Source of the DNA: a virus
Reading direction: 5' to 3' (one strand)
Length of the DNA: 64,000 nucleotides
IMG/VR virus record: IMGVR_UViG_3300017917_001342
Coordinates: 247,669 to 311,668 of that record
Under the pieces are notes generated by a model. The model searched no databases, was not told the DNA's origin, and was given only the letters and a program-made list of their open reading frames with translations. Position 1 is the stretch's first letter; every line of letters begins with the position of its first letter. This document shows positions 1 to 64,000 of the stretch, piece after piece. The position numbers and the translations under genes were made by a program.

Positions 1-630
<630 letters not shown>

Positions 631-642
631 GGCTTATAGTTT

Positions 643-3564
643 ATGGTATACCAACTTATAACAGGACCAACTGGCTATACTGGCCCAACAGGTGTACCCG
701 GTACTGCTGCAAACACTGGAGCACAAGGTGATCCTGGTCCAACTGGCCCAACTGGTTTACGAGGTATAACTGGACCTACAGGTCCGTTAGGTGGTCCAAC
801 TGGTCCGCAAGGCGGTCAAGGTGTTAAAGGCGATACTGGACCGACCGGCCCGGCAGGCAATGATGGTGTAACAGGTCCGCAAGGTGAACCGGGCACTGCT
901 GCAAACACTGGACCTCAAGGCGATGCTGGACCAACTGGTCCTACAGGGTTGCGTGGTACTACAGGTCCTACTGGACCGTTAGGTGGTCCAACTGGTCCAC
1001 AAGGTACAAGAGGAGTTACAGGTCCTCAGGGATTAACTGGTGCAACTGGTGCAACTGGTAATATAGGTCCTACAGGGCCGTTAGGTGGTCCTACTGGTCC
1101 GCAAGGATTGCAGGGTGCAACTGGGCCTAGAGGATTTCAAGGATATACTGGGCCTACTGGATTAGGATATACAGGTGCAACTGGCTCAACCGGACCTATA
1201 GGATTAACGGGTCCTATTGGTAACACAGGTCCAACTGGTTATACAGGATTGCAAGGAACTACTGGCCCAACTGGCCCATTGGGCGGTCCTACAGGTCCAA
1301 CTGGTACCATTGGTGATATAGGTCCAACCGGCCCAACCGGTAATGCTGGTTATACAGGCCCTACTGGTAATATTGGCCCTACTGGTGCAGCAAGCACAGT
1401 AACAGGCCCTACTGGATATACAGGCGTTACTGGACCAGCTGGTGCTGATGGTATTACTGGTTCAACTGGCCCAACAGGTGCCGCAAGTACAGTAACAGGC
1501 CCAACTGGATATACAGGTGTTACAGGTCCAGCTGGTGCAGATAGTGTAATTACTGGTCCAACTGGTGCAAATGGAAATAACGGAGCAACAGGTCCTACAG
1601 GTGCAAATGGCACTAACGGAGCAACTGGACCGACTGGCGCAAACGGAATTAACGGATCAACTGGTCCTACAGGTGCAAATGGCACTAATGGAGCAACAGG
1701 CCCAACTGGTGCAAGCGGAGCAGATAGTACAGTAACAGGCCCTACTGGTGCTACAGGTGCAAATGGCACTAATGGAGCAACAGGCCCAACTGGTGCAAAT
1801 GGCACTAATGGAGCAACAGGCCCAACTGGTGCAAGCGGAGCAGATAGTACAGTAACAGGCCCTACTGGTGCTACAGGTGCAAATGGAACTAATGGAGCAA
1901 CGGGACCAACTGGTGCAGCAAGCACAGTAACAGGACCAACAGGCTATACAGGTGTTACAGGTCCAACAGGTACTAACAACCCATTTAACCAATCTCTTAA
2001 TACAAGTGATGCAGTTGAATTTGCAAATTTAATTGTTACAGGCAATGCACTTGTATTAACTAATCTTAATGTAAACGGCAATATTACTCTAAGCGGTAAT
2101 GTTACACAAATATCCGGTAACAGTGGTCAATTTTTTGGTGATGTAAATGGTATAGGTGCACTGTATGCAGGTATATCGGTTGGCTATAGCACTGTTGTAA
2201 ATCCTGTAATACAAAGTTCAGCTAGTATCGCAAATTATGTACAAAACAATTTCCAAAACATTAACAGTAGCAATATTGCATCAGCAGATTTAGTTGTTAC
2301 AGCGGATAATGGTACTGATACTACACATTATATAGATCTAGGTATTGCCAGTAGTGGATGGGATGGTACACAAGAAAACAGTATATCAACCGCGCTTTAT
2401 CCAGACGATGGTTATCTATATGTTCAAGGACATCCGGCATTTCCCGGAGAAGGTGGCAACCTTGTAATTGGTACCAGTATAACTGGAACGTCGTTAAAAA
2501 TCATTGTAGGTGGCTCTAATTCTACAGCAATAGTTGCGCATTTTAATGCTGCAAATACTGTTACTAATAGCACAACTACAGGTGCATTAGTTGTCAATGG
2601 CGGAGTCGGTGTATCTGGTAACATATATTCTAGTGGTAATGTTGTAGCTCAAACTGTTATTGCAGATAACGTAATAGTAAATGGCCAACGTATAATATCT
2701 AGTACCGGACCAACTGGACCGACAGGCGCAGCAAGTACAATTACAGGACCAACAGGTGCTACAGGCGCAAATGGCACTAACGGAGCAACAGGCTTTACTG
2801 GTGCTACAGGTGCAAATGGTATTGATGGAGCAACTGGACCTAACGGTATCAACGGAGCAACTGGTCCTACAGGCGCAAATGGTACTAACGGAGCAACAGG
2901 CCCTACAGGTGCTACAGGTGCAAATGGCACTAACGGAGCAACGGGACCTACTGGTGCTACAGGTGCAAATGGCATTAACGGAGCAACGGGACCCACAGGT
3001 GCTAGCGGCGCAGATAGTACAGTAACAGGCCCTACTGGTGCTACAGGTGCAAATGGTACTAACGGGGCAACAGGCCCTACAGGTGCTAGCGGCGCAGATA
3101 GTACAGTAACAGGTCCTACTGGTGCTACAGGTGCAAATGGAACTAACGGAGCAACTGGCCCTACTGGACCAACTGGTGCAAATGGTACTGACGGAGCAAC
3201 AGGTGCTACTGGTGCAAGTGGCCCAACTGGTACATTACAGCCAAGAGTGACTCAGCTAGCTGATGCTACATCTGTTACATTTAACATTGATACTACAGAT
3301 TTAGCATATCAAATTAATACTCAGGCTGTAGGAACGCTAACTATTAATGCACCAACTGGTACACCTGCGGACGGCCAAAAAATTGTATTTAGACTTAAAT
3401 CTACAAATATACAGACATTTTCATGGAATGGTATATTTGCAGGATCTATAGATTTACCGTTACCTACTGCATCAAGCGGCGGTTCTTTAACAGATTACTT
3501 GGGATTTGAATACAATGCAATCAACACCAAATGGGATATATTAGGTAAAAACTTCGGATTTTAA
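643..3564 (+). CDS. collagen-like triple-helix repeat fibre protein (973 aa) with two collagen-like blocks, a central Asn/Thr-rich beta-type domain and a C-terminal globular domain
   Basis: Long G-X-Y runs ([20 protein letters not shown]). Antisense ORFs inside it are artefacts of the repeat composition. Confidence 0.85.
1555..1970 (+). repeat. intragenic near-perfect tandem DNA repeats (~120-nt unit encoding [40 protein letters not shown]), collagen block 1
   Basis: Identical peptide units are visible twice in the translation, and the nucleotide strings at 1729-1848 and 1849-1968 are almost identical. Confidence 0.75.
2700..3235 (+). repeat. second collagen-like repeat block with 60-nt near-identical tandem units ([29 protein letters not shown])
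   Basis: Repeated DNA at 3001-3060 and 3061-3120. The block is also highly similar to block 1 of the same gene. Confidence 0.7.
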
Positions 3565-3566
3565 TA

Positions 3567-3761
3567 ATGATTAAAATTGATTATGAAAAAACCAATGCAG
3601 ACGGCACTTTAGTTTTTAGAGATGCATTATATTTGCCTGATGATCATACATTTTCTGATGCAGAATTAGAAGCTATGAAACAAGCAAGGTTTGATAATTG
3701 GTATGCAGCAGTTACAGCTATTCCCGACCCAGTGATTGACCCTAACACAGAACAGGTATAA
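3567..3761 (+). CDS. hypothetical 64-aa protein between the two fibre genes (possible fibre assembly or chaperone partner)
   Basis: Tight spacing: starts 3 nt after the upstream stop and ends 3 nt before the next ATG. Confidence 0.5.
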   Translation: MIKIDYEKTNADGTLVFRDALYLPDDHTFSDAELEAMKQARFDNWYAAVTAIPDPVIDPNTEQV

Positions 3762-3763
3762 CA

Positions 3764-6700
3764 ATGGCAGATAGATATTGGGTAGGTGGTACTGGCGATT
3801 GGAGCGGAACTAATACTACAAACTGGTCAACTGCTAGCGGAGGTGCCGGAGGTGCATCTGTTCCGACTATCGCAGATAACGTATTTTTTGATCAAAATAG
3901 TGATCTAGCTGGCGCAGCATTTGTAGTAACTATAACTCAATCAGCATCTAGTTTAAATTTCACTGTTCAAAATTTAGATAGTGCTATGACATTAGCAGGG
4001 TCTAATAACTTAGAAATAGATGGTAACTTATCATTACCTGCTACTAATTTTACTGCTACTTACACTGGAAATTTAACATTTAACAGCAGTTCACCTAGAA
4101 CTGTTAATACTAATGGCGTCACACTAGCCTGTAATATTTTTATAAACATGTCACCTAGCACGTTGACTCTGCAGGCAGCACTTACGACTACCGGATCTGT
4201 TACGTTAAGTGTTGGAACTTTAATTCTAGGCGGGTTTGCGTTAACTTGCGCTAGTTTTCTTTCGTCTAACAGTGCCACTCGTTCTATAACGTTTGGTACT
4301 ACAGGGTCTATCAATTTATCAGGATCCGGTACAGTATGGAATACATCTACTACTACAGGGTTTACCTACACTGGCACAAGTAACGTAAGATTAACCAATA
4401 GCGGTTCTACTACAACTGCTATAACAACTGGTAATTTGAGTTCTTCGCAGGCTTTGAATTTTAATGTTACCGCAGGAACATATAGCTTAACACTAGGATC
4501 TACCGCAGTATTCAATAACTTGAATTTTACTGGATTTAGTGGTTCATTTGATATGGCTGCTATATCTGCTACTGTGTATGGAAATACAACTTTTTCAAAC
4601 ACGATGACTACATCATCTACAACTGGTGTACTAACTCTTAGTCCGAGTAGCGGTGGCAAAACTATTACATCGAATGGCAACAGTTTAGCGTTGGCATTAA
4701 CACTTAGTGGCACTGGAAGTACACTGCAATTAGTAGATAATTTAACAATAACTAAAGCGTTTACGTATTCTGGTAATACTTTAGATTTAAATTCAAATTC
4801 GCTGTCAGTGCAGAGTTTTGCGTCGCCTAGTGGTACTCGTGTTATTGCATTTGGTACAGGATCTATCACTACTACTGGTACTGGTACAGTATGGAACGTA
4901 AGCGGTACAATAGGCTTATCATATACTGGTATTTCAAATATAACAATATCAAATAACACTGCAACTGCTGTTACAATCACAAACACTGCAACCGCAGCTA
5001 GTGCAATGAACTTTAATATTGTTAATGGTACATATGCATTAACACTGACCAGTGGTAACAGCTATAGAAATTTGAACTTTACTGGTTTCAGTGGTACTTG
5101 GTCTCCAGCTGCTACTACACATACAATGTATGGTAATTTAACGATATCTGCTACTACACAAACTATTTCGCCTGCTACAGCAGGCAATGATACAATAACG
5201 TTTGCATCCACATCTGGCACAAATATTATAACAACCAACAATTGGGTTATAAATTGCGGTATAGCAATAAACGGTGCGGGAGGAACGGTGCAGTTTGCAG
5301 ATCTTTTTGGGCAGGGTCCCAGTTACAGTCTTAAACTAACAAACGGTACACTAGATATAAATTCTCAATCTACTAGTGCGGGAATTTTTACTATACTAAG
5401 TGGTACACATGCAATCTCAAATGGCATATTAACCTGTGCAAGTGTTACTCATACCAGTGGTGATCTAAGTATAGGTACAGGATACAATGTGGTATGTAAT
5501 GGCCTATATACATTTACTGCTGGCTCTATTACTATCAACGACGGCGTCAATCTATCCATTAACTCAATGAGTTCTTCTAATACCAATACTAGAAGTATTG
5601 CATTTGGTACTGGTTCAATTACAACTACTGGTACTGGTACAGTATGGAGTGTAACTGGAACAACCGGTTTATCATACACTGGTATTAGTAATATCATAAT
5701 CTCAAACAACACGGCAACATCGATTACTATTACCAATACTACATCCGCTGCAAGTGCTTTGAACTTTTATTTCATCAATGGCACTTACAATCTTCTCTTA
5801 ACAACTGGTAATGTCTATAATGATTTAAACTTTACTGGGTTTGCCGGCGCTGTGTTAATTGGAACTAATACTAATACATTATACGGCAATCTCATAGTTA
5901 GCAACACTGCTAGTGTCAGTGGATCTGCTGCTACTACAAATTTTGCATTTGCTGCAACTGGCGTAACCAGAACTATCACTACCGGCAATCGCACAGTTAA
6001 CTTTGGTGTTAGCTTTAACGGTGTTGGGAGTACATTCCAACTAGCTGACAATTTTATTCAATCTGTCGGCCAATATTTTCAAATAGTAAACGGCACAATT
6101 GATTTTAATAATGTAACTTATAGTTTAGGTACATTGGTTTTTGTAAATGGTACAAAATCTTACATTAACTATGGTGGTACACTAGCACCAGCGGCAATTA
6201 TACATACATCTGGCAATGTAACATTAGATACAGGTGCAGTAATAACAACTGCGGGATCGTATACATTTAGTGCTGGTACTATTACACTGAATAACGGTGT
6301 TAATTTATCTGTTGGATCGTTTATTTCTAGTAACAACAACACTCGTTTAATTGCATTTGGTACCAGTGCTATCATAGTTACTGGCACAGCTACAGTGTGG
6401 AACGTAACCGGTACTACTGGATTAAGTTATAATGGTACCAGTAACATAGTTGTATCTAACACAACAACAACTGGAATTACTATTAGTAACAACACCGGTA
6501 CCGCTGCAAATGCAATGAATTTCAATTTTATCAACGGCACATACGCATTAACATTTCCAAACACTGGAGGTAACTTTAATGATTTAAACTTTACTGGATT
6601 TGCTGGGACAGCTGATTTAGTTACAACAACTCATACAATATATGGTAACCTTATAGTTGGCTCTACTGCTACAATCACCGGCACTGGTGGTACAGGTAAT

Positions 6701-8971
6701 TTTATATTTTCTGCAACTAGCGGAACTAGAACTGTCACTACCAGTAATCGTACAGTTACCTTTGGTGTTAACTTTAACGGTCTTGGTGGCACATTTCAGT
6801 TAGCTGACAATTTTATTCAAGCAGCGGCGCAGTCATTTATAATAACCAACGGTACAGTTGATTTCAATAATGTAACTTATAGTTTAGGTGCATTGACATT
6901 TGTAACAGGTACAAAGTCTTATATTAACTACGGTGGCACACTGGCACCCGCATCAGTTCTACATACATCTGGCAATGTAATATTAGATACAGGTGCATTG
7001 ATAACAACTACGGGATCTTATACATTTACTAGTGGTAATATTATATTAAATAACGGTGTTAATTTATCTGTTGGATCGTTTATTTCTAATAACAATAACA
7101 CTCGTTTAATTGCGTTTGGTACTGGTTCGATTACTGTAAACGGCACCGGTACAATATGGAACGTGGCGGGTACTACTGGATTAAGTTATACTGGTACCAG
7201 TAACATTATTATATCTAACAATACAGCAACCGCAGCTACTATTAGTAACAACACCGGTACCGCTGCAAATGCTATGAATTTCAATTTTATCAATGGCACA
7301 TACACATTAACGCTTCCAGTTACTGGGGTCTTTAATAATTTAAACTTTACTGGGTTTGCCGGTATAGTTGCATTTTCAAATAGATTGCAAACATTATATG
7401 GTAATTTGATAATTGGACCTAATACTTCGTCTACTGGAACTAGCAGTGCTAATGGTGTAACATGGACTGCTACCAGTGGCACTAGAACTATTACTACTAA
7501 TGGAAGAACAATTAACTTTGGTATTACTATAAATGGTGTAGGACAAACTGTACGATTAACTGATGCACTTGTACAAGGTTCATCTCAGTATCTATATCTA
7601 ACCAATGGTACATTAGATCTAGCAGGTTATTCAAACAGCTTTGGTGTGTTAAGTCTTGCAACAGGCAATCGTTCATTTATAAACGGTAATATCAACTGTA
7701 CCACAGTGAATCATGACCGTGGTGACTTAACTGTAAATCCAGCAAATACTGTAATTGCGACCGGTGCATATAATCTTACAATAGGTAATCTTACCATCAA
7801 TAGCGATGCTACATTATCAGTTGGTTCAATGATATTCGCAGTTGGTGCGAAGTCTATTGCATTTAACACAGGTCGTATTAACTTAACAGGCACAGGTACT
7901 GTTTGGAATAGCAGTCTTCTTACTACTTTTAGTTACACAGGTACTAGCAATATTAGATTAACCAATAGCGGTTCTACAGCAACAACTATAACAACTGGTG
8001 CTATGACTGCTGCACAGGCATTGAATTACTATGTAACTGCCGGTACTTATACGCTAACACTAACTAATGGTAATGTTTATAGAGATTTAAATTTTACTGG
8101 GTTTGCCGGTACTGTTGCGTTATCTGCAACTACCCACACAATGTATGGCAATCTTACATTGGGACCTAGTACCAACACCAGTGCTACAGCCGGTACAAAT
8201 AATTTTGCATGGACATCAACTAGCGGTATCAGAACTATCACTACCAACAGTCGTACAGCTAATTTTGGTATAAACATCAACGGCGCAGGTCAAACTGTAC
8301 AATTAGCCGATAACTTTACACAGGGTGCAACACAGGTTACAACATTAACTGCCGGCACATTAGATATCAACGGTAAAACACTAACTGCTGGTGCAACATT
8401 TGCAGCACCGGGTGCAGTTGCAAAAAATATAACATTTAATAGTGGAACACTTATTTGTACTGCATCAACAACTACTGCATTTAATGCCAGTGGTTCAAAC
8501 TTAACTACCACGGCTGGTACCGGTAACGGTGTAATATCGATGTCGGGTGCAACTGCTAAAACATTTGTAGGCGGCGGTGTTAATTATGCAGCAACACTTA
8601 GCCAAGACGGTCTAGGCAATTTGACTATAACTGGTAACAATACATTTGCAAATATACGTAACACAGTACAACCAACTGCGGTATTGTTTACAGCTAATAG
8701 TACCAATACATTTAGTAATTTTTCTCTAAGCGGTACATCTAGCAATTTAGTAACTATTACTAGTCCTACTGCATTTACTCACACATTGAGTAAATCCGGA
8801 AGCGATGTTCAAGTTTCGTATTGTGCAATAAGTTATTCAAATGCCACAGGTGGTGCAACATGGCGGGCACCAGGTAACTTAGGTAACCTCAACAACAATT
8901 TCAATACTGGATGGAATTTTTCGCCCACTTCTACTACGGTAGTTCTCAGCAACATGATAGCATTCTTTTAA
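3764..8971 (+). CDS. 1735-aa repeat-rich adhesin / tail-fibre-like protein; Asn/Thr/Gly-rich beta-helix-type, N-terminus YWVGGTGDWSGTNTTNW resembles autotransporter-passenger-associated beta-strand repeats
   Basis: Single uninterrupted ORF. Six internal ~250-aa repeats, each beginning R/K-SIAFGTGSIT..GTGTVWN and ending NLNFTGF. Confidence 0.85.
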   Translation: MADRYWVGGTGDWSGTNTTNWSTASGGAGGASVPTIADNVFFDQNSDLAGAAFVVTITQSASSLNFTVQNLDSAMTLAGSNNLEIDGNLSLPATNFTATYTGNLTFNSSSPRTVNTNGVTLACNIFINMSPSTLTLQAALTTTGSVTLSVGTLILGGFALTCASFLSSNSATRSITFGTTGSINLSGSGTVWNTSTTTGFTYTGTSNVRLTNSGSTTTAITTGNLSSSQALNFNVTAGTYSLTLGSTAVFNNLNFTGFSGSFDMAAISATVYGNTTFSNTMTTSSTTGVLTLSPSSGGKTITSNGNSLALALTLSGTGSTLQLVDNLTITKAFTYSGNTLDLNSNSLSVQSFASPSGTRVIAFGTGSITTTGTGTVWNVSGTIGLSYTGISNITISNNTATAVTITNTATAASAMNFNIVNGTYALTLTSGNSYRNLNFTGFSGTWSPAATTHTMYGNLTISATTQTISPATAGNDTITFASTSGTNIITTNNWVINCGIAINGAGGTVQFADLFGQGPSYSLKLTNGTLDINSQSTSAGIFTILSGTHAISNGILTCASVTHTSGDLSIGTGYNVVCNGLYTFTAGSITINDGVNLSINSMSSSNTNTRSIAFGTGSITTTGTGTVWSVTGTTGLSYTGISNIIISNNTATSITITNTTSAASALNFYFINGTYNLLLTTGNVYNDLNFTGFAGAVLIGTNTNTLYGNLIVSNTASVSGSAATTNFAFAATGVTRTITTGNRTVNFGVSFNGVGSTFQLADNFIQSVGQYFQIVNGTIDFNNVTYSLGTLVFVNGTKSYINYGGTLAPAAIIHTSGNVTLDTGAVITTAGSYTFSAGTITLNNGVNLSVGSFISSNNNTRLIAFGTSAIIVTGTATVWNVTGTTGLSYNGTSNIVVSNTTTTGITISNNTGTAANAMNFNFINGTYALTFPNTGGNFNDLNFTGFAGTADLVTTTHTIYGNLIVGSTATITGTGGTGNFIFSATSGTRTVTTSNRTVTFGVNFNGLGGTFQLADNFIQAAAQSFIITNGTVDFNNVTYSLGALTFVTGTKSYINYGGTLAPASVLHTSGNVILDTGALITTTGSYTFTSGNIILNNGVNLSVGSFISNNNNTRLIAFGTGSITVNGTGTIWNVAGTTGLSYTGTSNIIISNNTATAATISNNTGTAANAMNFNFINGTYTLTLPVTGVFNNLNFTGFAGIVAFSNRLQTLYGNLIIGPNTSSTGTSSANGVTWTATSGTRTITTNGRTINFGITINGVGQTVRLTDALVQGSSQYLYLTNGTLDLAGYSNSFGVLSLATGNRSFINGNINCTTVNHDRGDLTVNPANTVIATGAYNLTIGNLTINSDATLSVGSMIFAVGAKSIAFNTGRINLTGTGTVWNSSLLTTFSYTGTSNIRLTNSGSTATTITTGAMTAAQALNYYVTAGTYTLTLTNGNVYRDLNFTGFAGTVALSATTHTMYGNLTLGPSTNTSATAGTNNFAWTSTSGIRTITTNSRTANFGININGAGQTVQLADNFTQGATQVTTLTAGTLDINGKTLTAGATFAAPGAVAKNITFNSGTLICTASTTTAFNASGSNLTTTAGTGNGVISMSGATAKTFVGGGVNYAATLSQDGLGNLTITGNNTFANIRNTVQPTAVLFTANSTNTFSNFSLSGTSSNLVTITSPTAFTHTLSKSGSDVQVSYCAISYSNATGGATWRAPGNLGNLNNNFNTGWNFSPTSTTVVLSNMIAFF
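4280..8600 (+). repeat. six tandem ~750-bp intragenic repeats (divergent copies) inside the adhesin gene
   Basis: Repeat starts by eye at about nt 4280, 4840, 5560, 6340, 7090 and 7850 (motif IAFGT..TGTGTVWN). Confidence 0.7.
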
Positions 8972-9041
8972 AATTGATCAATTATTGTTGTGACTATAAC
9001 ATAGTTTAGTTGTAACATGTGTAACAATAAAGGAGTACAAC

Positions 9042-9164
9042 ATGGCAGATCCAAGAACTAAACTTAAACCTAAAAAAGTAAAACTCAAGGAATCAGTTGC
9101 AAATCCGCCGAGAGATCAAAAAGCTGCTGCACAACAAACTCCAGCCAAAACTAATAAAAAGTAA
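9042..9164 (+). CDS. unannotated 40-aa lysine-rich basic peptide (MADPRTKLKPKKVKLKESVANPPRDQKAAAQQTPAKTNKK)
   Basis: AAAGGAG Shine-Dalgarno 7 nt upstream of the ATG. An intrinsic terminator follows directly. Below the 60-aa track cutoff. Confidence 0.5.
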   Translation: MADPRTKLKPKKVKLKESVANPPRDQKAAAQQTPAKTNKK

Positions 9165-9172
9165 ATAAATCA

Positions 9173-9207
9173 ATGCTGGTATAATTAAGTTATGCCAGCA
9201 TTTTTCT
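9173..9207 (+). terminator. rho-independent terminator (ATGCTGG stem, 15-nt loop, CCAGCAT, then TTTTTCT)
   Basis: Perfect 7-bp inverted repeat followed by a T-run. Confidence 0.6.
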
Positions 9208-9270
9208 ATCATTCTGTTGGTATTTTTTGTTTACAATATAGGTAAATAATACCGACTACGGCGAGGAATT

Positions 9271-9483
9271 ATGGTTACTGCTATACCAGCAACAGGCACG
9301 TCTATTAGAATGGGCGGTGTTTATAACGCTTATTATGTACCAGGTGCCACCGGTGCACCCGCTGCTGGTACTATCGTAACTCTCAATGTTAAGTTAGGTA
9401 GTAAAATTGGTATAGCTGCTAATAGCATTACATTGCTCAGTACTAACTTTGGTGGTCGTGTAGGACCAAACAATTACGTGTAA
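9271..9483 (+). CDS. hypothetical 70-aa Gly/Ala-rich protein
   Basis: GAGGAA Shine-Dalgarno 5 nt upstream of the ATG. Confidence 0.55.
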   Translation: MVTAIPATGTSIRMGGVYNAYYVPGATGAPAAGTIVTLNVKLGSKIGIAANSITLLSTNFGGRVGPNNYV

Positions 9484-9539
9484 TTTAATTTGATTTTTGT
9501 CTTAAGTGCGGTAAACTTTATAGCACTATGGAGGCAACA

Positions 9540-10268
9540 ATGGACCTAACTGCTACATCAAAATTACTAGACCTTATGCCCGGCACACGGTCTGAATATG
9601 AATTCAAACATATGATTGTGGAACAACAAAATACATTTCACAGACAACTGAAATATCTTCTTAGCGAAAAAGAAAAGTGTATTTCCTTTATACAGGAAAA
9701 GAAGGCTGCTATCAGTCTTATGAAATATAAAACATCAATGATTGCAGACGATGTCGAACGCAACATAGTTGAAGAAATCAATAACGCTAGAGAAATTAGA
9801 CTTCGTCGAGAAATTTTCGATTTAGAAGGTGATCTTGCACAGATTGACAAATGGTTATTAAATCATTCACAAGAAGAGCTTGAAGAAGCCGCTGGTAGTT
9901 TCGAACACGGTGAACCTGAACATTGGGCAGGTATCATGGGCCGTAAGAGCGCATTAGAAATTCTTGCAGACGATAAAGTCAGTATAGAAACCATGCTGAA
10001 AATGACACTGTTACCATTGCCTGATTATCGCCGTGCTGTACAGATTACCAGTCAGTATGCAGAGTTTATCAAGTCAACTACTGCCAAAGCAGAACAGCAA
10101 CTACTACCGAATGTAGCAAAACCCACTACTGTAAACGAAGGCACAATACCTTCTTCTAAAACAGTTGCACCAGCAGCACCAACAACACCGGCTGCTAAAC
10201 CAGCTATGAAAACCACAGTTGATTCAAACGTAATTGACGACATCTTTAACAGTGTACAAGGGCTTTAA
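9540..10268 (+). CDS. hypothetical protein (~242 aa; track start 9528, likelier start 9540 after TGGAGG), charged helical, Ala/Pro-rich tail
   Basis: ORF plus a strong Shine-Dalgarno before the second ATG. Confidence 0.65.
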   Translation: MDLTATSKLLDLMPGTRSEYEFKHMIVEQQNTFHRQLKYLLSEKEKCISFIQEKKAAISLMKYKTSMIADDVERNIVEEINNAREIRLRREIFDLEGDLAQIDKWLLNHSQEELEEAAGSFEHGEPEHWAGIMGRKSALEILADDKVSIETMLKMTLLPLPDYRRAVQITSQYAEFIKSTTAKAEQQLLPNVAKPTTVNEGTIPSSKTVAPAAPTTPAAKPAMKTTVDSNVIDDIFNSVQGL

Positions 10269-10290
10269 TAGCCCTTTACAATTGCTCAAT

Positions 10291-10326
10291 AAAAAACAGC
10301 GAGTGGAAACACTCGCTGTTTTTTTC
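10291..10326. terminator. bidirectional intrinsic terminator (AAAAAA-CAGCGAGTG-GAAA-CACTCGCTG-TTTTTTT)
   Basis: 9-bp GC-rich stem with a GAAA tetraloop, flanked by an A-tract and a T-tract. Sits between convergent genes. Confidence 0.7.
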
Positions 10327-10343
10327 TACAACCCAATGTGTGA

Positions 10344-11057
10344 TCAGAGATGTGGTTGTAGCTGTGTCGCATCACCTCTAAATGTAAAGTAACCCATATG
10401 GTTTAGAGTAATAGTAAGGTCGGCCCAAATCTTACCGCCCATTGCTCTCCAACGCTTACAGAATGTGTAGTCTTCTGATAGGTACTCTTTACTGTTAGGA
10501 TCAATTTCAGTATCAAACAGTGCATACTTGAATGGATCATATTTTGGATCAAGTCCGATACTGTCCACATAGTGCAGTTCTGGATGCTTAGCAATCATCT
10601 GTTCAAGCACATGTCGTTTGATCATCATAAAGCCGGTACCAAGGTTACTTACTTCAACTAAGTTACCTTCTTTGATTGCGCCTGGTACTTTGTTAACTAC
10701 GTAGTTGATAGGCAATGCTTTTTTAGGATACAAGCCACCTACAACATCTTTGTTTGAAAGTATCAGTTTGAAAATTTCTTCTGGTTCAAAACCAATGTCT
10801 GCGTCAACAAACATCAAGTGTGTACTCTTTGGTTCAAAGTACAGCATTTTTGCAACAAGACTGTTGCGAGCGCGGCAAACTAGACTTTCGTTTACCATAG
10901 TGTCAATTGTAAAGTTCAAGCCAAGGCGTTGCGCAGTTGCCATGTACTTGAGCATACTAATAAAAGTGCCTTCGTTGATCTGACCGCCGTAGCAAGGTAT
11001 ACAGAAATGTACCCGTGCTGCTTGCAAGGTTTTGACCATATCTTGTGTGAGTTCCAT
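10344..11057 (-). CDS. putative glycosyltransferase-like protein (DxD-type motif FVDADIGFEPE), 237 aa
   Basis: GGAGA Shine-Dalgarno. The DAD motif lies in a Rossmann-like context, but the function is inferred only from the motif. Confidence 0.55.
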   Translation of the reverse strand: MELTQDMVKTLQAARVHFCIPCYGGQINEGTFISMLKYMATAQRLGLNFTIDTMVNESLVCRARNSLVAKMLYFEPKSTHLMFVDADIGFEPEEIFKLILSNKDVVGGLYPKKALPINYVVNKVPGAIKEGNLVEVSNLGTGFMMIKRHVLEQMIAKHPELHYVDSIGLDPKYDPFKYALFDTEIDPNSKEYLSEDYTFCKRWRAMGGKIWADLTITLNHMGYFTFRGDATQLQPHL

Positions 11058-11128
11058 AGGTATCTCCGATCTGTCACATGTTTAATTATGTGGCAAATCG
11101 GAGACTTTTTCAAAATAGCAGTAGATAA

Positions 11129-13318
11129 TTATTGTGGTACTTCGTCATCCATACCAGCAGTAAGCATGTTAAACGTATAGGTTGTGTCTACGGCATCAAT
11201 ATAGTCTACCAGTGCTGAAAGTTTTTCTTCGGTCATTGATTTACTGTAATAGCTAATACCGTAGTCAATATGCTTGAGCATGGAATATTTCTTACCGATG
11301 AATTCTGCCAGTATCACACGATCGCTGTTGAATGTGGGTTCTTCAACCTTTACGCTAAAGTATCTGCAAAGATCTGTGATCATTGATGTGTTAGACGATC
11401 GCGAACTGCGAAGATGAATTAGATCGCTGAAGAATTTAATAAAATCGCTGTCTTTGTATTTCAAACGCTGTGATAGCGAATGAAACGAACCACCAGTTAG
11501 ATTGTTGACAACTGAACTACCAATGGTTTTTCCAACTACTGTTTCAATTGCAGTGAGTTCAACGTTCTTAGCAATGCTGTTTAGATATTCTGAGTCTGTC
11601 GACAACCGAACAGCATGCGATTTTAGAAAATGTCCAAGGTGTACCCAATGAGCATTGCCTTTGACATTTTCCAAGTTCTTGCCACGAATACCATAGACTT
11701 TGATATTATTGGGAATCAGCTTCAATGTTTTTGCATGTTCCAAAACACGTTGAACGCCACCAACTGATGACGGGTGTTCACGTGTTACAATCACTTCCCA
11801 CCCGTGCATAGGCAAGTAATAACAAATGTTTGTTTCAGACGCGATCACTTCGCTCGCCGGCGTCCAAGCTTTTTTACCACCGTCGACTTTGCAGTTCATC
11901 AGCCAAACTTCTGGCGGCTTAGTTCGAGTCTTCTTTTCCGGTGCAGCAAGTTCGCTGGTCAGCATATACTTGGGATGACCAAGCAGATTCAAAATAGTGT
12001 TCATGTCATCGTTATGCTTGAACACAACAATGTGATTTTTCAACAGTTTGGCAACATGATATTCTTTGACACGAGTGTGACTACCGCGTTTGGTATCATC
12101 AAACATAATAACAGTGTTTTCGGAACAGTTGATATGCGGTTTAAGTGTTGCGTTTGCTGACTTTTTATCAATTGAAAATACACGGACCCCAAGCGAATCG
12201 TTTGAAATTCGATTAGCTGTTGCCAAATCTGCCAGATTAAGAATAAAGCTTTGGCTTTTGATTACTTCACCGCTGTGAACCGGCTTGTCATAGTCGTTAT
12301 AGATTTTGCTAAACACAGAACCAAGGTCTTTGTCGTTAAACACTGCACCGTAGGCCTTACGTGCTTCCCAACGTGTGGGTTTGGATTCAACTGCATCCCA
12401 CAGTGTGTGTTTGAGATCATTAACAACTGAAATCAAACGATTGACAATGTTTGTGCTAGTGCGAGCATCATAGCCAATGCTTTCACGGCTAGCAGCCACT
12501 TCAAGATCGCCGATGTCAAATTCAATAACCAACGGCAATTCGTTCATAGAATAGATAATGTCGATTTGATCCTGTGCAATAGCAGCCAAATCAATGCTAT
12601 AGACATTGATTGGATATAGCACACCGCCCATCAGTGCCTGGAGAGATTCACCGTTCCAAAACCGCTTGCTCCAGATACGCCATCCTTTACCTGTGTAAGC
12701 AGCCGGTGTCATGAGTACATAGCTGATAGCAGTACCAGTTTGCACAGGCTTTTGATCAAACCATTGCAGAACTTCGACGGCTTTTGCTGCCCAGCGATTG
12801 ATATCGCCGTACTTTACGTTGAATTTAACCGTAACACCGCTGTCGCTGCTAAACCCGCTGCCGACTGTTTCTACTCGCGGTGTATCTGTTGCGTCAAAAT
12901 ACATACGGTATTGAGTTGCAATACCTTTGTGCCGGCTGGTAACAAAAAACTCATTGGTATAGCTGAACGGACTCTTGCTGCCAAGTCCAAGCTGACCTAC
13001 GTAGTCATTGCTAGAAGTTTTGGTGCTGGCGAAATACCGAGTGTAGATAGCATGTACATCTGCGTCGCTCATGCCAGTACCGTAATCAGTGATACTAAAC
13101 CACTGTTCGTCAACAGTTGGCAAATGCATTTCCCAGGGATTTGTGTTTTTAGCTGCAACATGACTGTCGCGAGCATTACAGCTCAGTTCTCGAATCACTG
13201 CGCGAATCTTGTCGCTATACAAGCCGTCGCTAAGAATGCGGAAAGCTTTGCCTGTAGCAGCAATAGTAAATGCATCACCTTTGCCGGCAACGGTTGCAAC
13301 GGTATCATTGATCTTCAT
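11129..13318 (-). CDS. rIIA: rIIA-like protein (729 aa; N-terminal GHKL-type ATPase-like region)
   Basis: N-terminus GKGDAFTIAATGKAFRILSDGLYSDKIRAVIRELSCNARDSH and LGLGSKSPFSY match T4 rIIA ([35 protein letters not shown]..., GFGLGSKSPFSY). The size is the same as T4 rIIA. Confidence 0.85.
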   Translation of the reverse strand: MKINDTVATVAGKGDAFTIAATGKAFRILSDGLYSDKIRAVIRELSCNARDSHVAAKNTNPWEMHLPTVDEQWFSITDYGTGMSDADVHAIYTRYFASTKTSSNDYVGQLGLGSKSPFSYTNEFFVTSRHKGIATQYRMYFDATDTPRVETVGSGFSSDSGVTVKFNVKYGDINRWAAKAVEVLQWFDQKPVQTGTAISYVLMTPAAYTGKGWRIWSKRFWNGESLQALMGGVLYPINVYSIDLAAIAQDQIDIIYSMNELPLVIEFDIGDLEVAASRESIGYDARTSTNIVNRLISVVNDLKHTLWDAVESKPTRWEARKAYGAVFNDKDLGSVFSKIYNDYDKPVHSGEVIKSQSFILNLADLATANRISNDSLGVRVFSIDKKSANATLKPHINCSENTVIMFDDTKRGSHTRVKEYHVAKLLKNHIVVFKHNDDMNTILNLLGHPKYMLTSELAAPEKKTRTKPPEVWLMNCKVDGGKKAWTPASEVIASETNICYYLPMHGWEVIVTREHPSSVGGVQRVLEHAKTLKLIPNNIKVYGIRGKNLENVKGNAHWVHLGHFLKSHAVRLSTDSEYLNSIAKNVELTAIETVVGKTIGSSVVNNLTGGSFHSLSQRLKYKDSDFIKFFSDLIHLRSSRSSNTSMITDLCRYFSVKVEEPTFNSDRVILAEFIGKKYSMLKHIDYGISYYSKSMTEEKLSALVDYIDAVDTTYTFNMLTAGMDDEVPQ

Positions 13319-13335
13319 GGGTATCTCCAGCGATG

Positions 13336-13364
13336 TTATGCCTGTTACATAACATACATTACGT
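13336..13364 (-). promoter_or_regulatory. candidate sigma70-type promoter for rIIA (TTGACA, 17-nt spacer, TATGTA on the minus strand)
   Basis: Perfect -35, 17-nt spacer and a 4/6 -10, about 20 nt upstream of the GGAGA Shine-Dalgarno of rIIA. Confidence 0.35.
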
Positions 13365-13420
13365 TGGTTGTCAACACAAAATCTATATTGTAATCAATTG
13401 ATTTTACTTGAAACTTTAAA

Positions 13421-13990
13421 TTAAAACGGTGGTTTTGTTACTGGTCCGTGCCACACACACTGTTCTTTACTGTTAGCTAAGGTGTTACATTCGGACTGAT
13501 AATAAGTTCTAACATATGCTGCACTACCGCCGGGAAAGTATTGGATAATTCCAATTACATAAAGATACAGCGGCAAGGTGAAAATCGGTGTCCAAAACCA
13601 AAACAAACCTTTTTTCCATCGTGATCCAAACGACATAAATCCAATTGCAGACACAATTGCAATACCAAACATTGCAAACAGTACAAAACCAAAGACTGTA
13701 TCATGTGTTGCAGCACCGTCAAACACCATGTGAATTCCGGTGTCGGTTGAATTAGTTGGTACATAATAATGGCCGGCATTAAACTCTTGTGTATAATTGA
13801 GTTTATAGTGACCAAGTTTCAAATAGATAAGGCCCCAGCCTACCCATAGCCAAATGCCTAGTGCAGCACCTATTGCCTCAGTGATAGTAAGCACTGTTGT
13901 AATAATGACAACAGTAATAATAAATTTCAAAATTGAGTCTAGAGTGCTGTCTTTTTCTTGAGACATGATGCAGTCCTTTTGTTTCGGCAT
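13421..13990 (-). CDS. integral membrane protein (multiple TM helices), 189 aa; start may be a downstream Met
   Basis: Hydrophobic segments IITVVIITTVLTI, LGIWLWVGWGLIYL, VFGFVLFAMFGIAIVSAIGFM, FWFWTPIFTLPLYLYVIGII. Confidence 0.6.
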   Translation of the reverse strand: MPKQKDCIMSQEKDSTLDSILKFIITVVIITTVLTITEAIGAALGIWLWVGWGLIYLKLGHYKLNYTQEFNAGHYYVPTNSTDTGIHMVFDGAATHDTVFGFVLFAMFGIAIVSAIGFMSFGSRWKKGLFWFWTPIFTLPLYLYVIGIIQYFPGGSAAYVRTYYQSECNTLANSKEQCVWHGPVTKPPF

Positions 13991-14027
13991 ACATCACATA
14001 GCACCAAGCTAAGAAGCTGTCAAGGTG

Positions 14028-14315
14028 TTATTGGTATTCTTCCCAACATTGTTGTTGTTGACCTGCGTAGTAGCCCCACTGATCATATACAGCAACCCAT
14101 CTGCAAACAGTGATTATGCGATATGTTCGAACTGGGGGCTCATAGTAACGCGGTGCTGGCTGGTACCGCGGTTGCTGACTCAGTGCATTGCCGATAATGA
14201 TACCACTAACCAGAGGTAGTACCCAATCATTTCGATGATTATGATTGCCGCCGTCTGCCTGTGCAGCAGTTGCAATACTCAATGCAATTAACAGTGATGT
14301 AATAAATCTACGCAT
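14028..14315 (-). CDS. secreted/periplasmic small protein with signal peptide (MRRFITSLLIALSIATAAQA), Gln/Pro/Tyr-rich
   Basis: Canonical n-h-c signal peptide with an AQA cleavage site. Confidence 0.6.
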   Translation of the reverse strand: MRRFITSLLIALSIATAAQADGGNHNHRNDWVLPLVSGIIIGNALSQQPRYQPAPRYYEPPVRTYRIITVCRWVAVYDQWGYYAGQQQQCWEEYQ

Positions 14316-14334
14316 GATAGTTCCTTTATTGTAA

Positions 14335-14712
14335 TTAGTCTTGATTGCGGTTTAGGTGACTTAGCCATACCATTTCAAAAAGCATTCTGTCATCGTTAGT
14401 TAGTTTGACAAAAAATTTACCAAATGATTCATTAGCTTCGCCGTTTTCGGAGTGTCTATATTTCCAATCCGTTGCATTGTCAAGACAACCACCCGCTATC
14501 AACTGATGTGTTTCTTTACAAAATATAAAATTTCTAGTGCAATTATGGCATAACCATGTGTCCATAGCATACTCTTCATCTTGAGACCAATTTTGGTCAA
14601 ATGTGTATTGTATGTCAAATAGACCAATAATCCTGTGATCAGTTGTAACACCGGGATATTCTGTTATGAAAAATGGGAACAGTTTTTCGTTACTCATTGC
14701 ACTTACCCCCAA
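14335..14712 (-). CDS. W-tail small-protein family member (WLCHNC ... NDDRMLFEMVWL)
   Basis: Shares the bipartite motif with its neighbours. First gene of the tandem array. Confidence 0.6.
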   Translation of the reverse strand: MGVSAMSNEKLFPFFITEYPGVTTDHRIIGLFDIQYTFDQNWSQDEEYAMDTWLCHNCTRNFIFCKETHQLIAGGCLDNATDWKYRHSENGEANESFGKFFVKLTNDDRMLFEMVWLSHLNRNQD

Positions 14713-14978
14713 GTTAATTTGAACAGTGCTGCATCATCTTTGTCGTAGATACCTATATAAAATGCAGGATCACCAGAGTTTAGTCTAAACTCGCAATATG
14801 ACGGTTCTTTGATATTTTCATCAAACCATGCTTGTAATGCATCTAGTTCTTTGTTAGTGCAATGCCTAGCATATATGATACAGTTCCACGATGGATCCCT
14901 TGCCTCGGTCCATTGGTTAATAGCCGACATGTAGTGCGGTTTACCATCGTCGTATCTGTATTCCCATTTCATAGTCAA
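14703..14978 (-). CDS. W-tail family member (AWFDENI ... DDAALFKLTWG)
   Basis: C-terminal FKLTWG end. Overlaps its neighbours by ATGA or a few nt. Confidence 0.65.
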   Translation of the reverse strand: MTMKWEYRYDDGKPHYMSAINQWTEARDPSWNCIIYARHCTNKELDALQAWFDENIKEPSYCEFRLNSGDPAFYIGIYDKDDAALFKLTWG

Positions 14979-15388
14979 TCTCGTGTTAGCCTATAGTGCA
15001 TCCATGCGCTGTTGAGTTCGTCTATCAGTGCAATACCATCGTCGTCACATTCTAAAGTACAGCGTTCTAGTTTGAAACTGCTGCCTATTTGTTTAGATAT
15101 AGTTTCCCTAAACTGTATTACATAGCTGGTATAATTTTCTAACGTGTTGTCACTTAGCATTTCAGTCAACCAGTCCGGGTAATAGGTAGTAGACATTTGA
15201 TCACCACGTGATGTGTTCGACTGCCATTTTAATGTTATAGGGTTTTGTATCGCAGCAGATTCAAAAGCCAGTATGGGTATAAAATACTGCAACCACAGTT
15301 GATTAACGTCTGCTGACCATTTGATCCACGGCTTACCTTCGCCGACTGCATGTAATCTAAAAGGACCTACTTGATCAATCACGGACAT
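14975..15388 (-). CDS. W-tail family member, variant tail (DWLTEMLSDN ... AWMHYRLTRD)
   Basis: EYRLTW-type ending. 4-nt overlap with the downstream gene. Confidence 0.6.
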   Translation of the reverse strand: MSVIDQVGPFRLHAVGEGKPWIKWSADVNQLWLQYFIPILAFESAAIQNPITLKWQSNTSRGDQMSTTYYPDWLTEMLSDNTLENYTSYVIQFRETISKQIGSSFKLERCTLECDDDGIALIDELNSAWMHYRLTRD

Positions 15389-15629
15389 TGTTATTCCACA
15401 CTAGTTTGAACATGAACACATCGTTATTGTCGATGAATTCTATGTTGGTTTGATTTTTTAATATACCAGTTTCGCTACCTGGTTCCACTTCTATTAGCGT
15501 AGATCTAAGTGTCCATCGCTGCGGTTCCGGTAACGGTGGATTTGGCATCATAGCATCTAACCACTCGCCTATTTCACCTAGAGGTATAGTGCCGCCTAGT
15601 TTTACAACTTTTATATCTGTCATGCCCAC
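15375..15629 (-). CDS. W-tail family member (EWLDAMMPN ... NDVFMFKLVWN)
   Basis: Motif match. Confidence 0.65.
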   Translation of the reverse strand: MGMTDIKVVKLGGTIPLGEIGEWLDAMMPNPPLPEPQRWTLRSTLIEVEPGSETGILKNQTNIEFIDNNDVFMFKLVWNNNVRD

Positions 15630-16030
15630 CTCATTAAAAATGCCATTGCATCAGCACGACTGCGAAATCTAAATTCGCCATGCAATTCACTAACAACTGT
15701 GAGATTGTGCGGCTTAGTTAAACGATAGGTCTTAACAGTGCAGTTTACCCACACTGTTTTTTTAAAATTAGGTATGTTGTCTTTGATCCATTCATACCTA
15801 TCTCTATAATCGTTAACGTATTTGATACCAACAGTTTCAGTCTTAACTGCATGCCGATTAAAAATTAAACTATACGTGTATCTCAACGGCCTGAATAGCC
15901 GATGTAACGCAGATGGTGCATTAGCCAGTGATGTCACGATAGTCGAAATTTTCATCATACTTTTCCCAGGTGTTGTTTTCGTAGTCCCAGTGTCGGTTAT
16001 CATGAAAGTCGATGACCAATCCATACCCAA
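15620..16030 (-). CDS. W-tail family member (EWIKDNIPN ... ADAMAFLMRWA); true start probably an internal Met (MKIST...)
   Basis: Motif match. The 5' part overlaps the upstream ORF. Confidence 0.55.
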   Translation of the reverse strand: MGMDWSSTFMITDTGTTKTTPGKSMMKISTIVTSLANAPSALHRLFRPLRYTYSLIFNRHAVKTETVGIKYVNDYRDRYEWIKDNIPNFKKTVWVNCTVKTYRLTKPHNLTVVSELHGEFRFRSRADAMAFLMRWA

Positions 16031-16244
16031 GAATATCTAGATGCAGTCTAACACCGGCATGGTCTTGACCTCTAATAGCAGTGTCAAGAGTGATAGCAAA
16101 CAGATCTGTCATTTGACCCCAGCGGCTAAATTGAACCTCTAGGTATTTGTGACCAAACAGATGTTTGTTGTAAACTATGTAATCTTTTTGTGGTTTGGGT
16201 TTTGATTTAAAATAGTTGATTATGGAGAAATGGATGTGAAACAT
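15921..16244 (-). CDS. hypothetical 107-aa protein embedded in the array (no W-tail motif)
   Basis: ORF only. Overlaps its neighbour. Confidence 0.4.
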   Translation of the reverse strand: MFHIHFSIINYFKSKPKPQKDYIVYNKHLFGHKYLEVQFSRWGQMTDLFAITLDTAIRGQDHAGVRLHLDILGYGLVIDFHDNRHWDYENNTWEKYDENFDYRDITG

Positions 16245-16293
16245 GATAGCCGGCCATTATGCTGAATGTTTATTGAGTGTACAGTACGGGTTC

Positions 16294-16614
16294 TTATACG
16301 TCAAGTTTTATAGTAGTTGCGGGCCAATTCATACGAAACCACATTATGTCTTCTTGATTTTCAAACAGTACAAACCAATGGTCGCTAGGTGATGTTCTCA
16401 CTGTGCTCATAAACCATCGCTTTGGCAAATTTTCAAGTGACAGGTCTTTTAGATCTGGTAAGTACCCAAGATTGGTTTCGCACCATTCAAATACATCATC
16501 TACATCACCTTGCGGTATGTTTAACAAGTGCCAACCGTTGTCTAACAATCGGTGCATTATTTTTTGTCGTAGCTGTATCAATGTGCCTATTCCCATTAGT
16601 CTACCTGATACCAT
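16294..16614 (-). CDS. W-tail family member (EWCETNLGY ... EDIMWFRMNW)
   Basis: Motif match. Confidence 0.65.
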   Translation of the reverse strand: MVSGRLMGIGTLIQLRQKIMHRLLDNGWHLLNIPQGDVDDVFEWCETNLGYLPDLKDLSLENLPKRWFMSTVRTSPSDHWFVLFENQEDIMWFRMNWPATTIKLDV

Positions 16615-17018
16615 CCCAGTTCATACAGGTCTGAACGAATTTCGTCTGTGACTGTGCCTAGTTCCACTGTGTTGTTGTCGTTCATATAGAAGTCAAGATA
16701 ACCTCCATATTCTCGCATATCTGCAACAACACCACCGGCATAGCGCCAGCTACAACACCAAGTGTCGTTTTTCAAAATTGTTAACATATCTCTGCGTTGC
16801 CAAGTAGTATTACACAATGCTGCATAGAGATTCTGTGCATAGACATCATTCTTGACTTTTTCGCAAAGCGTATCGCTGGTACGCAGGTCGTACTCGAGAT
16901 TATTCTCTTGCCATTCTGGATCAGTTTCGCGTTTACGAGTTGCTAAATTGATTTCCTTGTATATTTCAGTCAGCACATCGTATCGCTGTTCACTTGTGCG
17001 CAACTTGGTCATTTCCAT
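16596..17018 (-). CDS. hypothetical 140-aa protein in the array (divergent, Cys/Trp-containing)
   Basis: ORF. Overlaps neighbours by about 10-20 nt. Confidence 0.5.
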   Translation of the reverse strand: MEMTKLRTSEQRYDVLTEIYKEINLATRKRETDPEWQENNLEYDLRTSDTLCEKVKNDVYAQNLYAALCNTTWQRRDMLTILKNDTWCCSWRYAGGVVADMREYGGYLDFYMNDNNTVELGTVTDEIRSDLYELGWYQVD

Positions 17019-17257
17019 GTTAACCTATATTCAACCCAGGTAGGTTCATCCATAAATGCAATTATAACATCTACATACGAATAAGTTGTAGCTTCTGCGT
17101 AATGTTCGAATTCAATTTTACACCCACGGTCTTCTAGCCATTCTATTATATCTAGATACGGGCCGTATATTTCCTGCATCTTAGGTATGGTTAGATACTC
17201 GTGCTTATCTCGTGTAATTTTACCTATGTTTACTCGTATCAATGTGTTCATGACCAT
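17009..17257 (-). CDS. W-tail family member (EWLEDRGC ... PTWVEYRLTWK)
   Basis: Motif match. Confidence 0.65.
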   Translation of the reverse strand: MVMNTLIRVNIGKITRDKHEYLTIPKMQEIYGPYLDIIEWLEDRGCKIEFEHYAEATTYSYVDVIIAFMDEPTWVEYRLTWK

Positions 17258-17496
17258 GTTAATGTAAACAGTGCAAAATCTTCACGGTGTTTAAAATAAA
17301 AGTTAGAACCATCTTCCATCCAACGTATGGTTTTTGCCTTAGCAGTCATACTGGAGTAGTATTCTTTTTTACTCGAACCTTCTATACCAAAGTGTTCGTT
17401 GCACCAAGCAAGTACTATACTGTATGGAGTATCTAACCGTTTAAAGCTAGCTACATAAAAAGAAACACCTGCAAAAATTGTTACAGTCTCGGCCAT
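17248..17496 (-). CDS. W-tail family member (AWCNEHFG ... EDFALFTLTWS)
   Basis: Motif match. Confidence 0.65.
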   Translation of the reverse strand: MAETVTIFAGVSFYVASFKRLDTPYSIVLAWCNEHFGIEGSSKKEYYSSMTAKAKTIRWMEDGSNFYFKHREDFALFTLTWS

Positions 17497-17735
17497 CCGG
17501 TTAGATCTTCTGCACTTAGTATTATAAGCATAAGCTCTTCTTGACTAATGTCATTATCTTTACGACGATAGCTGCGATCTTTAACCCACTTTTTGTTATT
17601 GCCTTCAATTGTCAATACATAATCGCATTTTTGCATTAGTTTATGATCGTTATCACCAAATATCACGTACTTTGGTAAGTCGTAGTATTCAGCTACATGA
17701 TCGTTTAAGATACCATAAAACTTTGTCATAGCCAC
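17481..17735 (-). CDS. hypothetical 84-aa protein in the array (track uses a GTG start; ATG at 17727-17729 is likelier)
   Basis: ORF. Its ATG overlaps the upstream stop as ATGA. Confidence 0.5.
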   Translation of the reverse strand: MAMTKFYGILNDHVAEYYDLPKYVIFGDNDHKLMQKCDYVLTIEGNNKKWVKDRSYRRKDNDISQEELMLIILSAEDLTGWPRL

Positions 17736-17887
17736 CTCAATCTAAAAAACGTCCATGCTGCGTCTGTGTAAAACATAATAGTTTCCCAACCATTGTAAGA
17801 CCAATCCGCTGGCTCTAAACTGTTGTCGCACCAAGATATAATTGTATACATAGGTGCTGCACCGTTGTATTGCCATTCAACTGTCAT
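17726..17887 (-). CDS. unannotated 53-aa W-tail family member (MTVEWQYNGAAPMYTIISWCDNSLEPADWSYNGWETIMFYTDAAWTFFRLRWL)
   Basis: Found by translating the gap. Has both motifs (SWCDNS, FFRLRWL). ATGA overlaps at both ends. Confidence 0.6.
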   Translation of the reverse strand: MTVEWQYNGAAPMYTIISWCDNSLEPADWSYNGWETIMFYTDAAWTFFRLRWL

Positions 17888-18270
17888 TGCCAACACATTT
17901 TAAATGCCAGTGCGTCTTCATTATTTGCAAACCAAAAATCTGTATGACTGCATACCCAACTGCCGTTTTTAAGATTGTCGTAACACCAATCGAGTGCCTG
18001 CGAATACAAATCGTCTCGTCTACTTACTTTAACGTGCAAATATCCGAGACTCGTTAGATATTCTGGATGATGGTAAACACGACGATTATATACTCGCAAG
18101 AAATATCTGTAATGGTCTTTGGTAAGTTTAACACGCCCGCGCCAGCCATTTTTTAACCCAAAAATACCAGCTGCTGGCCCAACCATTGGTTGAACACCTA
18201 TAATTTCATGTGCAATGAGTGTTGGTAAAACACGGCGAATTATTGGTAACAGTACAGAGTTCATTCCCAC
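17884..18270 (-). CDS. W-tail family member (DWCYDNLKNG ... EDALAFKMCWQ)
   Basis: Motif match. Confidence 0.65.
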   Translation of the reverse strand: MGMNSVLLPIIRRVLPTLIAHEIIGVQPMVGPAAGIFGLKNGWRGRVKLTKDHYRYFLRVYNRRVYHHPEYLTSLGYLHVKVSRRDDLYSQALDWCYDNLKNGSWVCSHTDFWFANNEDALAFKMCWQ

Positions 18271-18497
18271 CTCAGAATCATATACATGCGATCTTCTTCA
18301 TGCAAGAAGTTAAACTGTAGATCATTGGCATACCATCTACGTGGCGGAATAGTATCGCAGAGACTTGGATCGCCGAACTGTTCAACTGCCCAGAGGTACA
18401 TAGCTTTCCATTTCTCTTTGCGTTTGCTGTACAGGCCCAAATCCGGCCTATACCGATAGTACGTATCGCCGTGCCTCTGAATTTCACCCGTTTGCAT
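18261..18497 (-). CDS. W-tail family member (LWAVEQFGD ... EDRMYMILRWE)
   Basis: Motif match. Confidence 0.65.
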   Translation of the reverse strand: MQTGEIQRHGDTYYRYRPDLGLYSKRKEKWKAMYLWAVEQFGDPSLCDTIPPRRWYANDLQFNFLHEEDRMYMILRWE

Positions 18498-18498
18498 T

Positions 18499-18759
18499 TT
18501 ATAGCCATATCAGTTTAAACAACACTACATCTTCGTCAAGTTCAAGTCGCACAAATCCCATACCAACCCAATAGCGACCGTGGCAGTTGAGTTCACACCA
18601 GTCAAACAGTCTAGCACGAGTCTCTTCTCTCAAAACTTTGCCATTGTCAATGGGATCTCGAATGAAGATCTGTGTACCAAGGGATTGATCAAACAGCAGT
18701 TTCTCCTTTGTAACAGTAGGTTCAACTGTGAGCAATCTTTTACTGTCAGTGTTTGTCAT
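18499..18759 (-). CDS. W-tail family member (DWCELNCHG ... EDVVLFKLIWL)
   Basis: Motif match. Confidence 0.65.
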   Translation of the reverse strand: MTNTDSKRLLTVEPTVTKEKLLFDQSLGTQIFIRDPIDNGKVLREETRARLFDWCELNCHGRYWVGMGFVRLELDEDVVLFKLIWL

Positions 18760-18998
18760 TTAGACCACGTTAATGTAAATGCCAGTCGCTGTTCTTCTGT
18801 AACCCAATCCTCAAATTCGACCCAGAACGTAGTGCGACGACGAGCTCTAAAATTGAAATTGTTAGCAATTACCCAACCATTTCCGGCCATTCTACTTCTA
18901 GCTGTGCCTATGTTGGTGTCTAACCATGCAATTAACTCGTCTTTGTCGCAATCGTTATTAAAGATATATTTGATCATCCCCAACGCATCCTGAACCAC
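18756..18998 (-). CDS. W-tail family member (AWLDTNIG ... EEQRLAFTLTWSK)
   Basis: Motif match. Confidence 0.65.
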   Translation of the reverse strand: MVQDALGMIKYIFNNDCDKDELIAWLDTNIGTARSRMAGNGWVIANNFNFRARRRTTFWVEFEDWVTEEQRLAFTLTWSK

Positions 18999-19198
18999 AG
19001 TGTGTCATCAGCTGATTCAAAGCAGAATTCATTGTGATTTCGCGGCCATGCACTGATTGTACGAACATAGTATTGACCTAACATTTCATTGTCAACCCAA
19101 TCTAAAACAGCAGTTAGCTCTGTTCTTGAACTCAGTGTAATTCTAACTGCGTTCCAATCTGCAATGTTGTCAGGCGGTAGAATTACACGTTTAGCCAT
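18974..19198 (-). CDS. W-tail family member (DWVDNEMLG ... DDTLWFRMRWG)
   Basis: Motif match. Confidence 0.65.
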   Translation of the reverse strand: MAKRVILPPDNIADWNAVRITLSSRTELTAVLDWVDNEMLGQYYVRTISAWPRNHNEFCFESADDTLWFRMRWG

Positions 19199-19201
19199 AG
19201 C

Positions 19202-19573
19202 TTACCAAGTTCTGTGTTGTTCTCGGATTGTTTCAATGCCATCATATTCGTCAATGTACCATTTGACATCATCTGGCACATCTGCAATACGCAGTTCTGC
19301 GTAATTGCCGCCCGCAGCAGCGCCTAGTTCTTCAACAGTTTGAACCAATGCAGGATCATCGCGATCAATATCGTAATAGGAGAAATAACGCTCATCTTCA
19401 TCGGCAATATCGGCACGTTCCCAATGCGCACTGTGGTATTCCCATTCCTCTTTACCATACTGAGTCTGAGGTACCCAGATCAGTTCAATGCCTTTGATTT
19501 CGGCATAGCGTTTGACAGCAGCATCGCTGAGTCCAAAACCGCCAAAGCAGGAGTTTACAACAATTTTAGGCAT
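19202..19573 (-). CDS. hypothetical acidic 123-aa protein
   Basis: ORF with tight spacing. Confidence 0.55.
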   Translation of the reverse strand: MPKIVVNSCFGGFGLSDAAVKRYAEIKGIELIWVPQTQYGKEEWEYHSAHWERADIADEDERYFSYYDIDRDDPALVQTVEELGAAAGGNYAELRIADVPDDVKWYIDEYDGIETIREQHRTW

Positions 19574-19585
19574 AGATACGTCCTT

Positions 19586-19975
19586 TCAAAGTTTTCTAAA
19601 ATCAACACGTTCGCTGTAGTAGCCATTGCTAGTACCATACCAACGCAGATGCACACCACCTTTGATAGTGTGCAGTTTGTAATAGGTCCAAGTGTAGCTT
19701 TCGTCGTATTCGTTGCGAGGACCGTCGTGCTTTATCTGATGTTCAAGATTAGTAACTTCATCTGCAATCAGTATCGGCGAACCAACAAGATCGTCAAAAT
19801 CACCGTTGTAATCTTCAAGCCATACAGATTCGCAGCAGCTTTGATCGTGGTACAACTGATAACGGTCACCGTCAACAGTTTCAAATTCGAGAATTTCTCG
19901 ATCACTAGACAGTTCAACTCGTGACAAAGTTTTACCTACTAATTCGGAAATGTTGTGTTCGTCGTACCAGCCCAT
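19586..19975 (-). CDS. hypothetical protein (~130 aa; track start 20053, likelier start 19975 after AAGGA)
   Basis: An internal ATG with a Shine-Dalgarno removes the overlap with the upstream gene. Confidence 0.5.
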   Translation of the reverse strand: MGWYDEHNISELVGKTLSRVELSSDREILEFETVDGDRYQLYHDQSCCESVWLEDYNGDFDDLVGSPILIADEVTNLEHQIKHDGPRNEYDESYTWTYYKLHTIKGGVHLRWYGTSNGYYSERVDFRKL

Positions 19976-19985
19976 GATTATTCCT

Positions 19986-20195
19986 TTACCAACTGTCGTA
20001 ATCTGTAAAATCTTTCCATACACCAGACCCTTCATCTGTTTCTGCAAATGCAATAACAGTCTGTCCGATGTTTGTCTGTGTGACTTTTATTTCTATAGGA
20101 ATGTTTCGAGGCCCGAGCGTATCAGCCCAGGCCGCCAAACGTCTAATGTCTTCAAGTCGCAATTTAACACTAGTATCTGTCATAGTCAATCCCAC
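19986..20195 (-). CDS. hypothetical 69-aa protein, C-terminal ...DYDSW
   Basis: ORF. Confidence 0.45.
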   Translation of the reverse strand: MGLTMTDTSVKLRLEDIRRLAAWADTLGPRNIPIEIKVTQTNIGQTVIAFAETDEGSGVWKDFTDYDSW

Positions 20196-20917
20196 AGTGC
20201 CATATAATATTTGCCAAACAGTTTGAAGCCATTTTGCATGCGGTTGTAGTGTGCAGTATAACCTTCCTTGTCGAACACATGAGTGTCATTTGGTCCGCGA
20301 TCCATACGGAACAGATCAGCACTGTCTCGTTGATCAGCTGGCAACTCATTGCCATCTTTGTCAACTGGCACACTGACAAAATCAATCTTGCCTTTGTGGA
20401 ATTGATCTTCCCAATCACCTTTTTCAACCTGTTCAAATGCCCAGATCATTTCGTTGAGAACCCAATCCCAACGTTTAAAGTGAAATTCGTCGGGCGCATG
20501 GTAATGCTTTTCTTCTTCAGTGAGCTCGCGTGCCGCAGTGCTGCGAAGATGTTCAGGAACATCATCATCGTAGACATGCGGCGCCCCGTGTTTGTTTTCA
20601 CGCAGTTTGCGCAGCATTGGTGCAACAATGTAAGCAATAGTATCGTATGCACTCCAGATATCGTAGTTGTCGATTCGTACTTTGACTTTGCGATTGCCGT
20701 TGCGTTGAAAACGCTTGTGATACCATTGACATACGGTGGTAATCCAACTGTCGTTGCCGTGACGATCTTCGCTCAGCCAGCGTCCAAAATTGTGAACCCA
20801 GTCAGGTTTGCTTTTAATACCATATTTGTCAACTTCAGGTTTAGCCCAAAAGCAGAGCATTTCTGCAATTTGATAGGGCCCAACCCAACGAGGATATTTT
20901 CCCATGTATACTTTCAT
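20186..20917 (-). CDS. hypothetical 243-aa Trp-rich protein
   Basis: ORF. Confidence 0.55.
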   Translation of the reverse strand: MKVYMGKYPRWVGPYQIAEMLCFWAKPEVDKYGIKSKPDWVHNFGRWLSEDRHGNDSWITTVCQWYHKRFQRNGNRKVKVRIDNYDIWSAYDTIAYIVAPMLRKLRENKHGAPHVYDDDVPEHLRSTAARELTEEEKHYHAPDEFHFKRWDWVLNEMIWAFEQVEKGDWEDQFHKGKIDFVSVPVDKDGNELPADQRDSADLFRMDRGPNDTHVFDKEGYTAHYNRMQNGFKLFGKYYMALWD

Positions 20918-20953
20918 AGTGTTATGCCTTTACTGCATATTGCGTTTGATATT

Positions 20954-21640
20954 TTATGTTGTTCGTGCAACAATTAAATCTCTGTATCTTCCGTCGTCGT
21001 AGATAGCGTTCATCATTTTAAGGCCTGGCCAGTCGTCGGCAAACATTTTAACATCGTATTCGTAAATATTCTTGCCGCGTCCACCACCGGTGCCAGTATT
21101 AATACCAACCCCAGTATTAAACACATCGCTACCACTAATATCGTGACTAAGTTCAAACTTAATGTGTCCGCCCCAGCCTGGATATCCACGAGGACGGCCG
21201 TCCTTAGACTCCCAACTGCTCCAACAGGTAACACCGCCGCGAGGGCAACTGTGACTGTTACTCAGCATATGAGTGTAACTAACATCAATGTAATGGATTT
21301 TGATCCAAAAATCTTCGCGAAACTTTTCACGCCGATGGCGCCAACCTGCGCGGCCCTGTGCAATCATGCGATCAAAAAAGAATTCAGGATGCAGTTCGAT
21401 CCAGTTAACAATAGATTCGAGATCGGGCTGATGAATAAATTCGTCAAACAGTGCATTTTGCCTACGATTACGAATACGCTTAAACGTGCGATCAGCACGA
21501 AGTTTAGCAAGATAATTTACATAGCTGGCTTTGGTACTAAAGATACGCTTAGTCCATGGACATTGATATGCCGTGACGATTTTAACGTCCTTAACAGGAA
21601 CCAATGCGCCGTCGCACTTATATGCTTTGATCTTTCCCAT
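20954..21640 (-). CDS. hypothetical 228-aa protein (Gly-rich segment NTGVGINTGTGGGRG)
   Basis: ORF. Confidence 0.55.
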   Translation of the reverse strand: MGKIKAYKCDGALVPVKDVKIVTAYQCPWTKRIFSTKASYVNYLAKLRADRTFKRIRNRRQNALFDEFIHQPDLESIVNWIELHPEFFFDRMIAQGRAGWRHRREKFREDFWIKIHYIDVSYTHMLSNSHSCPRGGVTCWSSWESKDGRPRGYPGWGGHIKFELSHDISGSDVFNTGVGINTGTGGGRGKNIYEYDVKMFADDWPGLKMMNAIYDDGRYRDLIVARTT

Positions 21641-21647
21641 TAGGTCC

Positions 21648-21860
21648 TCACATCACTGCACTGTCATCAAACGACCGCGGATTTGGTGTTTGCAGATTCT
21701 TCCAGTCTTTGTCATTTGCAAACACCACAACATCGGTGTCTTGCACTTCTTGTGCAGCACGAACATCCCAGTAGCGGTGGATAAAATGCGGACGGCCCCA
21801 CACACGAACAGCGCGGTTGTATGCGTCGTCTTTGAAACCAACAAAGTGAACATGTGCCAT
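21648..21860 (-). CDS. hypothetical 70-aa protein
   Basis: ORF, closely packed with its neighbours. Confidence 0.5.
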   Translation of the reverse strand: MAHVHFVGFKDDAYNRAVRVWGRPHFIHRYWDVRAAQEVQDTDVVVFANDKDWKNLQTPNPRSFDDSAVM

Positions 21861-21897
21861 GTGTGTGCCTCCTGTTAAGATACAGTTACACTATCTA

Positions 21898-22071
21898 TCG
21901 ATGCATGTCAACTGTTTATTCGTTGACTGCAACAAAAATAACTGTTTCTCTGAAATTTAGATAGGTTTCGGCACTGTTAAATGCAGCCCATGCTGACTCT
22001 TCGGTATCGCCCTTGGCAAGCACTGTGCCGATGATTTTACCAGATTTTGTTTTACGTTTGATATACCACAT
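21898..22071 (-). CDS. unannotated 57-aa protein (MWYIKRKTKSGKIIGTVLAKGDTEESAWAAFNSAETYLNFRETVIFVAVNE)
   Basis: Starts directly after the stop of the HNH gene. Below the track cutoff. Confidence 0.45.
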
Positions 22072-22073
22072 TG

Positions 22074-22469
22074 TTATGCTACCTTCAATTCAACGTCATC
22101 AATCATCAATTGCCGAACATAGTATTCAATCGGCTTCGGTGGCACTGCCATGTAGATCCTGGGATCGAACGTCATACCAACAGCGTCATACGCCGAAATC
22201 ACAAATTCAATCAACGCCAACGATGGTGCAGTGTTGCCCTTTTTGCAGTTACAAGGATGGCATGCGGGCATTGCGTTACACACAATCGAATAACCGTGCG
22301 ATTTAGGAAACACATGATCAGCAGTCATCACATTGAACGGCATTTCACATCCACACAAATAACAACGCTTGCCAATTTGGTTGTAGAGTGCTTTGATTAC
22401 CTGACGAGTGCATTGCTTTTTAGGGACACGCATTTTAGTTACCGTTGTGTGGTTGCTGTGTAAATGCAC
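22074..22469 (-). CDS. HNH homing-endonuclease-like protein (CYLCGC ... ADHVFPKSHGYS ... CHPCNCKKGN)
   Basis: The Cys pairs and His of an HNH/zinc-finger core are visible. True start probably MRVPKK. Confidence 0.7.
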   Translation of the reverse strand: MHLHSNHTTVTKMRVPKKQCTRQVIKALYNQIGKRCYLCGCEMPFNVMTADHVFPKSHGYSIVCNAMPACHPCNCKKGNTAPSLALIEFVISAYDAVGMTFDPRIYMAVPPKPIEYYVRQLMIDDVELKVA

Positions 22470-22519
22470 AGATATAACAATCTAATTAGATTGTCAACTG
22501 TTGCAGTTAGATTTTTTGA

Positions 22520-22900
22520 TTATCTAATCTCAGCGTAGTCCCGTGCATCTTCTTCGTCAAACCCTTTTAGCATAAGGAAAAAATATCGCAGGCTCCAATC
22601 GTACCCTTGTTCTACCTCATCGATATAAATGGTATCATCGGTTTTAGCTTCTTCTTTAAGAGCATCGACATTTGCAATCATGTCGTTGATCTCAATCGAC
22701 AATTCTTCGTTTTTATGCATATTTTTGAACACCCATTTCTTAACAGAATTGGTGTCCATTTTGTGAAGCCGCTCGATCACATTAGTCATTTCTATCTCCG
22801 ATTTAGTTGATTGCGTTGTTTGTATAGTTGATATAGCAGGCTCACTATCAACGGTCAACCAAAAACTAGAGATAGTTTCCAGTAAACCCACACTGTTCAC
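22520..22900 (-). CDS. hypothetical acidic 126-aa protein
   Basis: ORF. Confidence 0.5.
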   Translation of the reverse strand: MNSVGLLETISSFWLTVDSEPAISTIQTTQSTKSEIEMTNVIERLHKMDTNSVKKWVFKNMHKNEELSIEINDMIANVDALKEEAKTDDTIYIDEVEQGYDWSLRYFFLMLKGFDEEDARDYAEIR

Positions 22901-23243
22901 AGTAGAATTGTTTGTTGACTTTGTCTTGTTTTATATTTTCACAGCTTAGCTGATCGGGTGCATTACAGGGAATGCGTTTAAACTTTTCTTTGAACGCAAC
23001 AGCATGTGTTTCTTCAGTAAAATGAATAGTTACCCATGCAGGACCTTCACCAAAATCTCCTTTGTCAAATACTATTCGACATGCTGGATCATTAGCTGCT
23101 AGCCATGTGTTTAACTCATCACTTAAAAATGTGTCCCAGTTTTCATTTTTAATGTAATCATTGTAAATGCTGCCTTCGTCAAACCTAACAGTGTATTCTG
23201 CAGGCTTGACTATCACTTCTTTGTGTTTGATATTAAGTTTCAT
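22866..23243 (-). CDS. hypothetical 125-aa protein with C-terminal CxxC (FYCEQCGF)
   Basis: ORF. Confidence 0.5.
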   Translation of the reverse strand: MKLNIKHKEVIVKPAEYTVRFDEGSIYNDYIKNENWDTFLSDELNTWLAANDPACRIVFDKGDFGEGPAWVTIHFTEETHAVAFKEKFKRIPCNAPDQLSCENIKQDKVNKQFYCEQCGFTGNYL

Positions 23244-23601
23244 TGGTCTGTGATTCCGTATGCAAAAGATTCATATATGCGCGAAGACCTTCAAACTTTT
23301 CATTGAACCGTTGTTCTTTAGTTTTTAGATCAATACGTTGTCTTTTTAGTACGTCTTCTTCGTCGCGCATTTTTTGCCGATGCGCAAACCATTCGGTATT
23401 TTTCTCTCGATTCAACTCGTTACAGGTTTGATTTGCACGATTTAGTTTGTCTTTCAATTCGTTGATTCGTGCAACTGCTTCCTTAAGCAAGCTACATTCT
23501 TTCATCTTGCCACGTTCAACAATCCACATACCATCCTCGCCCATATAGGCAGAGACAATGCGTTCTTCAACTGATTTGACTTCTTTAGCCATATTAGACA
23601 T
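23233..23601 (-). CDS. hypothetical coiled-coil 122-aa protein
   Basis: ORF with heptad-rich, charged composition. Confidence 0.5.
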   Translation of the reverse strand: MSNMAKEVKSVEERIVSAYMGEDGMWIVERGKMKECSLLKEAVARINELKDKLNRANQTCNELNREKNTEWFAHRQKMRDEEDVLKRQRIDLKTKEQRFNEKFEGLRAYMNLLHTESQTNET

Positions 23602-23926
23602 CCAATGTAGTTAATATACGTTTATTATGAACTTCAGTTGCTTTGTTTTTCCATTTGGCAAGTTTAGGCAATGCAAGACGAATAAGGTCTTCTTCTGTTA
23701 GTTCGGGTGCATGTACACGGATAATATCAACTGCACAGGCAATTACATCAATTGCTTCGCCAACGATGCCATCCTTACCTGGCTGCTTATAGCTTTTGCC
23801 CTGTTCAATGATCACTTCCATTGCAAGTTCGCCTAGTTCTGTAACTGTATGGTTAAGAACGTCTTGAACTGTGCGATTGTTTTCAATTGCATCTGATGCA
23901 GAGAAGATTTCGCTAATCAGTGTCAT
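23594..23926 (-). CDS. MazG-like nucleotide pyrophosphohydrolase domain protein (TELGELAMEV ... EAIDVIACAVDI)
   Basis: E-x-x-E-L-x-E and E-x-x-D metal-binding pattern of all-alpha NTP pyrophosphatases. Confidence 0.5.
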   Translation of the reverse strand: MTLISEIFSASDAIENNRTVQDVLNHTVTELGELAMEVIIEQGKSYKQPGKDGIVGEAIDVIACAVDIIRVHAPELTEEDLIRLALPKLAKWKNKATEVHNKRILTTLDV

Positions 23927-24090
23927 GATAAAAACACTCCTGTATAACCCCAGCTGACTTCGGTTGATCGTCTAGCAATCTCAACCTGTCGCACTTCTCG
24001 CCAATCATCTTTGTAATCGCCGCCCTCGTAGAAAACTTCATACTCGGGCGGCATTTTTTGTAACTGTTCAATTAAGTCTTTAACATTCAT
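23923..24090 (-). CDS. unannotated 55-aa protein (MNVKDLIEQLQKMPPEYEVFYEGGDYKDDWREVRQVEIARRSTEVSWGYTGVFLS)
   Basis: Bridges the RNA ligase and MazG-like genes with ATGA overlaps at both ends. Confidence 0.5.
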   Translation of the reverse strand: MNVKDLIEQLQKMPPEYEVFYEGGDYKDDWREVRQVEIARRSTEVSWGYTGVFLS

Positions 24091-25157
24091 GCTTGCACTC
24101 CATTAACTTCGTGTTGACGACCTGCACCATACATCCAATGCTTTTGCGTTGCAACGTGATTTGCACGAACAAACTTTGCAACGCTGGTCTTGAAGTCTTT
24201 GTATGCAAATGCATCTGCAACTCGCACTACATAGCCTTCGTGAACATCACGATCAGTTTTTTCGTTGTACAGCGTCTTGATTGCTGCTTCATCCCAGATA
24301 CCATCATAGATAACCGGAACCGTCGGCATATCAAGCAGTGCAAACCATTCTACAGTTTCGTCCCAGCTAAGACATTCGTTGCGATCAGTCCAGATGCTAA
24401 ACCCAAGCAGGTAACCAGGCAAGTTATCATAGCGGATGCTATGCACAGCATAGAGGTTTTCTGCACATACACGCCAACCTTCTGGCAACTCATAGCTGCG
24501 TTGCATCCAAAAGTTCTTTGCCCAATCTCTAGTATAATGGCTACGACCGTCAACACTGCGAGCATGACAGTAGTCGCGATAACCACTGAAATTCTCACCG
24601 TCCATCTTGCGAGTAACAATCACACGGCGCCCCGCAAATACACCAGTGTCTTTCATAACACGGTCATCATCGGTTGCACCGGGGCTCCACGGCAAGTGAT
24701 AGGTACGAGGATACTTAACGTATTCTACAAACAGTGTGTCAAAGTCGGGATGATAACGAAGAATCTTTTGTACAGATTCGTCGTAGAACAACGGACCTTT
24801 GGTACGCTTGCCGTTGTCAAGAATCACATTGCCCCACTTATCGTAAACATGATCGTGGTACATGTCCTCAGGCAGCACGATTTTCTCGATCTTAGCAGCA
24901 ATACGAATGTCTTCGACACTCAGGGTAGTAACTTCTGCATTGCTGTGGCAACCCATTGGAAAACCATTGCTGTTACCATGATCGCACAGTGTTGCACCAT
25001 TGTCAAGATAATAGCCACCATCTGTCCAAAGACGGCGTTCGATAATGTGATGTGCATCAAGCCGAACACCATCGCGTGCTTCGTTACCGCAGATCACACA
25101 GCGATGGCCATCACGCTCAAAAACAGCGTTTCTAAATTGTTCGCGTGTGAGTAGCAT
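24087..25157 (-). CDS. RNA-ligase-like nucleotidyltransferase (motif I KMDGEN, motif IV EGYVVRV) fused to an N-terminal HNH/Zn-ribbon-like domain
   Basis: KxDG lysine-adenylylation motif. N-terminus HRCVICGNE ... DAHHIIER ... CDHGNSNGFPMGCH. Confidence 0.6.
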   Translation of the reverse strand: MLLTREQFRNAVFERDGHRCVICGNEARDGVRLDAHHIIERRLWTDGGYYLDNGATLCDHGNSNGFPMGCHSNAEVTTLSVEDIRIAAKIEKIVLPEDMYHDHVYDKWGNVILDNGKRTKGPLFYDESVQKILRYHPDFDTLFVEYVKYPRTYHLPWSPGATDDDRVMKDTGVFAGRRVIVTRKMDGENFSGYRDYCHARSVDGRSHYTRDWAKNFWMQRSYELPEGWRVCAENLYAVHSIRYDNLPGYLLGFSIWTDRNECLSWDETVEWFALLDMPTVPVIYDGIWDEAAIKTLYNEKTDRDVHEGYVVRVADAFAYKDFKTSVAKFVRANHVATQKHWMYGAGRQHEVNGVQA

Positions 25158-25224
25158 GATAGCACCTTGATATTTGTTTACATGCTTACACTACACAGTT
25201 TAATCTACAGTGTCAAGCACTTTG

Positions 25225-25422
25225 TCAGTCATCGTCTCGATTTGAATTAATTACTGCATTGCGTTGTGCTGCAATGCATTGCTCAAGAGTCACATCAGTG
25301 TAGCCAAGATGTCGCATATTTGAGTATTGAATACCACCTAGCACTCGACTCAATCTATCAAGTGCAGCTTCTGCTTCTGCTTGTTCATAATCAAGCATTT
25401 CGGGTGAACAGTATGTGGTCAT
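25225..25422 (-). CDS. hypothetical 65-aa protein
   Basis: ORF. Confidence 0.4.
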   Translation of the reverse strand: MTTYCSPEMLDYEQAEAEAALDRLSRVLGGIQYSNMRHLGYTDVTLEQCIAAQRNAVINSNRDDD

Positions 25423-26195
25423 TTCTTAAGACCTTCCAACATAGCAATAGTCTCTGTAATAAATGTACGAATCTTATCGTGTTCTTTTTGCCAGCGACGT
25501 TGCAGGAAATCCAGCGTATCGCCGCGATATTCGCATTGCCAGTTTTCAGTAATAGCTGCCCAAAATTCGGATTCGCTTGCAGTTTCTTTTTTGTACTTCT
25601 CAAAGAACTGCTCTTGATCTTTGATACGGCGTTCCAATTTTTTTGGATCAGTTGTTACTGCACGATGGTATTCGTGTGCATCGGGTCCGTCAAAGAAATC
25701 TTCGCACTTGCGATAAAACCAAATGATTTCCTCAATCCAGTCCATTGTAAGCAACGCAGTGTCGATCTGCCAAACAGTACTGTATTCTTTTTGAAAGTTG
25801 GGATATGGGATGAATTTGCTAGAAACATTGAAGCCTAGCCAATACTTTACTTCAGGATGATCAGCTTTTTCTGCTTCGGTAAAAACTTCATCTAAGCTAG
25901 AGCCATGTTTCGGCATAGAAAACTTACAATCGCCTTCTCCAAAATCTTCAGTTTCCGTATAAGCATAATGCAGACGTTCTCCACTAAGATATTTTGCAGG
26001 CGGAGTTTGTACACCTTTACGTCGGTCGCGCAGGCAGTCAACGAACTCGTCTGAATCTCGGATGCCGTTGCCAATCACATTAAAAATGTGATCATACACA
26101 CGAAGTTTTGCAATTTCAATGCCAGCAGACGCATACAAACTGGGATGCATATTAATGTTGAAATTTACAGCTTTGACTGGTGTCATCAGTTTCAT
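25419..26195 (-). CDS. hypothetical 258-aa protein
   Basis: ORF with 4-nt overlap to its neighbour. Confidence 0.55.
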   Translation of the reverse strand: MKLMTPVKAVNFNINMHPSLYASAGIEIAKLRVYDHIFNVIGNGIRDSDEFVDCLRDRRKGVQTPPAKYLSGERLHYAYTETEDFGEGDCKFSMPKHGSSLDEVFTEAEKADHPEVKYWLGFNVSSKFIPYPNFQKEYSTVWQIDTALLTMDWIEEIIWFYRKCEDFFDGPDAHEYHRAVTTDPKKLERRIKDQEQFFEKYKKETASESEFWAAITENWQCEYRGDTLDFLQRRWQKEHDKIRTFITETIAMLEGLKK

Positions 26196-26206
26196 AGTCG
26201 AAATCC

Positions 26207-26440
26207 TTATTCTGTTAGGATTGTGCCAGTTCTGATCTCATACATAGCAAGCTCTGCTAGCTTTGTCAATGCCATTTTTAACTCGGGATAGAGAATATCC
26301 CAATTGTTATGTGTGTTTTCATTTTGTGTAAACCATGCGCGAGCCATAGTCTCTGCATCGTCAAAGGTCTGGTCTGCTAGCACAGATTTCATATCTGCGA
26401 TAGCATCCATAACTAATTCTTTAGTGAGTTCAGTCGCCAT
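26207..26440 (-). CDS. hypothetical 77-aa protein
   Basis: ORF. Confidence 0.45.
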   Translation of the reverse strand: MATELTKELVMDAIADMKSVLADQTFDDAETMARAWFTQNENTHNNWDILYPELKMALTKLAELAMYEIRTGTILTE

Positions 26441-26642
26441 GTGTTAATTTCCACAATGTGATGTAATCATCCCAAGCACGTTGCAGTGCAGGGGTTTTTG
26501 CATGCCTAATTTCTTGATCTGCTGTAACTGCATCAGGATCAAACTTTTTCTTTGCTTCATGCTTTTCTAAAATGTTGTTAATCAAATCAGTATAATCATG
26601 TCGCAATTCCCATGATACTGCTTTATATTCATCTGGTTCCAT
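26430..26642 (-). CDS. hypothetical 70-aa protein
   Basis: ORF. Confidence 0.45.
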   Translation of the reverse strand: MEPDEYKAVSWELRHDYTDLINNILEKHEAKKKFDPDAVTADQEIRHAKTPALQRAWDDYITLWKLTHGD

Positions 26643-26651
26643 TGTTACCTC

Positions 26652-27053
26652 TTAAAACTGTTGTTGGGCACGATTCATTTCAAACCATTCATCGAGTGTA
26701 TAAACCTCTGGCATTCCGATCAATTGCATAACACCGTGCTTGTCAGTGTCGTAATCTTGAAAATACCAGAACTCTACACCATCTACAATTAGACTGCTGT
26801 AATAGTTGTTAGACTCTGTGTATGACAGTAGATCTGCTAACGCCTTGGCAATTTTCTTTTCATTCTGGCTTGCTCGTGCGGCAGCAAGCCGACGCTCCAG
26901 CTCGCGACGTCCATTCTTTGAAACAGCCCAGGCTTCAAATGCATCAATAAAAGCCACAAGGAAATGATCCTTAGACTCGTATTCAACACAGATGTTCTCA
27001 TGCCAAGTACCAGATCCTTCTGATCCGTGGCTATAGCATACTACCAGTTTCAT
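26652..27053 (-). CDS. hypothetical 133-aa protein, MKLVVCYSHG family (paralogue of 28119..28526)
   Basis: Shares MKLVV N-terminus and PEVYTLDEWFEMN C-terminus with 28119..28526. Confidence 0.55.
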   Translation of the reverse strand: MKLVVCYSHGSEGSGTWHENICVEYESKDHFLVAFIDAFEAWAVSKNGRRELERRLAAARASQNEKKIAKALADLLSYTESNNYYSSLIVDGVEFWYFQDYDTDKHGVMQLIGMPEVYTLDEWFEMNRAQQQF

Positions 27054-27054
27054 T

Positions 27055-27348
27055 TTAGAATTCCTTTTCTAGGAATTGCAACATACGCTCTTGTTGTCGT
27101 TTGTCAAGTCGGTCATTGGTTTTACTACGATCTACTGCGCCGACTAGCAGCATTGGTACATATATCAGCACAGATACTGCAATACCAACAATTATAGCAA
27201 CTGTACCCTTGCTTGCTACACCTAGCATAGTTATTAGTGTCAACACTGCTACTGCACGAATACCTGGATGTGGGCCAACATGCTCAAGAGTAGTTAAACC
27301 CCTGAACATGTGTTGGAATAGATTACGTTTTGGTAACGCTATGGTCAT
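27055..27348 (-). CDS. small membrane protein (2 TM)
   Basis: Hydrophobic helices. Confidence 0.5.
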   Translation of the reverse strand: MTIALPKRNLFQHMFRGLTTLEHVGPHPGIRAVAVLTLITMLGVASKGTVAIIVGIAVSVLIYVPMLLVGAVDRSKTNDRLDKRQQERMLQFLEKEF

Positions 27349-27581
27349 TTTTGGACATTACCGTAGACTGCTTGATAGCAGGCAAGCTCTTGTTCAAATG
27401 TAGCACGAAACGGTGTACACAAATCTACTGCCAAGCGCAAGTCGGCCCCGTCGACTCCTTTTGGTGCATCTGATGCGCTGCCTTTGCTGATAGCAACTAC
27501 AAGTGCAAACAATGCAATTACACAAGCAAGCACAGCAAAGCCGCCTACTGTTGCAACATCAGTTTGATTATCGTTAGCCAT
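27345..27581 (-). CDS. small membrane protein (~78 aa; start moved to MANDNQTD after GGAGG)
   Basis: Strong Shine-Dalgarno before the internal ATG. A single TM helix. Confidence 0.5.
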   Translation of the reverse strand: MANDNQTDVATVGGFAVLACVIALFALVVAISKGSASDAPKGVDGADLRLAVDLCTPFRATFEQELACYQAVYGNVQK

Positions 27582-28062
27582 GTGCAGCCTCCAGCGCCAT
27601 TTCCAGTTGCATAGCATGCTTGTAGGCACGCTCTTCTGCCGCAGCTTCCAGCGCAGCAAAATCATTCTTCCATTTAACGTGTTCGTAAAATTCTTCGATC
27701 ACGGCATCATCTTCGGCTTTCTGTGCTTGCAGTGCAGCAAGTACTTTGGCCTGTGCTTTAGCAACAGCTTCTTCAAGCAGTTGACGGGAGTAGATCTCAA
27801 TACGGCTGTTGCCGTCCTTCATCGGAGCACGCCAGTACGCAACCTGCTTGGGCGACAAATAACCTTTGCGCTCAAAAAAGTCTGCCATGTTAGTACCCAT
27901 ACGTGCATGCGCCGGACGGAACCCACGACCGTTTTGATGTTTGGTAGTTTCGCTGACTTTCTCATCAGCAGTTTGACGATTGCGCAGAACAATCAGCGCA
28001 CGCCCAACAGCTTTGTCGTTGGTTGCAAGCAGGCTCTTGATGTTTTCGATCGACAGTTGCAT
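27574..28062 (-). CDS. hypothetical 162-aa basic/Ala-rich helical protein
   Basis: ORF. Confidence 0.5.
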   Translation of the reverse strand: MQLSIENIKSLLATNDKAVGRALIVLRNRQTADEKVSETTKHQNGRGFRPAHARMGTNMADFFERKGYLSPKQVAYWRAPMKDGNSRIEIYSRQLLEEAVAKAQAKVLAALQAQKAEDDAVIEEFYEHVKWKNDFAALEAAAEERAYKHAMQLEMALEAAHG

Positions 28063-28118
28063 GATATGCTCCGTTGCGTTGCTGTTGCATTAGCAAATAA
28101 CAGATTAAAAATAGCTTG

Positions 28119-28526
28119 TCAATGGTGGCCGAGCACCGAAAATGTCTTTTTGCAATTATTTTCGTACCACTCGTCAACAGTATAAACAGTTGGTAATCTA
28201 ATCGGGTTACACTCTGTACCATTATGCGTAATATACAACGGATAACCTACACCATCAACAACTGCACCAGGTTGCCGTGTGCGATGTGCATTGCTAAATT
28301 CTTCATATGCAATACGTGCATTTTCAATTAACCTTGGTTCTTTTGATTCCGACGCTGTTTTGATATTGTCGGTTAGTTGTTTGAACATTGCGTAATGTGC
28401 ATAGTATTCTTCTACGCTTTTAGAAAAATCCAGCAGGAATTCTTCTTTAGATGGATATTCAATGAACGTAATAGTATCTGGTCCACACTGTGCGGATACA
28501 ACTACCAATTTCATAATATGCCTCAT
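28119..28526 (-). CDS. hypothetical 135-aa protein, MKLVVVSAQCG family (paralogue of 26652..27053)
   Basis: Conserved ends, PTVYTVDEWYENN. Confidence 0.55.
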   Translation of the reverse strand: MRHIMKLVVVSAQCGPDTITFIEYPSKEEFLLDFSKSVEEYYAHYAMFKQLTDNIKTASESKEPRLIENARIAYEEFSNAHRTRQPGAVVDGVGYPLYITHNGTECNPIRLPTVYTVDEWYENNCKKTFSVLGHH

Positions 28527-28657
28527 TTAGTAAGGAACATACAGTATCCAATGTGATCTGGTGCAAGCCATTCACACTTTTTGTATTTGAGCCAAATACC
28601 ACCGGTTGCAAGCAACACAAACAGCAGAATGGCACCAACGATTTGATAAGCACGCAT
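28523..28657 (-). CDS. unannotated 44-aa single-pass membrane peptide (MRAYQIVGAILLFVLLATGGIWLKYKKCEWLAPDHIGYCMFLTK)
   Basis: GGAG Shine-Dalgarno 9 nt upstream. ATGA overlap with the downstream gene. Confidence 0.45.
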   Translation of the reverse strand: MRAYQIVGAILLFVLLATGGIWLKYKKCEWLAPDHIGYCMFLTK

Positions 28658-28669
28658 TTCAAGTTCTCC

Positions 28670-28909
28670 TTAGTGTGTTGTGTAGATACTGTGCTGGTAT
28701 TCGGTTGCCCAATATAACACAGTACCATCTGCTAGCGTAATTTTGATGAGAGGCGTACCTGCTACGTAGCTAGTCTTCGGATTGTCGCCTGCTTTAAGAC
28801 CAGTATCGCTCATGTTGTAAACATGATCATAACCTGGCACATTACCCGGTCTATAAAGATCATATGGACCTTTAATGTACAAACCTTTTTCGTCTTGACG
28901 GATTTTCAT
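28670..28909 (-). CDS. hypothetical 79-aa protein
   Basis: ORF. Confidence 0.45.
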   Translation of the reverse strand: MKIRQDEKGLYIKGPYDLYRPGNVPGYDHVYNMSDTGLKAGDNPKTSYVAGTPLIKITLADGTVLYWATEYQHSIYTTH

Positions 28910-29091
28910 TGCTCAGCAACCACTTCAAAGTCAGCCATACTCATGTTGCTTTTGAAATCACGGAACCGACGTTTAAACGACACACCAATTTCTTCAGTGT
29001 GTTGATAAGGATGTGCTTTATGACCGCTGCCGTGACCATTAGTAGTAATGGTATAAAGCAACCCGTTTTTCTTGTAGCGGAACAGTGTCAT
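28906..29091 (-). CDS. hypothetical 61-aa protein
   Basis: ORF with ATGA overlap. Confidence 0.4.
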   Translation of the reverse strand: MTLFRYKKNGLLYTITTNGHGSGHKAHPYQHTEEIGVSFKRRFRDFKSNMSMADFEVVAEQ

Positions 29092-29100
29092 TCTTGCACC

Positions 29101-29409
29101 TCAGAATTCATAAAATTCGATGTTGTTGATCATTGCAACATACTCGCTTTTGGCTTTTTTCAGCGCAGTGCGAGCATATTCAATCATACTGTCGGCTTCG
29201 TTTTTGCGAGCAATCAGCTCATCGCTGGGAATTTCTTTACGCAGAGCAACTTGCACAAGTTCTTCACAGACCTTGGTCAAATCGCGCTTGCCTTCGGCAA
29301 AATCACGAAATGCCTGAGCAATATCAAACTCGAGCTGTTCACGTTTACGAGTGTCGATCATTTTGTGCTCCCACAAAAAAGTGCCTATGCTGTTGTTTAG
29401 CATAGGCAC
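29101..29409 (-). CDS. hypothetical 102-aa charged helical protein
   Basis: ORF. Confidence 0.5.
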   Translation of the reverse strand: MPMLNNSIGTFLWEHKMIDTRKREQLEFDIAQAFRDFAEGKRDLTKVCEELVQVALRKEIPSDELIARKNEADSMIEYARTALKKAKSEYVAMINNIEFYEF

Positions 29410-29441
29410 CGATGTTGGTCAACCAAAATTTGAAGATTTAA

Positions 29442-29789
29442 TTAGTATTCTGCCATTTCGTACTGCACATCGTAGGTATTGACGATATTGTCGAACGCAT
29501 TGGGGTTGTTGAAACGATCTGCATCGAAGAACCAAAAGTCTACGGAATCTTCGTTACGAATAGCATAGGCTTCAATCAAACCTTGCCATACCAGTTCACA
29601 CACAGCATCGTTAGTTGCTTCACTGGTTGCATCGTTGCGGCTGAGAATCTCTAGCCTGCTATATGCATATTCCCAGACTTCAGTGTCTGTAAGGTCGGCT
29701 GCAAGTTCAAGACAGCGATCAAAAATGTCTTGAACCAGTGCGTTACCTTTGTCTGAAAACATGCCCCAGTGGAATTCGGTATCGATCAT
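29442..29789 (-). CDS. hypothetical acidic 115-aa protein
   Basis: GGAGAAG Shine-Dalgarno. Confidence 0.55.
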   Translation of the reverse strand: MIDTEFHWGMFSDKGNALVQDIFDRCLELAADLTDTEVWEYAYSRLEILSRNDATSEATNDAVCELVWQGLIEAYAIRNEDSVDFWFFDADRFNNPNAFDNIVNTYDVQYEMAEY

Positions 29790-29855
29790 TTTACTTCTCC
29801 GAGTTTTGCCCTGTTTAAATTACATAGCACTGCTATGTTTTGTAGTCAATGGTGT

Positions 29856-30035
29856 TTAATCGTCAAATGATGCATCGTCCCAGCCTTGCTGCCATGCATC
29901 ATATTCTGTCGACTCCCCTTGTATATCGCCAGTTCTATATGGATTATCAGGTCTTGCACCGCCGCCCCAACTCCAGGATTGGTATGCTTTATAACCTTCT
30001 CGATAAGCATCTGATTTTGGATTTGTGTAATACAT
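29856..30035 (-). CDS. hypothetical small protein (~59 aa from MYYTNPKSD after GGAG; track start 30092)
   Basis: An internal ATG carries the Shine-Dalgarno. Confidence 0.45.
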   Translation of the reverse strand: MYYTNPKSDAYREGYKAYQSWSWGGGARPDNPYRTGDIQGESTEYDAWQQGWDDASFDD

Positions 30036-30095
30036 TAGCATCTCCAATTTGACGTACATAGTACTAATTATACACGATATAACGTCACTCACAAG

Positions 30096-30126
30096 AACAG
30101 GGCCCGTAGGCCCTGTGCTTTTATTT
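30096..30126 (+). terminator. intrinsic-terminator-like hairpin oriented for the + strand (CAGGGCC-CGTA-GGCCCTG then TGCTTTTATTTT)
   Basis: GC stem plus a T-run, inside a minus-strand gene arm. Confidence 0.45.
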
Positions 30127-30136
30127 TACTGTGTTA

Positions 30137-30706
30137 TTAGGCTTCCAGTGCATCAAAGTCAGGCAGGTCAACACCCAGATCGTTCAGATCCACCAAGTCT
30201 TCGGCATCAACATCGAGCAGTTCAACGTCTGCGACCTGTTCAGCTTGCATACGCTCATGCACAGCTTTGATCAGCTTGCGATTCTTAGCTTTGATTGCAG
30301 CAGCTTCTTCCGGAGTACGCTTGGTACGCTTGGCCTTAGCAGCCATTTCAGCCAGCCGAGCCAGCAGCATTTCTTCGCGGGTAGCACGCTTCAGGAAGTG
30401 ACCTTTTTCGTCACGCTTGGGCATGTCGTCCAGCGTCAGCTTAGGCGCCTTTGCAGCCTTGACCGGCTTTTCATCTTCGCCGTAGGCTTTCAGCACAGCC
30501 TGCGCATCAGCGTCTTGGAAGTCCGCATGTGCCAGCAGCGCAGCAACCGCAGCTTCTTTGGTCATCGGCTCAGCCAGCATCACCAGCCGGATTGCAGTGT
30601 GACCGTTCTTTTCCAGAATCTTTGCACGAGCAAGCTCGTTAGCAAAGCGCACCTTGGTCTTGCCTTCCAGGGTCGACAGTCCGGCAACAGCAAACATCTT
30701 TTCCAT
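30137..30706 (-). CDS. hypothetical 190-aa Ala/Lys-rich protein with acidic C-terminus (start at MEKMFAV after AGGAG; track start 30964)
   Basis: Strong Shine-Dalgarno before the internal ATG. Confidence 0.55.
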   Translation of the reverse strand: MEKMFAVAGLSTLEGKTKVRFANELARAKILEKNGHTAIRLVMLAEPMTKEAAVAALLAHADFQDADAQAVLKAYGEDEKPVKAAKAPKLTLDDMPKRDEKGHFLKRATREEMLLARLAEMAAKAKRTKRTPEEAAAIKAKNRKLIKAVHERMQAEQVADVELLDVDAEDLVDLNDLGVDLPDFDALEA

Positions 30707-30821
30707 TTTGTAGTCTCCTATGTGTGTTACAGTCTTGCTTACGAGCGTTTTGTTTTGCTCTATGCCATATACATAGCAGTACTGAAAACCACTGTCAACA
30801 GTGTTTTGGATCTTTTTTGTC

Positions 30822-30861
30822 TTTTTTTCAAAAAAATAAGCAGTGGTTTCCCACTGCTTAT
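30822..30861 (-). terminator. minus-strand intrinsic terminator (ATAAGCAGTGG-TTTC-CCACTGCTTAT then TTTTTTT on the minus strand)
   Basis: 11-bp stem followed by a T-run in the transcribed direction. Confidence 0.6.
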
Positions 30862-30884
30862 GTCTAACCAATAAATTCAATGCG

Positions 30885-31091
30885 TTACGCAGTTTCTGTG
30901 GGTGCGTCACTGTTATTTGCGGGTACTGTGTCTTTTGTACGCAGTGCCTGCAACGCATTGCCAACTACTACAATACCAATACATGCCCACCAGTAGATTG
31001 AAGTCATGCCGCCTTCGAACACCTGTCCTGCAAGAATGCCGACTAGTGCAGCATTAATTGTACTACCGAGGATGTTTAGGAATTTCTTCAT
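30885..31091 (-). CDS. small membrane protein (2 TM)
   Basis: Hydrophobic profile. Confidence 0.5.
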   Translation of the reverse strand: MKKFLNILGSTINAALVGILAGQVFEGGMTSIYWWACIGIVVVGNALQALRTKDTVPANNSDAPTETA

Positions 31092-31378
31092 TAATGTGTC
31101 CTGTGTTTGTTAAGTTGTTGATAAAGTTCTTCTGGATTTTCTGCCGACAGTTTAAATTCGCCGCGCTGTTCGGCTAGTTTACGTTCCAACCTAACGTATT
31201 CTTGTATGCCTTTTATAGCCTTAAACAGACTAAATGCTGTAAACACAACTAAACAGATCATAACAAACAACATTATATTATTGAATAGTTGTTCAGCTTG
31301 ATGCCGCTGTTGTGCTGCGGTGTGTACATAACTTACAACTTTAGACACAGTGTATGTTAGTACGATTAAAAAATCCAT
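31091..31378 (-). CDS. membrane protein (N-terminal TMs, charged C-terminus), 95 aa
   Basis: Hydrophobic profile. Confidence 0.5.
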   Translation of the reverse strand: MDFLIVLTYTVSKVVSYVHTAAQQRHQAEQLFNNIMLFVMICLVVFTAFSLFKAIKGIQEYVRLERKLAEQRGEFKLSAENPEELYQQLNKHRTH

Positions 31379-31562
31379 AGCAAACCTGTAGTAAATGCGA
31401 GCAGTTGTTATGACATGCTCAGGTCATTGTCTCTGTAGTAAAAACTTGCCACCCCTATTACGGGACAAACGTATGGTCGGCCATAATAAATTAGTCTATG
31501 TCAATAAAATTAAAATATAAAACCTCTAGGACCGTCTCGTGTATTTTGCATTTTAATACCTT

Positions 31563-32420
31563 TTACTTTACGCCAATGAACGGAGTAGCTTCGCCCGGGA
31601 TCATAGTAGTAGGCAGTTTGCCATCCCAGACTTCTAGTGCTTTGTACTGCATCAGTTCAGCAGTAAGAGACTCGGCTAGCAGCTTGTTAGCTTTGGCCTG
31701 TGCCTCAGCAACCTTTAGAATACTGTTAGCCTGACCTTCTGCTTCTGCTACTTTTTTCTTAGCTTCTGCTTCTGCTTGTGCAATTTCATTCTGACGTTGC
31801 TGCGCCTTCTGTGTAGAAGCGTTTTTAGCATTGATGCTTGCAACCACATCGTCAGGTAGACGGATTTCGCTTAGCCAAGAAATAGATTCGATCTTAATAC
31901 CGATTGGTGCAACCTGTGCCGCAACATCTTCTTGTACCGCAGCCAACAGTTGTGCTTTGCCTTCGCCGTAGACACTGTCTACAGTACGAGTACTAGCCTG
32001 TTTGTTCAAGCTGTCGCGAACCATGTTGTAAAGGAACGTGTCGGTAATTTCTTCAACACCGCGACGATACTTTTGGAACACAGTGCTGACCTTAGTCGGA
32101 TCAATGCTGTAAGCAATACCAATGTCGGCGTTTGCAATGTTACCATCGCGAGTTTGGAAACTGATGCTTTCGTCGTTTGGTGAACCACAGCTTCCATCGT
32201 CGCCCGCAGTCCAGCAGTAGTTCTGCACAAACGTAGGGAACAGATACAGTTCTTCGTTCCAACCAATCCAATAGCGACCAACACCTAGTTCTTCACTATC
32301 GATACCCTTTTCGCCACCAAGCAAGTAGACTTTAACACCTACGTGACCCGCTGGCACTGTGCTACATGCTGCTAGAGACCCTAGCAGCATGGTAAGCATA
32401 AAACCCTTACGAAAATTCAT
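31563..32420 (-). CDS. SPFH/band-7 (prohibitin/HflC-like) domain lipoprotein
   Basis: Lipobox LLGSLAAC after an N-terminal signal. SPFH core followed by a coiled-coil tail (QAEAEAKKKVAEAEGQ). Confidence 0.65.
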   Translation of the reverse strand: MNFRKGFMLTMLLGSLAACSTVPAGHVGVKVYLLGGEKGIDSEELGVGRYWIGWNEELYLFPTFVQNYCWTAGDDGSCGSPNDESISFQTRDGNIANADIGIAYSIDPTKVSTVFQKYRRGVEEITDTFLYNMVRDSLNKQASTRTVDSVYGEGKAQLLAAVQEDVAAQVAPIGIKIESISWLSEIRLPDDVVASINAKNASTQKAQQRQNEIAQAEAEAKKKVAEAEGQANSILKVAEAQAKANKLLAESLTAELMQYKALEVWDGKLPTTMIPGEATPFIGVK

Positions 32421-32431
32421 CTGTGTAATCC

Positions 32432-33358
32432 TTATTCAAGTTCGCCAAAGGTATTCTTGATCGCAGGCTTAGCCTTAGCAGTAGCAGTGATCAGCTCTTC
32501 AAGCGCCTTTTGATTGTCGTTGAAGTATTGCTTGTTCACATATACGCCTGCTTGCCATGCAACTGTGTCAACACTAGTAAACCAGCCGCTTTGGAAGTTG
32601 CTTGGATAGCTACCCGACGGAATAGCTTGCCACTTGTACAGCGGCTTACCGTCAATGTTTGCAGCATCGTTGAAGTCCTTGTCGTTTGCACCAACCAGGT
32701 TGATAGCATCGCCAAAGTCAGTATCAGCAGCAAGCACAGTGGCATTTACCACAGCAGCAGGAACCAATGCGCAGGTAGTAGTGTTGCTAGCAACAGAACT
32801 CATTGCAATCGGACCATCTTCGTTGGTAACCTGCACTTCTTCATAGCTCTTGTCTTCGTTGATGAAGTTTTGCCAAATCAACCAAGCGCCGGAACCGTTC
32901 GGACCAAGTGCAACGCTCTTAGTATTGTCACCTGCAATATCGCTCAGATCTTCAACACCGGATTCTTTGCTGCACAGCACATGCAGGAATTCGCGTGGAC
33001 CCTGACCGATAATGCGCAGATTGTCAGCAGCAGCAGGATTCTTACGCTTGAGAACCACAGCACCGTCTGGCTGACCAATAAACGCTTGGCAGGACGATTC
33101 GTTTGCAATGTTTTCAGGTGTAGCCGGAGTCAGCACAGTGCGTTCGATGTTGTCCCAGGTGCCTTTGGTAAGGACAACATGCACATCAATATTCTTGGAA
33201 TCGGTTAGGAAACCTTGAATATATTGACCAGTGAGGTTGTAGGGTTTGCCCTCGCCGCCAGTGCAAATATTAACACGGACACGTTCTGCATGAGCAGTGC
33301 CTGCAAGTGCAGTAGTACCGATCAGTGCAGCAGCAGTAAGAGTAAGGAAGCGTTTCAT
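32432..33358 (-). CDS. secreted protein with signal peptide (MKRFLTLTAAALIGTTALAGTAHA), 308 aa, possible periplasmic binding-protein-like
   Basis: Signal peptide. No recognisable catalytic motif. Confidence 0.55.
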   Translation of the reverse strand: MKRFLTLTAAALIGTTALAGTAHAERVRVNICTGGEGKPYNLTGQYIQGFLTDSKNIDVHVVLTKGTWDNIERTVLTPATPENIANESSCQAFIGQPDGAVVLKRKNPAAADNLRIIGQGPREFLHVLCSKESGVEDLSDIAGDNTKSVALGPNGSGAWLIWQNFINEDKSYEEVQVTNEDGPIAMSSVASNTTTCALVPAAVVNATVLAADTDFGDAINLVGANDKDFNDAANIDGKPLYKWQAIPSGSYPSNFQSGWFTSVDTVAWQAGVYVNKQYFNDNQKALEELITATAKAKPAIKNTFGELE

Positions 33359-33564
33359 TGTGCATTCTCCTTGAAAGAGTTGATTAGTTTGTTGATGTGT
33401 TTGCGATTGAGGTAGTATAGCGTAACTGGAAGTAACAGTACACCGTAGATGACGCCTGCAATAACCAATGCAGTGTCAGGGTATGAAATCAGCCACGGTA
33501 GGATGATTCCAAAACTGACCACTATCAGCAGTAAGTCAGTAACCAATAGTAGATAAGTTTTCAT
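33355..33564 (-). CDS. small membrane protein (2 TM)
   Basis: Hydrophobic profile. Confidence 0.5.
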   Translation of the reverse strand: MKTYLLLVTDLLLIVVSFGIILPWLISYPDTALVIAGVIYGVLLLPVTLYYLNRKHINKLINSFKENAQ

Positions 33565-33635
33565 GCATACTCCAATTTCAGTTTGTTGAGTCGTAATAAT
33601 AGCACCTAACTAAAGTATGTCAAGTGCTATTATGA

Positions 33636-34049
33636 TCAGATACCAAGTTCTTCTGTGGCAATGGTGCCAGCACGCTTCATGTCAACAAGCGAACCAAACT
33701 TTGCACGAAGACCTTTCATCACTTCACCTTTGTTTGCAGGCACAGTGAATGTTTCGCGCAGATATGTGCGAACAGCGTCGTCCGATGCCATCTGTGGCAG
33801 TACAGACATCAGCACAGCCTTTTCCTGTTCAATTACAGCAGTGTCGGCAGCAACTTTGAGATTTTCATCAAGTGTTGCAACAATCTTTTGCAGCACTTTG
33901 ATAGCTTCGTCTTCTGTAGTTGCACGGTTGCCTGCGTTTTTACCAACCTTTTCAATTTCGCTAAGTGCGAAAGTGATCGAAGGTGCAATTGGATTGCGTT
34001 CTTTGCGGAGACGCAACGATTCAGTTTTGAGTTTTTCGATAACAGACAT
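33636..34049 (-). CDS. yqeY: GatB/YqeY-domain protein
   Basis: Overall helical pattern (MSVIEKLK..LRLRK ... LQKIV ... LMSVLPQMASDDAVRTYL) matches the YqeY family. Confidence 0.55.
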   Translation of the reverse strand: MSVIEKLKTESLRLRKERNPIAPSITFALSEIEKVGKNAGNRATTEDEAIKVLQKIVATLDENLKVAADTAVIEQEKAVLMSVLPQMASDDAVRTYLRETFTVPANKGEVMKGLRAKFGSLVDMKRAGTIATEELGI

Positions 34050-34209
34050 CGTCTTCTTCCTTTATATTTCTAGTTGTATTACAGCGAGTACATGTGTACT
34101 CGTCTGCAAATGGTATAGTAAGCGAACCGCCCCATTTAGACACGTACCAATTGTGACCAAACAAGTTACATATCAACTGGTTCAATCGTATCATAACGTG
34201 TCCTCTCAA
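34021..34209 (-). CDS. hypothetical 62-aa Cys-containing protein
   Basis: ORF. Partial overlap with the upstream gene. Confidence 0.35.
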   Translation of the reverse strand: MRGHVMIRLNQLICNLFGHNWYVSKWGGSLTIPFADEYTCTRCNTTRNIKEEDDVCYRKTQN

Positions 34210-34670
34210 GAAATAGTAGTTACATCTTCGGTGGTTACACGTTCGTATTGATAGTCAACACGTTCTTTAACAAATGACATTGCAGCAAGATAGTTTTCAG
34301 TGCGCACAATTTCATCAGTAATGGCTTTATCAGCAGTTGCCCAATAAAACCCGTTATCCTTGTTGGTTTTTAGGATTTCAAAGTATACCTTCGGTACTGC
34401 ATCAACTGTGCTGGCCATAAAATGCTCATTGCCATATTTGGCTTCTAGCACATACAGCATTGGATAGCGGCTGTGCTTGCGCTGTTCTTCGTTGCGCTTG
34501 AGATAAAACATTTCACGTTGGCCAAGTTTGGTCAGTCGTGCAAGGTCTTTTTCCAAGTCGTATTCGTTTTCTTTACGCCACTGTGCATCAGCCTTTTCGG
34601 CATCAGCTAGTTTATCGTAAACATACCCGTCTAGCGATTTGTAGCGTTCAACAGTGACTACTTCGACCAT
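34206..34670 (-). CDS. hypothetical 154-aa protein
   Basis: ORF. Confidence 0.5.
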   Translation of the reverse strand: MVEVVTVERYKSLDGYVYDKLADAEKADAQWRKENEYDLEKDLARLTKLGQREMFYLKRNEEQRKHSRYPMLYVLEAKYGNEHFMASTVDAVPKVYFEILKTNKDNGFYWATADKAITDEIVRTENYLAAMSFVKERVDYQYERVTTEDVTTIS

Positions 34671-34684
34671 GATCTTGACCTATA

Positions 34685-34936
34685 TCAAAGGTTGGTGTTG
34701 GGTTTGGTTTCAGTTGAACGAATCTTACGTTCATTCATGTGTTGGATTTGCAGTGCAAAACTTTCGGGGGTGCTTTCATACTCCCAGGCGTGCTTAGCAG
34801 CAAGTTTAGTAACTTTGCTACCGTCAATTTTGCGACGCTTGATTTCTGCAATTGCCAGCTTGCACCAATCTTCGAGACTGGTATTGTGCCGGGTGTGTAG
34901 TGTACGAAGCTTAGACTCTTGCACGTTCTCTGTCAT
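34685..34936 (-). CDS. hypothetical 83-aa basic protein
   Basis: ORF. Confidence 0.45.
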   Translation of the reverse strand: MTENVQESKLRTLHTRHNTSLEDWCKLAIAEIKRRKIDGSKVTKLAAKHAWEYESTPESFALQIQHMNERKIRSTETKPNTNL

Positions 34937-35003
34937 TTTAACTGCCTATATTCAAGTTGGTTGTTTAACACTGTGTTGACACTAGCATGCTGTATTGAAG
35001 TTG

Positions 35004-35315
35004 TCAAGCAGCTACGGGCCATTTAGATTTAAATTCTTCTAGTTGGAGGTCGGTTGATAGATACAGTATACCACTGTCTACAGCAGAACCTCTGTACTTC
35101 ATACAGTCCCAGGCCCACGGCATCTTTTTACCAGTGTATTCGTAATAGTTTATCCAATGCATAGATTCAATGCCAGAGCCCCATTGTGACCAACACCAGT
35201 CTCTTGCATCAAAAAATTCCAGAATTCCCCAACTGATTTGATGCATCATATAACCGTGTAGTTGATTTCGATTACCAACTGGCTTAACAGTCCAATCCAT
35301 TAATATTTTCCCCAT
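35004..35315 (-). CDS. hypothetical 103-aa Trp-rich protein, probable divergent W-tail family member (RDWCWSQWG ... EEFKSKW)
   Basis: Partial motif. Confidence 0.45.
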   Translation of the reverse strand: MGKILMDWTVKPVGNRNQLHGYMMHQISWGILEFFDARDWCWSQWGSGIESMHWINYYEYTGKKMPWAWDCMKYRGSAVDSGILYLSTDLQLEEFKSKWPVAA

Positions 35316-35617
35316 GTAAATCTAAACAGCATAGCATCTTCTTCTGTGAGAAACCATACATGGCTTTCAACCCAAGCGTAGTTTGAGCCATAGGCATCAT
35401 AGCACCATTGCATGATAGCAGGTGCATCTTTTGCTGCGGCTTTGTCAAGTTTGATTCCGTAATATCCTGCGTCTTTAAATGCAGCAGACGACACTATGCG
35501 TTTAGGATCAAGCTTGGTAAACACTAGACGATATCGATCGCGCGAAGGTACGGCATTGCGACCAACATCACGATGCTTTGAAAACCGAGCAGGTGTTCTA
35601 AGATTCTTATTGATCAT
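35300..35617 (-). CDS. W-tail family member (QWCYDAYGSNY ... EEDAMLFRFTWGKY)
   Basis: Both motifs present. Confidence 0.6.
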   Translation of the reverse strand: MINKNLRTPARFSKHRDVGRNAVPSRDRYRLVFTKLDPKRIVSSAAFKDAGYYGIKLDKAAAKDAPAIMQWCYDAYGSNYAWVESHVWFLTEEDAMLFRFTWGKY

Positions 35618-35626
35618 GTAGAGTCC

Positions 35627-35658
35627 TGTAGATGCTATGCTACACTATAGCATCTACA
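35627..35658 (-). promoter_or_regulatory. 12-bp perfect stem-loop (TGTAGATGCTAT / ATAGCATCTACA, 8-nt loop) 10 nt upstream of the start codon of 35300..35617
   Basis: Perfect inverted repeat abutting the AGGACT Shine-Dalgarno, with no U-tract. Likely an RNA processing or translational control element. Confidence 0.4.
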
Positions 35659-35681
35659 TAAACACAGTCAATACAGTATTA

Positions 35682-36518
35682 TCAGACTTCTAACACTAGT
35701 TTCGGATCAAACGCACCCTGTGGACGTTCTTTTGGATAACCTCTGGGATTGCAAACTACTCTGGTATTGCCAATCATGTAATCGTGACTGTCGTGTACAT
35801 GTCCATGTATCCACAGCTTGAGATGATCATGACTGACCATTAACCAATCTAAGTTGCTGACAAATGCACCATTCATATGCAGTTGATGTGCATACTTTGG
35901 ATGAATACTACGAAAGCTCGGTGCATGATGACCTACAACAACAGTGTTGCGCTTGTCTAGTTCAAGTTGTGTTTTTAGCCATTCAACAGTTTTACGATGT
36001 GTATCAGCAGTTACACTCGGTGGTAGTTTATAATACAAATCACCTACATTGTAGGTAATTGATTTATAATCATTCATCATATCCTTAACAACCATTTCAG
36101 TCATAGGATCATAGTTGTTGAGGCTGCTCCAAACTGTTGCACCAAGAAACACGGTATCGTTGATAACCATCTTGTCTTGTTCTAGAAGATGGATGTTACC
36201 GTGCCGAGCAGCTTCTGTACGAAGTATGTCAGCAGTGCGATCCCAACGTCCGCTGTAGTGTTCATGGTTGCCCATCACATAGAGCACAGTGTCAAACTCT
36301 TGACTTACCTGATGAAAAAAGCTTCGATATCTGATAGCATCGTCTGCATACCAGCCCTTTTGAATATAAGTGTAATCAATACCTGCGCTGGGATTTCTAT
36401 GCATGTGTTCTGCAACACAGATGTCGCCTGCAAGTACCAGTACATCTGCACCTGCATTTTCTACTCGTATGTCTTCTGCAAATTCCAAATGCAGGTCACT
36501 GATCAACTGTATTTTCAT
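35682..36518 (-). CDS. calcineurin-like metallophosphoesterase
   Basis: Motifs DLHLE, GDxxD-like (LAGDIC), GNHE, HHAP and GHVH are visible. Confidence 0.75.
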   Translation of the reverse strand: MKIQLISDLHLEFAEDIRVENAGADVLVLAGDICVAEHMHRNPSAGIDYTYIQKGWYADDAIRYRSFFHQVSQEFDTVLYVMGNHEHYSGRWDRTADILRTEAARHGNIHLLEQDKMVINDTVFLGATVWSSLNNYDPMTEMVVKDMMNDYKSITYNVGDLYYKLPPSVTADTHRKTVEWLKTQLELDKRNTVVVGHHAPSFRSIHPKYAHQLHMNGAFVSNLDWLMVSHDHLKLWIHGHVHDSHDYMIGNTRVVCNPRGYPKERPQGAFDPKLVLEV

Positions 36519-36573
36519 TTTTAACTCACTGTGTTAAGACATTAACTTAGCATCATACTGTGTTGATGTAAAG

Positions 36574-37026
36574 TTATCTAGCAGACTTTTTAGATTCCTC
36601 AGAATCGTGTACACGTTTGCGCAGATCGCTGCTGCTGAATCTATGATCTCGCTTGTTGAAATACAGTTGTATTCCGCGACGTCTGCAAATATCTTTGCCA
36701 GTGAAATCTTTGTCTTTGTATTCCACACCTAATATACGAACGTCTATGCGATACATTTCCAATATATCTTCAAGATCTTTTTCTGTAGCATAGGGTATGA
36801 TCTCGTCAACATACTTTACGCCTTTTAACTGTGTGTATCGTTCAACTATGGTTTGTACAGGTGTGTTTTTGTCTTTGCGATCAGCACTGGGATCCGTTTG
36901 CAATGCACAGATAAGATAGTCACACTGTTCTTTAGCTTCTCTTAGCATTTGAACATGTCCGGCATGCAATAGATCAAACGCAGATGCAGTAAATCCAATC
37001 TTTACAGTTTTTGTTATATCGTTCAT
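36574..37026 (-). CDS. cytidylyltransferase-like nucleotidyltransferase (HxGH motif FDLLHAGH)
   Basis: (T/H)xGH signature of the cytidylyltransferase superfamily (TagD / RfaE domain II-like). Confidence 0.65.
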   Translation of the reverse strand: MNDITKTVKIGFTASAFDLLHAGHVQMLREAKEQCDYLICALQTDPSADRKDKNTPVQTIVERYTQLKGVKYVDEIIPYATEKDLEDILEMYRIDVRILGVEYKDKDFTGKDICRRRGIQLYFNKRDHRFSSSDLRKRVHDSEESKKSAR

Positions 37027-37062
37027 TTTTTATCTTTGTTTATAATTGGTTGCACTTAGTAA

Positions 37063-37095
37063 AATGCTGCTGCACATATCGTGTACAGCAGCATT
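37063..37095 (-). terminator. hairpin/terminator immediately 3' of dnaK (10-bp stem AATGCTGCTG / CAGCAGCATT, then TTTTAC on the minus strand)
   Basis: Strong stem 6 nt after the dnaK stop, with a short U-run. Confidence 0.45.
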
Positions 37096-37100
37096 GATTT

Positions 37101-38954
37101 TTACACTGGATCAGCTTTTACATCGATTGGGCCATCATCGGGCGGCGATGATTGCGACTTGTAAATTATTTCACCCATTTTCATTAGGCTGTCACCTAGT
37201 GATTGCAATGCGGACTGCATTTCTTCAACAGTGTCTTTAGACAATGCTTCGCGTGTAGTAACAAGCTTTTCTTCTATTTCACTTTTCAGTTCTGCAGGAA
37301 GTTTGTCTTCATGTTCCTTGAGTTGCTTTTCAGCCTGATGGATCTGTGCTTCGCCTTGGTTACGAGTTTCAATTACAGCACGCTTCTTTTTGTCAGCTTC
37401 GGCATTTTCCTCAGCTTCTTTAACCATGCGATTAATATCGTCCTCGCTAAGGCCGCCGCTGCTTTGAATTGTAACTTTTTGTTCTTTACCAGTTGCTACA
37501 TCTTTTGCGCTTACATTTACGATACCGTTTGCGTCAATGTCAAATGTAACTTCGATCTGCGGAACGCCTCTAGGTGCTGGTGGGATGCCTTCAAGATTAA
37601 ATGTAGCTAGAAGTTTGTTATCACGAGCAAGTTCGCGTTCACCTTGGCAAACCACAATCTGTACACCCGGCTGATTGTCTTGTGCAGTACTAAAGACCTG
37701 ACTCTTCTTAGTAGGAATAGTAGTGTTGCGTTCAATCAGTTTGGTAAACACGCCACCGAGTGTTTCAATGCCCAGGCTAAGAGGTGTAACGTCTAGCAGT
37801 AGAACGTCTTTAACGTCGCCTTGTAGAACGCCACCTTGAATAGCAGCACCCATAGCAACTACTTCATCTGGGTTAACACCCTGACTTGGGTCACGCTTGA
37901 ACAGTTCTTTGACTGTTTGCTGTACCTTAGGCATACGTGTTTGACCACCGACAAGAATTACTTCTGTAATATCTTCTGGCTTTAGCTTAGCATCAGCAAG
38001 TGCTTTACGGCAAGGTTCTTTAGTGCGTTCAACTAGTTTTTCAACTAGACTTTCTAGTTTAGCACGAGTGAGTTTTACAGTAAGGTGCTTAGGACCTTCT
38101 GCCCCTGCGGTAATATATGGCAAGTTGATTTCAGTCTGCGAACTGCTACTAAGTTCAATTTTGGCTTTTTCAGCAGCTTCTTTGAGACGCTGTAGAGCCA
38201 TGCCATCTTTGCGAAGGTCAACACCCTGTTCTTTTTTGAATTCGTCTGCAAGATAATCAACGATCTGCAAGTCGAAATCTTCACCGCCTAGCTGTGTATC
38301 GCCGTTGGTACTGAGAACTTCAAATACACCGTCGCCTAGTTCTAGAATACTGATATCAAATGTACCACCACCGAGGTCATAGACTGCAATCTTGCCACTG
38401 CCCTTTTTGTCAAGACCGTATGCTAGTGCAGCAGCAGTCGGTTCGTTGATAATACGTAGTACTTCTAGTCCGGCAATTTTACCTGCGTCTTTAGTAGCCT
38501 GACGCTGTGCATCGTTAAAGTATGCAGGTACAGTAATAACAGCCTGTGTTACTGCGGTACCGAGATAGCGTTCAGCAGTTTCTTTCATCTTGACAAGAAT
38601 CTTTGCAGATACTTCTGCAGGACTCATTGCTTTGCCGTCAACTGAAACATATGCGTCGCCATTTGGTGCAGCTACAATTTCGTAAGGCAATAGTTTGCTG
38701 TCTTTTTGAACAGATGAATCTGTAAAACTACGACCAATTAGTCGCTTTACAGCATGTAGTGTATTTTTTGGGTTTGTAACGCTTTGACGTTTTGCAGCAG
38801 CACCGACTAGCTGTTCACCGTCTTTTGCAAATGCAACAATACTAGGTGTGGTGCGAGCACCTTCTGAATTTTCAATTACTTTGGCAGTTCCGCCATCCAT
38901 GATACTTACACAACTGTTTGTTGTACCAAGGTCAATACCAATTACTTTGCTCAT
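37101..38954 (-). CDS. dnaK: Hsp70 chaperone DnaK (617 aa)
   Basis: N-terminus [24 protein letters not shown], and a full-length substrate-binding and lid region. GAGGAG Shine-Dalgarno. Confidence 0.95.
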
Positions 38955-39034
38955 TTTATCTCCTCATAAAGCAAGATATGCAACATCTGCCTAAGGCCAG
39001 ACACTGCATGTCTAATATATATATTTTTTCTTAA

Positions 39035-39565
39035 TTAGTCAAGAGTTTGCTCAAGATATTGTGCCAGTTGAAATATATTAAGCTTATCTTCATTTACTTC
39101 TACCCAACCGACAACACTTATGCCTGCTTCTTTAACTGTATCTCTGCTACCACTTACTAGATGATGCCACCAGTGCAAAGGCTTATTGTGTTTCAACAAT
39201 TTATATGCGCAGGTATCTGGCAATAGTCCGGGGGTGTCTATCACGTCTAGCGTAACTTTCATACAGTTACTTACACGCTGTTGACGATTGATATAGTCTG
39301 TGCATTTTGCAGTTTTAACATCAAGCAGTTTACAGGCGATTTTACAACTTTTGACTTCATAGCCTTTCCAAGCTTTTACTAAACAGCAGCGCCCGCACCC
39401 ATCGCAGAGTTCGTCCCACTGCTGCGTTGTCATTGATTCAAGTGGAATAGTTTCCCACCATTTATCAACTGTAGCTGCTAAGGTCGACTGGTCGCATTCT
39501 AACGATCGGTGTTGGTTCTGCTGGTGGTTCGCCTCTGTTGATGCCGTGTACATGTTCCATACCAT
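39035..39565 (-). CDS. ycgN: YcgN/UPF0260-family Fe-S-like small protein (CDGCGRCC motif)
   Basis: WDELCDGCGRCCL and downstream Cys residues match YcgN. The first ~90 nt overlap the PPIase gene out of frame, so the start is uncertain. Confidence 0.6.
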   Translation of the reverse strand: MVWNMYTASTEANHQQNQHRSLECDQSTLAATVDKWWETIPLESMTTQQWDELCDGCGRCCLVKAWKGYEVKSCKIACKLLDVKTAKCTDYINRQQRVSNCMKVTLDVIDTPGLLPDTCAYKLLKHNKPLHWWHHLVSGSRDTVKEAGISVVGWVEVNEDKLNIFQLAQYLEQTLD

Positions 39566-39914
39566 ATATGACTTTGCCCCACACAGTATATTGTCTATCT
39601 AAGAAACGTGCATCACCAAAACAGATAAAAAATTGATCGCTAGCACTGTTTGGATCAGGAGTTCTTGCCATACTGCAAATACCTTCTGTGTGTGGTACAT
39701 CATTAAATTCTGCTACAAGTTGCGGCAATGTTTTTTGTGTCCAACCGCCCTGTGCCATAAAGCCTTCTATAACACGATGAAACACTGTACCATCATAAAG
39801 TCCTTGTTCAGCTTGTGACAAAATCTGTGCAACGTGGTTTGGTGCTTTATCTGGATAGCATTCTATCAAAACTACACCGGCTGGCAAATGCATTTTTAAA
39901 ACTGGATTACTCAA
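39465..39914 (-). CDS. cyclophilin-type peptidyl-prolyl cis-trans isomerase (TTG start)
   Basis: FHRVIEGFMAQGG and WGKVIYGME signatures of cyclophilin. Confidence 0.8.
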   Translation of the reverse strand: MSNPVLKMHLPAGVVLIECYPDKAPNHVAQILSQAEQGLYDGTVFHRVIEGFMAQGGWTQKTLPQLVAEFNDVPHTEGICSMARTPDPNSASDQFFICFGDARFLDRQYTVWGKVIYGMEHVHGINRGEPPAEPTPIVRMRPVDLSSYS

Positions 39915-39974
39915 CGTAATAGATCCTTATAATATAATAATAAGATTATAACTCAAAAGTTTAACATTGCAAAA

Positions 39975-40880
39975 ATGGTAAATAACTCCATGTGTATAAT
40001 AGCTGCAAAATATTTCGATGGTGTCGGCTGGGTCGGTGTAAAAAACCGAGATAGAAATTATATACCGGAGATCAGCTTTAAACGTCAAAAGAAAAATGGC
40101 GTTGAAATCATGTTATTTTGGGATGACATTACACAATATTGCGAAGGTATGAACTCCGGTGGTGTTTGCATATTATCTGCAAGCCTTATGGTGTTAGATG
40201 ACGAAAAAGAAATAACCAAACGTTCTAAAACACCTAGCAAAGATGGCATTAAGATTAAAAAAGCACTGCAATATCCCAATGTCAAAGCCGTTGCAATGAG
40301 TTTAATCAAAAGCAAGCTGACCGGTAACACCATCATTTTTGACAAAGACACCTGTTATCTGTTAGAAGGTGCGTGGCGCAGAGGCGGATATAGCGATAGA
40401 GATTATCGTTATAAAATACACGAAATACCTCGTGACAAGTTTGTTGCTAGAACCAATCACGGTGTATGGATAAAAGATGCAGGGTATCAACGCAATCCAG
40501 AGAATGATGCCGAAACACTCAGTCGTGTAAGCAGCGAAAGTCGCAAGGCAATCGGAGATCATGTTACTAAACGTGCTAATACTCCGGAAGAATTGATAGA
40601 CGGTTTAGCAGGCACATGGACCAATAATCCGCAGTTAAACGGTTTGCGAACTGCTAAAGGCAAAAAGCAAATGCGTACTACAAGTCAAATCATGCTTATA
40701 CCTAGTGAAGATACAATGTTTGTCAGACCAGTTCAAAGTCATATGACTTTTAACTTCTGGGATCTAAATAAACCTGACAATGATCTATGGGTAGAAATAC
40801 TAAGTAACAGAGTATTACATCAGCATAAAAAGGAAGGTGGCGAACCACCGTTCCCTAAAATGAATCATTCTACAAAATAA
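39975..40880 (+). CDS. hypothetical 301-aa protein; Met-Cys near the N-terminus (MVNNSMCIIAAKY) suggests a possible Ntn-hydrolase fold
   Basis: ORF. The function is only a weak guess from the N-terminal Cys. Confidence 0.5.
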   Translation: MVNNSMCIIAAKYFDGVGWVGVKNRDRNYIPEISFKRQKKNGVEIMLFWDDITQYCEGMNSGGVCILSASLMVLDDEKEITKRSKTPSKDGIKIKKALQYPNVKAVAMSLIKSKLTGNTIIFDKDTCYLLEGAWRRGGYSDRDYRYKIHEIPRDKFVARTNHGVWIKDAGYQRNPENDAETLSRVSSESRKAIGDHVTKRANTPEELIDGLAGTWTNNPQLNGLRTAKGKKQMRTTSQIMLIPSEDTMFVRPVQSHMTFNFWDLNKPDNDLWVEILSNRVLHQHKKEGGEPPFPKMNHSTK

Positions 40881-41579
40881 ATGATATCAAATAAAAAAGT
40901 TCTACTATTTGGTGATAGCTTTGCAGATAAAAATTCAGTCGGCGAATATGTGGGCTGGCCTGGTTTGCTAGAAAGCTATTATAAAGTTACAAATTTTGCA
41001 GTTTCTGGATCTAGTCCGGATCATCAATTAAAATTGATGTTGGATTTTATAGAAAACACTGACAGTCACAGCTTCAAAGACACTGTGGTAATATTTTTAA
41101 TATCCAGTCCAAATAGATTTGTTTTCAACTTTTATAAGAATCCGTCTGATCATCATTTATCAATTCATCTAGCTTATTACGAATCTGCAGACCTGTCATA
41201 TCACGATGAATTGTCGCCGTATTTAAAATACAAAAAATTTGTAGAAGATTTTTACAAATATTATGCACTTAATGACGAATTTCAACTTACTCATGTGTTG
41301 AAAATATTAGGTATGCTGAATTTGTATTCAACTCTGTTTGATAAAGTATTAGTTTGGCCTATATTTGAAAATTTGCCGTACAAATTACCAACGATGTCTG
41401 ACAAAATGACATTTGTCAGTACACCGTTATTCAATATAGAGGGTAACCCTTACTGTAATGATGATAAACGACCAAACCATTTAATTAAAGAAAACCATCA
41501 TATTATGGTATCGCAATTAATAGAATGGATAGAAACTAATCGATCAATTGATCTTGATCAGTTCAAATGGACCAAATAA
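40881..41579 (+). CDS. SGNH/GDSL-family hydrolase
   Basis: N-terminal VLLFGDSFAD (GDS-x-x-D block I). Stop and start abut (TAAATG). Confidence 0.65.
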   Translation: MISNKKVLLFGDSFADKNSVGEYVGWPGLLESYYKVTNFAVSGSSPDHQLKLMLDFIENTDSHSFKDTVVIFLISSPNRFVFNFYKNPSDHHLSIHLAYYESADLSYHDELSPYLKYKKFVEDFYKYYALNDEFQLTHVLKILGMLNLYSTLFDKVLVWPIFENLPYKLPTMSDKMTFVSTPLFNIEGNPYCNDDKRPNHLIKENHHIMVSQLIEWIETNRSIDLDQFKWTK

Positions 41580-41597
41580 AGTCTTAAAACTTTGGAT

Positions 41598-41909
41598 TTA
41601 TTCTACAGGTGTAATATCTGCCTGCAACGGAAATCCACTTTGTCTAGCAATTGTAACGGTTTCGTCACGTTTCTGAGATGCAACTTCGTGACTGTAAGTA
41701 CCTGCAATACCTTTGTCATTGTTATGAATGTGCATCATAATATCCTGCGCTTCTTCAAAGGTCTTATGAAAAATTTGCATAAGAACAAGCACAACAAATT
41801 CCATACTGGTTTGATCATCATTGTATAACCAAACATTCCACATTCTAGGTGGGGTAAGTGTAACTTTATCTACTACAGTGACAACAGTGCCTGTTTTAGT
41901 ATTAGCCAA
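41598..41909 (-). CDS. clpS: ATP-dependent Clp protease adaptor ClpS
   Basis: YNDDQTSMEFVVLVLMQIFHKTFEEAQDIMMHIH core conserved in ClpS. Confidence 0.85.
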   Translation of the reverse strand: MANTKTGTVVTVVDKVTLTPPRMWNVWLYNDDQTSMEFVVLVLMQIFHKTFEEAQDIMMHIHNNDKGIAGTYSHEVASQKRDETVTIARQSGFPLQADITPVE

Positions 41910-41974
41910 AATAATCTCCTAAGTTCTTTGTAAGTATGCGGTTGACCGCTAGTGCAGTCAACCGCATGTTAAAT

Positions 41975-42451
41975 TTAGTTGTTGTCTGTACTTACTTTGA
42001 CATCGACGATATTACCGTTTGTAATAGGAATACTACGACCCTTAGCTGGTTCGGGTATTTCTCGCAGTAATTCAATTACCAGTAGACCGTCTTCAAGTTT
42101 AGCAGATACGACTTTAATATGTTCTGCTAGTGTGAATTGTCGCTCAAAATCGCGTGCTGCAATACCACGATGCAGCCAATTGCGTTCTGGTTGGTCTGTG
42201 TTTTTACTGCCTTTGACGCTTAGTATGCGATCATTTGTAATATCGATACTGAGTTCGTCTAACTTAAACCCGGCCACTGCTAGCTCAAGACGATATGTGT
42301 CACCGTCACAGTCTAGGTTGTAAGGTGGGTAACCGTTTGCTTGTGTAACATTGATGTTGTTGATACGTGTAAGCATAGGCTCAAAACCTATAGCAAAACG
42401 ATTTAGATCTCTAAAAAGATCATCGATCATGAGAGATGGTAATTGACGCAT
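41975..42451 (-). CDS. Hsp20/alpha-crystallin family small heat-shock protein (IbpA/B-like)
   Basis: Alpha-crystallin domain (YRLELAVAGFKLDELSIDI ... LLVIEL). AGGAGG Shine-Dalgarno. Confidence 0.85.
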   Translation of the reverse strand: MRQLPSLMIDDLFRDLNRFAIGFEPMLTRINNINVTQANGYPPYNLDCDGDTYRLELAVAGFKLDELSIDITNDRILSVKGSKNTDQPERNWLHRGIAARDFERQFTLAEHIKVVSAKLEDGLLVIELLREIPEPAKGRSIPITNGNIVDVKVSTDNN

Positions 42452-42544
42452 TTATACCTCCTAATATAGCGAAGCACTACCTTAAGTGGGCCTCGAAAGC
42501 GCCCACACTATATATTTAATAACGTGTGAGCGCAAAGTCAAGAG

Positions 42545-43798
42545 TTAGTTGGCAGCTTCTGCGGTTTTATTGTATATTTTCAATGGGTCGCTGCGTTCGT
42601 TAACAACATCTTCTGTAACGACAATCCTACGAATACCTTCGCCGGCCATAGACGGTAGTTCAAATTGCGAACGTAGTAGAATCTTTTCTAAAATACTACG
42701 CAGCCCTCTTGCACCAGTTTTACGTTCCATAGACTGCTTTGCAATTGCACGGAGCGCATCAGTTTGAAATTCAAGGTCAATTCCTTCAATTTTAAACATT
42801 TTTTGGTACTGTTTAACAATTGCGTTCTTTGGTTCGGTGAGAATGTTAACTAGATCGTCTTCTTTGAGATCACAGAATGGTACCATAACTGGAATACGAC
42901 CAATAAGTTCTGGGATAAGTCCGAACTTAATAAGATCTTCCTGCCTAGTTTGTGAGATCAATTCAAACGTATCTTTGTCACTGAGTGACTCACCCGGCAA
43001 CGATGCACCAAAGCCAATGCCAGCACCCTTGTCTAGTCGCTTGCTGATGATATCAGTTAGCCCAACAAATGCACCACCTAGGATGAACAAGATATTCTTT
43101 GTGTTGATTAGAATATATTCACCATGTGGATTTTTACGACCGCCGGTTGGTGGTACTTTGACTTCGCAGCCTTCGATCATTTTAAGCAGTGCTTGCTGAA
43201 CACCTTCACCGCTTACATCGCGTGTAATACTAGTGTTTTCGCTTTTACGGCCTTTTTTGTCAATTTCGTCAATGTACACAATACCACGTTCTGTACGCTC
43301 AACGTCTTGATCAGCAGCTTGATATAGTCGTGCAATAGCTTCTTCAACATCAAGTCCAACATATCCGCTTTCTGTAAGACTGGTAGCATCAATGATAACC
43401 ATTGGAACATCAAGCAGTTTTGCAGCTTGTTGAATGATGTAGGTTTTACCAACACCAGTTGGTCCGATGAACATTAGGTTGGTTTTATCAATCTCAACAT
43501 CGTCAATCACTGGATTGTTGATGCGCTTCATGTGAGAATAGATTGCAACACTCAGCATCATCTTAGCTTGGTGCTGGCCAACCATTCGTTCGTCGAGATA
43601 CGCCATAATTTTATCGGGTGTAAGTACACCAAAATCTTTTGGCTGTTTGACGAATTCTTCTTTAAGAACCCCGTAACATAGTTCTACACATTCGTTACAA
43701 ATGTATACATCGTTACCACTGATCAGCTTATTGACCTCTGTTTGATTCTTACCGCAGAAACTGCAAGAATATGTAGGACGTGAACTATCCCTGGCCAT
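42545..43798 (-). CDS. clpX: ATP-dependent Clp protease ATP-binding subunit ClpX
   Basis: N-terminal C4 zinc finger (CSFCGK ... CNEC), Walker A GPTGVGKT and sensor motifs. Length 417 aa. Confidence 0.95.
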
Positions 43799-43801
43799 AG
43801 A

Positions 43802-45553
43802 TTAATCCTCTGTTTTATTGTTTGCGTGATTTTGTAATCTCTGCTGATGCAGAGTTTTGAGTCTGTTTAAAAATTCAACGGTAGTTTGTGTATCTGTCAC
43901 TATTTGTTCTACTACAGGCAATCTGTCTATCAATTGCCATTCTAATTTGTCGTCTTTTGATACTACTTGGTTGTCGACCTGATTGTCAACAGTGGGAATG
44001 TCATCTTCAACTACAGGTGTGCGAACAATAGGTTCTTCAAAAGACATTTCATATTGTGTAGTATTTTGTTCGGCAACTATAGTTAAATCATTTGATACAC
44101 CATCGAACGATATAGTATGGTTTGATGGTGTTGCTGCTGGTTCAACCACTCTAGTTGTCTCAGTTACAGCAGTAGAACTTAAAACTGTGTTTAGTTTAGA
44201 TATTTCTGTTTGAAGAGTGTTTATAGCCGGTACTAGTTGTTCAATTCCTTGAATTACAACGGGCTCTGTTGTTTTTTCAGGTTGAACACTGTGTTCTTCT
44301 TTGGGTTCAATAAACGGTTGTTCAGCAGTGACTGATTGGATAGGCGGTGCATTTTTATTTTTGCGTAACCCATATTCTGCAAGACCTTGGTTTGCAGCTA
44401 TCAACATTAATATTGCCAAAGGATCAAACACTACAATTATAACAAGTATAACACCGCGAACTGCTTTTTCTAAAAGATTAGTGTCCGGATTATTACCGTA
44501 CATCATTTCAGCGATGTATTTTAGTGGCCCGACTTCTACTTCAAGTTTTCTATATTCAGCTTCTAAACCGAATTTCTGTTCAGTTAGTGTAGCAATTTCT
44601 TTTTCAGCAGCAGCAATTGCAGATTTTTGTTTTTCTATGTCGGCTGCAACTTGACTGTTGTCGGTTGTACCTAACTGTTGCCTTAATCGGTTAATTAATT
44701 CATTTGAGTTGGCAATTTCTTTTTCTGCAATACTACGCAAACGTTGAATCTCTGCACGAGCAGCATCAATTGTAGGCGACGTAATTTTAGCACTTTCTGC
44801 TGCAATTGACTCAGTTAATCGTTGTTTTTCTGCTAGCTGTGCAGTTTTATATGCTTCAATTGCACGTTCTGTTGCAGGACCCAGATTGCCATCTGCCTTG
44901 ACACCTACTAATGCCTGTACTGCTTTGACATTACCTGCTGTGATATTTTCTTCTATGCTTTTGAGATTTTGATCAATTGCAGCAACTTGATCTTTATATA
45001 AATTTGCAGTAGTGCCTAGTCGTTCTTCTTCTTTTGCGATAATAGTGTTTTGTTCATCTATTGCAGGTTGAATGCGACTATATGCACTGTCAATGCGAGT
45101 TTGTTCTCTATCAATTTGTGCTTGTATTTCAGAGTCTTGGTTTACTCCGGCGGTTTCTAATTTTGCAATTTCTTTTTCTGCTTCAGATACAACAGTTTCT
45201 TGACGTTTAATCTGTGTATCTATTTGTTCAAGTCGTGCCACACCTTCTGTTGCTTTAGCTGTTTGGTCGATATGTGCTTTGGACAGATATCCAAAAATAC
45301 CCATACTGGTAATGCACATGAGAATTACCACAGCCGCGCTGAGATATGCTTTCAATGCAAATGGTGTTTTATTCCAGTTATTGTATAACCAACTTGCAAC
45401 AATAACTTTGCTGGCTTCCAATATACCAGCCATGATGATAATAGGTATGAAAGCACCTGCGAAAATGCTTGCCATACCTATTACACTGTAATAACCTGCT
45501 ACAGCACTAAGCCCAATTGCTGCTACAAACATAAGCACGGTTGACAACATCAA
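43802..45553 (-). CDS. membrane-anchored long coiled-coil protein (583 aa; N-terminal TMs, ~250-aa coiled coil, internal TM, Thr/Val-rich C-terminus)
   Basis: Hydrophobic and heptad patterns. Lies 3 nt upstream of clpX. Confidence 0.6.
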   Translation of the reverse strand: MMLSTVLMFVAAIGLSAVAGYYSVIGMASIFAGAFIPIIIMAGILEASKVIVASWLYNNWNKTPFALKAYLSAAVVILMCITSMGIFGYLSKAHIDQTAKATEGVARLEQIDTQIKRQETVVSEAEKEIAKLETAGVNQDSEIQAQIDREQTRIDSAYSRIQPAIDEQNTIIAKEEERLGTTANLYKDQVAAIDQNLKSIEENITAGNVKAVQALVGVKADGNLGPATERAIEAYKTAQLAEKQRLTESIAAESAKITSPTIDAARAEIQRLRSIAEKEIANSNELINRLRQQLGTTDNSQVAADIEKQKSAIAAAEKEIATLTEQKFGLEAEYRKLEVEVGPLKYIAEMMYGNNPDTNLLEKAVRGVILVIIVVFDPLAILMLIAANQGLAEYGLRKNKNAPPIQSVTAEQPFIEPKEEHSVQPEKTTEPVVIQGIEQLVPAINTLQTEISKLNTVLSSTAVTETTRVVEPAATPSNHTISFDGVSNDLTIVAEQNTTQYEMSFEEPIVRTPVVEDDIPTVDNQVDNQVVSKDDKLEWQLIDRLPVVEQIVTDTQTTVEFLNRLKTLHQQRLQNHANNKTED

Positions 45554-45609
45554 ATATCCCTCACGACAATTAACTATTGTACCGAATAACTGCTATTTGT
45601 CAACGACTA

Positions 45610-46767
45610 TTAGGCGTTAGCTATTTGAGTAACTGCTATATTTCCTTCAACTGTTTGTATGTTTGCAACTGTATCAATAGCAGCCGCAGTAACCTGTTGC
45701 ACCACTGTTTGTACTGGTGTATATGCAACATTACTGCCGCCTATTACCACATTGCTGTTCCAAATGTTTCTGTTGGTAATCCAAGTGCTAGTTAATGCTC
45801 TAGCGATTAAACGCTTGAGCGCCGCAGGACCTACTAACTCTGTGTTTACGGTTTCCGGCTCCCCTGCAACTGTGCGAGTAACTAGCTGATCAATGTGTTC
45901 GATACCAACAGTCCATGCTACTGTGGTTGGCGGTGCATTACCAGATACTGTTGATCCGGTAAGTGCAATCGCACCGTAGACTGTGGCTGTTAAATTGCTT
46001 TCAATATAACTTGCAACACCTGTCCAACGCATATTACCACGTTCAATGTCCTTTGCCTGTGCAAAGGTCATGTTTGGTATATAAACTGTGCTTGCTGCAA
46101 ATCCAATATCGGATGCTGCACTGCCAGTGTCTGCGCCAAAATAGATAGGTGACAAGCTTTGACTATTAAGCTGAATCTTGTTTGTATATGGTGTTGCATA
46201 TACACCAGTCTGTTCACTTACTGCATTTATGGTATTGCATACGCCTGCTAGTGTTAATGCACCAGTGACAAAAGTAATTGTCACACCGTTGATAACAATA
46301 GTTTCAGCGTTGGACGGGCTACTAAATGATCCACCATAGATTGGACTTTGGTATGTAAATGCACCAACTGGTAAACCTATTGTAGTTAAAGGTGTACCCG
46401 AGACGTTTGCAAGTACAATTGGCAATGTGCTTTGTGGCCATGCACTTTGTAATGTAATGTAGTTTGTTGCAGTTATAGATGCCATTACATTTGTATACTG
46501 GCTCATTAAATTAAAACGGTCTACAATGTCACTTACAGTGTCGCCAGAGTCAAATGGTCCTATAATATAACCGTTGCAACTCAATGTATCACCTGTTGTC
46601 ATTGTAGGCGATGCGTTGTAACTGGATACCGCAACCATTGTGTGATATTGGTTACTGGTGTACGGTGATATACCACCAGCAGTAGTATCTGAACCTGTAT
46701 AATTTGTTGGACTATTAAGAGTCCATGTTACCCTGTAGTAAGTCGGTGTTGGTTTAAAAGTGGCCAT
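45610..46767 (-). CDS. hypothetical Thr/Ser/Gly-rich probable virion structural protein (385 aa)
   Basis: Composition typical of phage fibre or decoration proteins. No motif. Confidence 0.5.
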   Translation of the reverse strand: MATFKPTPTYYRVTWTLNSPTNYTGSDTTAGGISPYTSNQYHTMVAVSSYNASPTMTTGDTLSCNGYIIGPFDSGDTVSDIVDRFNLMSQYTNVMASITATNYITLQSAWPQSTLPIVLANVSGTPLTTIGLPVGAFTYQSPIYGGSFSSPSNAETIVINGVTITFVTGALTLAGVCNTINAVSEQTGVYATPYTNKIQLNSQSLSPIYFGADTGSAASDIGFAASTVYIPNMTFAQAKDIERGNMRWTGVASYIESNLTATVYGAIALTGSTVSGNAPPTTVAWTVGIEHIDQLVTRTVAGEPETVNTELVGPAALKRLIARALTSTWITNRNIWNSNVVIGGSNVAYTPVQTVVQQVTAAAIDTVANIQTVEGNIAVTQIANA

Positions 46768-46845
46768 CTAATGATTCTCCGGGCTATGCTTGGAATATTT
46801 AGTCAAAATGACTGTACAGATACCAAATCAATAAATATCGAGTAG

Positions 46846-46874
46846 TTGCATATTTGCACTACATAGATTATAAT
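46846..46874 (+). promoter_or_regulatory. strong sigma70-type promoter (TTGCAT, 17-nt spacer, TATAAT) for the queD-like gene
   Basis: Perfect -10, 5/6 -35 and exact 17-nt spacing, about 85 nt upstream of the ATG. Confidence 0.55.
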
Positions 46875-46959
46875 TTCTTTATAAGGCAAAGTGGTCTAAG
46901 ACGCTCATCCCACTCTAAATACTCTGCGTGTCGTCAAACTTACTTATGAAAGGCAAGAG

Positions 46960-47475
46960 ATGACAAAATACGAACCAGTACATTACAAGTACACCAGCAC
47001 CAAAGAATACCACGACGCATTTCCCTGTGCTTATCGACAGTGGCGTGCAGACAGTCATTGTAATCTAATTCATGGTTACAGTTTTAACATGAAATTTTAC
47101 TTCGGTACCAATGATCTTGATGCTCGTAATTGGGCTGCTGATTATGGTGGACTAAAAGAACTAAAACGTTTCTTAGAAGATCAATTTGACCACACTCTGC
47201 TGGTTGCACAAGACGATCCAGAATTTGAATTCTACAAAGAAATGGAACGTCGTAAGCTGGCAAAACTCACTGTATTACCAAAACTAGGTTGTGAAGGTCT
47301 AGCAGACACACTTTACAAATATGTAAACGGTGTTTACATTCCAGACATGTGGGGTCCAGGCGAAGCTGCAAGACTGTGGTGTTACAGAGTCGAAGTTCGA
47401 GAAACACAAAGCAATATGGCTTTCCGCGAAGGTCATAGAGAATGGGAAGAAGATCTTTTTGCAGATTACAAGTAA
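46960..47475 (+). CDS. queD: 6-pyruvoyl-tetrahydropterin synthase / QueD-family protein
   Basis: C-x5-HGH zinc motif (SHCNLIHGYSF) and a size typical of PTPS/QueD. Confidence 0.7.
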   Translation: MTKYEPVHYKYTSTKEYHDAFPCAYRQWRADSHCNLIHGYSFNMKFYFGTNDLDARNWAADYGGLKELKRFLEDQFDHTLLVAQDDPEFEFYKEMERRKLAKLTVLPKLGCEGLADTLYKYVNGVYIPDMWGPGEAARLWCYRVEVRETQSNMAFREGHREWEEDLFADYK

Positions 47476-47507
47476 AATAAAAGCCCCGCTTAGCGGGGCT
47501 TTTTTAT
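47473..47507. terminator. bidirectional intrinsic terminator (AAAATAAAA-GCCCCGC-TTA-GCGGGGC-TTTTTTAT)
   Basis: GC stem flanked by an A-tract and a T-tract. Sits between convergent genes. Confidence 0.7.
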
Positions 47508-48154
47508 GACAACAACATGCTTTTTTGATGCCCTACTCTTATAGTAGGATCAACATATATAGTTTCACCTATGTCTGCTGCACTCCAACAGAATCCCACA
47601 TCTTCTGCCGTAAACTCTGAAAACACACCGTCTTCTACCCACCGTGGCCTAAACCATGGGTATTCCATACGTTCCATTACGCCTTTGGCAACTGCAACAA
47701 ATCCAAAGCCAACATAGTTTGCAGTGAACAGATTGGTTCTAGAATCGAGCTCACTGCGCTGCATAAAATCAAACTTGCCGTTTTTCAGTAGATTATTGTA
47801 ATCAAGACGTTCGACTATGGGAAACTCATTGACATTTTGTGTTGGGTAACAGCCACTAACAATGGGTTTGTTGTGCGATAACAGTTTTAGTACGTCTTCA
47901 CCTTTCCATACAATATCACTGTCAATCCATACTTGGTAATCGTAGTCAATATTGCCACCAAATGGTTTTTGTTTTCTACCGTCTACATTGTTACCACCTA
48001 GTACGCGATTTCTTGCATAGTACACAACTGGATCATAAGCAACACTAAATGCCCATTCTATATTGTTTGCACCGCAAGTGGTAATAGTGTCTGTCCATGA
48101 CCGCATCCAAAGATCACTAAATTCTCTGCCGGGTACACAAAATATTACTCTCAT
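47504..48154 (-). CDS. hypothetical 216-aa protein
   Basis: ORF. Confidence 0.5.
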   Translation of the reverse strand: MRVIFCVPGREFSDLWMRSWTDTITTCGANNIEWAFSVAYDPVVYYARNRVLGGNNVDGRKQKPFGGNIDYDYQVWIDSDIVWKGEDVLKLLSHNKPIVSGCYPTQNVNEFPIVERLDYNNLLKNGKFDFMQRSELDSRTNLFTANYVGFGFVAVAKGVMERMEYPWFRPRWVEDGVFSEFTAEDVGFCWSAADIGETIYVDPTIRVGHQKSMLLS

Positions 48155-48200
48155 GTGATTTGCCTTTGTTTTTATTAAACTATAAAGACAATTGGCACGT

Positions 48201-49493
48201 TTACCAAATAGTTTCGCCGTTTCTTTTTACAACAGCAGTGTAGGTTCCGTCAGTATTCCTAGACACATATAAGCGTTGTTTGATAAAACCGATTACATCG
48301 CCAACACTGTATTGATTTGATCTGTCTTGTACGTCTTTTAGACTTTGTTTGTACACTTCTTCTATATTGTGTATGTCTAAAACACTGCCATCTTCTTCAT
48401 TGGCTTCTTTAGCATATTCTCTAACTTCGTCCGGAGTTAGATCTATAGCATCTTCTATTGTGTCAAATATACCACGTGCTTCGTCGTTGTAAGATAGATA
48501 ACTGGGTGCATCATCTGTTATTTCATCGTCGTCGTTGACATAGCCTTCGCTACGCAACCACTCGTAATAGTAGTCGTCATTGGTTTCCCAATCGCTTAGC
48601 ATTTCGTATACATAATCCATCAACAGTTCTTTTATTTTTTTAGTCAATGGTACTAGTATTTCGTCGGGAGCAAATTCCAACATGCGATCGAAGTATTCTG
48701 GGTGTCGTTCTTTAAAAAAGTCAAACAGTTCAGGAAAACGTGTTCTAAGCAGCCAGGTCAATCCCACTGCATCGTCGTCTTCATTCATAAACTGTTCACT
48801 TGGAAAGTGTAGTTGATACTTTTCACCATCATGTTCAGGGTTCTTAGGTATCAATATGTACAGCGGTCCTTGACGGTTATAACGTTCAAAGTAATTGGTA
48901 CCATGAGTAGCAGCAGTACACCAGCGAGTACCTCGGCCATATCTACATGCTGCTGGTTCATCTAGTGGATGTACAATTGCAACTTCTGAGCTATCGTAGA
49001 TTTTTTCTGCTCGACCCTTGTCGGCATCATCTTCAACGTCTTCGTATTCGTCCATTCTATCTAGAAATTCGTCAAATGTCTTGTAGCGATTAATGTCATT
49101 GAATGGTGCAGCTATACGCTTTTTGCGATTGAGTTTGTCAAACTTGGCAAGATATGTTGCAACAGTACTGACCATATCTTCTATCTGCGTGATTCTTGTA
49201 TTTTGTGGTGATGCAAATAGTCTAGCCATCCACTGAGTATACTTTTTATTTGGCGACGGATCAGCAGCTTCAAACTGTTCCATAGCTCGTTCTGCAAAAT
49301 CATTGAGGCTGTCAGGATCTGATGCTGCATCGTGATATAATGGGCTATTTTTAAGTTTATCGGCTAATTGGTTCAAAGGTGTCGAATATAAACCAACTGC
49401 ATCACGTAGTGCAGCTAATCCTAAATTTGGACCTATCGCAGCAATAGCACGAGCGCGATCATATTCTAGTAATAGTAAAGTTTGTATTTTCAT
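48201..49493 (-). CDS. hypothetical 430-aa protein (motif YGRGTRWCTAATHGTNYF), translationally coupled to the upstream ART-like gene
   Basis: ATGA overlap at 49490-49493. Confidence 0.55.
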   Translation of the reverse strand: MKIQTLLLLEYDRARAIAAIGPNLGLAALRDAVGLYSTPLNQLADKLKNSPLYHDAASDPDSLNDFAERAMEQFEAADPSPNKKYTQWMARLFASPQNTRITQIEDMVSTVATYLAKFDKLNRKKRIAAPFNDINRYKTFDEFLDRMDEYEDVEDDADKGRAEKIYDSSEVAIVHPLDEPAACRYGRGTRWCTAATHGTNYFERYNRQGPLYILIPKNPEHDGEKYQLHFPSEQFMNEDDDAVGLTWLLRTRFPELFDFFKERHPEYFDRMLEFAPDEILVPLTKKIKELLMDYVYEMLSDWETNDDYYYEWLRSEGYVNDDDEITDDAPSYLSYNDEARGIFDTIEDAIDLTPDEVREYAKEANEEDGSVLDIHNIEEVYKQSLKDVQDRSNQYSVGDVIGFIKQRLYVSRNTDGTYTAVVKRNGETIW

Positions 49494-50650
49494 CGTTCGA
49501 GCTCATCTGCTACTATTAGGTTGCCTTTTCTGACAAATTTTCTCAAACCATCTGCTTGTATAAGTTCGTGAGTGCGTTCGTCAGTTGGATAGACTTTACA
49601 TACTTCTAATTCATTTTCCCAGGTGTACTCTGGATTGGGATCGCCTGCTTGCCAATCGTCAAATCCCTGTTTACCATCGGCTAACGCAGTCTCAGGAGTC
49701 TGGCCGGTACCCCAAGCATAATCTTCACTGGGATTGCCAAAGAAATACCACTCGGCTTTGGTTTGTGGTATTGGGCCAGCTTTTTCTTTTGGACGATTCA
49801 TAGTAGTTTGATCGTAATAGACTTTACCGTTTGATCTATTTTCGATTCGTATAATACGAGTTTTACCTTTGAATCCTATGTTGCGTGTAACTCTAACTGT
49901 GTCAGATTCAATAGGTTTAACTGTGGCAAGTACATTGTACATTGCGGTTTCGAACGCAGGGGTATGTCTAATGTCATTTAATATGCGAAAACTTACATAA
50001 TTTCTAAATTTACTAGACGATTGCTTCTTATTGACAATATGTCGTAAAAATACAGTTGCGAGTACTCTTATTTCAAGTAGCGCATTGCGATTCAATTTGA
50101 TTTTTGTAGGTCTGGCATTGTATTGGCGCAGGTTTATTTTAGTTGGATTTAAAAATGCCTGTTCAACATGCGTTAATGCGTTTTGAAAATTTTGTTTGTT
50201 TGAATAGTATGCCGAAGCGTCTTCTACAGATTCAATTGCTGCGGGTGTTGAATCTAATATAGACTCAGTTAATATTGCCATAATATCATCTTCGTCTATA
50301 GTACCTGAACTTATCACATACTGTAGAGTTATTAAAACAGGATCACCGCCATGTGCAGTAGATGCGTTGTCTGCACCTTCTTCTGCTTTGTCTAAGTCAG
50401 AAGTTAGATACACACCGCCTTTAAATGTATCATATCCACCAGTATCTACATTAGTCTCTCTACTGTATGTGGATTTTGGTGGATTAGCTAATAATCCGTG
50501 CTTTAGTATACTAGGTACTAGTGCGCTGCTAGTACCATGATACATGGTTTGAACACGTTGTATTTTTCGTTCGGTGAGGATGTCGTTGATTTGCATCCAA
50601 TATTTATAAGCAAGATAGCTTGAATAACAGTTGTTCTTCTTGACTGGCAA
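49490..50650 (-). CDS. protein with N-terminal H-G-T ADP-ribosyltransferase / Tpt1(KptA)-like motif (MYHGTSSALVPSILKHGL ... GGVYLTSD)
   Basis: YHGT(S/A)..L..I...GL then V-Y/H-L-S/T resembles the NAD-binding core of KptA/Tpt1 and H-Y-E-class ARTs. Confidence 0.45.
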   Translation of the reverse strand: MPVKKNNCYSSYLAYKYWMQINDILTERKIQRVQTMYHGTSSALVPSILKHGLLANPPKSTYSRETNVDTGGYDTFKGGVYLTSDLDKAEEGADNASTAHGGDPVLITLQYVISSGTIDEDDIMAILTESILDSTPAAIESVEDASAYYSNKQNFQNALTHVEQAFLNPTKINLRQYNARPTKIKLNRNALLEIRVLATVFLRHIVNKKQSSSKFRNYVSFRILNDIRHTPAFETAMYNVLATVKPIESDTVRVTRNIGFKGKTRIIRIENRSNGKVYYDQTTMNRPKEKAGPIPQTKAEWYFFGNPSEDYAWGTGQTPETALADGKQGFDDWQAGDPNPEYTWENELEVCKVYPTDERTHELIQADGLRKFVRKGNLIVADELER

Positions 50651-50855
50651 ACCCTATGTATGCATGATTTGCATCAAACCACCACGCCCAGGGTCCTTGG
50701 CAGTTTACATCACACCATTCTATTAATTCATGTTCTATAGTTGGTATTCTGTTGTCGAAGAGCGATGTATGTTTGTAAACATACGGTACATCATTAGGCG
50801 GGAGATTATCCCGCCTAAATTTGCTTTCAACTGACTTACGCAGGGAAGAAGTCAT
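50604..50855 (-). CDS. W-tail family member, degenerate tail (EWCDVNCQGPW ... EEQLLFKLSCL)
   Basis: Motif 1 intact. The terminal W is replaced by C. Confidence 0.55.
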   Translation of the reverse strand: MTSSLRKSVESKFRRDNLPPNDVPYVYKHTSLFDNRIPTIEHELIEWCDVNCQGPWAWWFDANHAYIGFASQEEQLLFKLSCL

Positions 50856-51441
50856 AGATCATTACTTCTTCACGAGGCAATGATGTTTTAGGATATGGTG
50901 TACCTTGTGGAATACCAATTGCAATCAGCATACCAACAACGTGATTTTCTGGCATGTTAATTGCTGCGCCAACTGCATCAGCATCAAACCCAATCATTGG
51001 GCTACATGCAAATCCAAGATCTGTTGCTGCTAGCATGATAGCAGATGCTGCCATACCTACGCTACGCATAGCTTCGTCACGCTGTACTTCTGGACGATCC
51101 TTATAAAATCCCACGGTCATATCTGACATGTATTTTGCAGTTTCTTCGCCGTTTGCAACCCAATAACGAGCCGGGTCGTTTTTCCATGCATTGAGATCTG
51201 CACACACTGCGATCAACACACTGTTAACACCGACCTGTGCTTGATCCCAAGCACTGCGCTTGATCTTTTCTTTAATGCCACGATCACGAATTGCAACAAA
51301 ACGCCAATTTTGAATATTGAAACTGGTCGGCATGCTGCGAGCAGCGTCAATAATGTAATTTAGATCTTCATCTGACATCTGATGACTGGGGTCAAAATCG
51401 CGCTGTGTTCTACGAGCCGTTACTACGTCTTTAAATTCCAT
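50836..51441 (-). CDS. nitroreductase-family (NAD(P)H-flavin oxidoreductase) protein
   Basis: N-terminal RRTQRDF and a fold-typical pattern (Q-N-W-R-F, glycine-rich end). Confidence 0.7.
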   Translation of the reverse strand: MEFKDVVTARRTQRDFDPSHQMSDEDLNYIIDAARSMPTSFNIQNWRFVAIRDRGIKEKIKRSAWDQAQVGVNSVLIAVCADLNAWKNDPARYWVANGEETAKYMSDMTVGFYKDRPEVQRDEAMRSVGMAASAIMLAATDLGFACSPMIGFDADAVGAAINMPENHVVGMLIAIGIPQGTPYPKTSLPREEVMIYDFFPA

Positions 51442-51518
51442 TTGTTATCTCCTTAGGATATTATTATTTTATAGTCAATAGTGTGCGATTACAATGTGTA
51501 GATCTGCATAGTGTATGT

Positions 51519-51553
51519 GTAAAAGAATAAGGGCAAGCGTAAAGCTTGCCCTT
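51519..51553 (-). terminator. minus-strand intrinsic terminator (AAGGGCAAGC-GTAAA-GCTTGCCCTT then TTATTCTTTT)
   Basis: 10-bp stem plus a T-rich tail downstream of 51575..52087. Confidence 0.55.
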
Positions 51554-51574
51554 TGAGTCACTGTGCAGTGTTGA

Positions 51575-52087
51575 TTAGACCCACTCTTGGCCCATTGCAC
51601 GCATCTTAACGATGCTGTCGAGTGCGTAGGTGCGGATAACAACCTTGTTGTCAAGCCCGCCTTGACCGTTGTCGTCACGCTTTTCCGGAAGCCCTTCGAT
51701 CAGTTCGGGTGCAATCGGATAGCCATCTTGCAGGTATTGCACTTCGCCTGCATTCATGAAGATCACTTCCAAATAGTGCGCACCCTTGTGTTCAACAAAG
51801 GGCGTACCGGCAATACGCTGTCCCCAGGCACGCTCACCGAGTTGGAACGATTCGGGATCTTTGCCTTCAGCAGCAAGACGACGCTTAACCATTGCATCAT
51901 ATGCGCTGCCATTGGTGTTAGTGAAGCACATTACCGTAGAACCAGTAACTTCTTTGGTAATGCGACCTTGCTGCGGATTCTTTTTGCCGCCCTTGAGCAC
52001 AACTTCGGTAACAGTGTCAATACCAACAAACGTACCACCTGCCAGCGTTTCGAACACTTTCTGTGCAGTTTCCAGTTTCATTTGCAT
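51575..52087 (-). CDS. hypothetical 170-aa protein
   Basis: ORF followed by a terminator. Confidence 0.55.
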   Translation of the reverse strand: MQMKLETAQKVFETLAGGTFVGIDTVTEVVLKGGKKNPQQGRITKEVTGSTVMCFTNTNGSAYDAMVKRRLAAEGKDPESFQLGERAWGQRIAGTPFVEHKGAHYLEVIFMNAGEVQYLQDGYPIAPELIEGLPEKRDDNGQGGLDNKVVIRTYALDSIVKMRAMGQEWV

Positions 52088-52163
52088 AACCCTTTGTGTG
52101 TTTGCCTATGCGTTCACACTATAGATATTTGTTAACCATGTCAACTGGATATTTTGAAAAATC

Positions 52164-52550
52164 TCAATTTTTTAATGCAGCAAGTCTAGCAGCACGAGCA
52201 GCAGCTTGTTCGGCTTTGCACTTTTCTACATGTGCAAGCCCTGCATCAAGTGCAGTCTGCATTGCTTTGATACCTTTTTCATCAAGTATCACATCTGACA
52301 CAAAAGTATAGTGTCCTGTAAACAGTATCTTAGCAGCAGTCTTAATGCGCCAAGGCCAGCGTTTAAAGAAGTTACCCCAACGTTCAAATGCACCGAACCG
52401 CAGTTCAACATTTAGAGAAATTTCAGTAAATTCTTTTTCTGCTTCAAAAAACATACTGACGTCGTGATCACAATCGCCGCAATCGCATGCAACTCGCCAA
52501 TGGCTAGAACCATCGCAGTAGTCGTTGAGTTTCATTAGCTTTTCTTGCAT
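52164..52550 (-). CDS. hypothetical 128-aa Cys-rich protein (CDCGDCDHD)
   Basis: ORF. Confidence 0.5.
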   Translation of the reverse strand: MQEKLMKLNDYCDGSSHWRVACDCGDCDHDVSMFFEAEKEFTEISLNVELRFGAFERWGNFFKRWPWRIKTAAKILFTGHYTFVSDVILDEKGIKAMQTALDAGLAHVEKCKAEQAAARAARLAALKN

Positions 52551-52567
52551 TGTGTTTCCTTGTTGTT

Positions 52568-52644
52568 TGGTAGGGGATGCAGGACTCGAACCAGCAACCT
52601 ACGGATTATGAGTCCGGCGCTCTAACCAATTGAGCTAATCCCCC
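52568..52644 (-). tRNA. tRNA with CAU anticodon (Met/Ile2-type; overall closest to elongator tRNA-Ile2(LAU) architecture), CCA encoded
   Basis: Cloverleaf folded by hand: 7-bp acceptor (G1-U72 wobble), D-arm AGCTCAATTGGTTAGAGC, anticodon loop CUCAUAA, T-arm GCTGG-TTCGAGT-CCTGC (one U-U mismatch), discriminator A plus CCA. Confidence 0.8.
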
Positions 52645-52654
52645 ATTGTAGCTA

Positions 52655-53275
52655 TTATATAGCTTCGTTGTGCTTTTCTTGCAAGCGTTTTTTAATTGTC
52701 TTGTGAATACCAGGGTTTACCTTAAGCACATGCGGCATAAGTTCTTTACGAATATAGTTACGAGTAAAATCCAAATTGGCATTGCTAGTGTCTTCAAGCC
52801 ACGGCACATTATGCGATTCGCACCAAGCAACTAGATCAGCTTTGCGAGTAGTGAGAAATGGACGCACTACATTACCGCGATGCAGTTCTGGCAGCTTTGG
52901 TTGTCCGTTGATGCTGCCCCATAGCCAAGTTTCAACCGCATCGTCGAGATGATGTGCAACTACCACTGTTTCAGACAGCTTTTCAAAAAATGCATAGCGT
53001 TCTTCACGCCAGTATTCTTCAATGCTTTCGCTTTTATGACGCGGTCTTGACACAGACCCTATTACAATTGGAATGTCATGTGTAGTGCAATAATTTTCAA
53101 CAAACTGCAACGACTCAGTACTGTTATCAGCAGCATGGTCAAAATATGCAACCACAACCTGATGATTCCTACGAAGGAAGTCTAGTGCAGCCATTGAGTC
53201 GGCACCGCCTGAACAGGCAATGTAAAGGTGTCTCGGGAGTTTGTTCATAAGCTTGATCATGTGTAATATATACAC
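52655..53275 (-). CDS. tilS: tRNA(Ile)-lysidine synthetase TilS, N-terminal catalytic PP-loop domain only (206 aa)
   Basis: PP-loop SGGADS (IACSGGADSMAALDFL), HHLDD(A/Q)xET and RPFL..R..L..W......W.EDxSN blocks align with E. coli TilS. C-terminal tRNA-binding domains are absent. Confidence 0.8.
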   Translation of the reverse strand: MYILHMIKLMNKLPRHLYIACSGGADSMAALDFLRRNHQVVVAYFDHAADNSTESLQFVENYCTTHDIPIVIGSVSRPRHKSESIEEYWREERYAFFEKLSETVVVAHHLDDAVETWLWGSINGQPKLPELHRGNVVRPFLTTRKADLVAWCESHNVPWLEDTSNANLDFTRNYIRKELMPHVLKVNPGIHKTIKKRLQEKHNEAI

Positions 53276-53299
53276 GTTGCGATCAACAACTTCAACCGT

Positions 53300-54022
53300 T
53301 TATTTGGCTCTCCATGGGAAGTTACCACCATAGCGTTCGTACTGTATGCGGTTACCATTGTTGAAAAACTCTTGGTTAACACTGTTGGGATTGCCATCTA
53401 GTCTATAATTTAGTGTGTACTGTCCAGTGGTTCCCCATTGCGGAAAGTGTTGAGATATTGCAGCAAGAAAACGTCTGTCACCGCCCCAGCCCCAGTGCCA
53501 TGCAGAACCTATCTGTGTAATAACTTCACGCTTAATGCAGAAACTGCTGGTGTCAACTAGGTGATGATTTGCACCAAGATATATAGGCCAACGACCTAGA
53601 CTTTCACAGTCGTCTAGACAAAGGTAGTTACCATCCTTGTCTACAATTTTACGTAGGCTGTGCCCCCATTGCCAGCCATTGGCTTCTATGGCAGCAATCT
53701 GTGTAGCTACGTGATCAATATCAAACCAATTGTCTTGATCCAAATACAGTATGTAATCTGTATTCACCAAGTGGCTAACTGCTGCATAGATGCGATGACC
53801 ATAAAAACCATTTGCACCAGTGTTGTCGGGCAATTGCAATATTTTTACATAGTTGCGGTACTGTTCAATGACTGTGTTTACTGCGTCAGTAAACTGCGGC
53901 CCATCTATTACTACCCAGACTTCTGTATTTGGATGTGTTTGCAACAAAGCAGAATCAACTGCTTTGGCTAAAACTTCGTTACCAGTGGCGGCTATGACTA
54001 TGGTTGCTGTACTCATACTCAA
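53300..54022 (-). CDS. family-2-like glycosyltransferase (GT-A fold, DxD = LDQDN)
   Basis: N-terminal Rossmann IVIAATGNE, DGPQ, DxD. Confidence 0.6.
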   Translation of the reverse strand: MSMSTATIVIAATGNEVLAKAVDSALLQTHPNTEVWVVIDGPQFTDAVNTVIEQYRNYVKILQLPDNTGANGFYGHRIYAAVSHLVNTDYILYLDQDNWFDIDHVATQIAAIEANGWQWGHSLRKIVDKDGNYLCLDDCESLGRWPIYLGANHHLVDTSSFCIKREVITQIGSAWHWGWGGDRRFLAAISQHFPQWGTTGQYTLNYRLDGNPNSVNQEFFNNGNRIQYERYGGNFPWRAK

Positions 54023-54038
54023 GTGTGCGATCTAACAG

Positions 54039-54590
54039 TTAACCTTGCAACCATAGAGGGAACAATGCATCTTTGTTGTCAGTGCTGATAAAGTATCCGT
54101 TAAAGTCGCTGGTGTTAGGTACGATACGTACATTGGTATCTTTCAGATACTTTTTTATTTCGCGTAACGGTATACCTTGTGCATAGCACACATGTAGTCT
54201 CGGTGGAAGCTGTCTAACCCATTCTATTGCAGAGTCTATCATTGCATCTGTTCCAATAACGCAAACTTCATTTTCAACATAGGTGCAATCAATTAAATCA
54301 TCTGGTAGGTTCATAACCTGATGCACATAGCTGTTATGTAGGAAATCTTCAAACTTGCGTTTTTTTGAAATGTGTATAGCACCCTGTGCTGTGCAATAAT
54401 CTACAATTTGTGAGTGTTCCCAGTCACTTATAGCAGCAACACTCATACCTTTTATACCTGGTATATTCCACCATTTTTTAAAACTGTCATCGTGTGTTAA
54501 TTTCAATTCCCAGGCGGCTAATGAGAACGGAACTTTGTCCATGCTATTAACCATTCTTCTGAACATTCTGTAACGGTGATGTGTGGTCAC
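54039..54590 (-). CDS. hypothetical 183-aa protein
   Basis: ORF. Confidence 0.5.
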   Translation of the reverse strand: MTTHHRYRMFRRMVNSMDKVPFSLAAWELKLTHDDSFKKWWNIPGIKGMSVAAISDWEHSQIVDYCTAQGAIHISKKRKFEDFLHNSYVHQVMNLPDDLIDCTYVENEVCVIGTDAMIDSAIEWVRQLPPRLHVCYAQGIPLREIKKYLKDTNVRIVPNTSDFNGYFISTDNKDALFPLWLQG

Positions 54591-54643
54591 GGTAGTTGCT
54601 GTACCTTATTGTATTATTTAAGATATTTACTATCATTTGGCAT

Positions 54644-54898
54644 TTATCCCCAGACAAGTCGGTATTCTGTCCACAACTCGTCATCTAGCCATACAAATAT
54701 AGTAGTCGCAATCCACGGTTCGCTATTTCTTTTATAACGAACATGTTCAGTTCCTATGGTAATACCTCGATCTTGTAGCCAAAGATTCTGTTCAACAAGG
54801 TTAACATTCTGTAAAAGATCATCGTAATGACGGCGAGTATGATAACTGCGCCATTCCATATATTGTGGTTCTTCTAAGTGAAGCAATACTCGTTTCAT
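54644..54898 (-). CDS. W-tail family member (LWLQDRGI ... DELWTEYRLVWG)
   Basis: Motif match (EYRLTW subtype, like 17009..17257). Confidence 0.6.
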   Translation of the reverse strand: MKRVLLHLEEPQYMEWRSYHTRRHYDDLLQNVNLVEQNLWLQDRGITIGTEHVRYKRNSEPWIATTIFVWLDDELWTEYRLVWG

Positions 54899-54908
54899 AC
54901 GTAATTAC

Positions 54909-55130
54909 TTACGCACGAAGTCGTTCTTCCAATGTAAAATGTTCTACATCAAGAACATCCAACAACCAGTTAGTCATTACATCATCTATATAGTGTTGTG
55001 ATTTACCTAAAATATCACGACGTGCAACTGCAATATCGTTTTTGTAGAATGTAATCGAGTATCCGCCCTCGATATCACTGCAAACCGAATATTTGTTATC
55101 ATCTGGTATAAGGGAATAGATCTGATGCAT
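54909..55130 (-). CDS. hypothetical 73-aa protein
   Basis: ORF. Confidence 0.45.
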   Translation of the reverse strand: MHQIYSLIPDDNKYSVCSDIEGGYSITFYKNDIAVARRDILGKSQHYIDDVMTNWLLDVLDVEHFTLEERLRA

Positions 55131-55579
55131 TAGCCGGCTTTTTTAAGTTTCTCTTGAAACATTTTAAGTCTTTTTGCAGCAATGTCATTGTTTAACAGCA
55201 TATCAACTGTCCACGACAACGGTCTTGGCATTTCACTGAGATCTGCCCATTTATATTCAACATGTTCCCAACTAAGCTTGGGTTCAAATTCCTTATTGAT
55301 ACCTATTGCAAAATTAGTGTGTATGAACTTGGGTTCTTCTGTAGTGTTTGTAGACAGTTTAACAATAGGTGCTTCTGATAGACTGCGACCTATTTCTTCA
55401 GTTAGTTCTCTGTACAGTCCTTCTAGGACTGTTTCTCCACGTTCTACATGACCACCGGGTAAACACCAATGCAGTGGATCATTTACTAGATCACTGCGCA
55501 AAATAAAGAGGACACGTTCTGTCTCTCTGGCCCATATCAGTGCAGATGCTGCCTGTTTGATTAGTTCATCATATCTCAT
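55130..55579 (-). CDS. NUDIX hydrolase
   Basis: Nudix box GGHVERGETVLEGLYRELTEEIG. Confidence 0.8.
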   Translation of the reverse strand: MRYDELIKQAASALIWARETERVLFILRSDLVNDPLHWCLPGGHVERGETVLEGLYRELTEEIGRSLSEAPIVKLSTNTTEEPKFIHTNFAIGINKEFEPKLSWEHVEYKWADLSEMPRPLSWTVDMLLNNDIAAKRLKMFQEKLKKAG

Positions 55580-55587
55580 ATACTAAT

Positions 55588-56142
55588 TTATCCAAAATTC
55601 TCAATTGCCAACACTGTGTCATGATGTTGTAATATTTCGTAATGATTAGCTTGAACTCTAACAAATTCGCCGCAACTCCAACCAGTTTGTATTTTAACTG
55701 GTAATACACCATCGTTGTCTTCGTAGATAAATGGGTTAAAACCGGTGCCAGCAACAATATGCCGGACCGGTTTAGTGTAGGTTGCACGTTTCATATCTTT
55801 TATAACATGACTGTCTTTTGCGATCTGTCCTATTAGCCTACTGCGACTGAAATACAACTGTATGAGATTCAGTTCAAGTCCTGCTAATGGCGATGCTAGT
55901 GTGATAATGCGATTGACCAGTGGATGATCGTGTAAATGCAGTGCAACTATACCACCTAGACTGTGTCCTATAACTGTGCAGGGTTCGGTGATACTATCGT
56001 TTGCACGCTGTATTATATCTCGCATTCCGTCAGCAGCGTGATCATAGGATAACATAGTCCAGTTAGCAGTTATCTGTGAACGCAAATAGTTAAAACTAAC
56101 CGGACTGCTCCATGCGCCGTGTATTGCAAATATATTAGTCAA
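55588..56142 (-). CDS. alpha/beta-hydrolase (lipase/esterase-like, GHSLGG nucleophile elbow)
   Basis: G-H-S-L-G-G pentapeptide and a downstream His/Asp context. Confidence 0.65.
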   Translation of the reverse strand: MTNIFAIHGAWSSPVSFNYLRSQITANWTMLSYDHAADGMRDIIQRANDSITEPCTVIGHSLGGIVALHLHDHPLVNRIITLASPLAGLELNLIQLYFSRSRLIGQIAKDSHVIKDMKRATYTKPVRHIVAGTGFNPFIYEDNDGVLPVKIQTGWSCGEFVRVQANHYEILQHHDTVLAIENFG

Positions 56143-56359
56143 TGCGTAAACTCTCTAATAAGAGTATTATTTACGCTGCTATTGCATGGTTAACCCCAAG
56201 TTAGTTTAAACAGAACAGCGTCATCGAGATTTTTGAAATACCAATAATGGCCATAGCATTTGTACTTGCCAATGTTTTCGTTTAACCATGGCACAGGTAT
56301 ACCTTTCCATGTAGGTACAAAAACCATATGCCATGATTTATCAAGATGACGTTTATTCA

Positions 56360-56545
56360 TCAATCCAGCGATGGACCAGTGTCGTGATCAAGCTCGTAGA
56401 ACCGAGCATCATCAAGAGTTTTCAGCCAACGACCGGTTTCAAACGGATGAGTGATAACATAGATGCTGAGTACAAAAATGTACAAGCCAAGCACAGAAAG
56501 AACAACGTCGCGAATAGTTTTAGTAACGTACATGTGATGCCCCAA
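56360..56545 (-). CDS. small membrane protein (61 aa)
   Basis: Two hydrophobic segments. Confidence 0.4.
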   Translation of the reverse strand: MGHHMYVTKTIRDVVLSVLGLYIFVLSIYVITHPFETGRWLKTLDDARFYELDHDTGPSLD

Positions 56546-56605
56546 ATATCAAAGTAGAACAGATTGTCTACCAAAACAATTTAACACAACTTATAGCGTT
56601 GTCAA

Positions 56606-56902
56606 TCAATAGTCGCCATCTTGTAGTACAATTGCACTAGGTGTAGTTGTATCAATCAGTTTCATAGTGCCTCTGTATGCAAGTCCACGTTTTTGCAATT
56701 CTTCTGTTAATAATTCAATGGCTTGCGTTTCCGATTCTGCAACTACTACCGCGCTTACACCAACTGGCCATAATCCTTCGAAATCAGTATTGTAGTAGAC
56801 TTTTAGTTGTTTTGAAATTGTTGCATTGGCAGTGTCTAACTGCATTTGCAATGTTTCTAATTTAGCCTGTGCGTATGTTGCTTCGTATAGCCAGTCTGAC
56901 AT
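56606..56902 (-). CDS. hypothetical 98-aa protein
   Basis: ORF. Confidence 0.5.
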   Translation of the reverse strand: MSDWLYEATYAQAKLETLQMQLDTANATISKQLKVYYNTDFEGLWPVGVSAVVVAESETQAIELLTEELQKRGLAYRGTMKLIDTTTPSAIVLQDGDY

Positions 56903-56996
56903 GTTGACACTCCATGGATAATTTTCATTATATGGTAATATATCTCAAAGAATAAAATTCTTGAGAATAAATACTGTTACAGCGAGGTGCATCACT

Positions 56997-57638
56997 ATGG
57001 AAATGGATTATAGAGATATAATGAAAGCAGTGTTGAGAAGCCAACATTGCCAGCGCAATTTTGATTTGTCTAAGACAATACCAGACGAAGATTTGGATCT
57101 GATGATAAATGCAGCAACAAATTGCCCCAGTAAACAAAACATTTCATTTTATGATTTGTATGTAATTAGAGACCAAGATCTCATTGCTAAGATACACAAG
57201 CTGTCTACTGGTGTTACTGCACACAATACCATAACTGGCGAGCGCGACACACCAACTACAAACAGTCAAACACTGGCAAACGTTTTGTTCTTGTATATAC
57301 ATAAAGATCTCGACGAAGTTACTCCCAGTGCATTTGAAAAATGGAGTCGTGCAGACGAAGCAGAACTCAAAGTATTCGAACGCGATGTTAACACTGCAAT
57401 AGGTATATCTGCCGGATATGTTAACTTTGCTGCAAGCCTGCTCGGATATGCAACTGGTTGTTGCCAGTGTTTCCAAAAAGAAGAAATTAGAAAACTTCTA
57501 GGTCTTAAGAAGGGTCCAGACTTGCTTATGGGTATTGGATATTCAGACGAAACAAGAAATCGTAGAGTACATGCTACACAGCCTGAGTTGATGTTCCCAA
57601 CTAGAGCTAAAGAAGATATTGCTGTACATTATATGTAA
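56997..57638 (+). CDS. nitroreductase-family protein (start at MEMDYRD after GAGGTG; track start 56961)
   Basis: R-x-x-Q-R-N-F, APSKQN and GY...ETRNRR blocks of the nitroreductase fold. Shine-Dalgarno before the second ATG. Confidence 0.65.
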   Translation: MEMDYRDIMKAVLRSQHCQRNFDLSKTIPDEDLDLMINAATNCPSKQNISFYDLYVIRDQDLIAKIHKLSTGVTAHNTITGERDTPTTNSQTLANVLFLYIHKDLDEVTPSAFEKWSRADEAELKVFERDVNTAIGISAGYVNFAASLLGYATGCCQCFQKEEIRKLLGLKKGPDLLMGIGYSDETRNRRVHATQPELMFPTRAKEDIAVHYM

Positions 57639-57668
57639 AAAAAGCCGCGCTTAGCGCGGCTTTTTTAT
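57636..57668. terminator. bidirectional intrinsic terminator (AAAAAA-GCCGCGC-TTA-GCGCGGC-TTTTTTATTT)
   Basis: GC stem with A and T flanks, between convergent genes. Confidence 0.7.
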
Positions 57669-57676
57669 TTCAACTG

Positions 57677-58369
57677 TTACTTGCGTTGTCCGAGCAGCTT
57701 GAGCAAGTACAACATTAGGTTTACAAAGTCTAGGTATAGACTCAATGCACCCATGATACCAGCTTTTGCACGTTCTTCGCCACTGGTAAGGTAATAGACT
57801 TCTTTGACTTTCTGTGTGTCATATGCAGTCAACCCCACAAAGATCAACACACCGATTACACTGATCGCAAAGTCAAATGCAGCACTTTGCATAAAAAGGT
57901 TGACAATGCTTGCTACGATCAATCCGATTAGACCCATTAGCAGGAACCCACCAAGACTGGTTAGATCCTTTTTAGTAGTATAACCGTAGATACTCATAGA
58001 AAGAAACATCACAGCAGTAATACCAAATACTTGGAATACAGATCCCAGTTGGTACATAAGGAACACTGTGCTAAGGCTAACGCCCATAACAGCAGCGTAT
58101 GCATAGAACATTGTTTGTAGTGCAGATGCACTAAACTTTTCAAATCCAAAGCTCATCACCAGCACCATTGCCAACGGTGCAAAGACAAACAGGAATGCCT
58201 GCGGTCCGCCTAGGAACAGTGCGGTAAGTTCCGGCACAGTTGCAACTAGATACGCAACAACACCGCTGACTACAAGACCAATGCCCATGTTGTTGTAAAC
58301 ACTGAGCATATGTTCACGCAACCCGTTATCAATTACAGCAGTTGCAGTATGACCATTTAGTTTTTCCAT
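57677..58369 (-). CDS. yccA: BAX-inhibitor-1 / YccA-family membrane protein (putative FtsH modulator)
   Basis: Seven predicted TM helices with the family-typical N-terminal cytoplasmic segment. A candidate sigma70 promoter (TTGTAA, 17-nt spacer, TATATT) lies upstream at about 58400-58435. Confidence 0.7.
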   Translation of the reverse strand: MEKLNGHTATAVIDNGLREHMLSVYNNMGIGLVVSGVVAYLVATVPELTALFLGGPQAFLFVFAPLAMVLVMSFGFEKFSASALQTMFYAYAAVMGVSLSTVFLMYQLGSVFQVFGITAVMFLSMSIYGYTTKKDLTSLGGFLLMGLIGLIVASIVNLFMQSAAFDFAISVIGVLIFVGLTAYDTQKVKEVYYLTSGEERAKAGIMGALSLYLDFVNLMLYLLKLLGQRK

Positions 58370-58440
58370 TAACAGTACCCTTTCTTAAGGTTATATGAAA
58401 AACAGTTATAATATAGTACAGTGTTTGATTATTTACAAGA

Positions 58441-58737
58441 TCATCTATTATTTTTTAGATGTTGTTCGTACCATTCTTCTAGTCTAGGTACAATACTATG
58501 ACTATCCATAGTTAATTTAAACAAAAATGCGTCGTCTGCAGATTGAAAACAGATTGTAACAGGCTGATTTGCTACAACACGGCCTTCTTGGTTTTTTACA
58601 AAACTCAGTTTGAATTTCGCAGTACCGTCGCGGTTAGTACCGTATTCGGCTTTAATCCACTCTATTAAACGACCACCATGGCCAGTCCATATTTCAGTTG
58701 GTATACTAACATGGTAAGGTGTGGGGAGATACGTCAC
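58441..58737 (-). CDS. W-tail family-like protein (IEWIKAEYGTN ... DDAFLFKLTMD + 17-aa extension)
   Basis: Motif 1 and an FKLT core are present, with a C-terminal extension in place of the W end. Confidence 0.5.
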   Translation of the reverse strand: MTYLPTPYHVSIPTEIWTGHGGRLIEWIKAEYGTNRDGTAKFKLSFVKNQEGRVVANQPVTICFQSADDAFLFKLTMDSHSIVPRLEEWYEQHLKNNR

Positions 58738-59903
58738 AGTACCACCCCACTCAGCAGTTCTTCTTTGGTAGCAACATAGCCGCTATCTGCCCAGGCATTT
58801 TTCAGCCGGTTCAGCATTGCACCCAGGTCTTTACCCGGCTTCATACCCATAGCAATCAGATCCTTACCTGTAACAGGAAACGGATCAAATTCCCAATGAA
58901 CCAGAGCATTCTGACTCCATGCATCGCGCTCTTCGATTGCAGCCAGTTCAGCAACCCATTTGCGTGGTGCACCATCAACAGCAATCAGACGACGCAGGTC
59001 ATCGTTACGCTTGTAATGCTTGCACAGCCACAGTGCATGATCACGTTCTTCGCTGCTCCATTTCAGGTCAACGGCAATACGTGCAACGTCATCGTAGTCC
59101 CAAAATTGCCATGCTGCCATAACAACCTCGGGATCTTGCGAAAATTGCAAAATTGCTTTTGCAAAAGCTGGCATGTGATCAGCAAACACTGCAACATTGG
59201 TCGAAATGTAGCTGCCCATACCAATTTCGTGCATTGCAGCAAACAGCGCAGAACCACGAGGATGAACAACGATCTTTTTCAGTTCGCTCCAAACACGCTC
59301 TCTGCTGATCTGATTCAGACCTTTGTAGTTGTCCAGGATAGCCTGCCAAGCAGCGGGATCAATGCGGCCCGGCTTGCCGAACCGTGCTTGAAAACGGAAC
59401 CAGCGCAGGATACGCAGGTAGTCTTCTTTAACACGAGTATCAGCATCACCAACAAAGCGAACCAGTTGGTCCTGCAGATCCTGTTGACCATTGAACGGAT
59501 CAATCAGCACACCATCGAACGTCATTGCCATAGCATTGAACGTAAAGTCCCTACGGCTCAGGTCTTCGATCCAATCGCGAGTGTAAGCAACTTTTGCATG
59601 ACGACCATCGTGATCGGTTTCAGTACGCAAGCTGGTGATTTCATAACCAACATGGTCAATTACCACAGTGATAGTACCGTGTTGCAGACCAGTTTCTACA
59701 TACCGGTAACCAAATGCACGGTAGATTTCCAGTTGTTCTGTGGGATCAGCATCAGTGCAGAAGTCCATATCCTTGGGTTCAACACCTGCAACAATGTCAC
59801 GAACTGCACCACCAACTAGACGGATATCAAACCCACGGCTTTGAAATGCAGCACGCAGCGTTTTCAGTTCTTCTGTGAAGTATTTGTCGAACACAGTTGA
59901 CAC
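58734..59903 (-). CDS. cca: tRNA nucleotidyltransferase (CCA-adding enzyme), class II
   Basis: Head-domain motif LVGGAVRD ... KDMDF, then RDFTFNAMA. Confidence 0.8.
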   Translation of the reverse strand: MSTVFDKYFTEELKTLRAAFQSRGFDIRLVGGAVRDIVAGVEPKDMDFCTDADPTEQLEIYRAFGYRYVETGLQHGTITVVIDHVGYEITSLRTETDHDGRHAKVAYTRDWIEDLSRRDFTFNAMAMTFDGVLIDPFNGQQDLQDQLVRFVGDADTRVKEDYLRILRWFRFQARFGKPGRIDPAAWQAILDNYKGLNQISRERVWSELKKIVVHPRGSALFAAMHEIGMGSYISTNVAVFADHMPAFAKAILQFSQDPEVVMAAWQFWDYDDVARIAVDLKWSSEERDHALWLCKHYKRNDDLRRLIAVDGAPRKWVAELAAIEERDAWSQNALVHWEFDPFPVTGKDLIAMGMKPGKDLGAMLNRLKNAWADSGYVATKEELLSGVVL

Positions 59904-59958
59904 CCTTTTTTGTATGTAGCCATAATAGCATAATACACTAGGGTGTCAACCGTTTAGA

Positions 59959-60219
59959 TCAAAGTTTATTGACCGCAGTGACGTTCGCAACTCTGAAACT
60001 GCGCCATTCGTTTTTGTCAGTACACCATGCTACCATAACAGCTTCGTTGAGTTCTCTGACTCGCTTTTGACTGATAGCATCTGATTTAGTAGGTGCAGGA
60101 ATCAGTGTTTCTTTAAGTGTACAGGACATGGTTCTAACCTCACCACTGACTTTGGTAAACGTTATTTCGCAAACACCCTCTTTGAGTGCGGCATGTAGTT
60201 CTTCTCTGGTAATAGTCAT
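59959..60219 (-). CDS. hypothetical 86-aa protein
   Basis: ORF. Confidence 0.5.
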   Translation of the reverse strand: MTITREELHAALKEGVCEITFTKVSGEVRTMSCTLKETLIPAPTKSDAISQKRVRELNEAVMVAWCTDKNEWRSFRVANVTAVNKL

Positions 60220-60228
60220 CTGTGCCTC

Positions 60229-61593
60229 TTATCTATCAACTTTAGCTAGCTTTTTAAGTGCTAGAACTTCTTTGCGGTAAATGTCTTTTTGTTTCTTTGG
60301 ATCTGCTAACAGTGTTTGATGCTCTGCAATTCTAGCACTGAGATCTGCAATCTTAGCAACGATTTCGCTGTATGCATCTTTAGCCCAGCGATAACTTGGT
60401 AGGCTTGCAATGCGATCTGTTTGATCTTCGTCTATATCAATGCCTTTACACAGGGTTTGTACTTTTGCGACAACATCGGATTTGTCTGCGGCTTTGGGTA
60501 AGAACTCAGGTAGCTTACCATCTATACAGGCTTTGAGTGCTAGGTTCCAATTCAATTGATAGGTCAAATCTGCAATGATTTTTTCAAAGCGTACTTTGTA
60601 CCAACCTAGACGCCACTGCACAAATTCTGTAATCAACTGGTCAGCAGTTTCAAACTGACGAACACTGTTGCCGTTCCAGTCTAGCACAACCAGTCGTTCT
60701 GTTACACGACTACGCAGTTTAAAGAAATCAATTGCAGTTTCTTCAGTCCAATCTGCAATTGTACCGCGCTTGAAACGCACTTCAATTTTGATAGTTTTTG
60801 TGCTGCGGTCGATATAGGTCTGAATCTTATCATCGTCTTCAAGACCATTGAGACGTTCTTTGAATTTCTCAAGGCTAAGGTTAGGCGGAAGTTCTTCGAT
60901 CCAAACAGTGCTACCATCTATTCTTGCACGACCTGTAAACTCCCAGGCATTGCCTGCAATGTTTCGCACGTTGCAATCAAGATAGTCATACTTGGGTGCC
61001 AGTGTTTTAATAGGCTTACCATCAATTGCTGCAACAGTGGCTTCGATTAGATCTTCAAGACTGCGAGGAAGAATGTCGGTACTCCATCCGACTGCAATAC
61101 CACTGATACCATTTAGCAAAACCATTGGTATTAAAGGCAAGTAATTCTTTGGCTCCATTACACTGCCGTCATAGTTTTCTTTCAATGGCACAATGTCGTA
61201 ATCTGTAAACACCAACGCATCTGTATTGGCATTGCGCTTCAAATACGTATAACGAGGTGCACCCCAGTCAGTTGGTCCAATTTTAGTACCAAACGCACCG
61301 ATACCTTGCAGCAACGGCACGTTGTTGCAGTAGGGTGCAGCCATTAGACTCAGTGTTTCTGCCGCACTGGCATCACCGTGCAGGTATACGTTTTGACTGA
61401 TCATTTCGCCTGCAAGCGAAATAGTCTTGATCTTATCGCTTTTAGGTTTGATTACAAACAGTGCTTTGCGCTGTGCATCTTTAAGTCCGTCGCACACACT
61501 GGGAATACCGCGTGTTTGACACACATAGATACTGTAGTCACGACTGGTACTTTTGATGTAATCAGTTGTAGTAGTGTTCTGTGTATCAAGCAT
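60229..61593 (-). CDS. gp52: type II DNA topoisomerase medium subunit (T4 gp52-like, GyrA-type breakage-reunion domain)
   Basis: Active-site region GAPRYTY and PLIPMVLLNGISGIAVGWST match gp52/GyrA. 8-nt overlap with the large-subunit gene. Confidence 0.85.
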   Translation of the reverse strand: MLDTQNTTTTDYIKSTSRDYSIYVCQTRGIPSVCDGLKDAQRKALFVIKPKSDKIKTISLAGEMISQNVYLHGDASAAETLSLMAAPYCNNVPLLQGIGAFGTKIGPTDWGAPRYTYLKRNANTDALVFTDYDIVPLKENYDGSVMEPKNYLPLIPMVLLNGISGIAVGWSTDILPRSLEDLIEATVAAIDGKPIKTLAPKYDYLDCNVRNIAGNAWEFTGRARIDGSTVWIEELPPNLSLEKFKERLNGLEDDDKIQTYIDRSTKTIKIEVRFKRGTIADWTEETAIDFFKLRSRVTERLVVLDWNGNSVRQFETADQLITEFVQWRLGWYKVRFEKIIADLTYQLNWNLALKACIDGKLPEFLPKAADKSDVVAKVQTLCKGIDIDEDQTDRIASLPSYRWAKDAYSEIVAKIADLSARIAEHQTLLADPKKQKDIYRKEVLALKKLAKVDR

Positions 61594-63463
61594 CTAATGC
61601 AATCCATTCTTTACGTGCATCTGCACCTTTGGGGTCGAATATCAATTTAAGTGCTTCACTTAGATTACCATCATCTATCAGCGGAACCAATTTAGGTTTA
61701 ACCAAACTGTGACGCCAATCTGCTTCTTCTAGACTACCAAGACCTTTTGCACGAGTTGGCTTTGGACAGTTTTTCCAATCTTTAGGATCGTATGTGTGAT
61801 AGTCGTCTGCATACCAATAGTGCCGTGTTTTGCCTTTTTCTTGAATGATAAAAGGTGTTTGGAATGCATAGAAGAATGGTTCAAGTTTTGAATCAAACAG
61901 TTCTGGCCAATGTAGATAAAAGAAGTTAACCAGCAATGCTGTGATGTTTGCACCGTCAGGGTCTTGGTCAGCAGCTAGATAAACTCTGCCATAGCGTAGA
62001 TCTGCACGATTAGCCTTTTGACCTAGCGCACAACCAATACTGGTCATTATGTCAGTTAGAATCTGATTGTCTAGCAGTGTCTTAGGTGCTTCACCGCGCA
62101 CATTGAGTATTTTACCACGCAGTGGCAACGCACCGTGTATCTCCGGATCACGTACAGCACTGACCATGGTCTTAGCACTGTCCCCTTCTGTGATAAGCAG
62201 TATGCACTTTGTACGATCTTTACCATTGGCATCTAGTAGTTTAGGTACCTTGGTACGCATCATCTTGCGAGTAGCTTTGGCTAGCTCTGCATCGTCTTTT
62301 TTCTGTGTACGAGCAGCACACCTTGCATAGATTTCATCAATCCATTCTTTATTGGTTTTGATAATGCTTTTGAAGGTGTTTTCATCTTCTAGCGTTTTAC
62401 GAATATACACATCTACATCGTCATTGATCAGTCGAGTTTTGCTCTGACTGTCAAAGTTAGGTGCATGCATTACAGTTACGTTGTATATCAGTAAACCGTC
62501 AGCTACGTCACTGCGGTTAGGTGTTAGCCCGCGGCGTTTGCTTTCGCGCTCTAGTCCTTTGATAAGACCGCTGTAAAACAATCGTTTGAATGTGTCAATG
62601 TGCTGTCCGCCGTTGAATGCAGGAATGTCATTAACAGTAGTATGCAGATATTCACCATCGTCTGCAAAATTTGGTACCAAGTAGTAGCTGCTGTTGAAGT
62701 TTTTGTCCTTAACAACAATTTCAATCACACGCTTGTTATCAAAGAATGTTTTTGCAACAGTTGGTTTGACTACTATGCGACTGTCGTTGAAATAAAACTT
62801 GATCTTAGGATGGTTAGCAGCAATCTCGGTTATACGAGCCTTGACAAATGCCAATGGCAAATTGATCTTCTTGAACACAGTTTTGCTGAGTTTAAAAGTC
62901 ACAGTAGTACCGCTTTTCGCAGCACTTTTTGTAATCTTAGGTTCGCGAATATCAAGTTCGTCAATTGCAGCATTGCCTTCGTTAAACGTCTGTTGGAAAC
63001 GCTGTCCGTCTCTAACAATGTCTAACATGAAGTATTCGCTACAACTTACCACTGTGCTGGCACCGATACCGTTGGTGCCGCGCACTTCTTCTCTTACACC
63101 AAAGTTACGTCCAGCTCTTGCCTGTGTAAGAGCGATCGTTGCTTTGTGCATACGTTCGTTTTCATCCCAGTCAATTGGAATACCGCGACCATCATCGGAC
63201 ACTGTGAATTCCATAGTTTTGGGATCATACTTTACATCAACGCGACTGCCATGCCCATGACCAATGACTTCGTCAAGTGCGTTGTCGAGTATTTCGCGGA
63301 ATGCGCAATACACAGCAGGGGTCCATGTCATTTCAACTGGCTTGAGTTCTTTGCCATCCCAATTGACAATGGTCTGCGTATGCGGACTGCGACTACCCAA
63401 GTACATTTCTGTACGTAGTCTATGATGTTGATAATCTGTGAGTTTTTGAATATTTTCTGTCAT
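61586..63463 (-). CDS. gp39: type II DNA topoisomerase large subunit (fused T4 gp39+gp60-type; GHKL ATPase + TOPRIM)
   Basis: ILDNALDE ATPase motif, TOPRIM ILLITEGDSA, PLRGK. 625 aa, uninterrupted. Confidence 0.9.
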   Translation of the reverse strand: MTENIQKLTDYQHHRLRTEMYLGSRSPHTQTIVNWDGKELKPVEMTWTPAVYCAFREILDNALDEVIGHGHGSRVDVKYDPKTMEFTVSDDGRGIPIDWDENERMHKATIALTQARAGRNFGVREEVRGTNGIGASTVVSCSEYFMLDIVRDGQRFQQTFNEGNAAIDELDIREPKITKSAAKSGTTVTFKLSKTVFKKINLPLAFVKARITEIAANHPKIKFYFNDSRIVVKPTVAKTFFDNKRVIEIVVKDKNFNSSYYLVPNFADDGEYLHTTVNDIPAFNGGQHIDTFKRLFYSGLIKGLERESKRRGLTPNRSDVADGLLIYNVTVMHAPNFDSQSKTRLINDDVDVYIRKTLEDENTFKSIIKTNKEWIDEIYARCAARTQKKDDAELAKATRKMMRTKVPKLLDANGKDRTKCILLITEGDSAKTMVSAVRDPEIHGALPLRGKILNVRGEAPKTLLDNQILTDIMTSIGCALGQKANRADLRYGRVYLAADQDPDGANITALLVNFFYLHWPELFDSKLEPFFYAFQTPFIIQEKGKTRHYWYADDYHTYDPKDWKNCPKPTRAKGLGSLEEADWRHSLVKPKLVPLIDDGNLSEALKLIFDPKGADARKEWIALDA

Positions 63464-64000
63464 CGTGTGTTAGTTATACAAGAAACGACTGCGTTGAACA
63501 AGAGTTTTTATTTTCATATGCTTAAAACAATGAAATCGGAATGTATTTTTACATCCCGACTCACTGTATTCGTTTATAATATAATAATTTAGAGTCTGAC
63601 AAATTCAACGCCTTCGGCGTGGCTTGGCAGTAATATAATAATTTATCTTGACGGGTACTTTATATTTACTAGTCTTGATAGGTATGTAGTTAATATGTTA
63701 TCATCATTGGTGTAGTAAAACGGCAGTTTGATTCTGTTTCCAAGTCCAAACTGCCAAAAACTCATTTACGCTGCGAGAGCGTAAGAAGGTGCAACGTTAT
63801 CGTTTGCAACTGTTGATTTTCTTGCGTTAACCGAGCTTGCGCCGGGCAACTCCACTCACATAGTCCGCCTGTCGATCCTATTTCGAGCCCATCAAGAATA
63901 CACACCGTGATCTAAGGCCGGAATTCCCGCCCCTTGACGTATCGAAGTCGCTGTCCAGTTTCCCGAACTATTTCGATACATGTGTACTCTTGGTGGACCC
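63464..64000. other. 537-bp ORF-free, hairpin-rich region: duplicated TAATATAATAATTTA boxes (63586, 63636), UUCG-tetraloop hairpin (ACGCC-TTCG-GGCGT, ~63617-63630), and several longer stems at 63720-63990
   Basis: No ORF over 60 aa in any frame. Inverted repeats GGCAGTTTG/CAAACTGCC, ACGCT/AGCGT and GTATCGAA/TTCGATAC. Confidence 0.5.

Follow-up and report, generated by a model that had tools for sequence, protein, structure and literature searches.

A catalytic-domain-only TilS encoded next to a tRNA(CAU) in an uncultured jumbo phage: a probable module for AUA decoding

A short tilS gene and a gene for a tRNA with the anticodon CAU lie side by side in the 64-kb stretch of DNA analysed here (called the window), and together they probably form a phage-encoded enzyme-substrate module for the reading of AUA codons. 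This proposal is based on the domain identity and the fold of the protein, the type of the tRNA, the conserved linkage of the two genes and the codon usage of the phage. The initial annotation of the window had already seen in an Ile2-type tRNA and a catalytic-domain TilS an AUA-decoding unit, and it is supported on all these counts: the protein matches the TilS model TIGR02432 and adopts the TilS fold, the tRNA carries G3:C70, the pairing recurs in 12 lineages, which is the evidence that weighs most, and AUA is heavily used in the window.

Organization of the tilS-tRNA locus and its phage context

The tRNA gene (52568-52644, minus strand; 77 nt, CCA encoded) was the sole ARAGORN prediction across the window and carries the anticodon CAT, as had been observed from the start. 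The generic tRNA model of Rfam (RF00005) scored it at 68.8 bits (E 6.6e-13), and its cloverleaf and feature table are described below. The longest reading frame of tilS (52655-53275, minus strand) begins with a GTG at 53275 and does encode the 206-aa product with the motifs first reported. The family alignment, however, places the conserved start at the ATG at 53260 (MIKL...), yielding a gene at 52655-53260 and a protein of 201 aa which, according to Pfam, NCBIfam and the AF2 model, consists of the TilS N-terminal PP-loop ATP-pyrophosphatase domain only. Its stop codon (52655-52657) is separated from tRNA position 1 by a spacer of 10 nt (52645-52654). The two genes thus have the same orientation, as initially stated, both being on the minus strand, but tilS is located 10 nt upstream of the tRNA and not 87 nt downstream.

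The junction of the two genes, made of the spacer and the last tilS codons (52645-52661, minus strand), contains a block, GCTATATAATA, which in the alignment is kept among the window and the related loci L017, L018 and L007. This block is -10-like, ends 8 nt before tRNA position 1 and, as judged from its conservation, may be a promoter or a processing signal for the tRNA. Several other lineages have AT-rich TATA-like motifs 8-20 nt upstream of the tRNA, and L111 has a full TTGACA-17-TACAAT. A consensus scan of the tilS-tRNA interval gave promoter and terminator matches at background level, none of them significant. The conserved block TATATAATA was found once in the window, without enrichment, and is therefore not a recurrent phage promoter motif. 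Downstream of the tRNA, the ORF list, the sequence and a terminator scan define a co-oriented stretch (51529-52550, minus strand) composed of orf128 (52164-52550, minus strand; AGGAA ribosome-binding site, ATG 17 nt past the tRNA 3' end), orf170 (51575-52087, minus strand) and a terminator-like hairpin with a 10-bp stem (51529-51553). This stretch probably shares a transcript with tilS and the tRNA. It lies outside the conserved module, its ORFs being kept only in the closest phage clade. The neighbourhood also encodes a CCA-adding-enzyme-like ORF and a tmRNA.

The source is an uncultured jumbo phage. A bacterial origin of the window is ruled out by the presence of rIIA, of a T4-type topoisomerase II and of tail fibres, and the nearest relatives are Atu_ph07 and Phosso. 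When 50,697 phage records were searched for near-identical DNA, the locus gave only a 63-nt match to the tRNA, in Acidovorax phage ACP17. With a GC content of 41.6%, the window is only moderately AT-rich, and in this respect the early description of AT-rich, AUA-containing genes was too strong; its second half holds, as ATA represents 29% of the Ile codons (18.9 per 1000 codons). The use of AUA is strongly bimodal by gene, from about zero in the conserved core genes to 45-100% in tail fibres and many small or accessory ORFs. AUA codons are present in tilS itself and in its upstream neighbours, and the bimodality parallels that of other AT-ending rare codons.

The short TilS protein and its viral family

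The window protein is a genuine catalytic domain of TilS: it matched Pfam PF01171 with an E-value of 1.6e-36 and scored 132.3 bits, over profile positions 2-189 of 189, against NCBIfam TIGR02432 (lysidine_TilS_N), an equivalog-domain model for TilS with a curated cut-off of 93.6 that was also passed by all 28 aligned relatives. The motifs SGGADS, AHHLDDAVET, VRPFL, WLEDTSN and TRNYIR align to the same motifs in the TilS structures 3a2k, 1ni5 and 1wy5. Within the family alignment, residues S17, G19, D21, S22, H103, L105, D107, E110, T111, R133, P134, F135, D157, N160, R167, N168 and R171 are invariant, and the TilS motifs beyond the PP-loop (HLDDxxET, RPxL, EDxSN, RNxxR) are invariant or nearly so across 38-93% identity. 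The AF2 model (pLDDT 94.1, pTM 0.89) retrieved with Foldseek only TilS structures as top PDB matches (2e21, 1ni5, 1wy5, 2e89; TMq 0.80-0.84), ahead of TtuA; the nearest structures, which include the ATP/Mg/lysine complex 2e89, are thus those of TilS and not of TtuA, TtcA or LarE. PHROGs holds no family for the short TilS and gave only weak matches to PAPS-reductase and QueC-like families.

The alignments to the PDB structures span the N-terminal domain only (residues 22-222 of 464 in 3a2k, 13-199 of 433 in 1ni5 and 25-227 of 317 in 1wy5). The window protein stops at residue 201, where CTD1 would begin, and it lacks CTD2, the acceptor-stem reader of type I TilS. At its C-terminal end it has a conserved basic helix (residues 185-200, HKTIKKRL). 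The absence of the C-terminal tRNA-binding domains, already suspected, is borne out by the extent of the alignments. A separate CTD2-like ORF was not found beside tilS, and no neighbour ORF is conserved across lineages. To our knowledge, CTD1 is present in every characterised TilS, of type I as of type II, and we know of no characterised lysidine synthetase as small as 201 aa.

Compared with the type II enzyme of Aquifex aeolicus (1wy5/2e21/2e89), the phage protein has a similar catalytic domain, with the same motifs and fold (TMq 0.83-0.84), and since CTD2 is missing from both, the substrate would in both cases be selected without reading of the acceptor stem. The type II protein (317 aa), however, keeps CTD1, which comes close to the anticodon stem as well as to the elbow, whereas the phage protein ends at about residue 201. 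Its N-terminal domain is also homologous (E 1e-14 to 6e-17) to that of the type I enzymes (E. coli MesJ/TilS, 1ni5; the Geobacillus kaustophilus TilS-tRNA complex, 3a2k; Burkholderia cenocepacia), with presumably the same chemistry and the same class of substrate, tRNA-Ile2(CAU), but these are proteins of 430-465 aa with both CTD1 and CTD2.

The protein had first been described as a truncated TilS, a misleading term since the relatives listed are all 193-218 aa in length. The uniform length of the family and its invariant motifs also rule out a truncated pseudogene. The family comprises more than 1100 clusters, and an alignment-based viral scan found it on at least 573 IMG/VR contigs (a single-protein metagenome scan had given 11 loci). 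Within bacterial genome collections, close relatives were confined to short MAG contigs whose taxonomy is discordant, and genuine bacterial TilS do not exceed 33% identity to the short protein. As judged from these comparisons, the short TilS is a large virus-specific family of about 200 aa.

That phages and viruses encode TilS is already known from annotations in PA5oct/MIJ3, pelagimyophages and chloroviruses. The putative TilS of the Pseudomonas jumbo phages PA5oct and MIJ3 (gp263; QCG76301.1/VOH55205.1) belongs to the same short family (about 203 aa, 39% identity over 97%); unlike in the window, no tRNA lies beside it, and three CAU tRNAs are clustered 7-10 kb upstream. It figures in PMC6892783 as an unusual phage gene whose function is unknown, with no remark on the missing C-terminal domains or on a link to a phage tRNA-Ile2. 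TilS of pelagimyophages, of Ralstonia phage RsoM2USA and of chloroviruses has been proposed to aid tRNA maturation or AUA-rich viral codon usage, and a tilS-tRNA gene pair is not reported in these papers (PMC7029224; PMC8504454; PMC7589089). ORF84 of RsoM2USA has 349 aa (PMC8504454) and is only 27% identical to the short TilS. Both a TilS reduced to the N-terminal domain and an enzyme-substrate gene pair seem to be undescribed, the pelagimyophage and chlorovirus proteins being compared by their descriptions.

Identity of the tRNA and its linkage to tilS

The acceptor stem of the window tRNA is built from G1.U72, G2:C71, G3:C70, G4:C69 and G5:C68 with A73 as discriminator. The D-stem is GCUC/GAGC (C11:G24, U12:A23), the T loop UUCGAGU and the anticodon loop CUCAUAA (A37, A38), closed by a stem that ends with G30:C40 and A31:U39. 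The likeness of the D-arm, anticodon loop and T-arm to bacterial Ile2 that had been pointed out was recovered as closeness to E. coli ileX. Cloverleaf and feature table likewise contain the U51.U63 mismatch and the G1-U72 pair seen earlier, together with a C27.U43 mismatch, absent from the initial annotation, that leaves four pairs in the anticodon stem. As the CUCAUAA loop and A73 also occur in elongator tRNA-Met, they are necessary but not discriminating for Ile2. It has been reported that G3, A3, C70 or U70 acts as a complete negative discriminator against Met and fMet (Silva et al. 2006, PMC1635315) and that, in B. cenocepacia, G3:C70 is a positive identity element by which TilS recognises tRNA-Ile2 (PMC11947777). 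The initiator marks (taken from PMC1635315) are absent, with no C1xA72, no A11:U24/G12:C23 and no GGG/CCC anticodon stem, which rules out an initiator tRNA. The window tRNA differs at 20-21 positions from E. coli ileX and prophage Ile2 genes, at 27 from metT/U and at 28 from fMet, giving, with E. coli references only, an Ile/Met difference ratio (Silva) of 0.74, where values below 1 mean nearer to Ile2. Its best matches in 5426 E. coli genomes were PGAP-annotated tRNA-Ile genes with a CAT anticodon. These sequence features identify the window tRNA as Ile2-type rather than Met or fMet.

Three pairs are missing from it: C29:G41, and C4:G69 and C5:G68, in place of which it has G4:C69 and G5:C68. 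Since the latter two are frequent but not universal in tRNA-Ile2, their absence does not exclude membership. Type I TilS reads 4:69/5:68 in E. coli or 3:70/4:69 in B. cenocepacia (PMC11947777), and G4:C69/G5:C68 predict that a type I host TilS would recognise the window tRNA poorly. The tRNA-Ile of T4, the ileZ-type genes of E. coli prophages and a vibriophage tRNA, shown to carry k2C34, also decode AUA after lysidinylation but use the host TilS. The T4 and E. coli prophage tRNA-Ile(CAU) (two examined) keep C3:G70, C4:G69 and C5:G68, whereas all three pairs are G:C in the window tRNA, which is accompanied by an enzyme of its own.

A tRNA(CAU) was found near a short tilS in 12 divergent lineages (41-93% protein identity), within 43 nt in 8 of them and within 1.3 kb in the other 4. 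The tRNA is CAU in every lineage that has one beside the short tilS, and in 8 lineages it is the sole tRNA of the fetched stretch. Of 15 tilS-linked tRNAs, 14 have G3:C70 and one has U3:A70. The tRNA hardly varies, in contrast to its diverging neighbours: it is identical in L017 and L018 and has one change in L007, the adjacent proteins being only 70-84% identical. When the ORFs within 2.5 kb of tilS at 17 loci were compared all-versus-all for a conserved partner protein, tilS was the only one shared, and the window neighbours of tilS are kept only in the closest clade. The family's largest clade, at about 54% identity, has no tRNA within 5 kb of the short tilS. G4:C69 (or G.U) replaces C4:G69 in 8 of the 12 linked lineages, including 6 of the 8 tightly linked ones.

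Proposed function of the pair and alternative readings

From these features we infer catalysis, co-transcription and a benefit to the phage, as well as any private, host-independent character of the pair. The tRNA would be transcribed with tilS or just after it and, its CCA being encoded, would mature through RNase P and 3' processing of the host. With C34 unmodified, it would act like a tRNA for methionine. Using ATP, the 201-aa protein would adenylate C34 at C2, and the epsilon-amino group of lysine would then displace AMP to form lysidine. In the established chemistry of TilS, lysidine switches the tRNA to charging by IleRS and to the decoding of AUA only. By bringing its own tRNA and maturation enzyme, the phage would let its AUA decoding capacity track infection instead of being tied to the scarce tRNA-Ile2 and TilS of the host. 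As the protein lacks CTD1 and CTD2, only the anticodon arm could be read, and the linked tRNAs would correspondingly have lost the acceptor-stem pairs C4:G69 and C5:G68 read by the host type I TilS. In B. cenocepacia TilS, deletion of CTD2 cuts activity dramatically and substitutions in CTD1 affect catalysis, which suggests that the N-terminal domain by itself might work slowly or depend on a partner, a host factor being one candidate. Counting against the module are the absence of C4:G69, C5:G68 and C29:G41 from the window tRNA as well as its two stem mismatches and G1.U72, the largest clade without a linked tRNA together with the 7-10 kb that separate the CAU tRNAs of PA5oct/MIJ3 from tilS, and the strong bimodality of AUA use.

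Could the tRNA simply be an elongator tRNA-Met, possibly reading AUA by superwobble through its 4-bp anticodon stem, with no meaning attached to the adjacent PP-loop gene? ARAGORN labels it tRNA-Met, by its anticodon, and both the C27.U43 mismatch and the lack of C4:G69 and C5:G68 would fit; a 4-bp anticodon stem, present in 27% of bacterial elongator tRNA-Met, has been proposed to extend decoding (2026 study, PMC13092985). We consider this very improbable, however, given that G3:C70 is the reported complete negative discriminator for Met/fMet, that C3:G70 occurs in none of the 15 tilS-linked tRNAs, that the tRNA beside the short tilS is always CAU and that the window tRNA is nearer to the E. 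coli Ile2 than to the Met genes. Moreover, the 27:43 mismatch is limited to the window clade and MIJ3, the other linked tRNAs having a normal 5-bp stem. It is also improbable, if somewhat less so, that the protein, an ATP-pyrophosphatase derived from TilS, has taken on a different task from that of a plain lysidine synthetase, such as attaching a different amine to C34, acting on another RNA or on host tRNA-Met/fMet so as to perturb host translation, or protecting the tRNA from a host anticodon nuclease. The loss of both tRNA-recognition domains, which are the known specificity devices, points in that direction, as do the virus-specific family with its distance from bacterial TilS, the RNA-repair/rescue neighbours (the CCA-adding-enzyme-like ORF and the tmRNA) and the largest clade without a linked tRNA. 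Yet the protein exceeds the curated cut-off of the TilS equivalog-domain model, none of the TilS-specific motifs beyond the generic PP-loop varies, its closest structural matches are TilS and not TtuA, TtcA or LarE, and the linkage recurs specifically with Ile2-type CAU tRNAs; tRNA-Met, furthermore, is needed by the phage itself.

A further reading extends the enzyme-substrate module to a private (orthogonal) pair, in which the tRNA, devoid of the determinants of host type I TilS and thus not matured by the host, would depend on a phage enzyme that reads the anticodon arm only. We hold this as a tentative possibility. It is suggested by the loss of C4:G69 and C5:G68, with G4:C69 (or G.U) prevailing in the linked lineages noted above, and by the missing acceptor-stem reader CTD2. 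The T4 and E. coli prophage tRNA-Ile(CAU), without a phage TilS, retain both pairs, and inversion of C4:G69 nearly abolishes B. cenocepacia TilS activity while E. coli TilS depends on the pairs 4:69 and 5:68 (PMC11947777). On the other side, C4:G69 is kept in four linked lineages, and the set of tilS-less phage tRNAs comprises two sequences. The bimodal use of AUA, near zero in core genes and high in tail fibres and many small ORFs, would agree with a consequence of such a pair that we put forward with similar reserve, namely that AUA-rich phage genes would be translated efficiently only after expression of the module, as a private channel or timing device. However, the AUA codons in tilS and its upstream neighbours mean that some AUA decoding must already be possible when the module is expressed, and the bimodality, which other AT-ending rare codons follow too, may be no more than an effect of gene age or expression level. 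With caution, we consider a third, virus-specific TilS architecture, limited to the catalytic domain and forming with its co-evolving tRNA(CAU) a natural orthogonal pair and a private channel for AUA. If true, such a pair might gate the translation of late or accessory genes rich in AUA, and it would show which determinants minimally suffice to separate tRNA-Ile2 from tRNA-Met.

How a TilS without an acceptor-stem-reading domain discriminates tRNA-Ile2 from tRNA-Met is still open (PMC11947777), and a large natural family devoid of both appended domains, often with its presumed substrate a few bases away, provides dozens of enzyme-tRNA pairs in which to look for minimal recognition rules. Should the phage pair work without host TilS, it would furthermore offer a compact tool to reassign or boost AUA decoding. 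Taken together, these results extend the view of phage tRNAs as compensation for codon usage or host shutoff: phages would bring along the maturation enzyme as well, in the absence of which their tRNA(CAU) would insert the wrong amino acid.

Organization of the tilS-tRNA(CAU) locus

As the initial annotation had proposed, the 64-kb window contains a single tRNA gene with the anticodon CAU, which ARAGORN located at 52568-52644 on the minus strand (anticodon CAT; 68.8 bits with the Rfam tRNA model) and whose minus-strand reading is GGGGGAUUAGCUCAAUUGGUUAGAGCGCCGGACUCAUAAUCCGUAGGUUGCUGGUUCGAGUCCUGCAUCCCCUACCA. The G1.U72 and U51.U63 appositions reported earlier are both present and CCA is encoded. 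A C27.U43 mismatch was also found, so that the anticodon stem is composed of four pairs.

The neighbouring short tilS ORF (52655-53275, minus strand, 206 aa from GTG) carries the TilS blocks SGGADS, HHLDDAVET, RPFL and WLEDTSN previously recognized in it. The proposed length of 206 aa was not retained, since the family alignment revealed a start common to the relatives, MIKL at 53260, yielding a protein of 201 aa. The gene order had to be reversed as well: tilS had been placed 87 nt downstream of the tRNA, whereas on the coding strand tilS comes first and only 10 nt lie between its stop codon (52655-52657) and tRNA position 1. The last sense codon of short tilS is AUA. Because a scan of the tilS-tRNA interval detected nothing resembling a terminator, the next ORF begins 17 nt past the tRNA and a strong hairpin is met two ORFs further on, both genes are likely co-transcribed and the transcript then processed by RNase P. 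A -10-like block, GCTATATAATA (52651-52661, minus strand), spans the last tilS codons and the stop, with 8 nt between its end and the tRNA. It occurs once in the window, and is thus not a recurrent window motif, and the alignment shows that it is kept in the closely related loci L017, L018 and L007 while the C-terminal codons around it vary; it may constitute an additional tRNA-proximal promoter.

Short TilS matches Pfam PF01171 (1.6e-36), and its score with TIGR02432, the NCBIfam equivalog-domain model of the TilS N-terminal domain, is 132.3 bits (cut-off 93.6). With PDB sequences, the alignments cover residues 22-222 of G. kaustophilus TilS (464 aa), 13-199 of E. coli TilS (433 aa) and 25-227 of A. 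aeolicus TilS (317 aa), which in sequence terms corresponds to the catalytic domain only and agrees with the earlier description of a TilS devoid of C-terminal domains. A confident AlphaFold2 model built with 33 relatives as input (pLDDT 94.1, pTM 0.89) gave as best structural matches only TilS proteins (2e21, 1ni5, 1wy5 and 2e89; TM 0.80-0.84, normalized to the query), TtuA ranking behind.

The view that this protein is a truncated TilS was rejected. Searching 5.8 billion proteins returned 1132 matches, of which the 120 listed span 193-218 aa; TIGR02432 is matched by 28/28 aligned members, and positions of the PP-loop, HLDDxxET, RPF, D..N and RN..R are invariant across 38-93% identity in the family alignment. 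At least 573 IMG/VR viral contigs, some exceeding 300 kb, carry short TilS according to an alignment-based scan. Among 185,579 species genomes, relatives at 41-53% identity were confined to short MAG contigs with discordant taxonomic labels, ranging from Flavobacteriales to Woesearchaeota, most simply explained as mis-binned phage DNA, and genuine bacterial TilS do not exceed 33% identity; the short family is therefore virus-specific. It should be noted that six such MAG/SAG contigs (L109-L114; short tilS at 41-53% identity) are labelled Crocinitomicaceae, Flavobacteriales, Opitutia, Saccharibacteria, Pelagibacteraceae and Woesearchaeota, that four of them have a tRNA(CAU) beside short tilS, and that their presence in bins of unrelated bacteria and archaea probably reflects mis-binning of phage DNA.

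Type of the tRNA and its linkage to tilS

In the classification of 1070 bacterial CAT tRNAs by Silva et al. 2006 (PMC1635315), the presence of G3, A3, C70 or U70 acts as a complete negative discriminator that sets a tRNA apart from tRNA-Met of both the elongator and the initiator type, which usually have C3:G70, and A11:U24 and G12:C23 mark initiators. The window tRNA has G3:C70, C11:G24 and U12:A23, its 1:72 positions are paired (wobble), and the GGG/CCC run closing the anticodon stem is absent from it. Counted against K-12 reference genes, its differences number 21 for ileX, 27 for metT/U and 28 for metZ, and 20 for a prophage Ile2 gene. The resulting Ile/Met difference ratio of 0.74 lies inside the Ile range of Silva et al. 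(0.6-0.9) and outside the Met range (1.2-1.5; PMC1635315). Among the matches listed from a search of 5426 complete E. coli genomes, the top-scoring ones were PGAP tRNA-Ile genes, one of which, upon inspection, had a CAT anticodon and lay within a prophage tRNA cluster. The proposed likeness to tRNA-Ile2 is thus borne out, and the C4:G69 and C5:G68 pairs frequent in tRNA-Ile2 are absent from the window tRNA.

About 100 loci encoding short TilS relatives were fetched and scanned for tRNAs. In seven lineages a tRNA(CAU) follows short tilS at a distance of 9-43 nt, namely the window clade (TilS identity 84% for L017, 81% for L018 and 70% for L007-9), L031 (62%), L032/33 (60%), L039 (57%), L037 (56%), L075/80 (54%) and L114 (43%). 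It is found 17 nt upstream in L110 (47%) and at 0.3-1.3 kb in L113, L111, L016 and L026 (41-51%). The linked tRNA is the only one of the fetched stretch in eight lineages and belongs to a tRNA cluster in three, being the member closest to tilS in two. Conservation of the other genes around tilS is limited to the closest clade, and an all-against-all comparison of 17 loci detected no ORF other than tilS common to the lineages. Members of the window clade share the same tRNA or differ in it by one base, their flanking proteins being 54-94% identical. Among 15 linked tRNAs, 14 have G3:C70, one U3:A70 and none C3:G70; A73 is present in all 15 and initiator marks in none. Their Ile/Met ratio is 0.70-0.87 in 11/13 and 1.0 in the other two. 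The pairing is not universal: no tRNA occurs within 5 kb of short tilS in the largest clade (about 54% TilS identity), nor within 4 kb in PA5oct/MIJ3 and two uncultured 630-640-kb phages, MIJ3 having three CAU tRNAs 7-10 kb upstream of tilS.

The first acceptor pair is weak in 8/12 lineages of linked tRNAs, being G1.U72 in the window, L032, L037, L016, L111 and L113 and A1:U72 in L075 and L110, a feature that could relate to RNase P processing, IleRS/MetRS discrimination or escape from a host factor. The cluster around short tilS in L016, an IMG/VR contig, also contains an anticodon-CUA tRNA (6291-6365; amber suppressor, labelled 'Pyl' by ARAGORN), which may indicate that this phage recodes a stop codon. 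In Acidovorax phage ACP17 (L002 1-72; record end 156215-156281), the linear record stops within a CAU tRNA-like sequence that is not annotated, shares 92% identity with the window tRNA over 63 nt and has a fully paired anticodon arm (CCGGA/UCCGG); ARAGORN makes no call because the sequence is cut there.

Proposed recognition of the tRNA by a TilS without C-terminal domains

From what is established on the chemistry of TilS and the biology of tRNA-Ile2 (reviews: PMC9976931; PMC11947777), the window tRNA bearing C34 would be a MetRS substrate that reads AUG, and lysidine at position 34 would redirect it to IleRS and to AUA only. The phage TilS would supply the C34-to-lysidine step. B. cenocepacia TilS requires G3:C70 and C4:G69; deprived of CTD2, the acceptor-stem reader of type I TilS, it retains weak activity, loses 3:70 discrimination and still rejects tRNA-Met (Guinto et al., PMC11947777). 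Positions 4:69 and 5:68 are used by E. coli TilS (PMC11947777). Short TilS has neither CTD1 nor CTD2, and the window tRNA carries G4:C69 and G5:C68, the inverse of the pairs required by type I TilS; C4:G69 is missing in 8/12 linked lineages. By contrast, T4 tRNA-Ile(CAU) and the E. coli prophage Ile2 gene, which have no phage TilS, keep C3:G70, C4:G69 and C5:G68. These features fit a co-evolved enzyme-tRNA pair in which recognition would involve the anticodon arm alone and which the host TilS perhaps does not see, a tentative and rather doubtful proposal, the comparison set being small. Candidate anticodon-arm determinants are Y28:R42, found in 12/12 linked lineages (MIJ3 has G28:C42), and G30:C40, and a candidate for stem binding is the basic helix conserved at the C-terminus of the family (residues 185-200).

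Two of the MIJ3 (L108) tRNAs(CAU), at 34831-34907 and 35312-35388, have C27.U43 as in the window tRNA and seem to stem from duplication of a CAU-Leu(UAA) unit. Since their D, anticodon and T arms are identical, an arm-only TilS could not distinguish them; their acceptor stems differ (C3:G70/U4:A69 versus G3:C70/A4:U69). The remaining one (37442-37518) has C1xA72 and resembles an initiator.

Codon demand and phage context

The window has a GC content of 41.6%. In 91 mechanically picked ORFs, ATA represents 365/1253 Ile codons (29%; 18.9 per 1000 codons, roughly the ATG frequency), in line with the AUA-containing genes invoked initially. Its use is strongly bimodal. ATA accounts for 0-5% of Ile codons in rIIA (11129-13318, minus strand; 1/48), 24087-26195, two adjacent genes at 31563-33358 (0/36), 37101-38954, 42545-43798, 50836-51441 and 57677-59903, and for 45-100% in the large collagen-like tail-fibre genes (643-8971, plus strand; 21/46 and 51/116), 39975-41579, 48201-50855, 53300-54590 and many small ORFs, often above 50%. 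AGA/AGG and CUA/UUA split the genes in the same way. Expression class, timing or gene age could underlie this bimodality, and we infer a mismatch between phage and host AUA usage.

Besides rIIA and the tail-fibre genes, the window encodes T4-type topoisomerase II subunits (60229-63463, minus strand), the large one sharing 54-57% identity with its counterparts in Agrobacterium phage Atu_ph07 and Sinorhizobium phage Phosso (470-490-kb phages); the source is therefore an uncultured T4-related jumbo phage, possibly with an alphaproteobacterial host. On the same strand as tilS and 5.5 kb upstream, a 389-aa ORF (58734-59903, minus; ATA 0/20) combines a poly(A) polymerase/CCA-adding head (PF01743, 1.8e-30), an RNA-binding domain (PF12627) and tRNA nucleotidyltransferase domain 2 (PF13735), and probably encodes a phage CCA-adding or tRNA-repair enzyme. 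A permuted (two-piece, alpha-type) tmRNA occupies 63722-64000 of the minus strand, its 5' end cut by the window edge (RF01849, 60.4 bits; RF04321, 59.3 bits); in L031-L034 and L075/L080 a permuted tmRNA lies 0.5-2 kb upstream of short tilS. Other minus-strand neighbours are an ORF with a weak, sub-threshold PARP/ADP-ribosyltransferase-like match (49490-50650; E 7.6e-4), a nitroreductase-family protein (50836-51441), a Nudix hydrolase (55130-55579) and a BAX-inhibitor-1 family membrane protein (57677-58369; 1.1e-59).

Phage tRNA-Ile(CAU) genes are classical, as in T4, and one vibriophage tRNA(CAU) was demonstrated to bear k2C34. The gene for a putative TilS in MIJ3/PA5oct has been described as unusual and without known function (PMC6892783), TilS is listed for some pelagimyophages (PMC7029224), that of RsoM2USA is a longer form of 349 aa (PMC8504454), and chlorovirus TilS has been discussed in relation to AUA-rich codon usage (PMC7589089). 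In the full-text literature outside subscription journals, we found no description of a TilS family limited to the N-terminal domain, of the tilS-tRNA(CAU) gene pair or of the acceptor-stem departure. Taken together, these results indicate that the initial finding is real and its interpretation computationally well supported: the window carries a viral variant of TilS, restricted to the catalytic domain, predicted to be active and genetically coupled to its presumed substrate tRNA.
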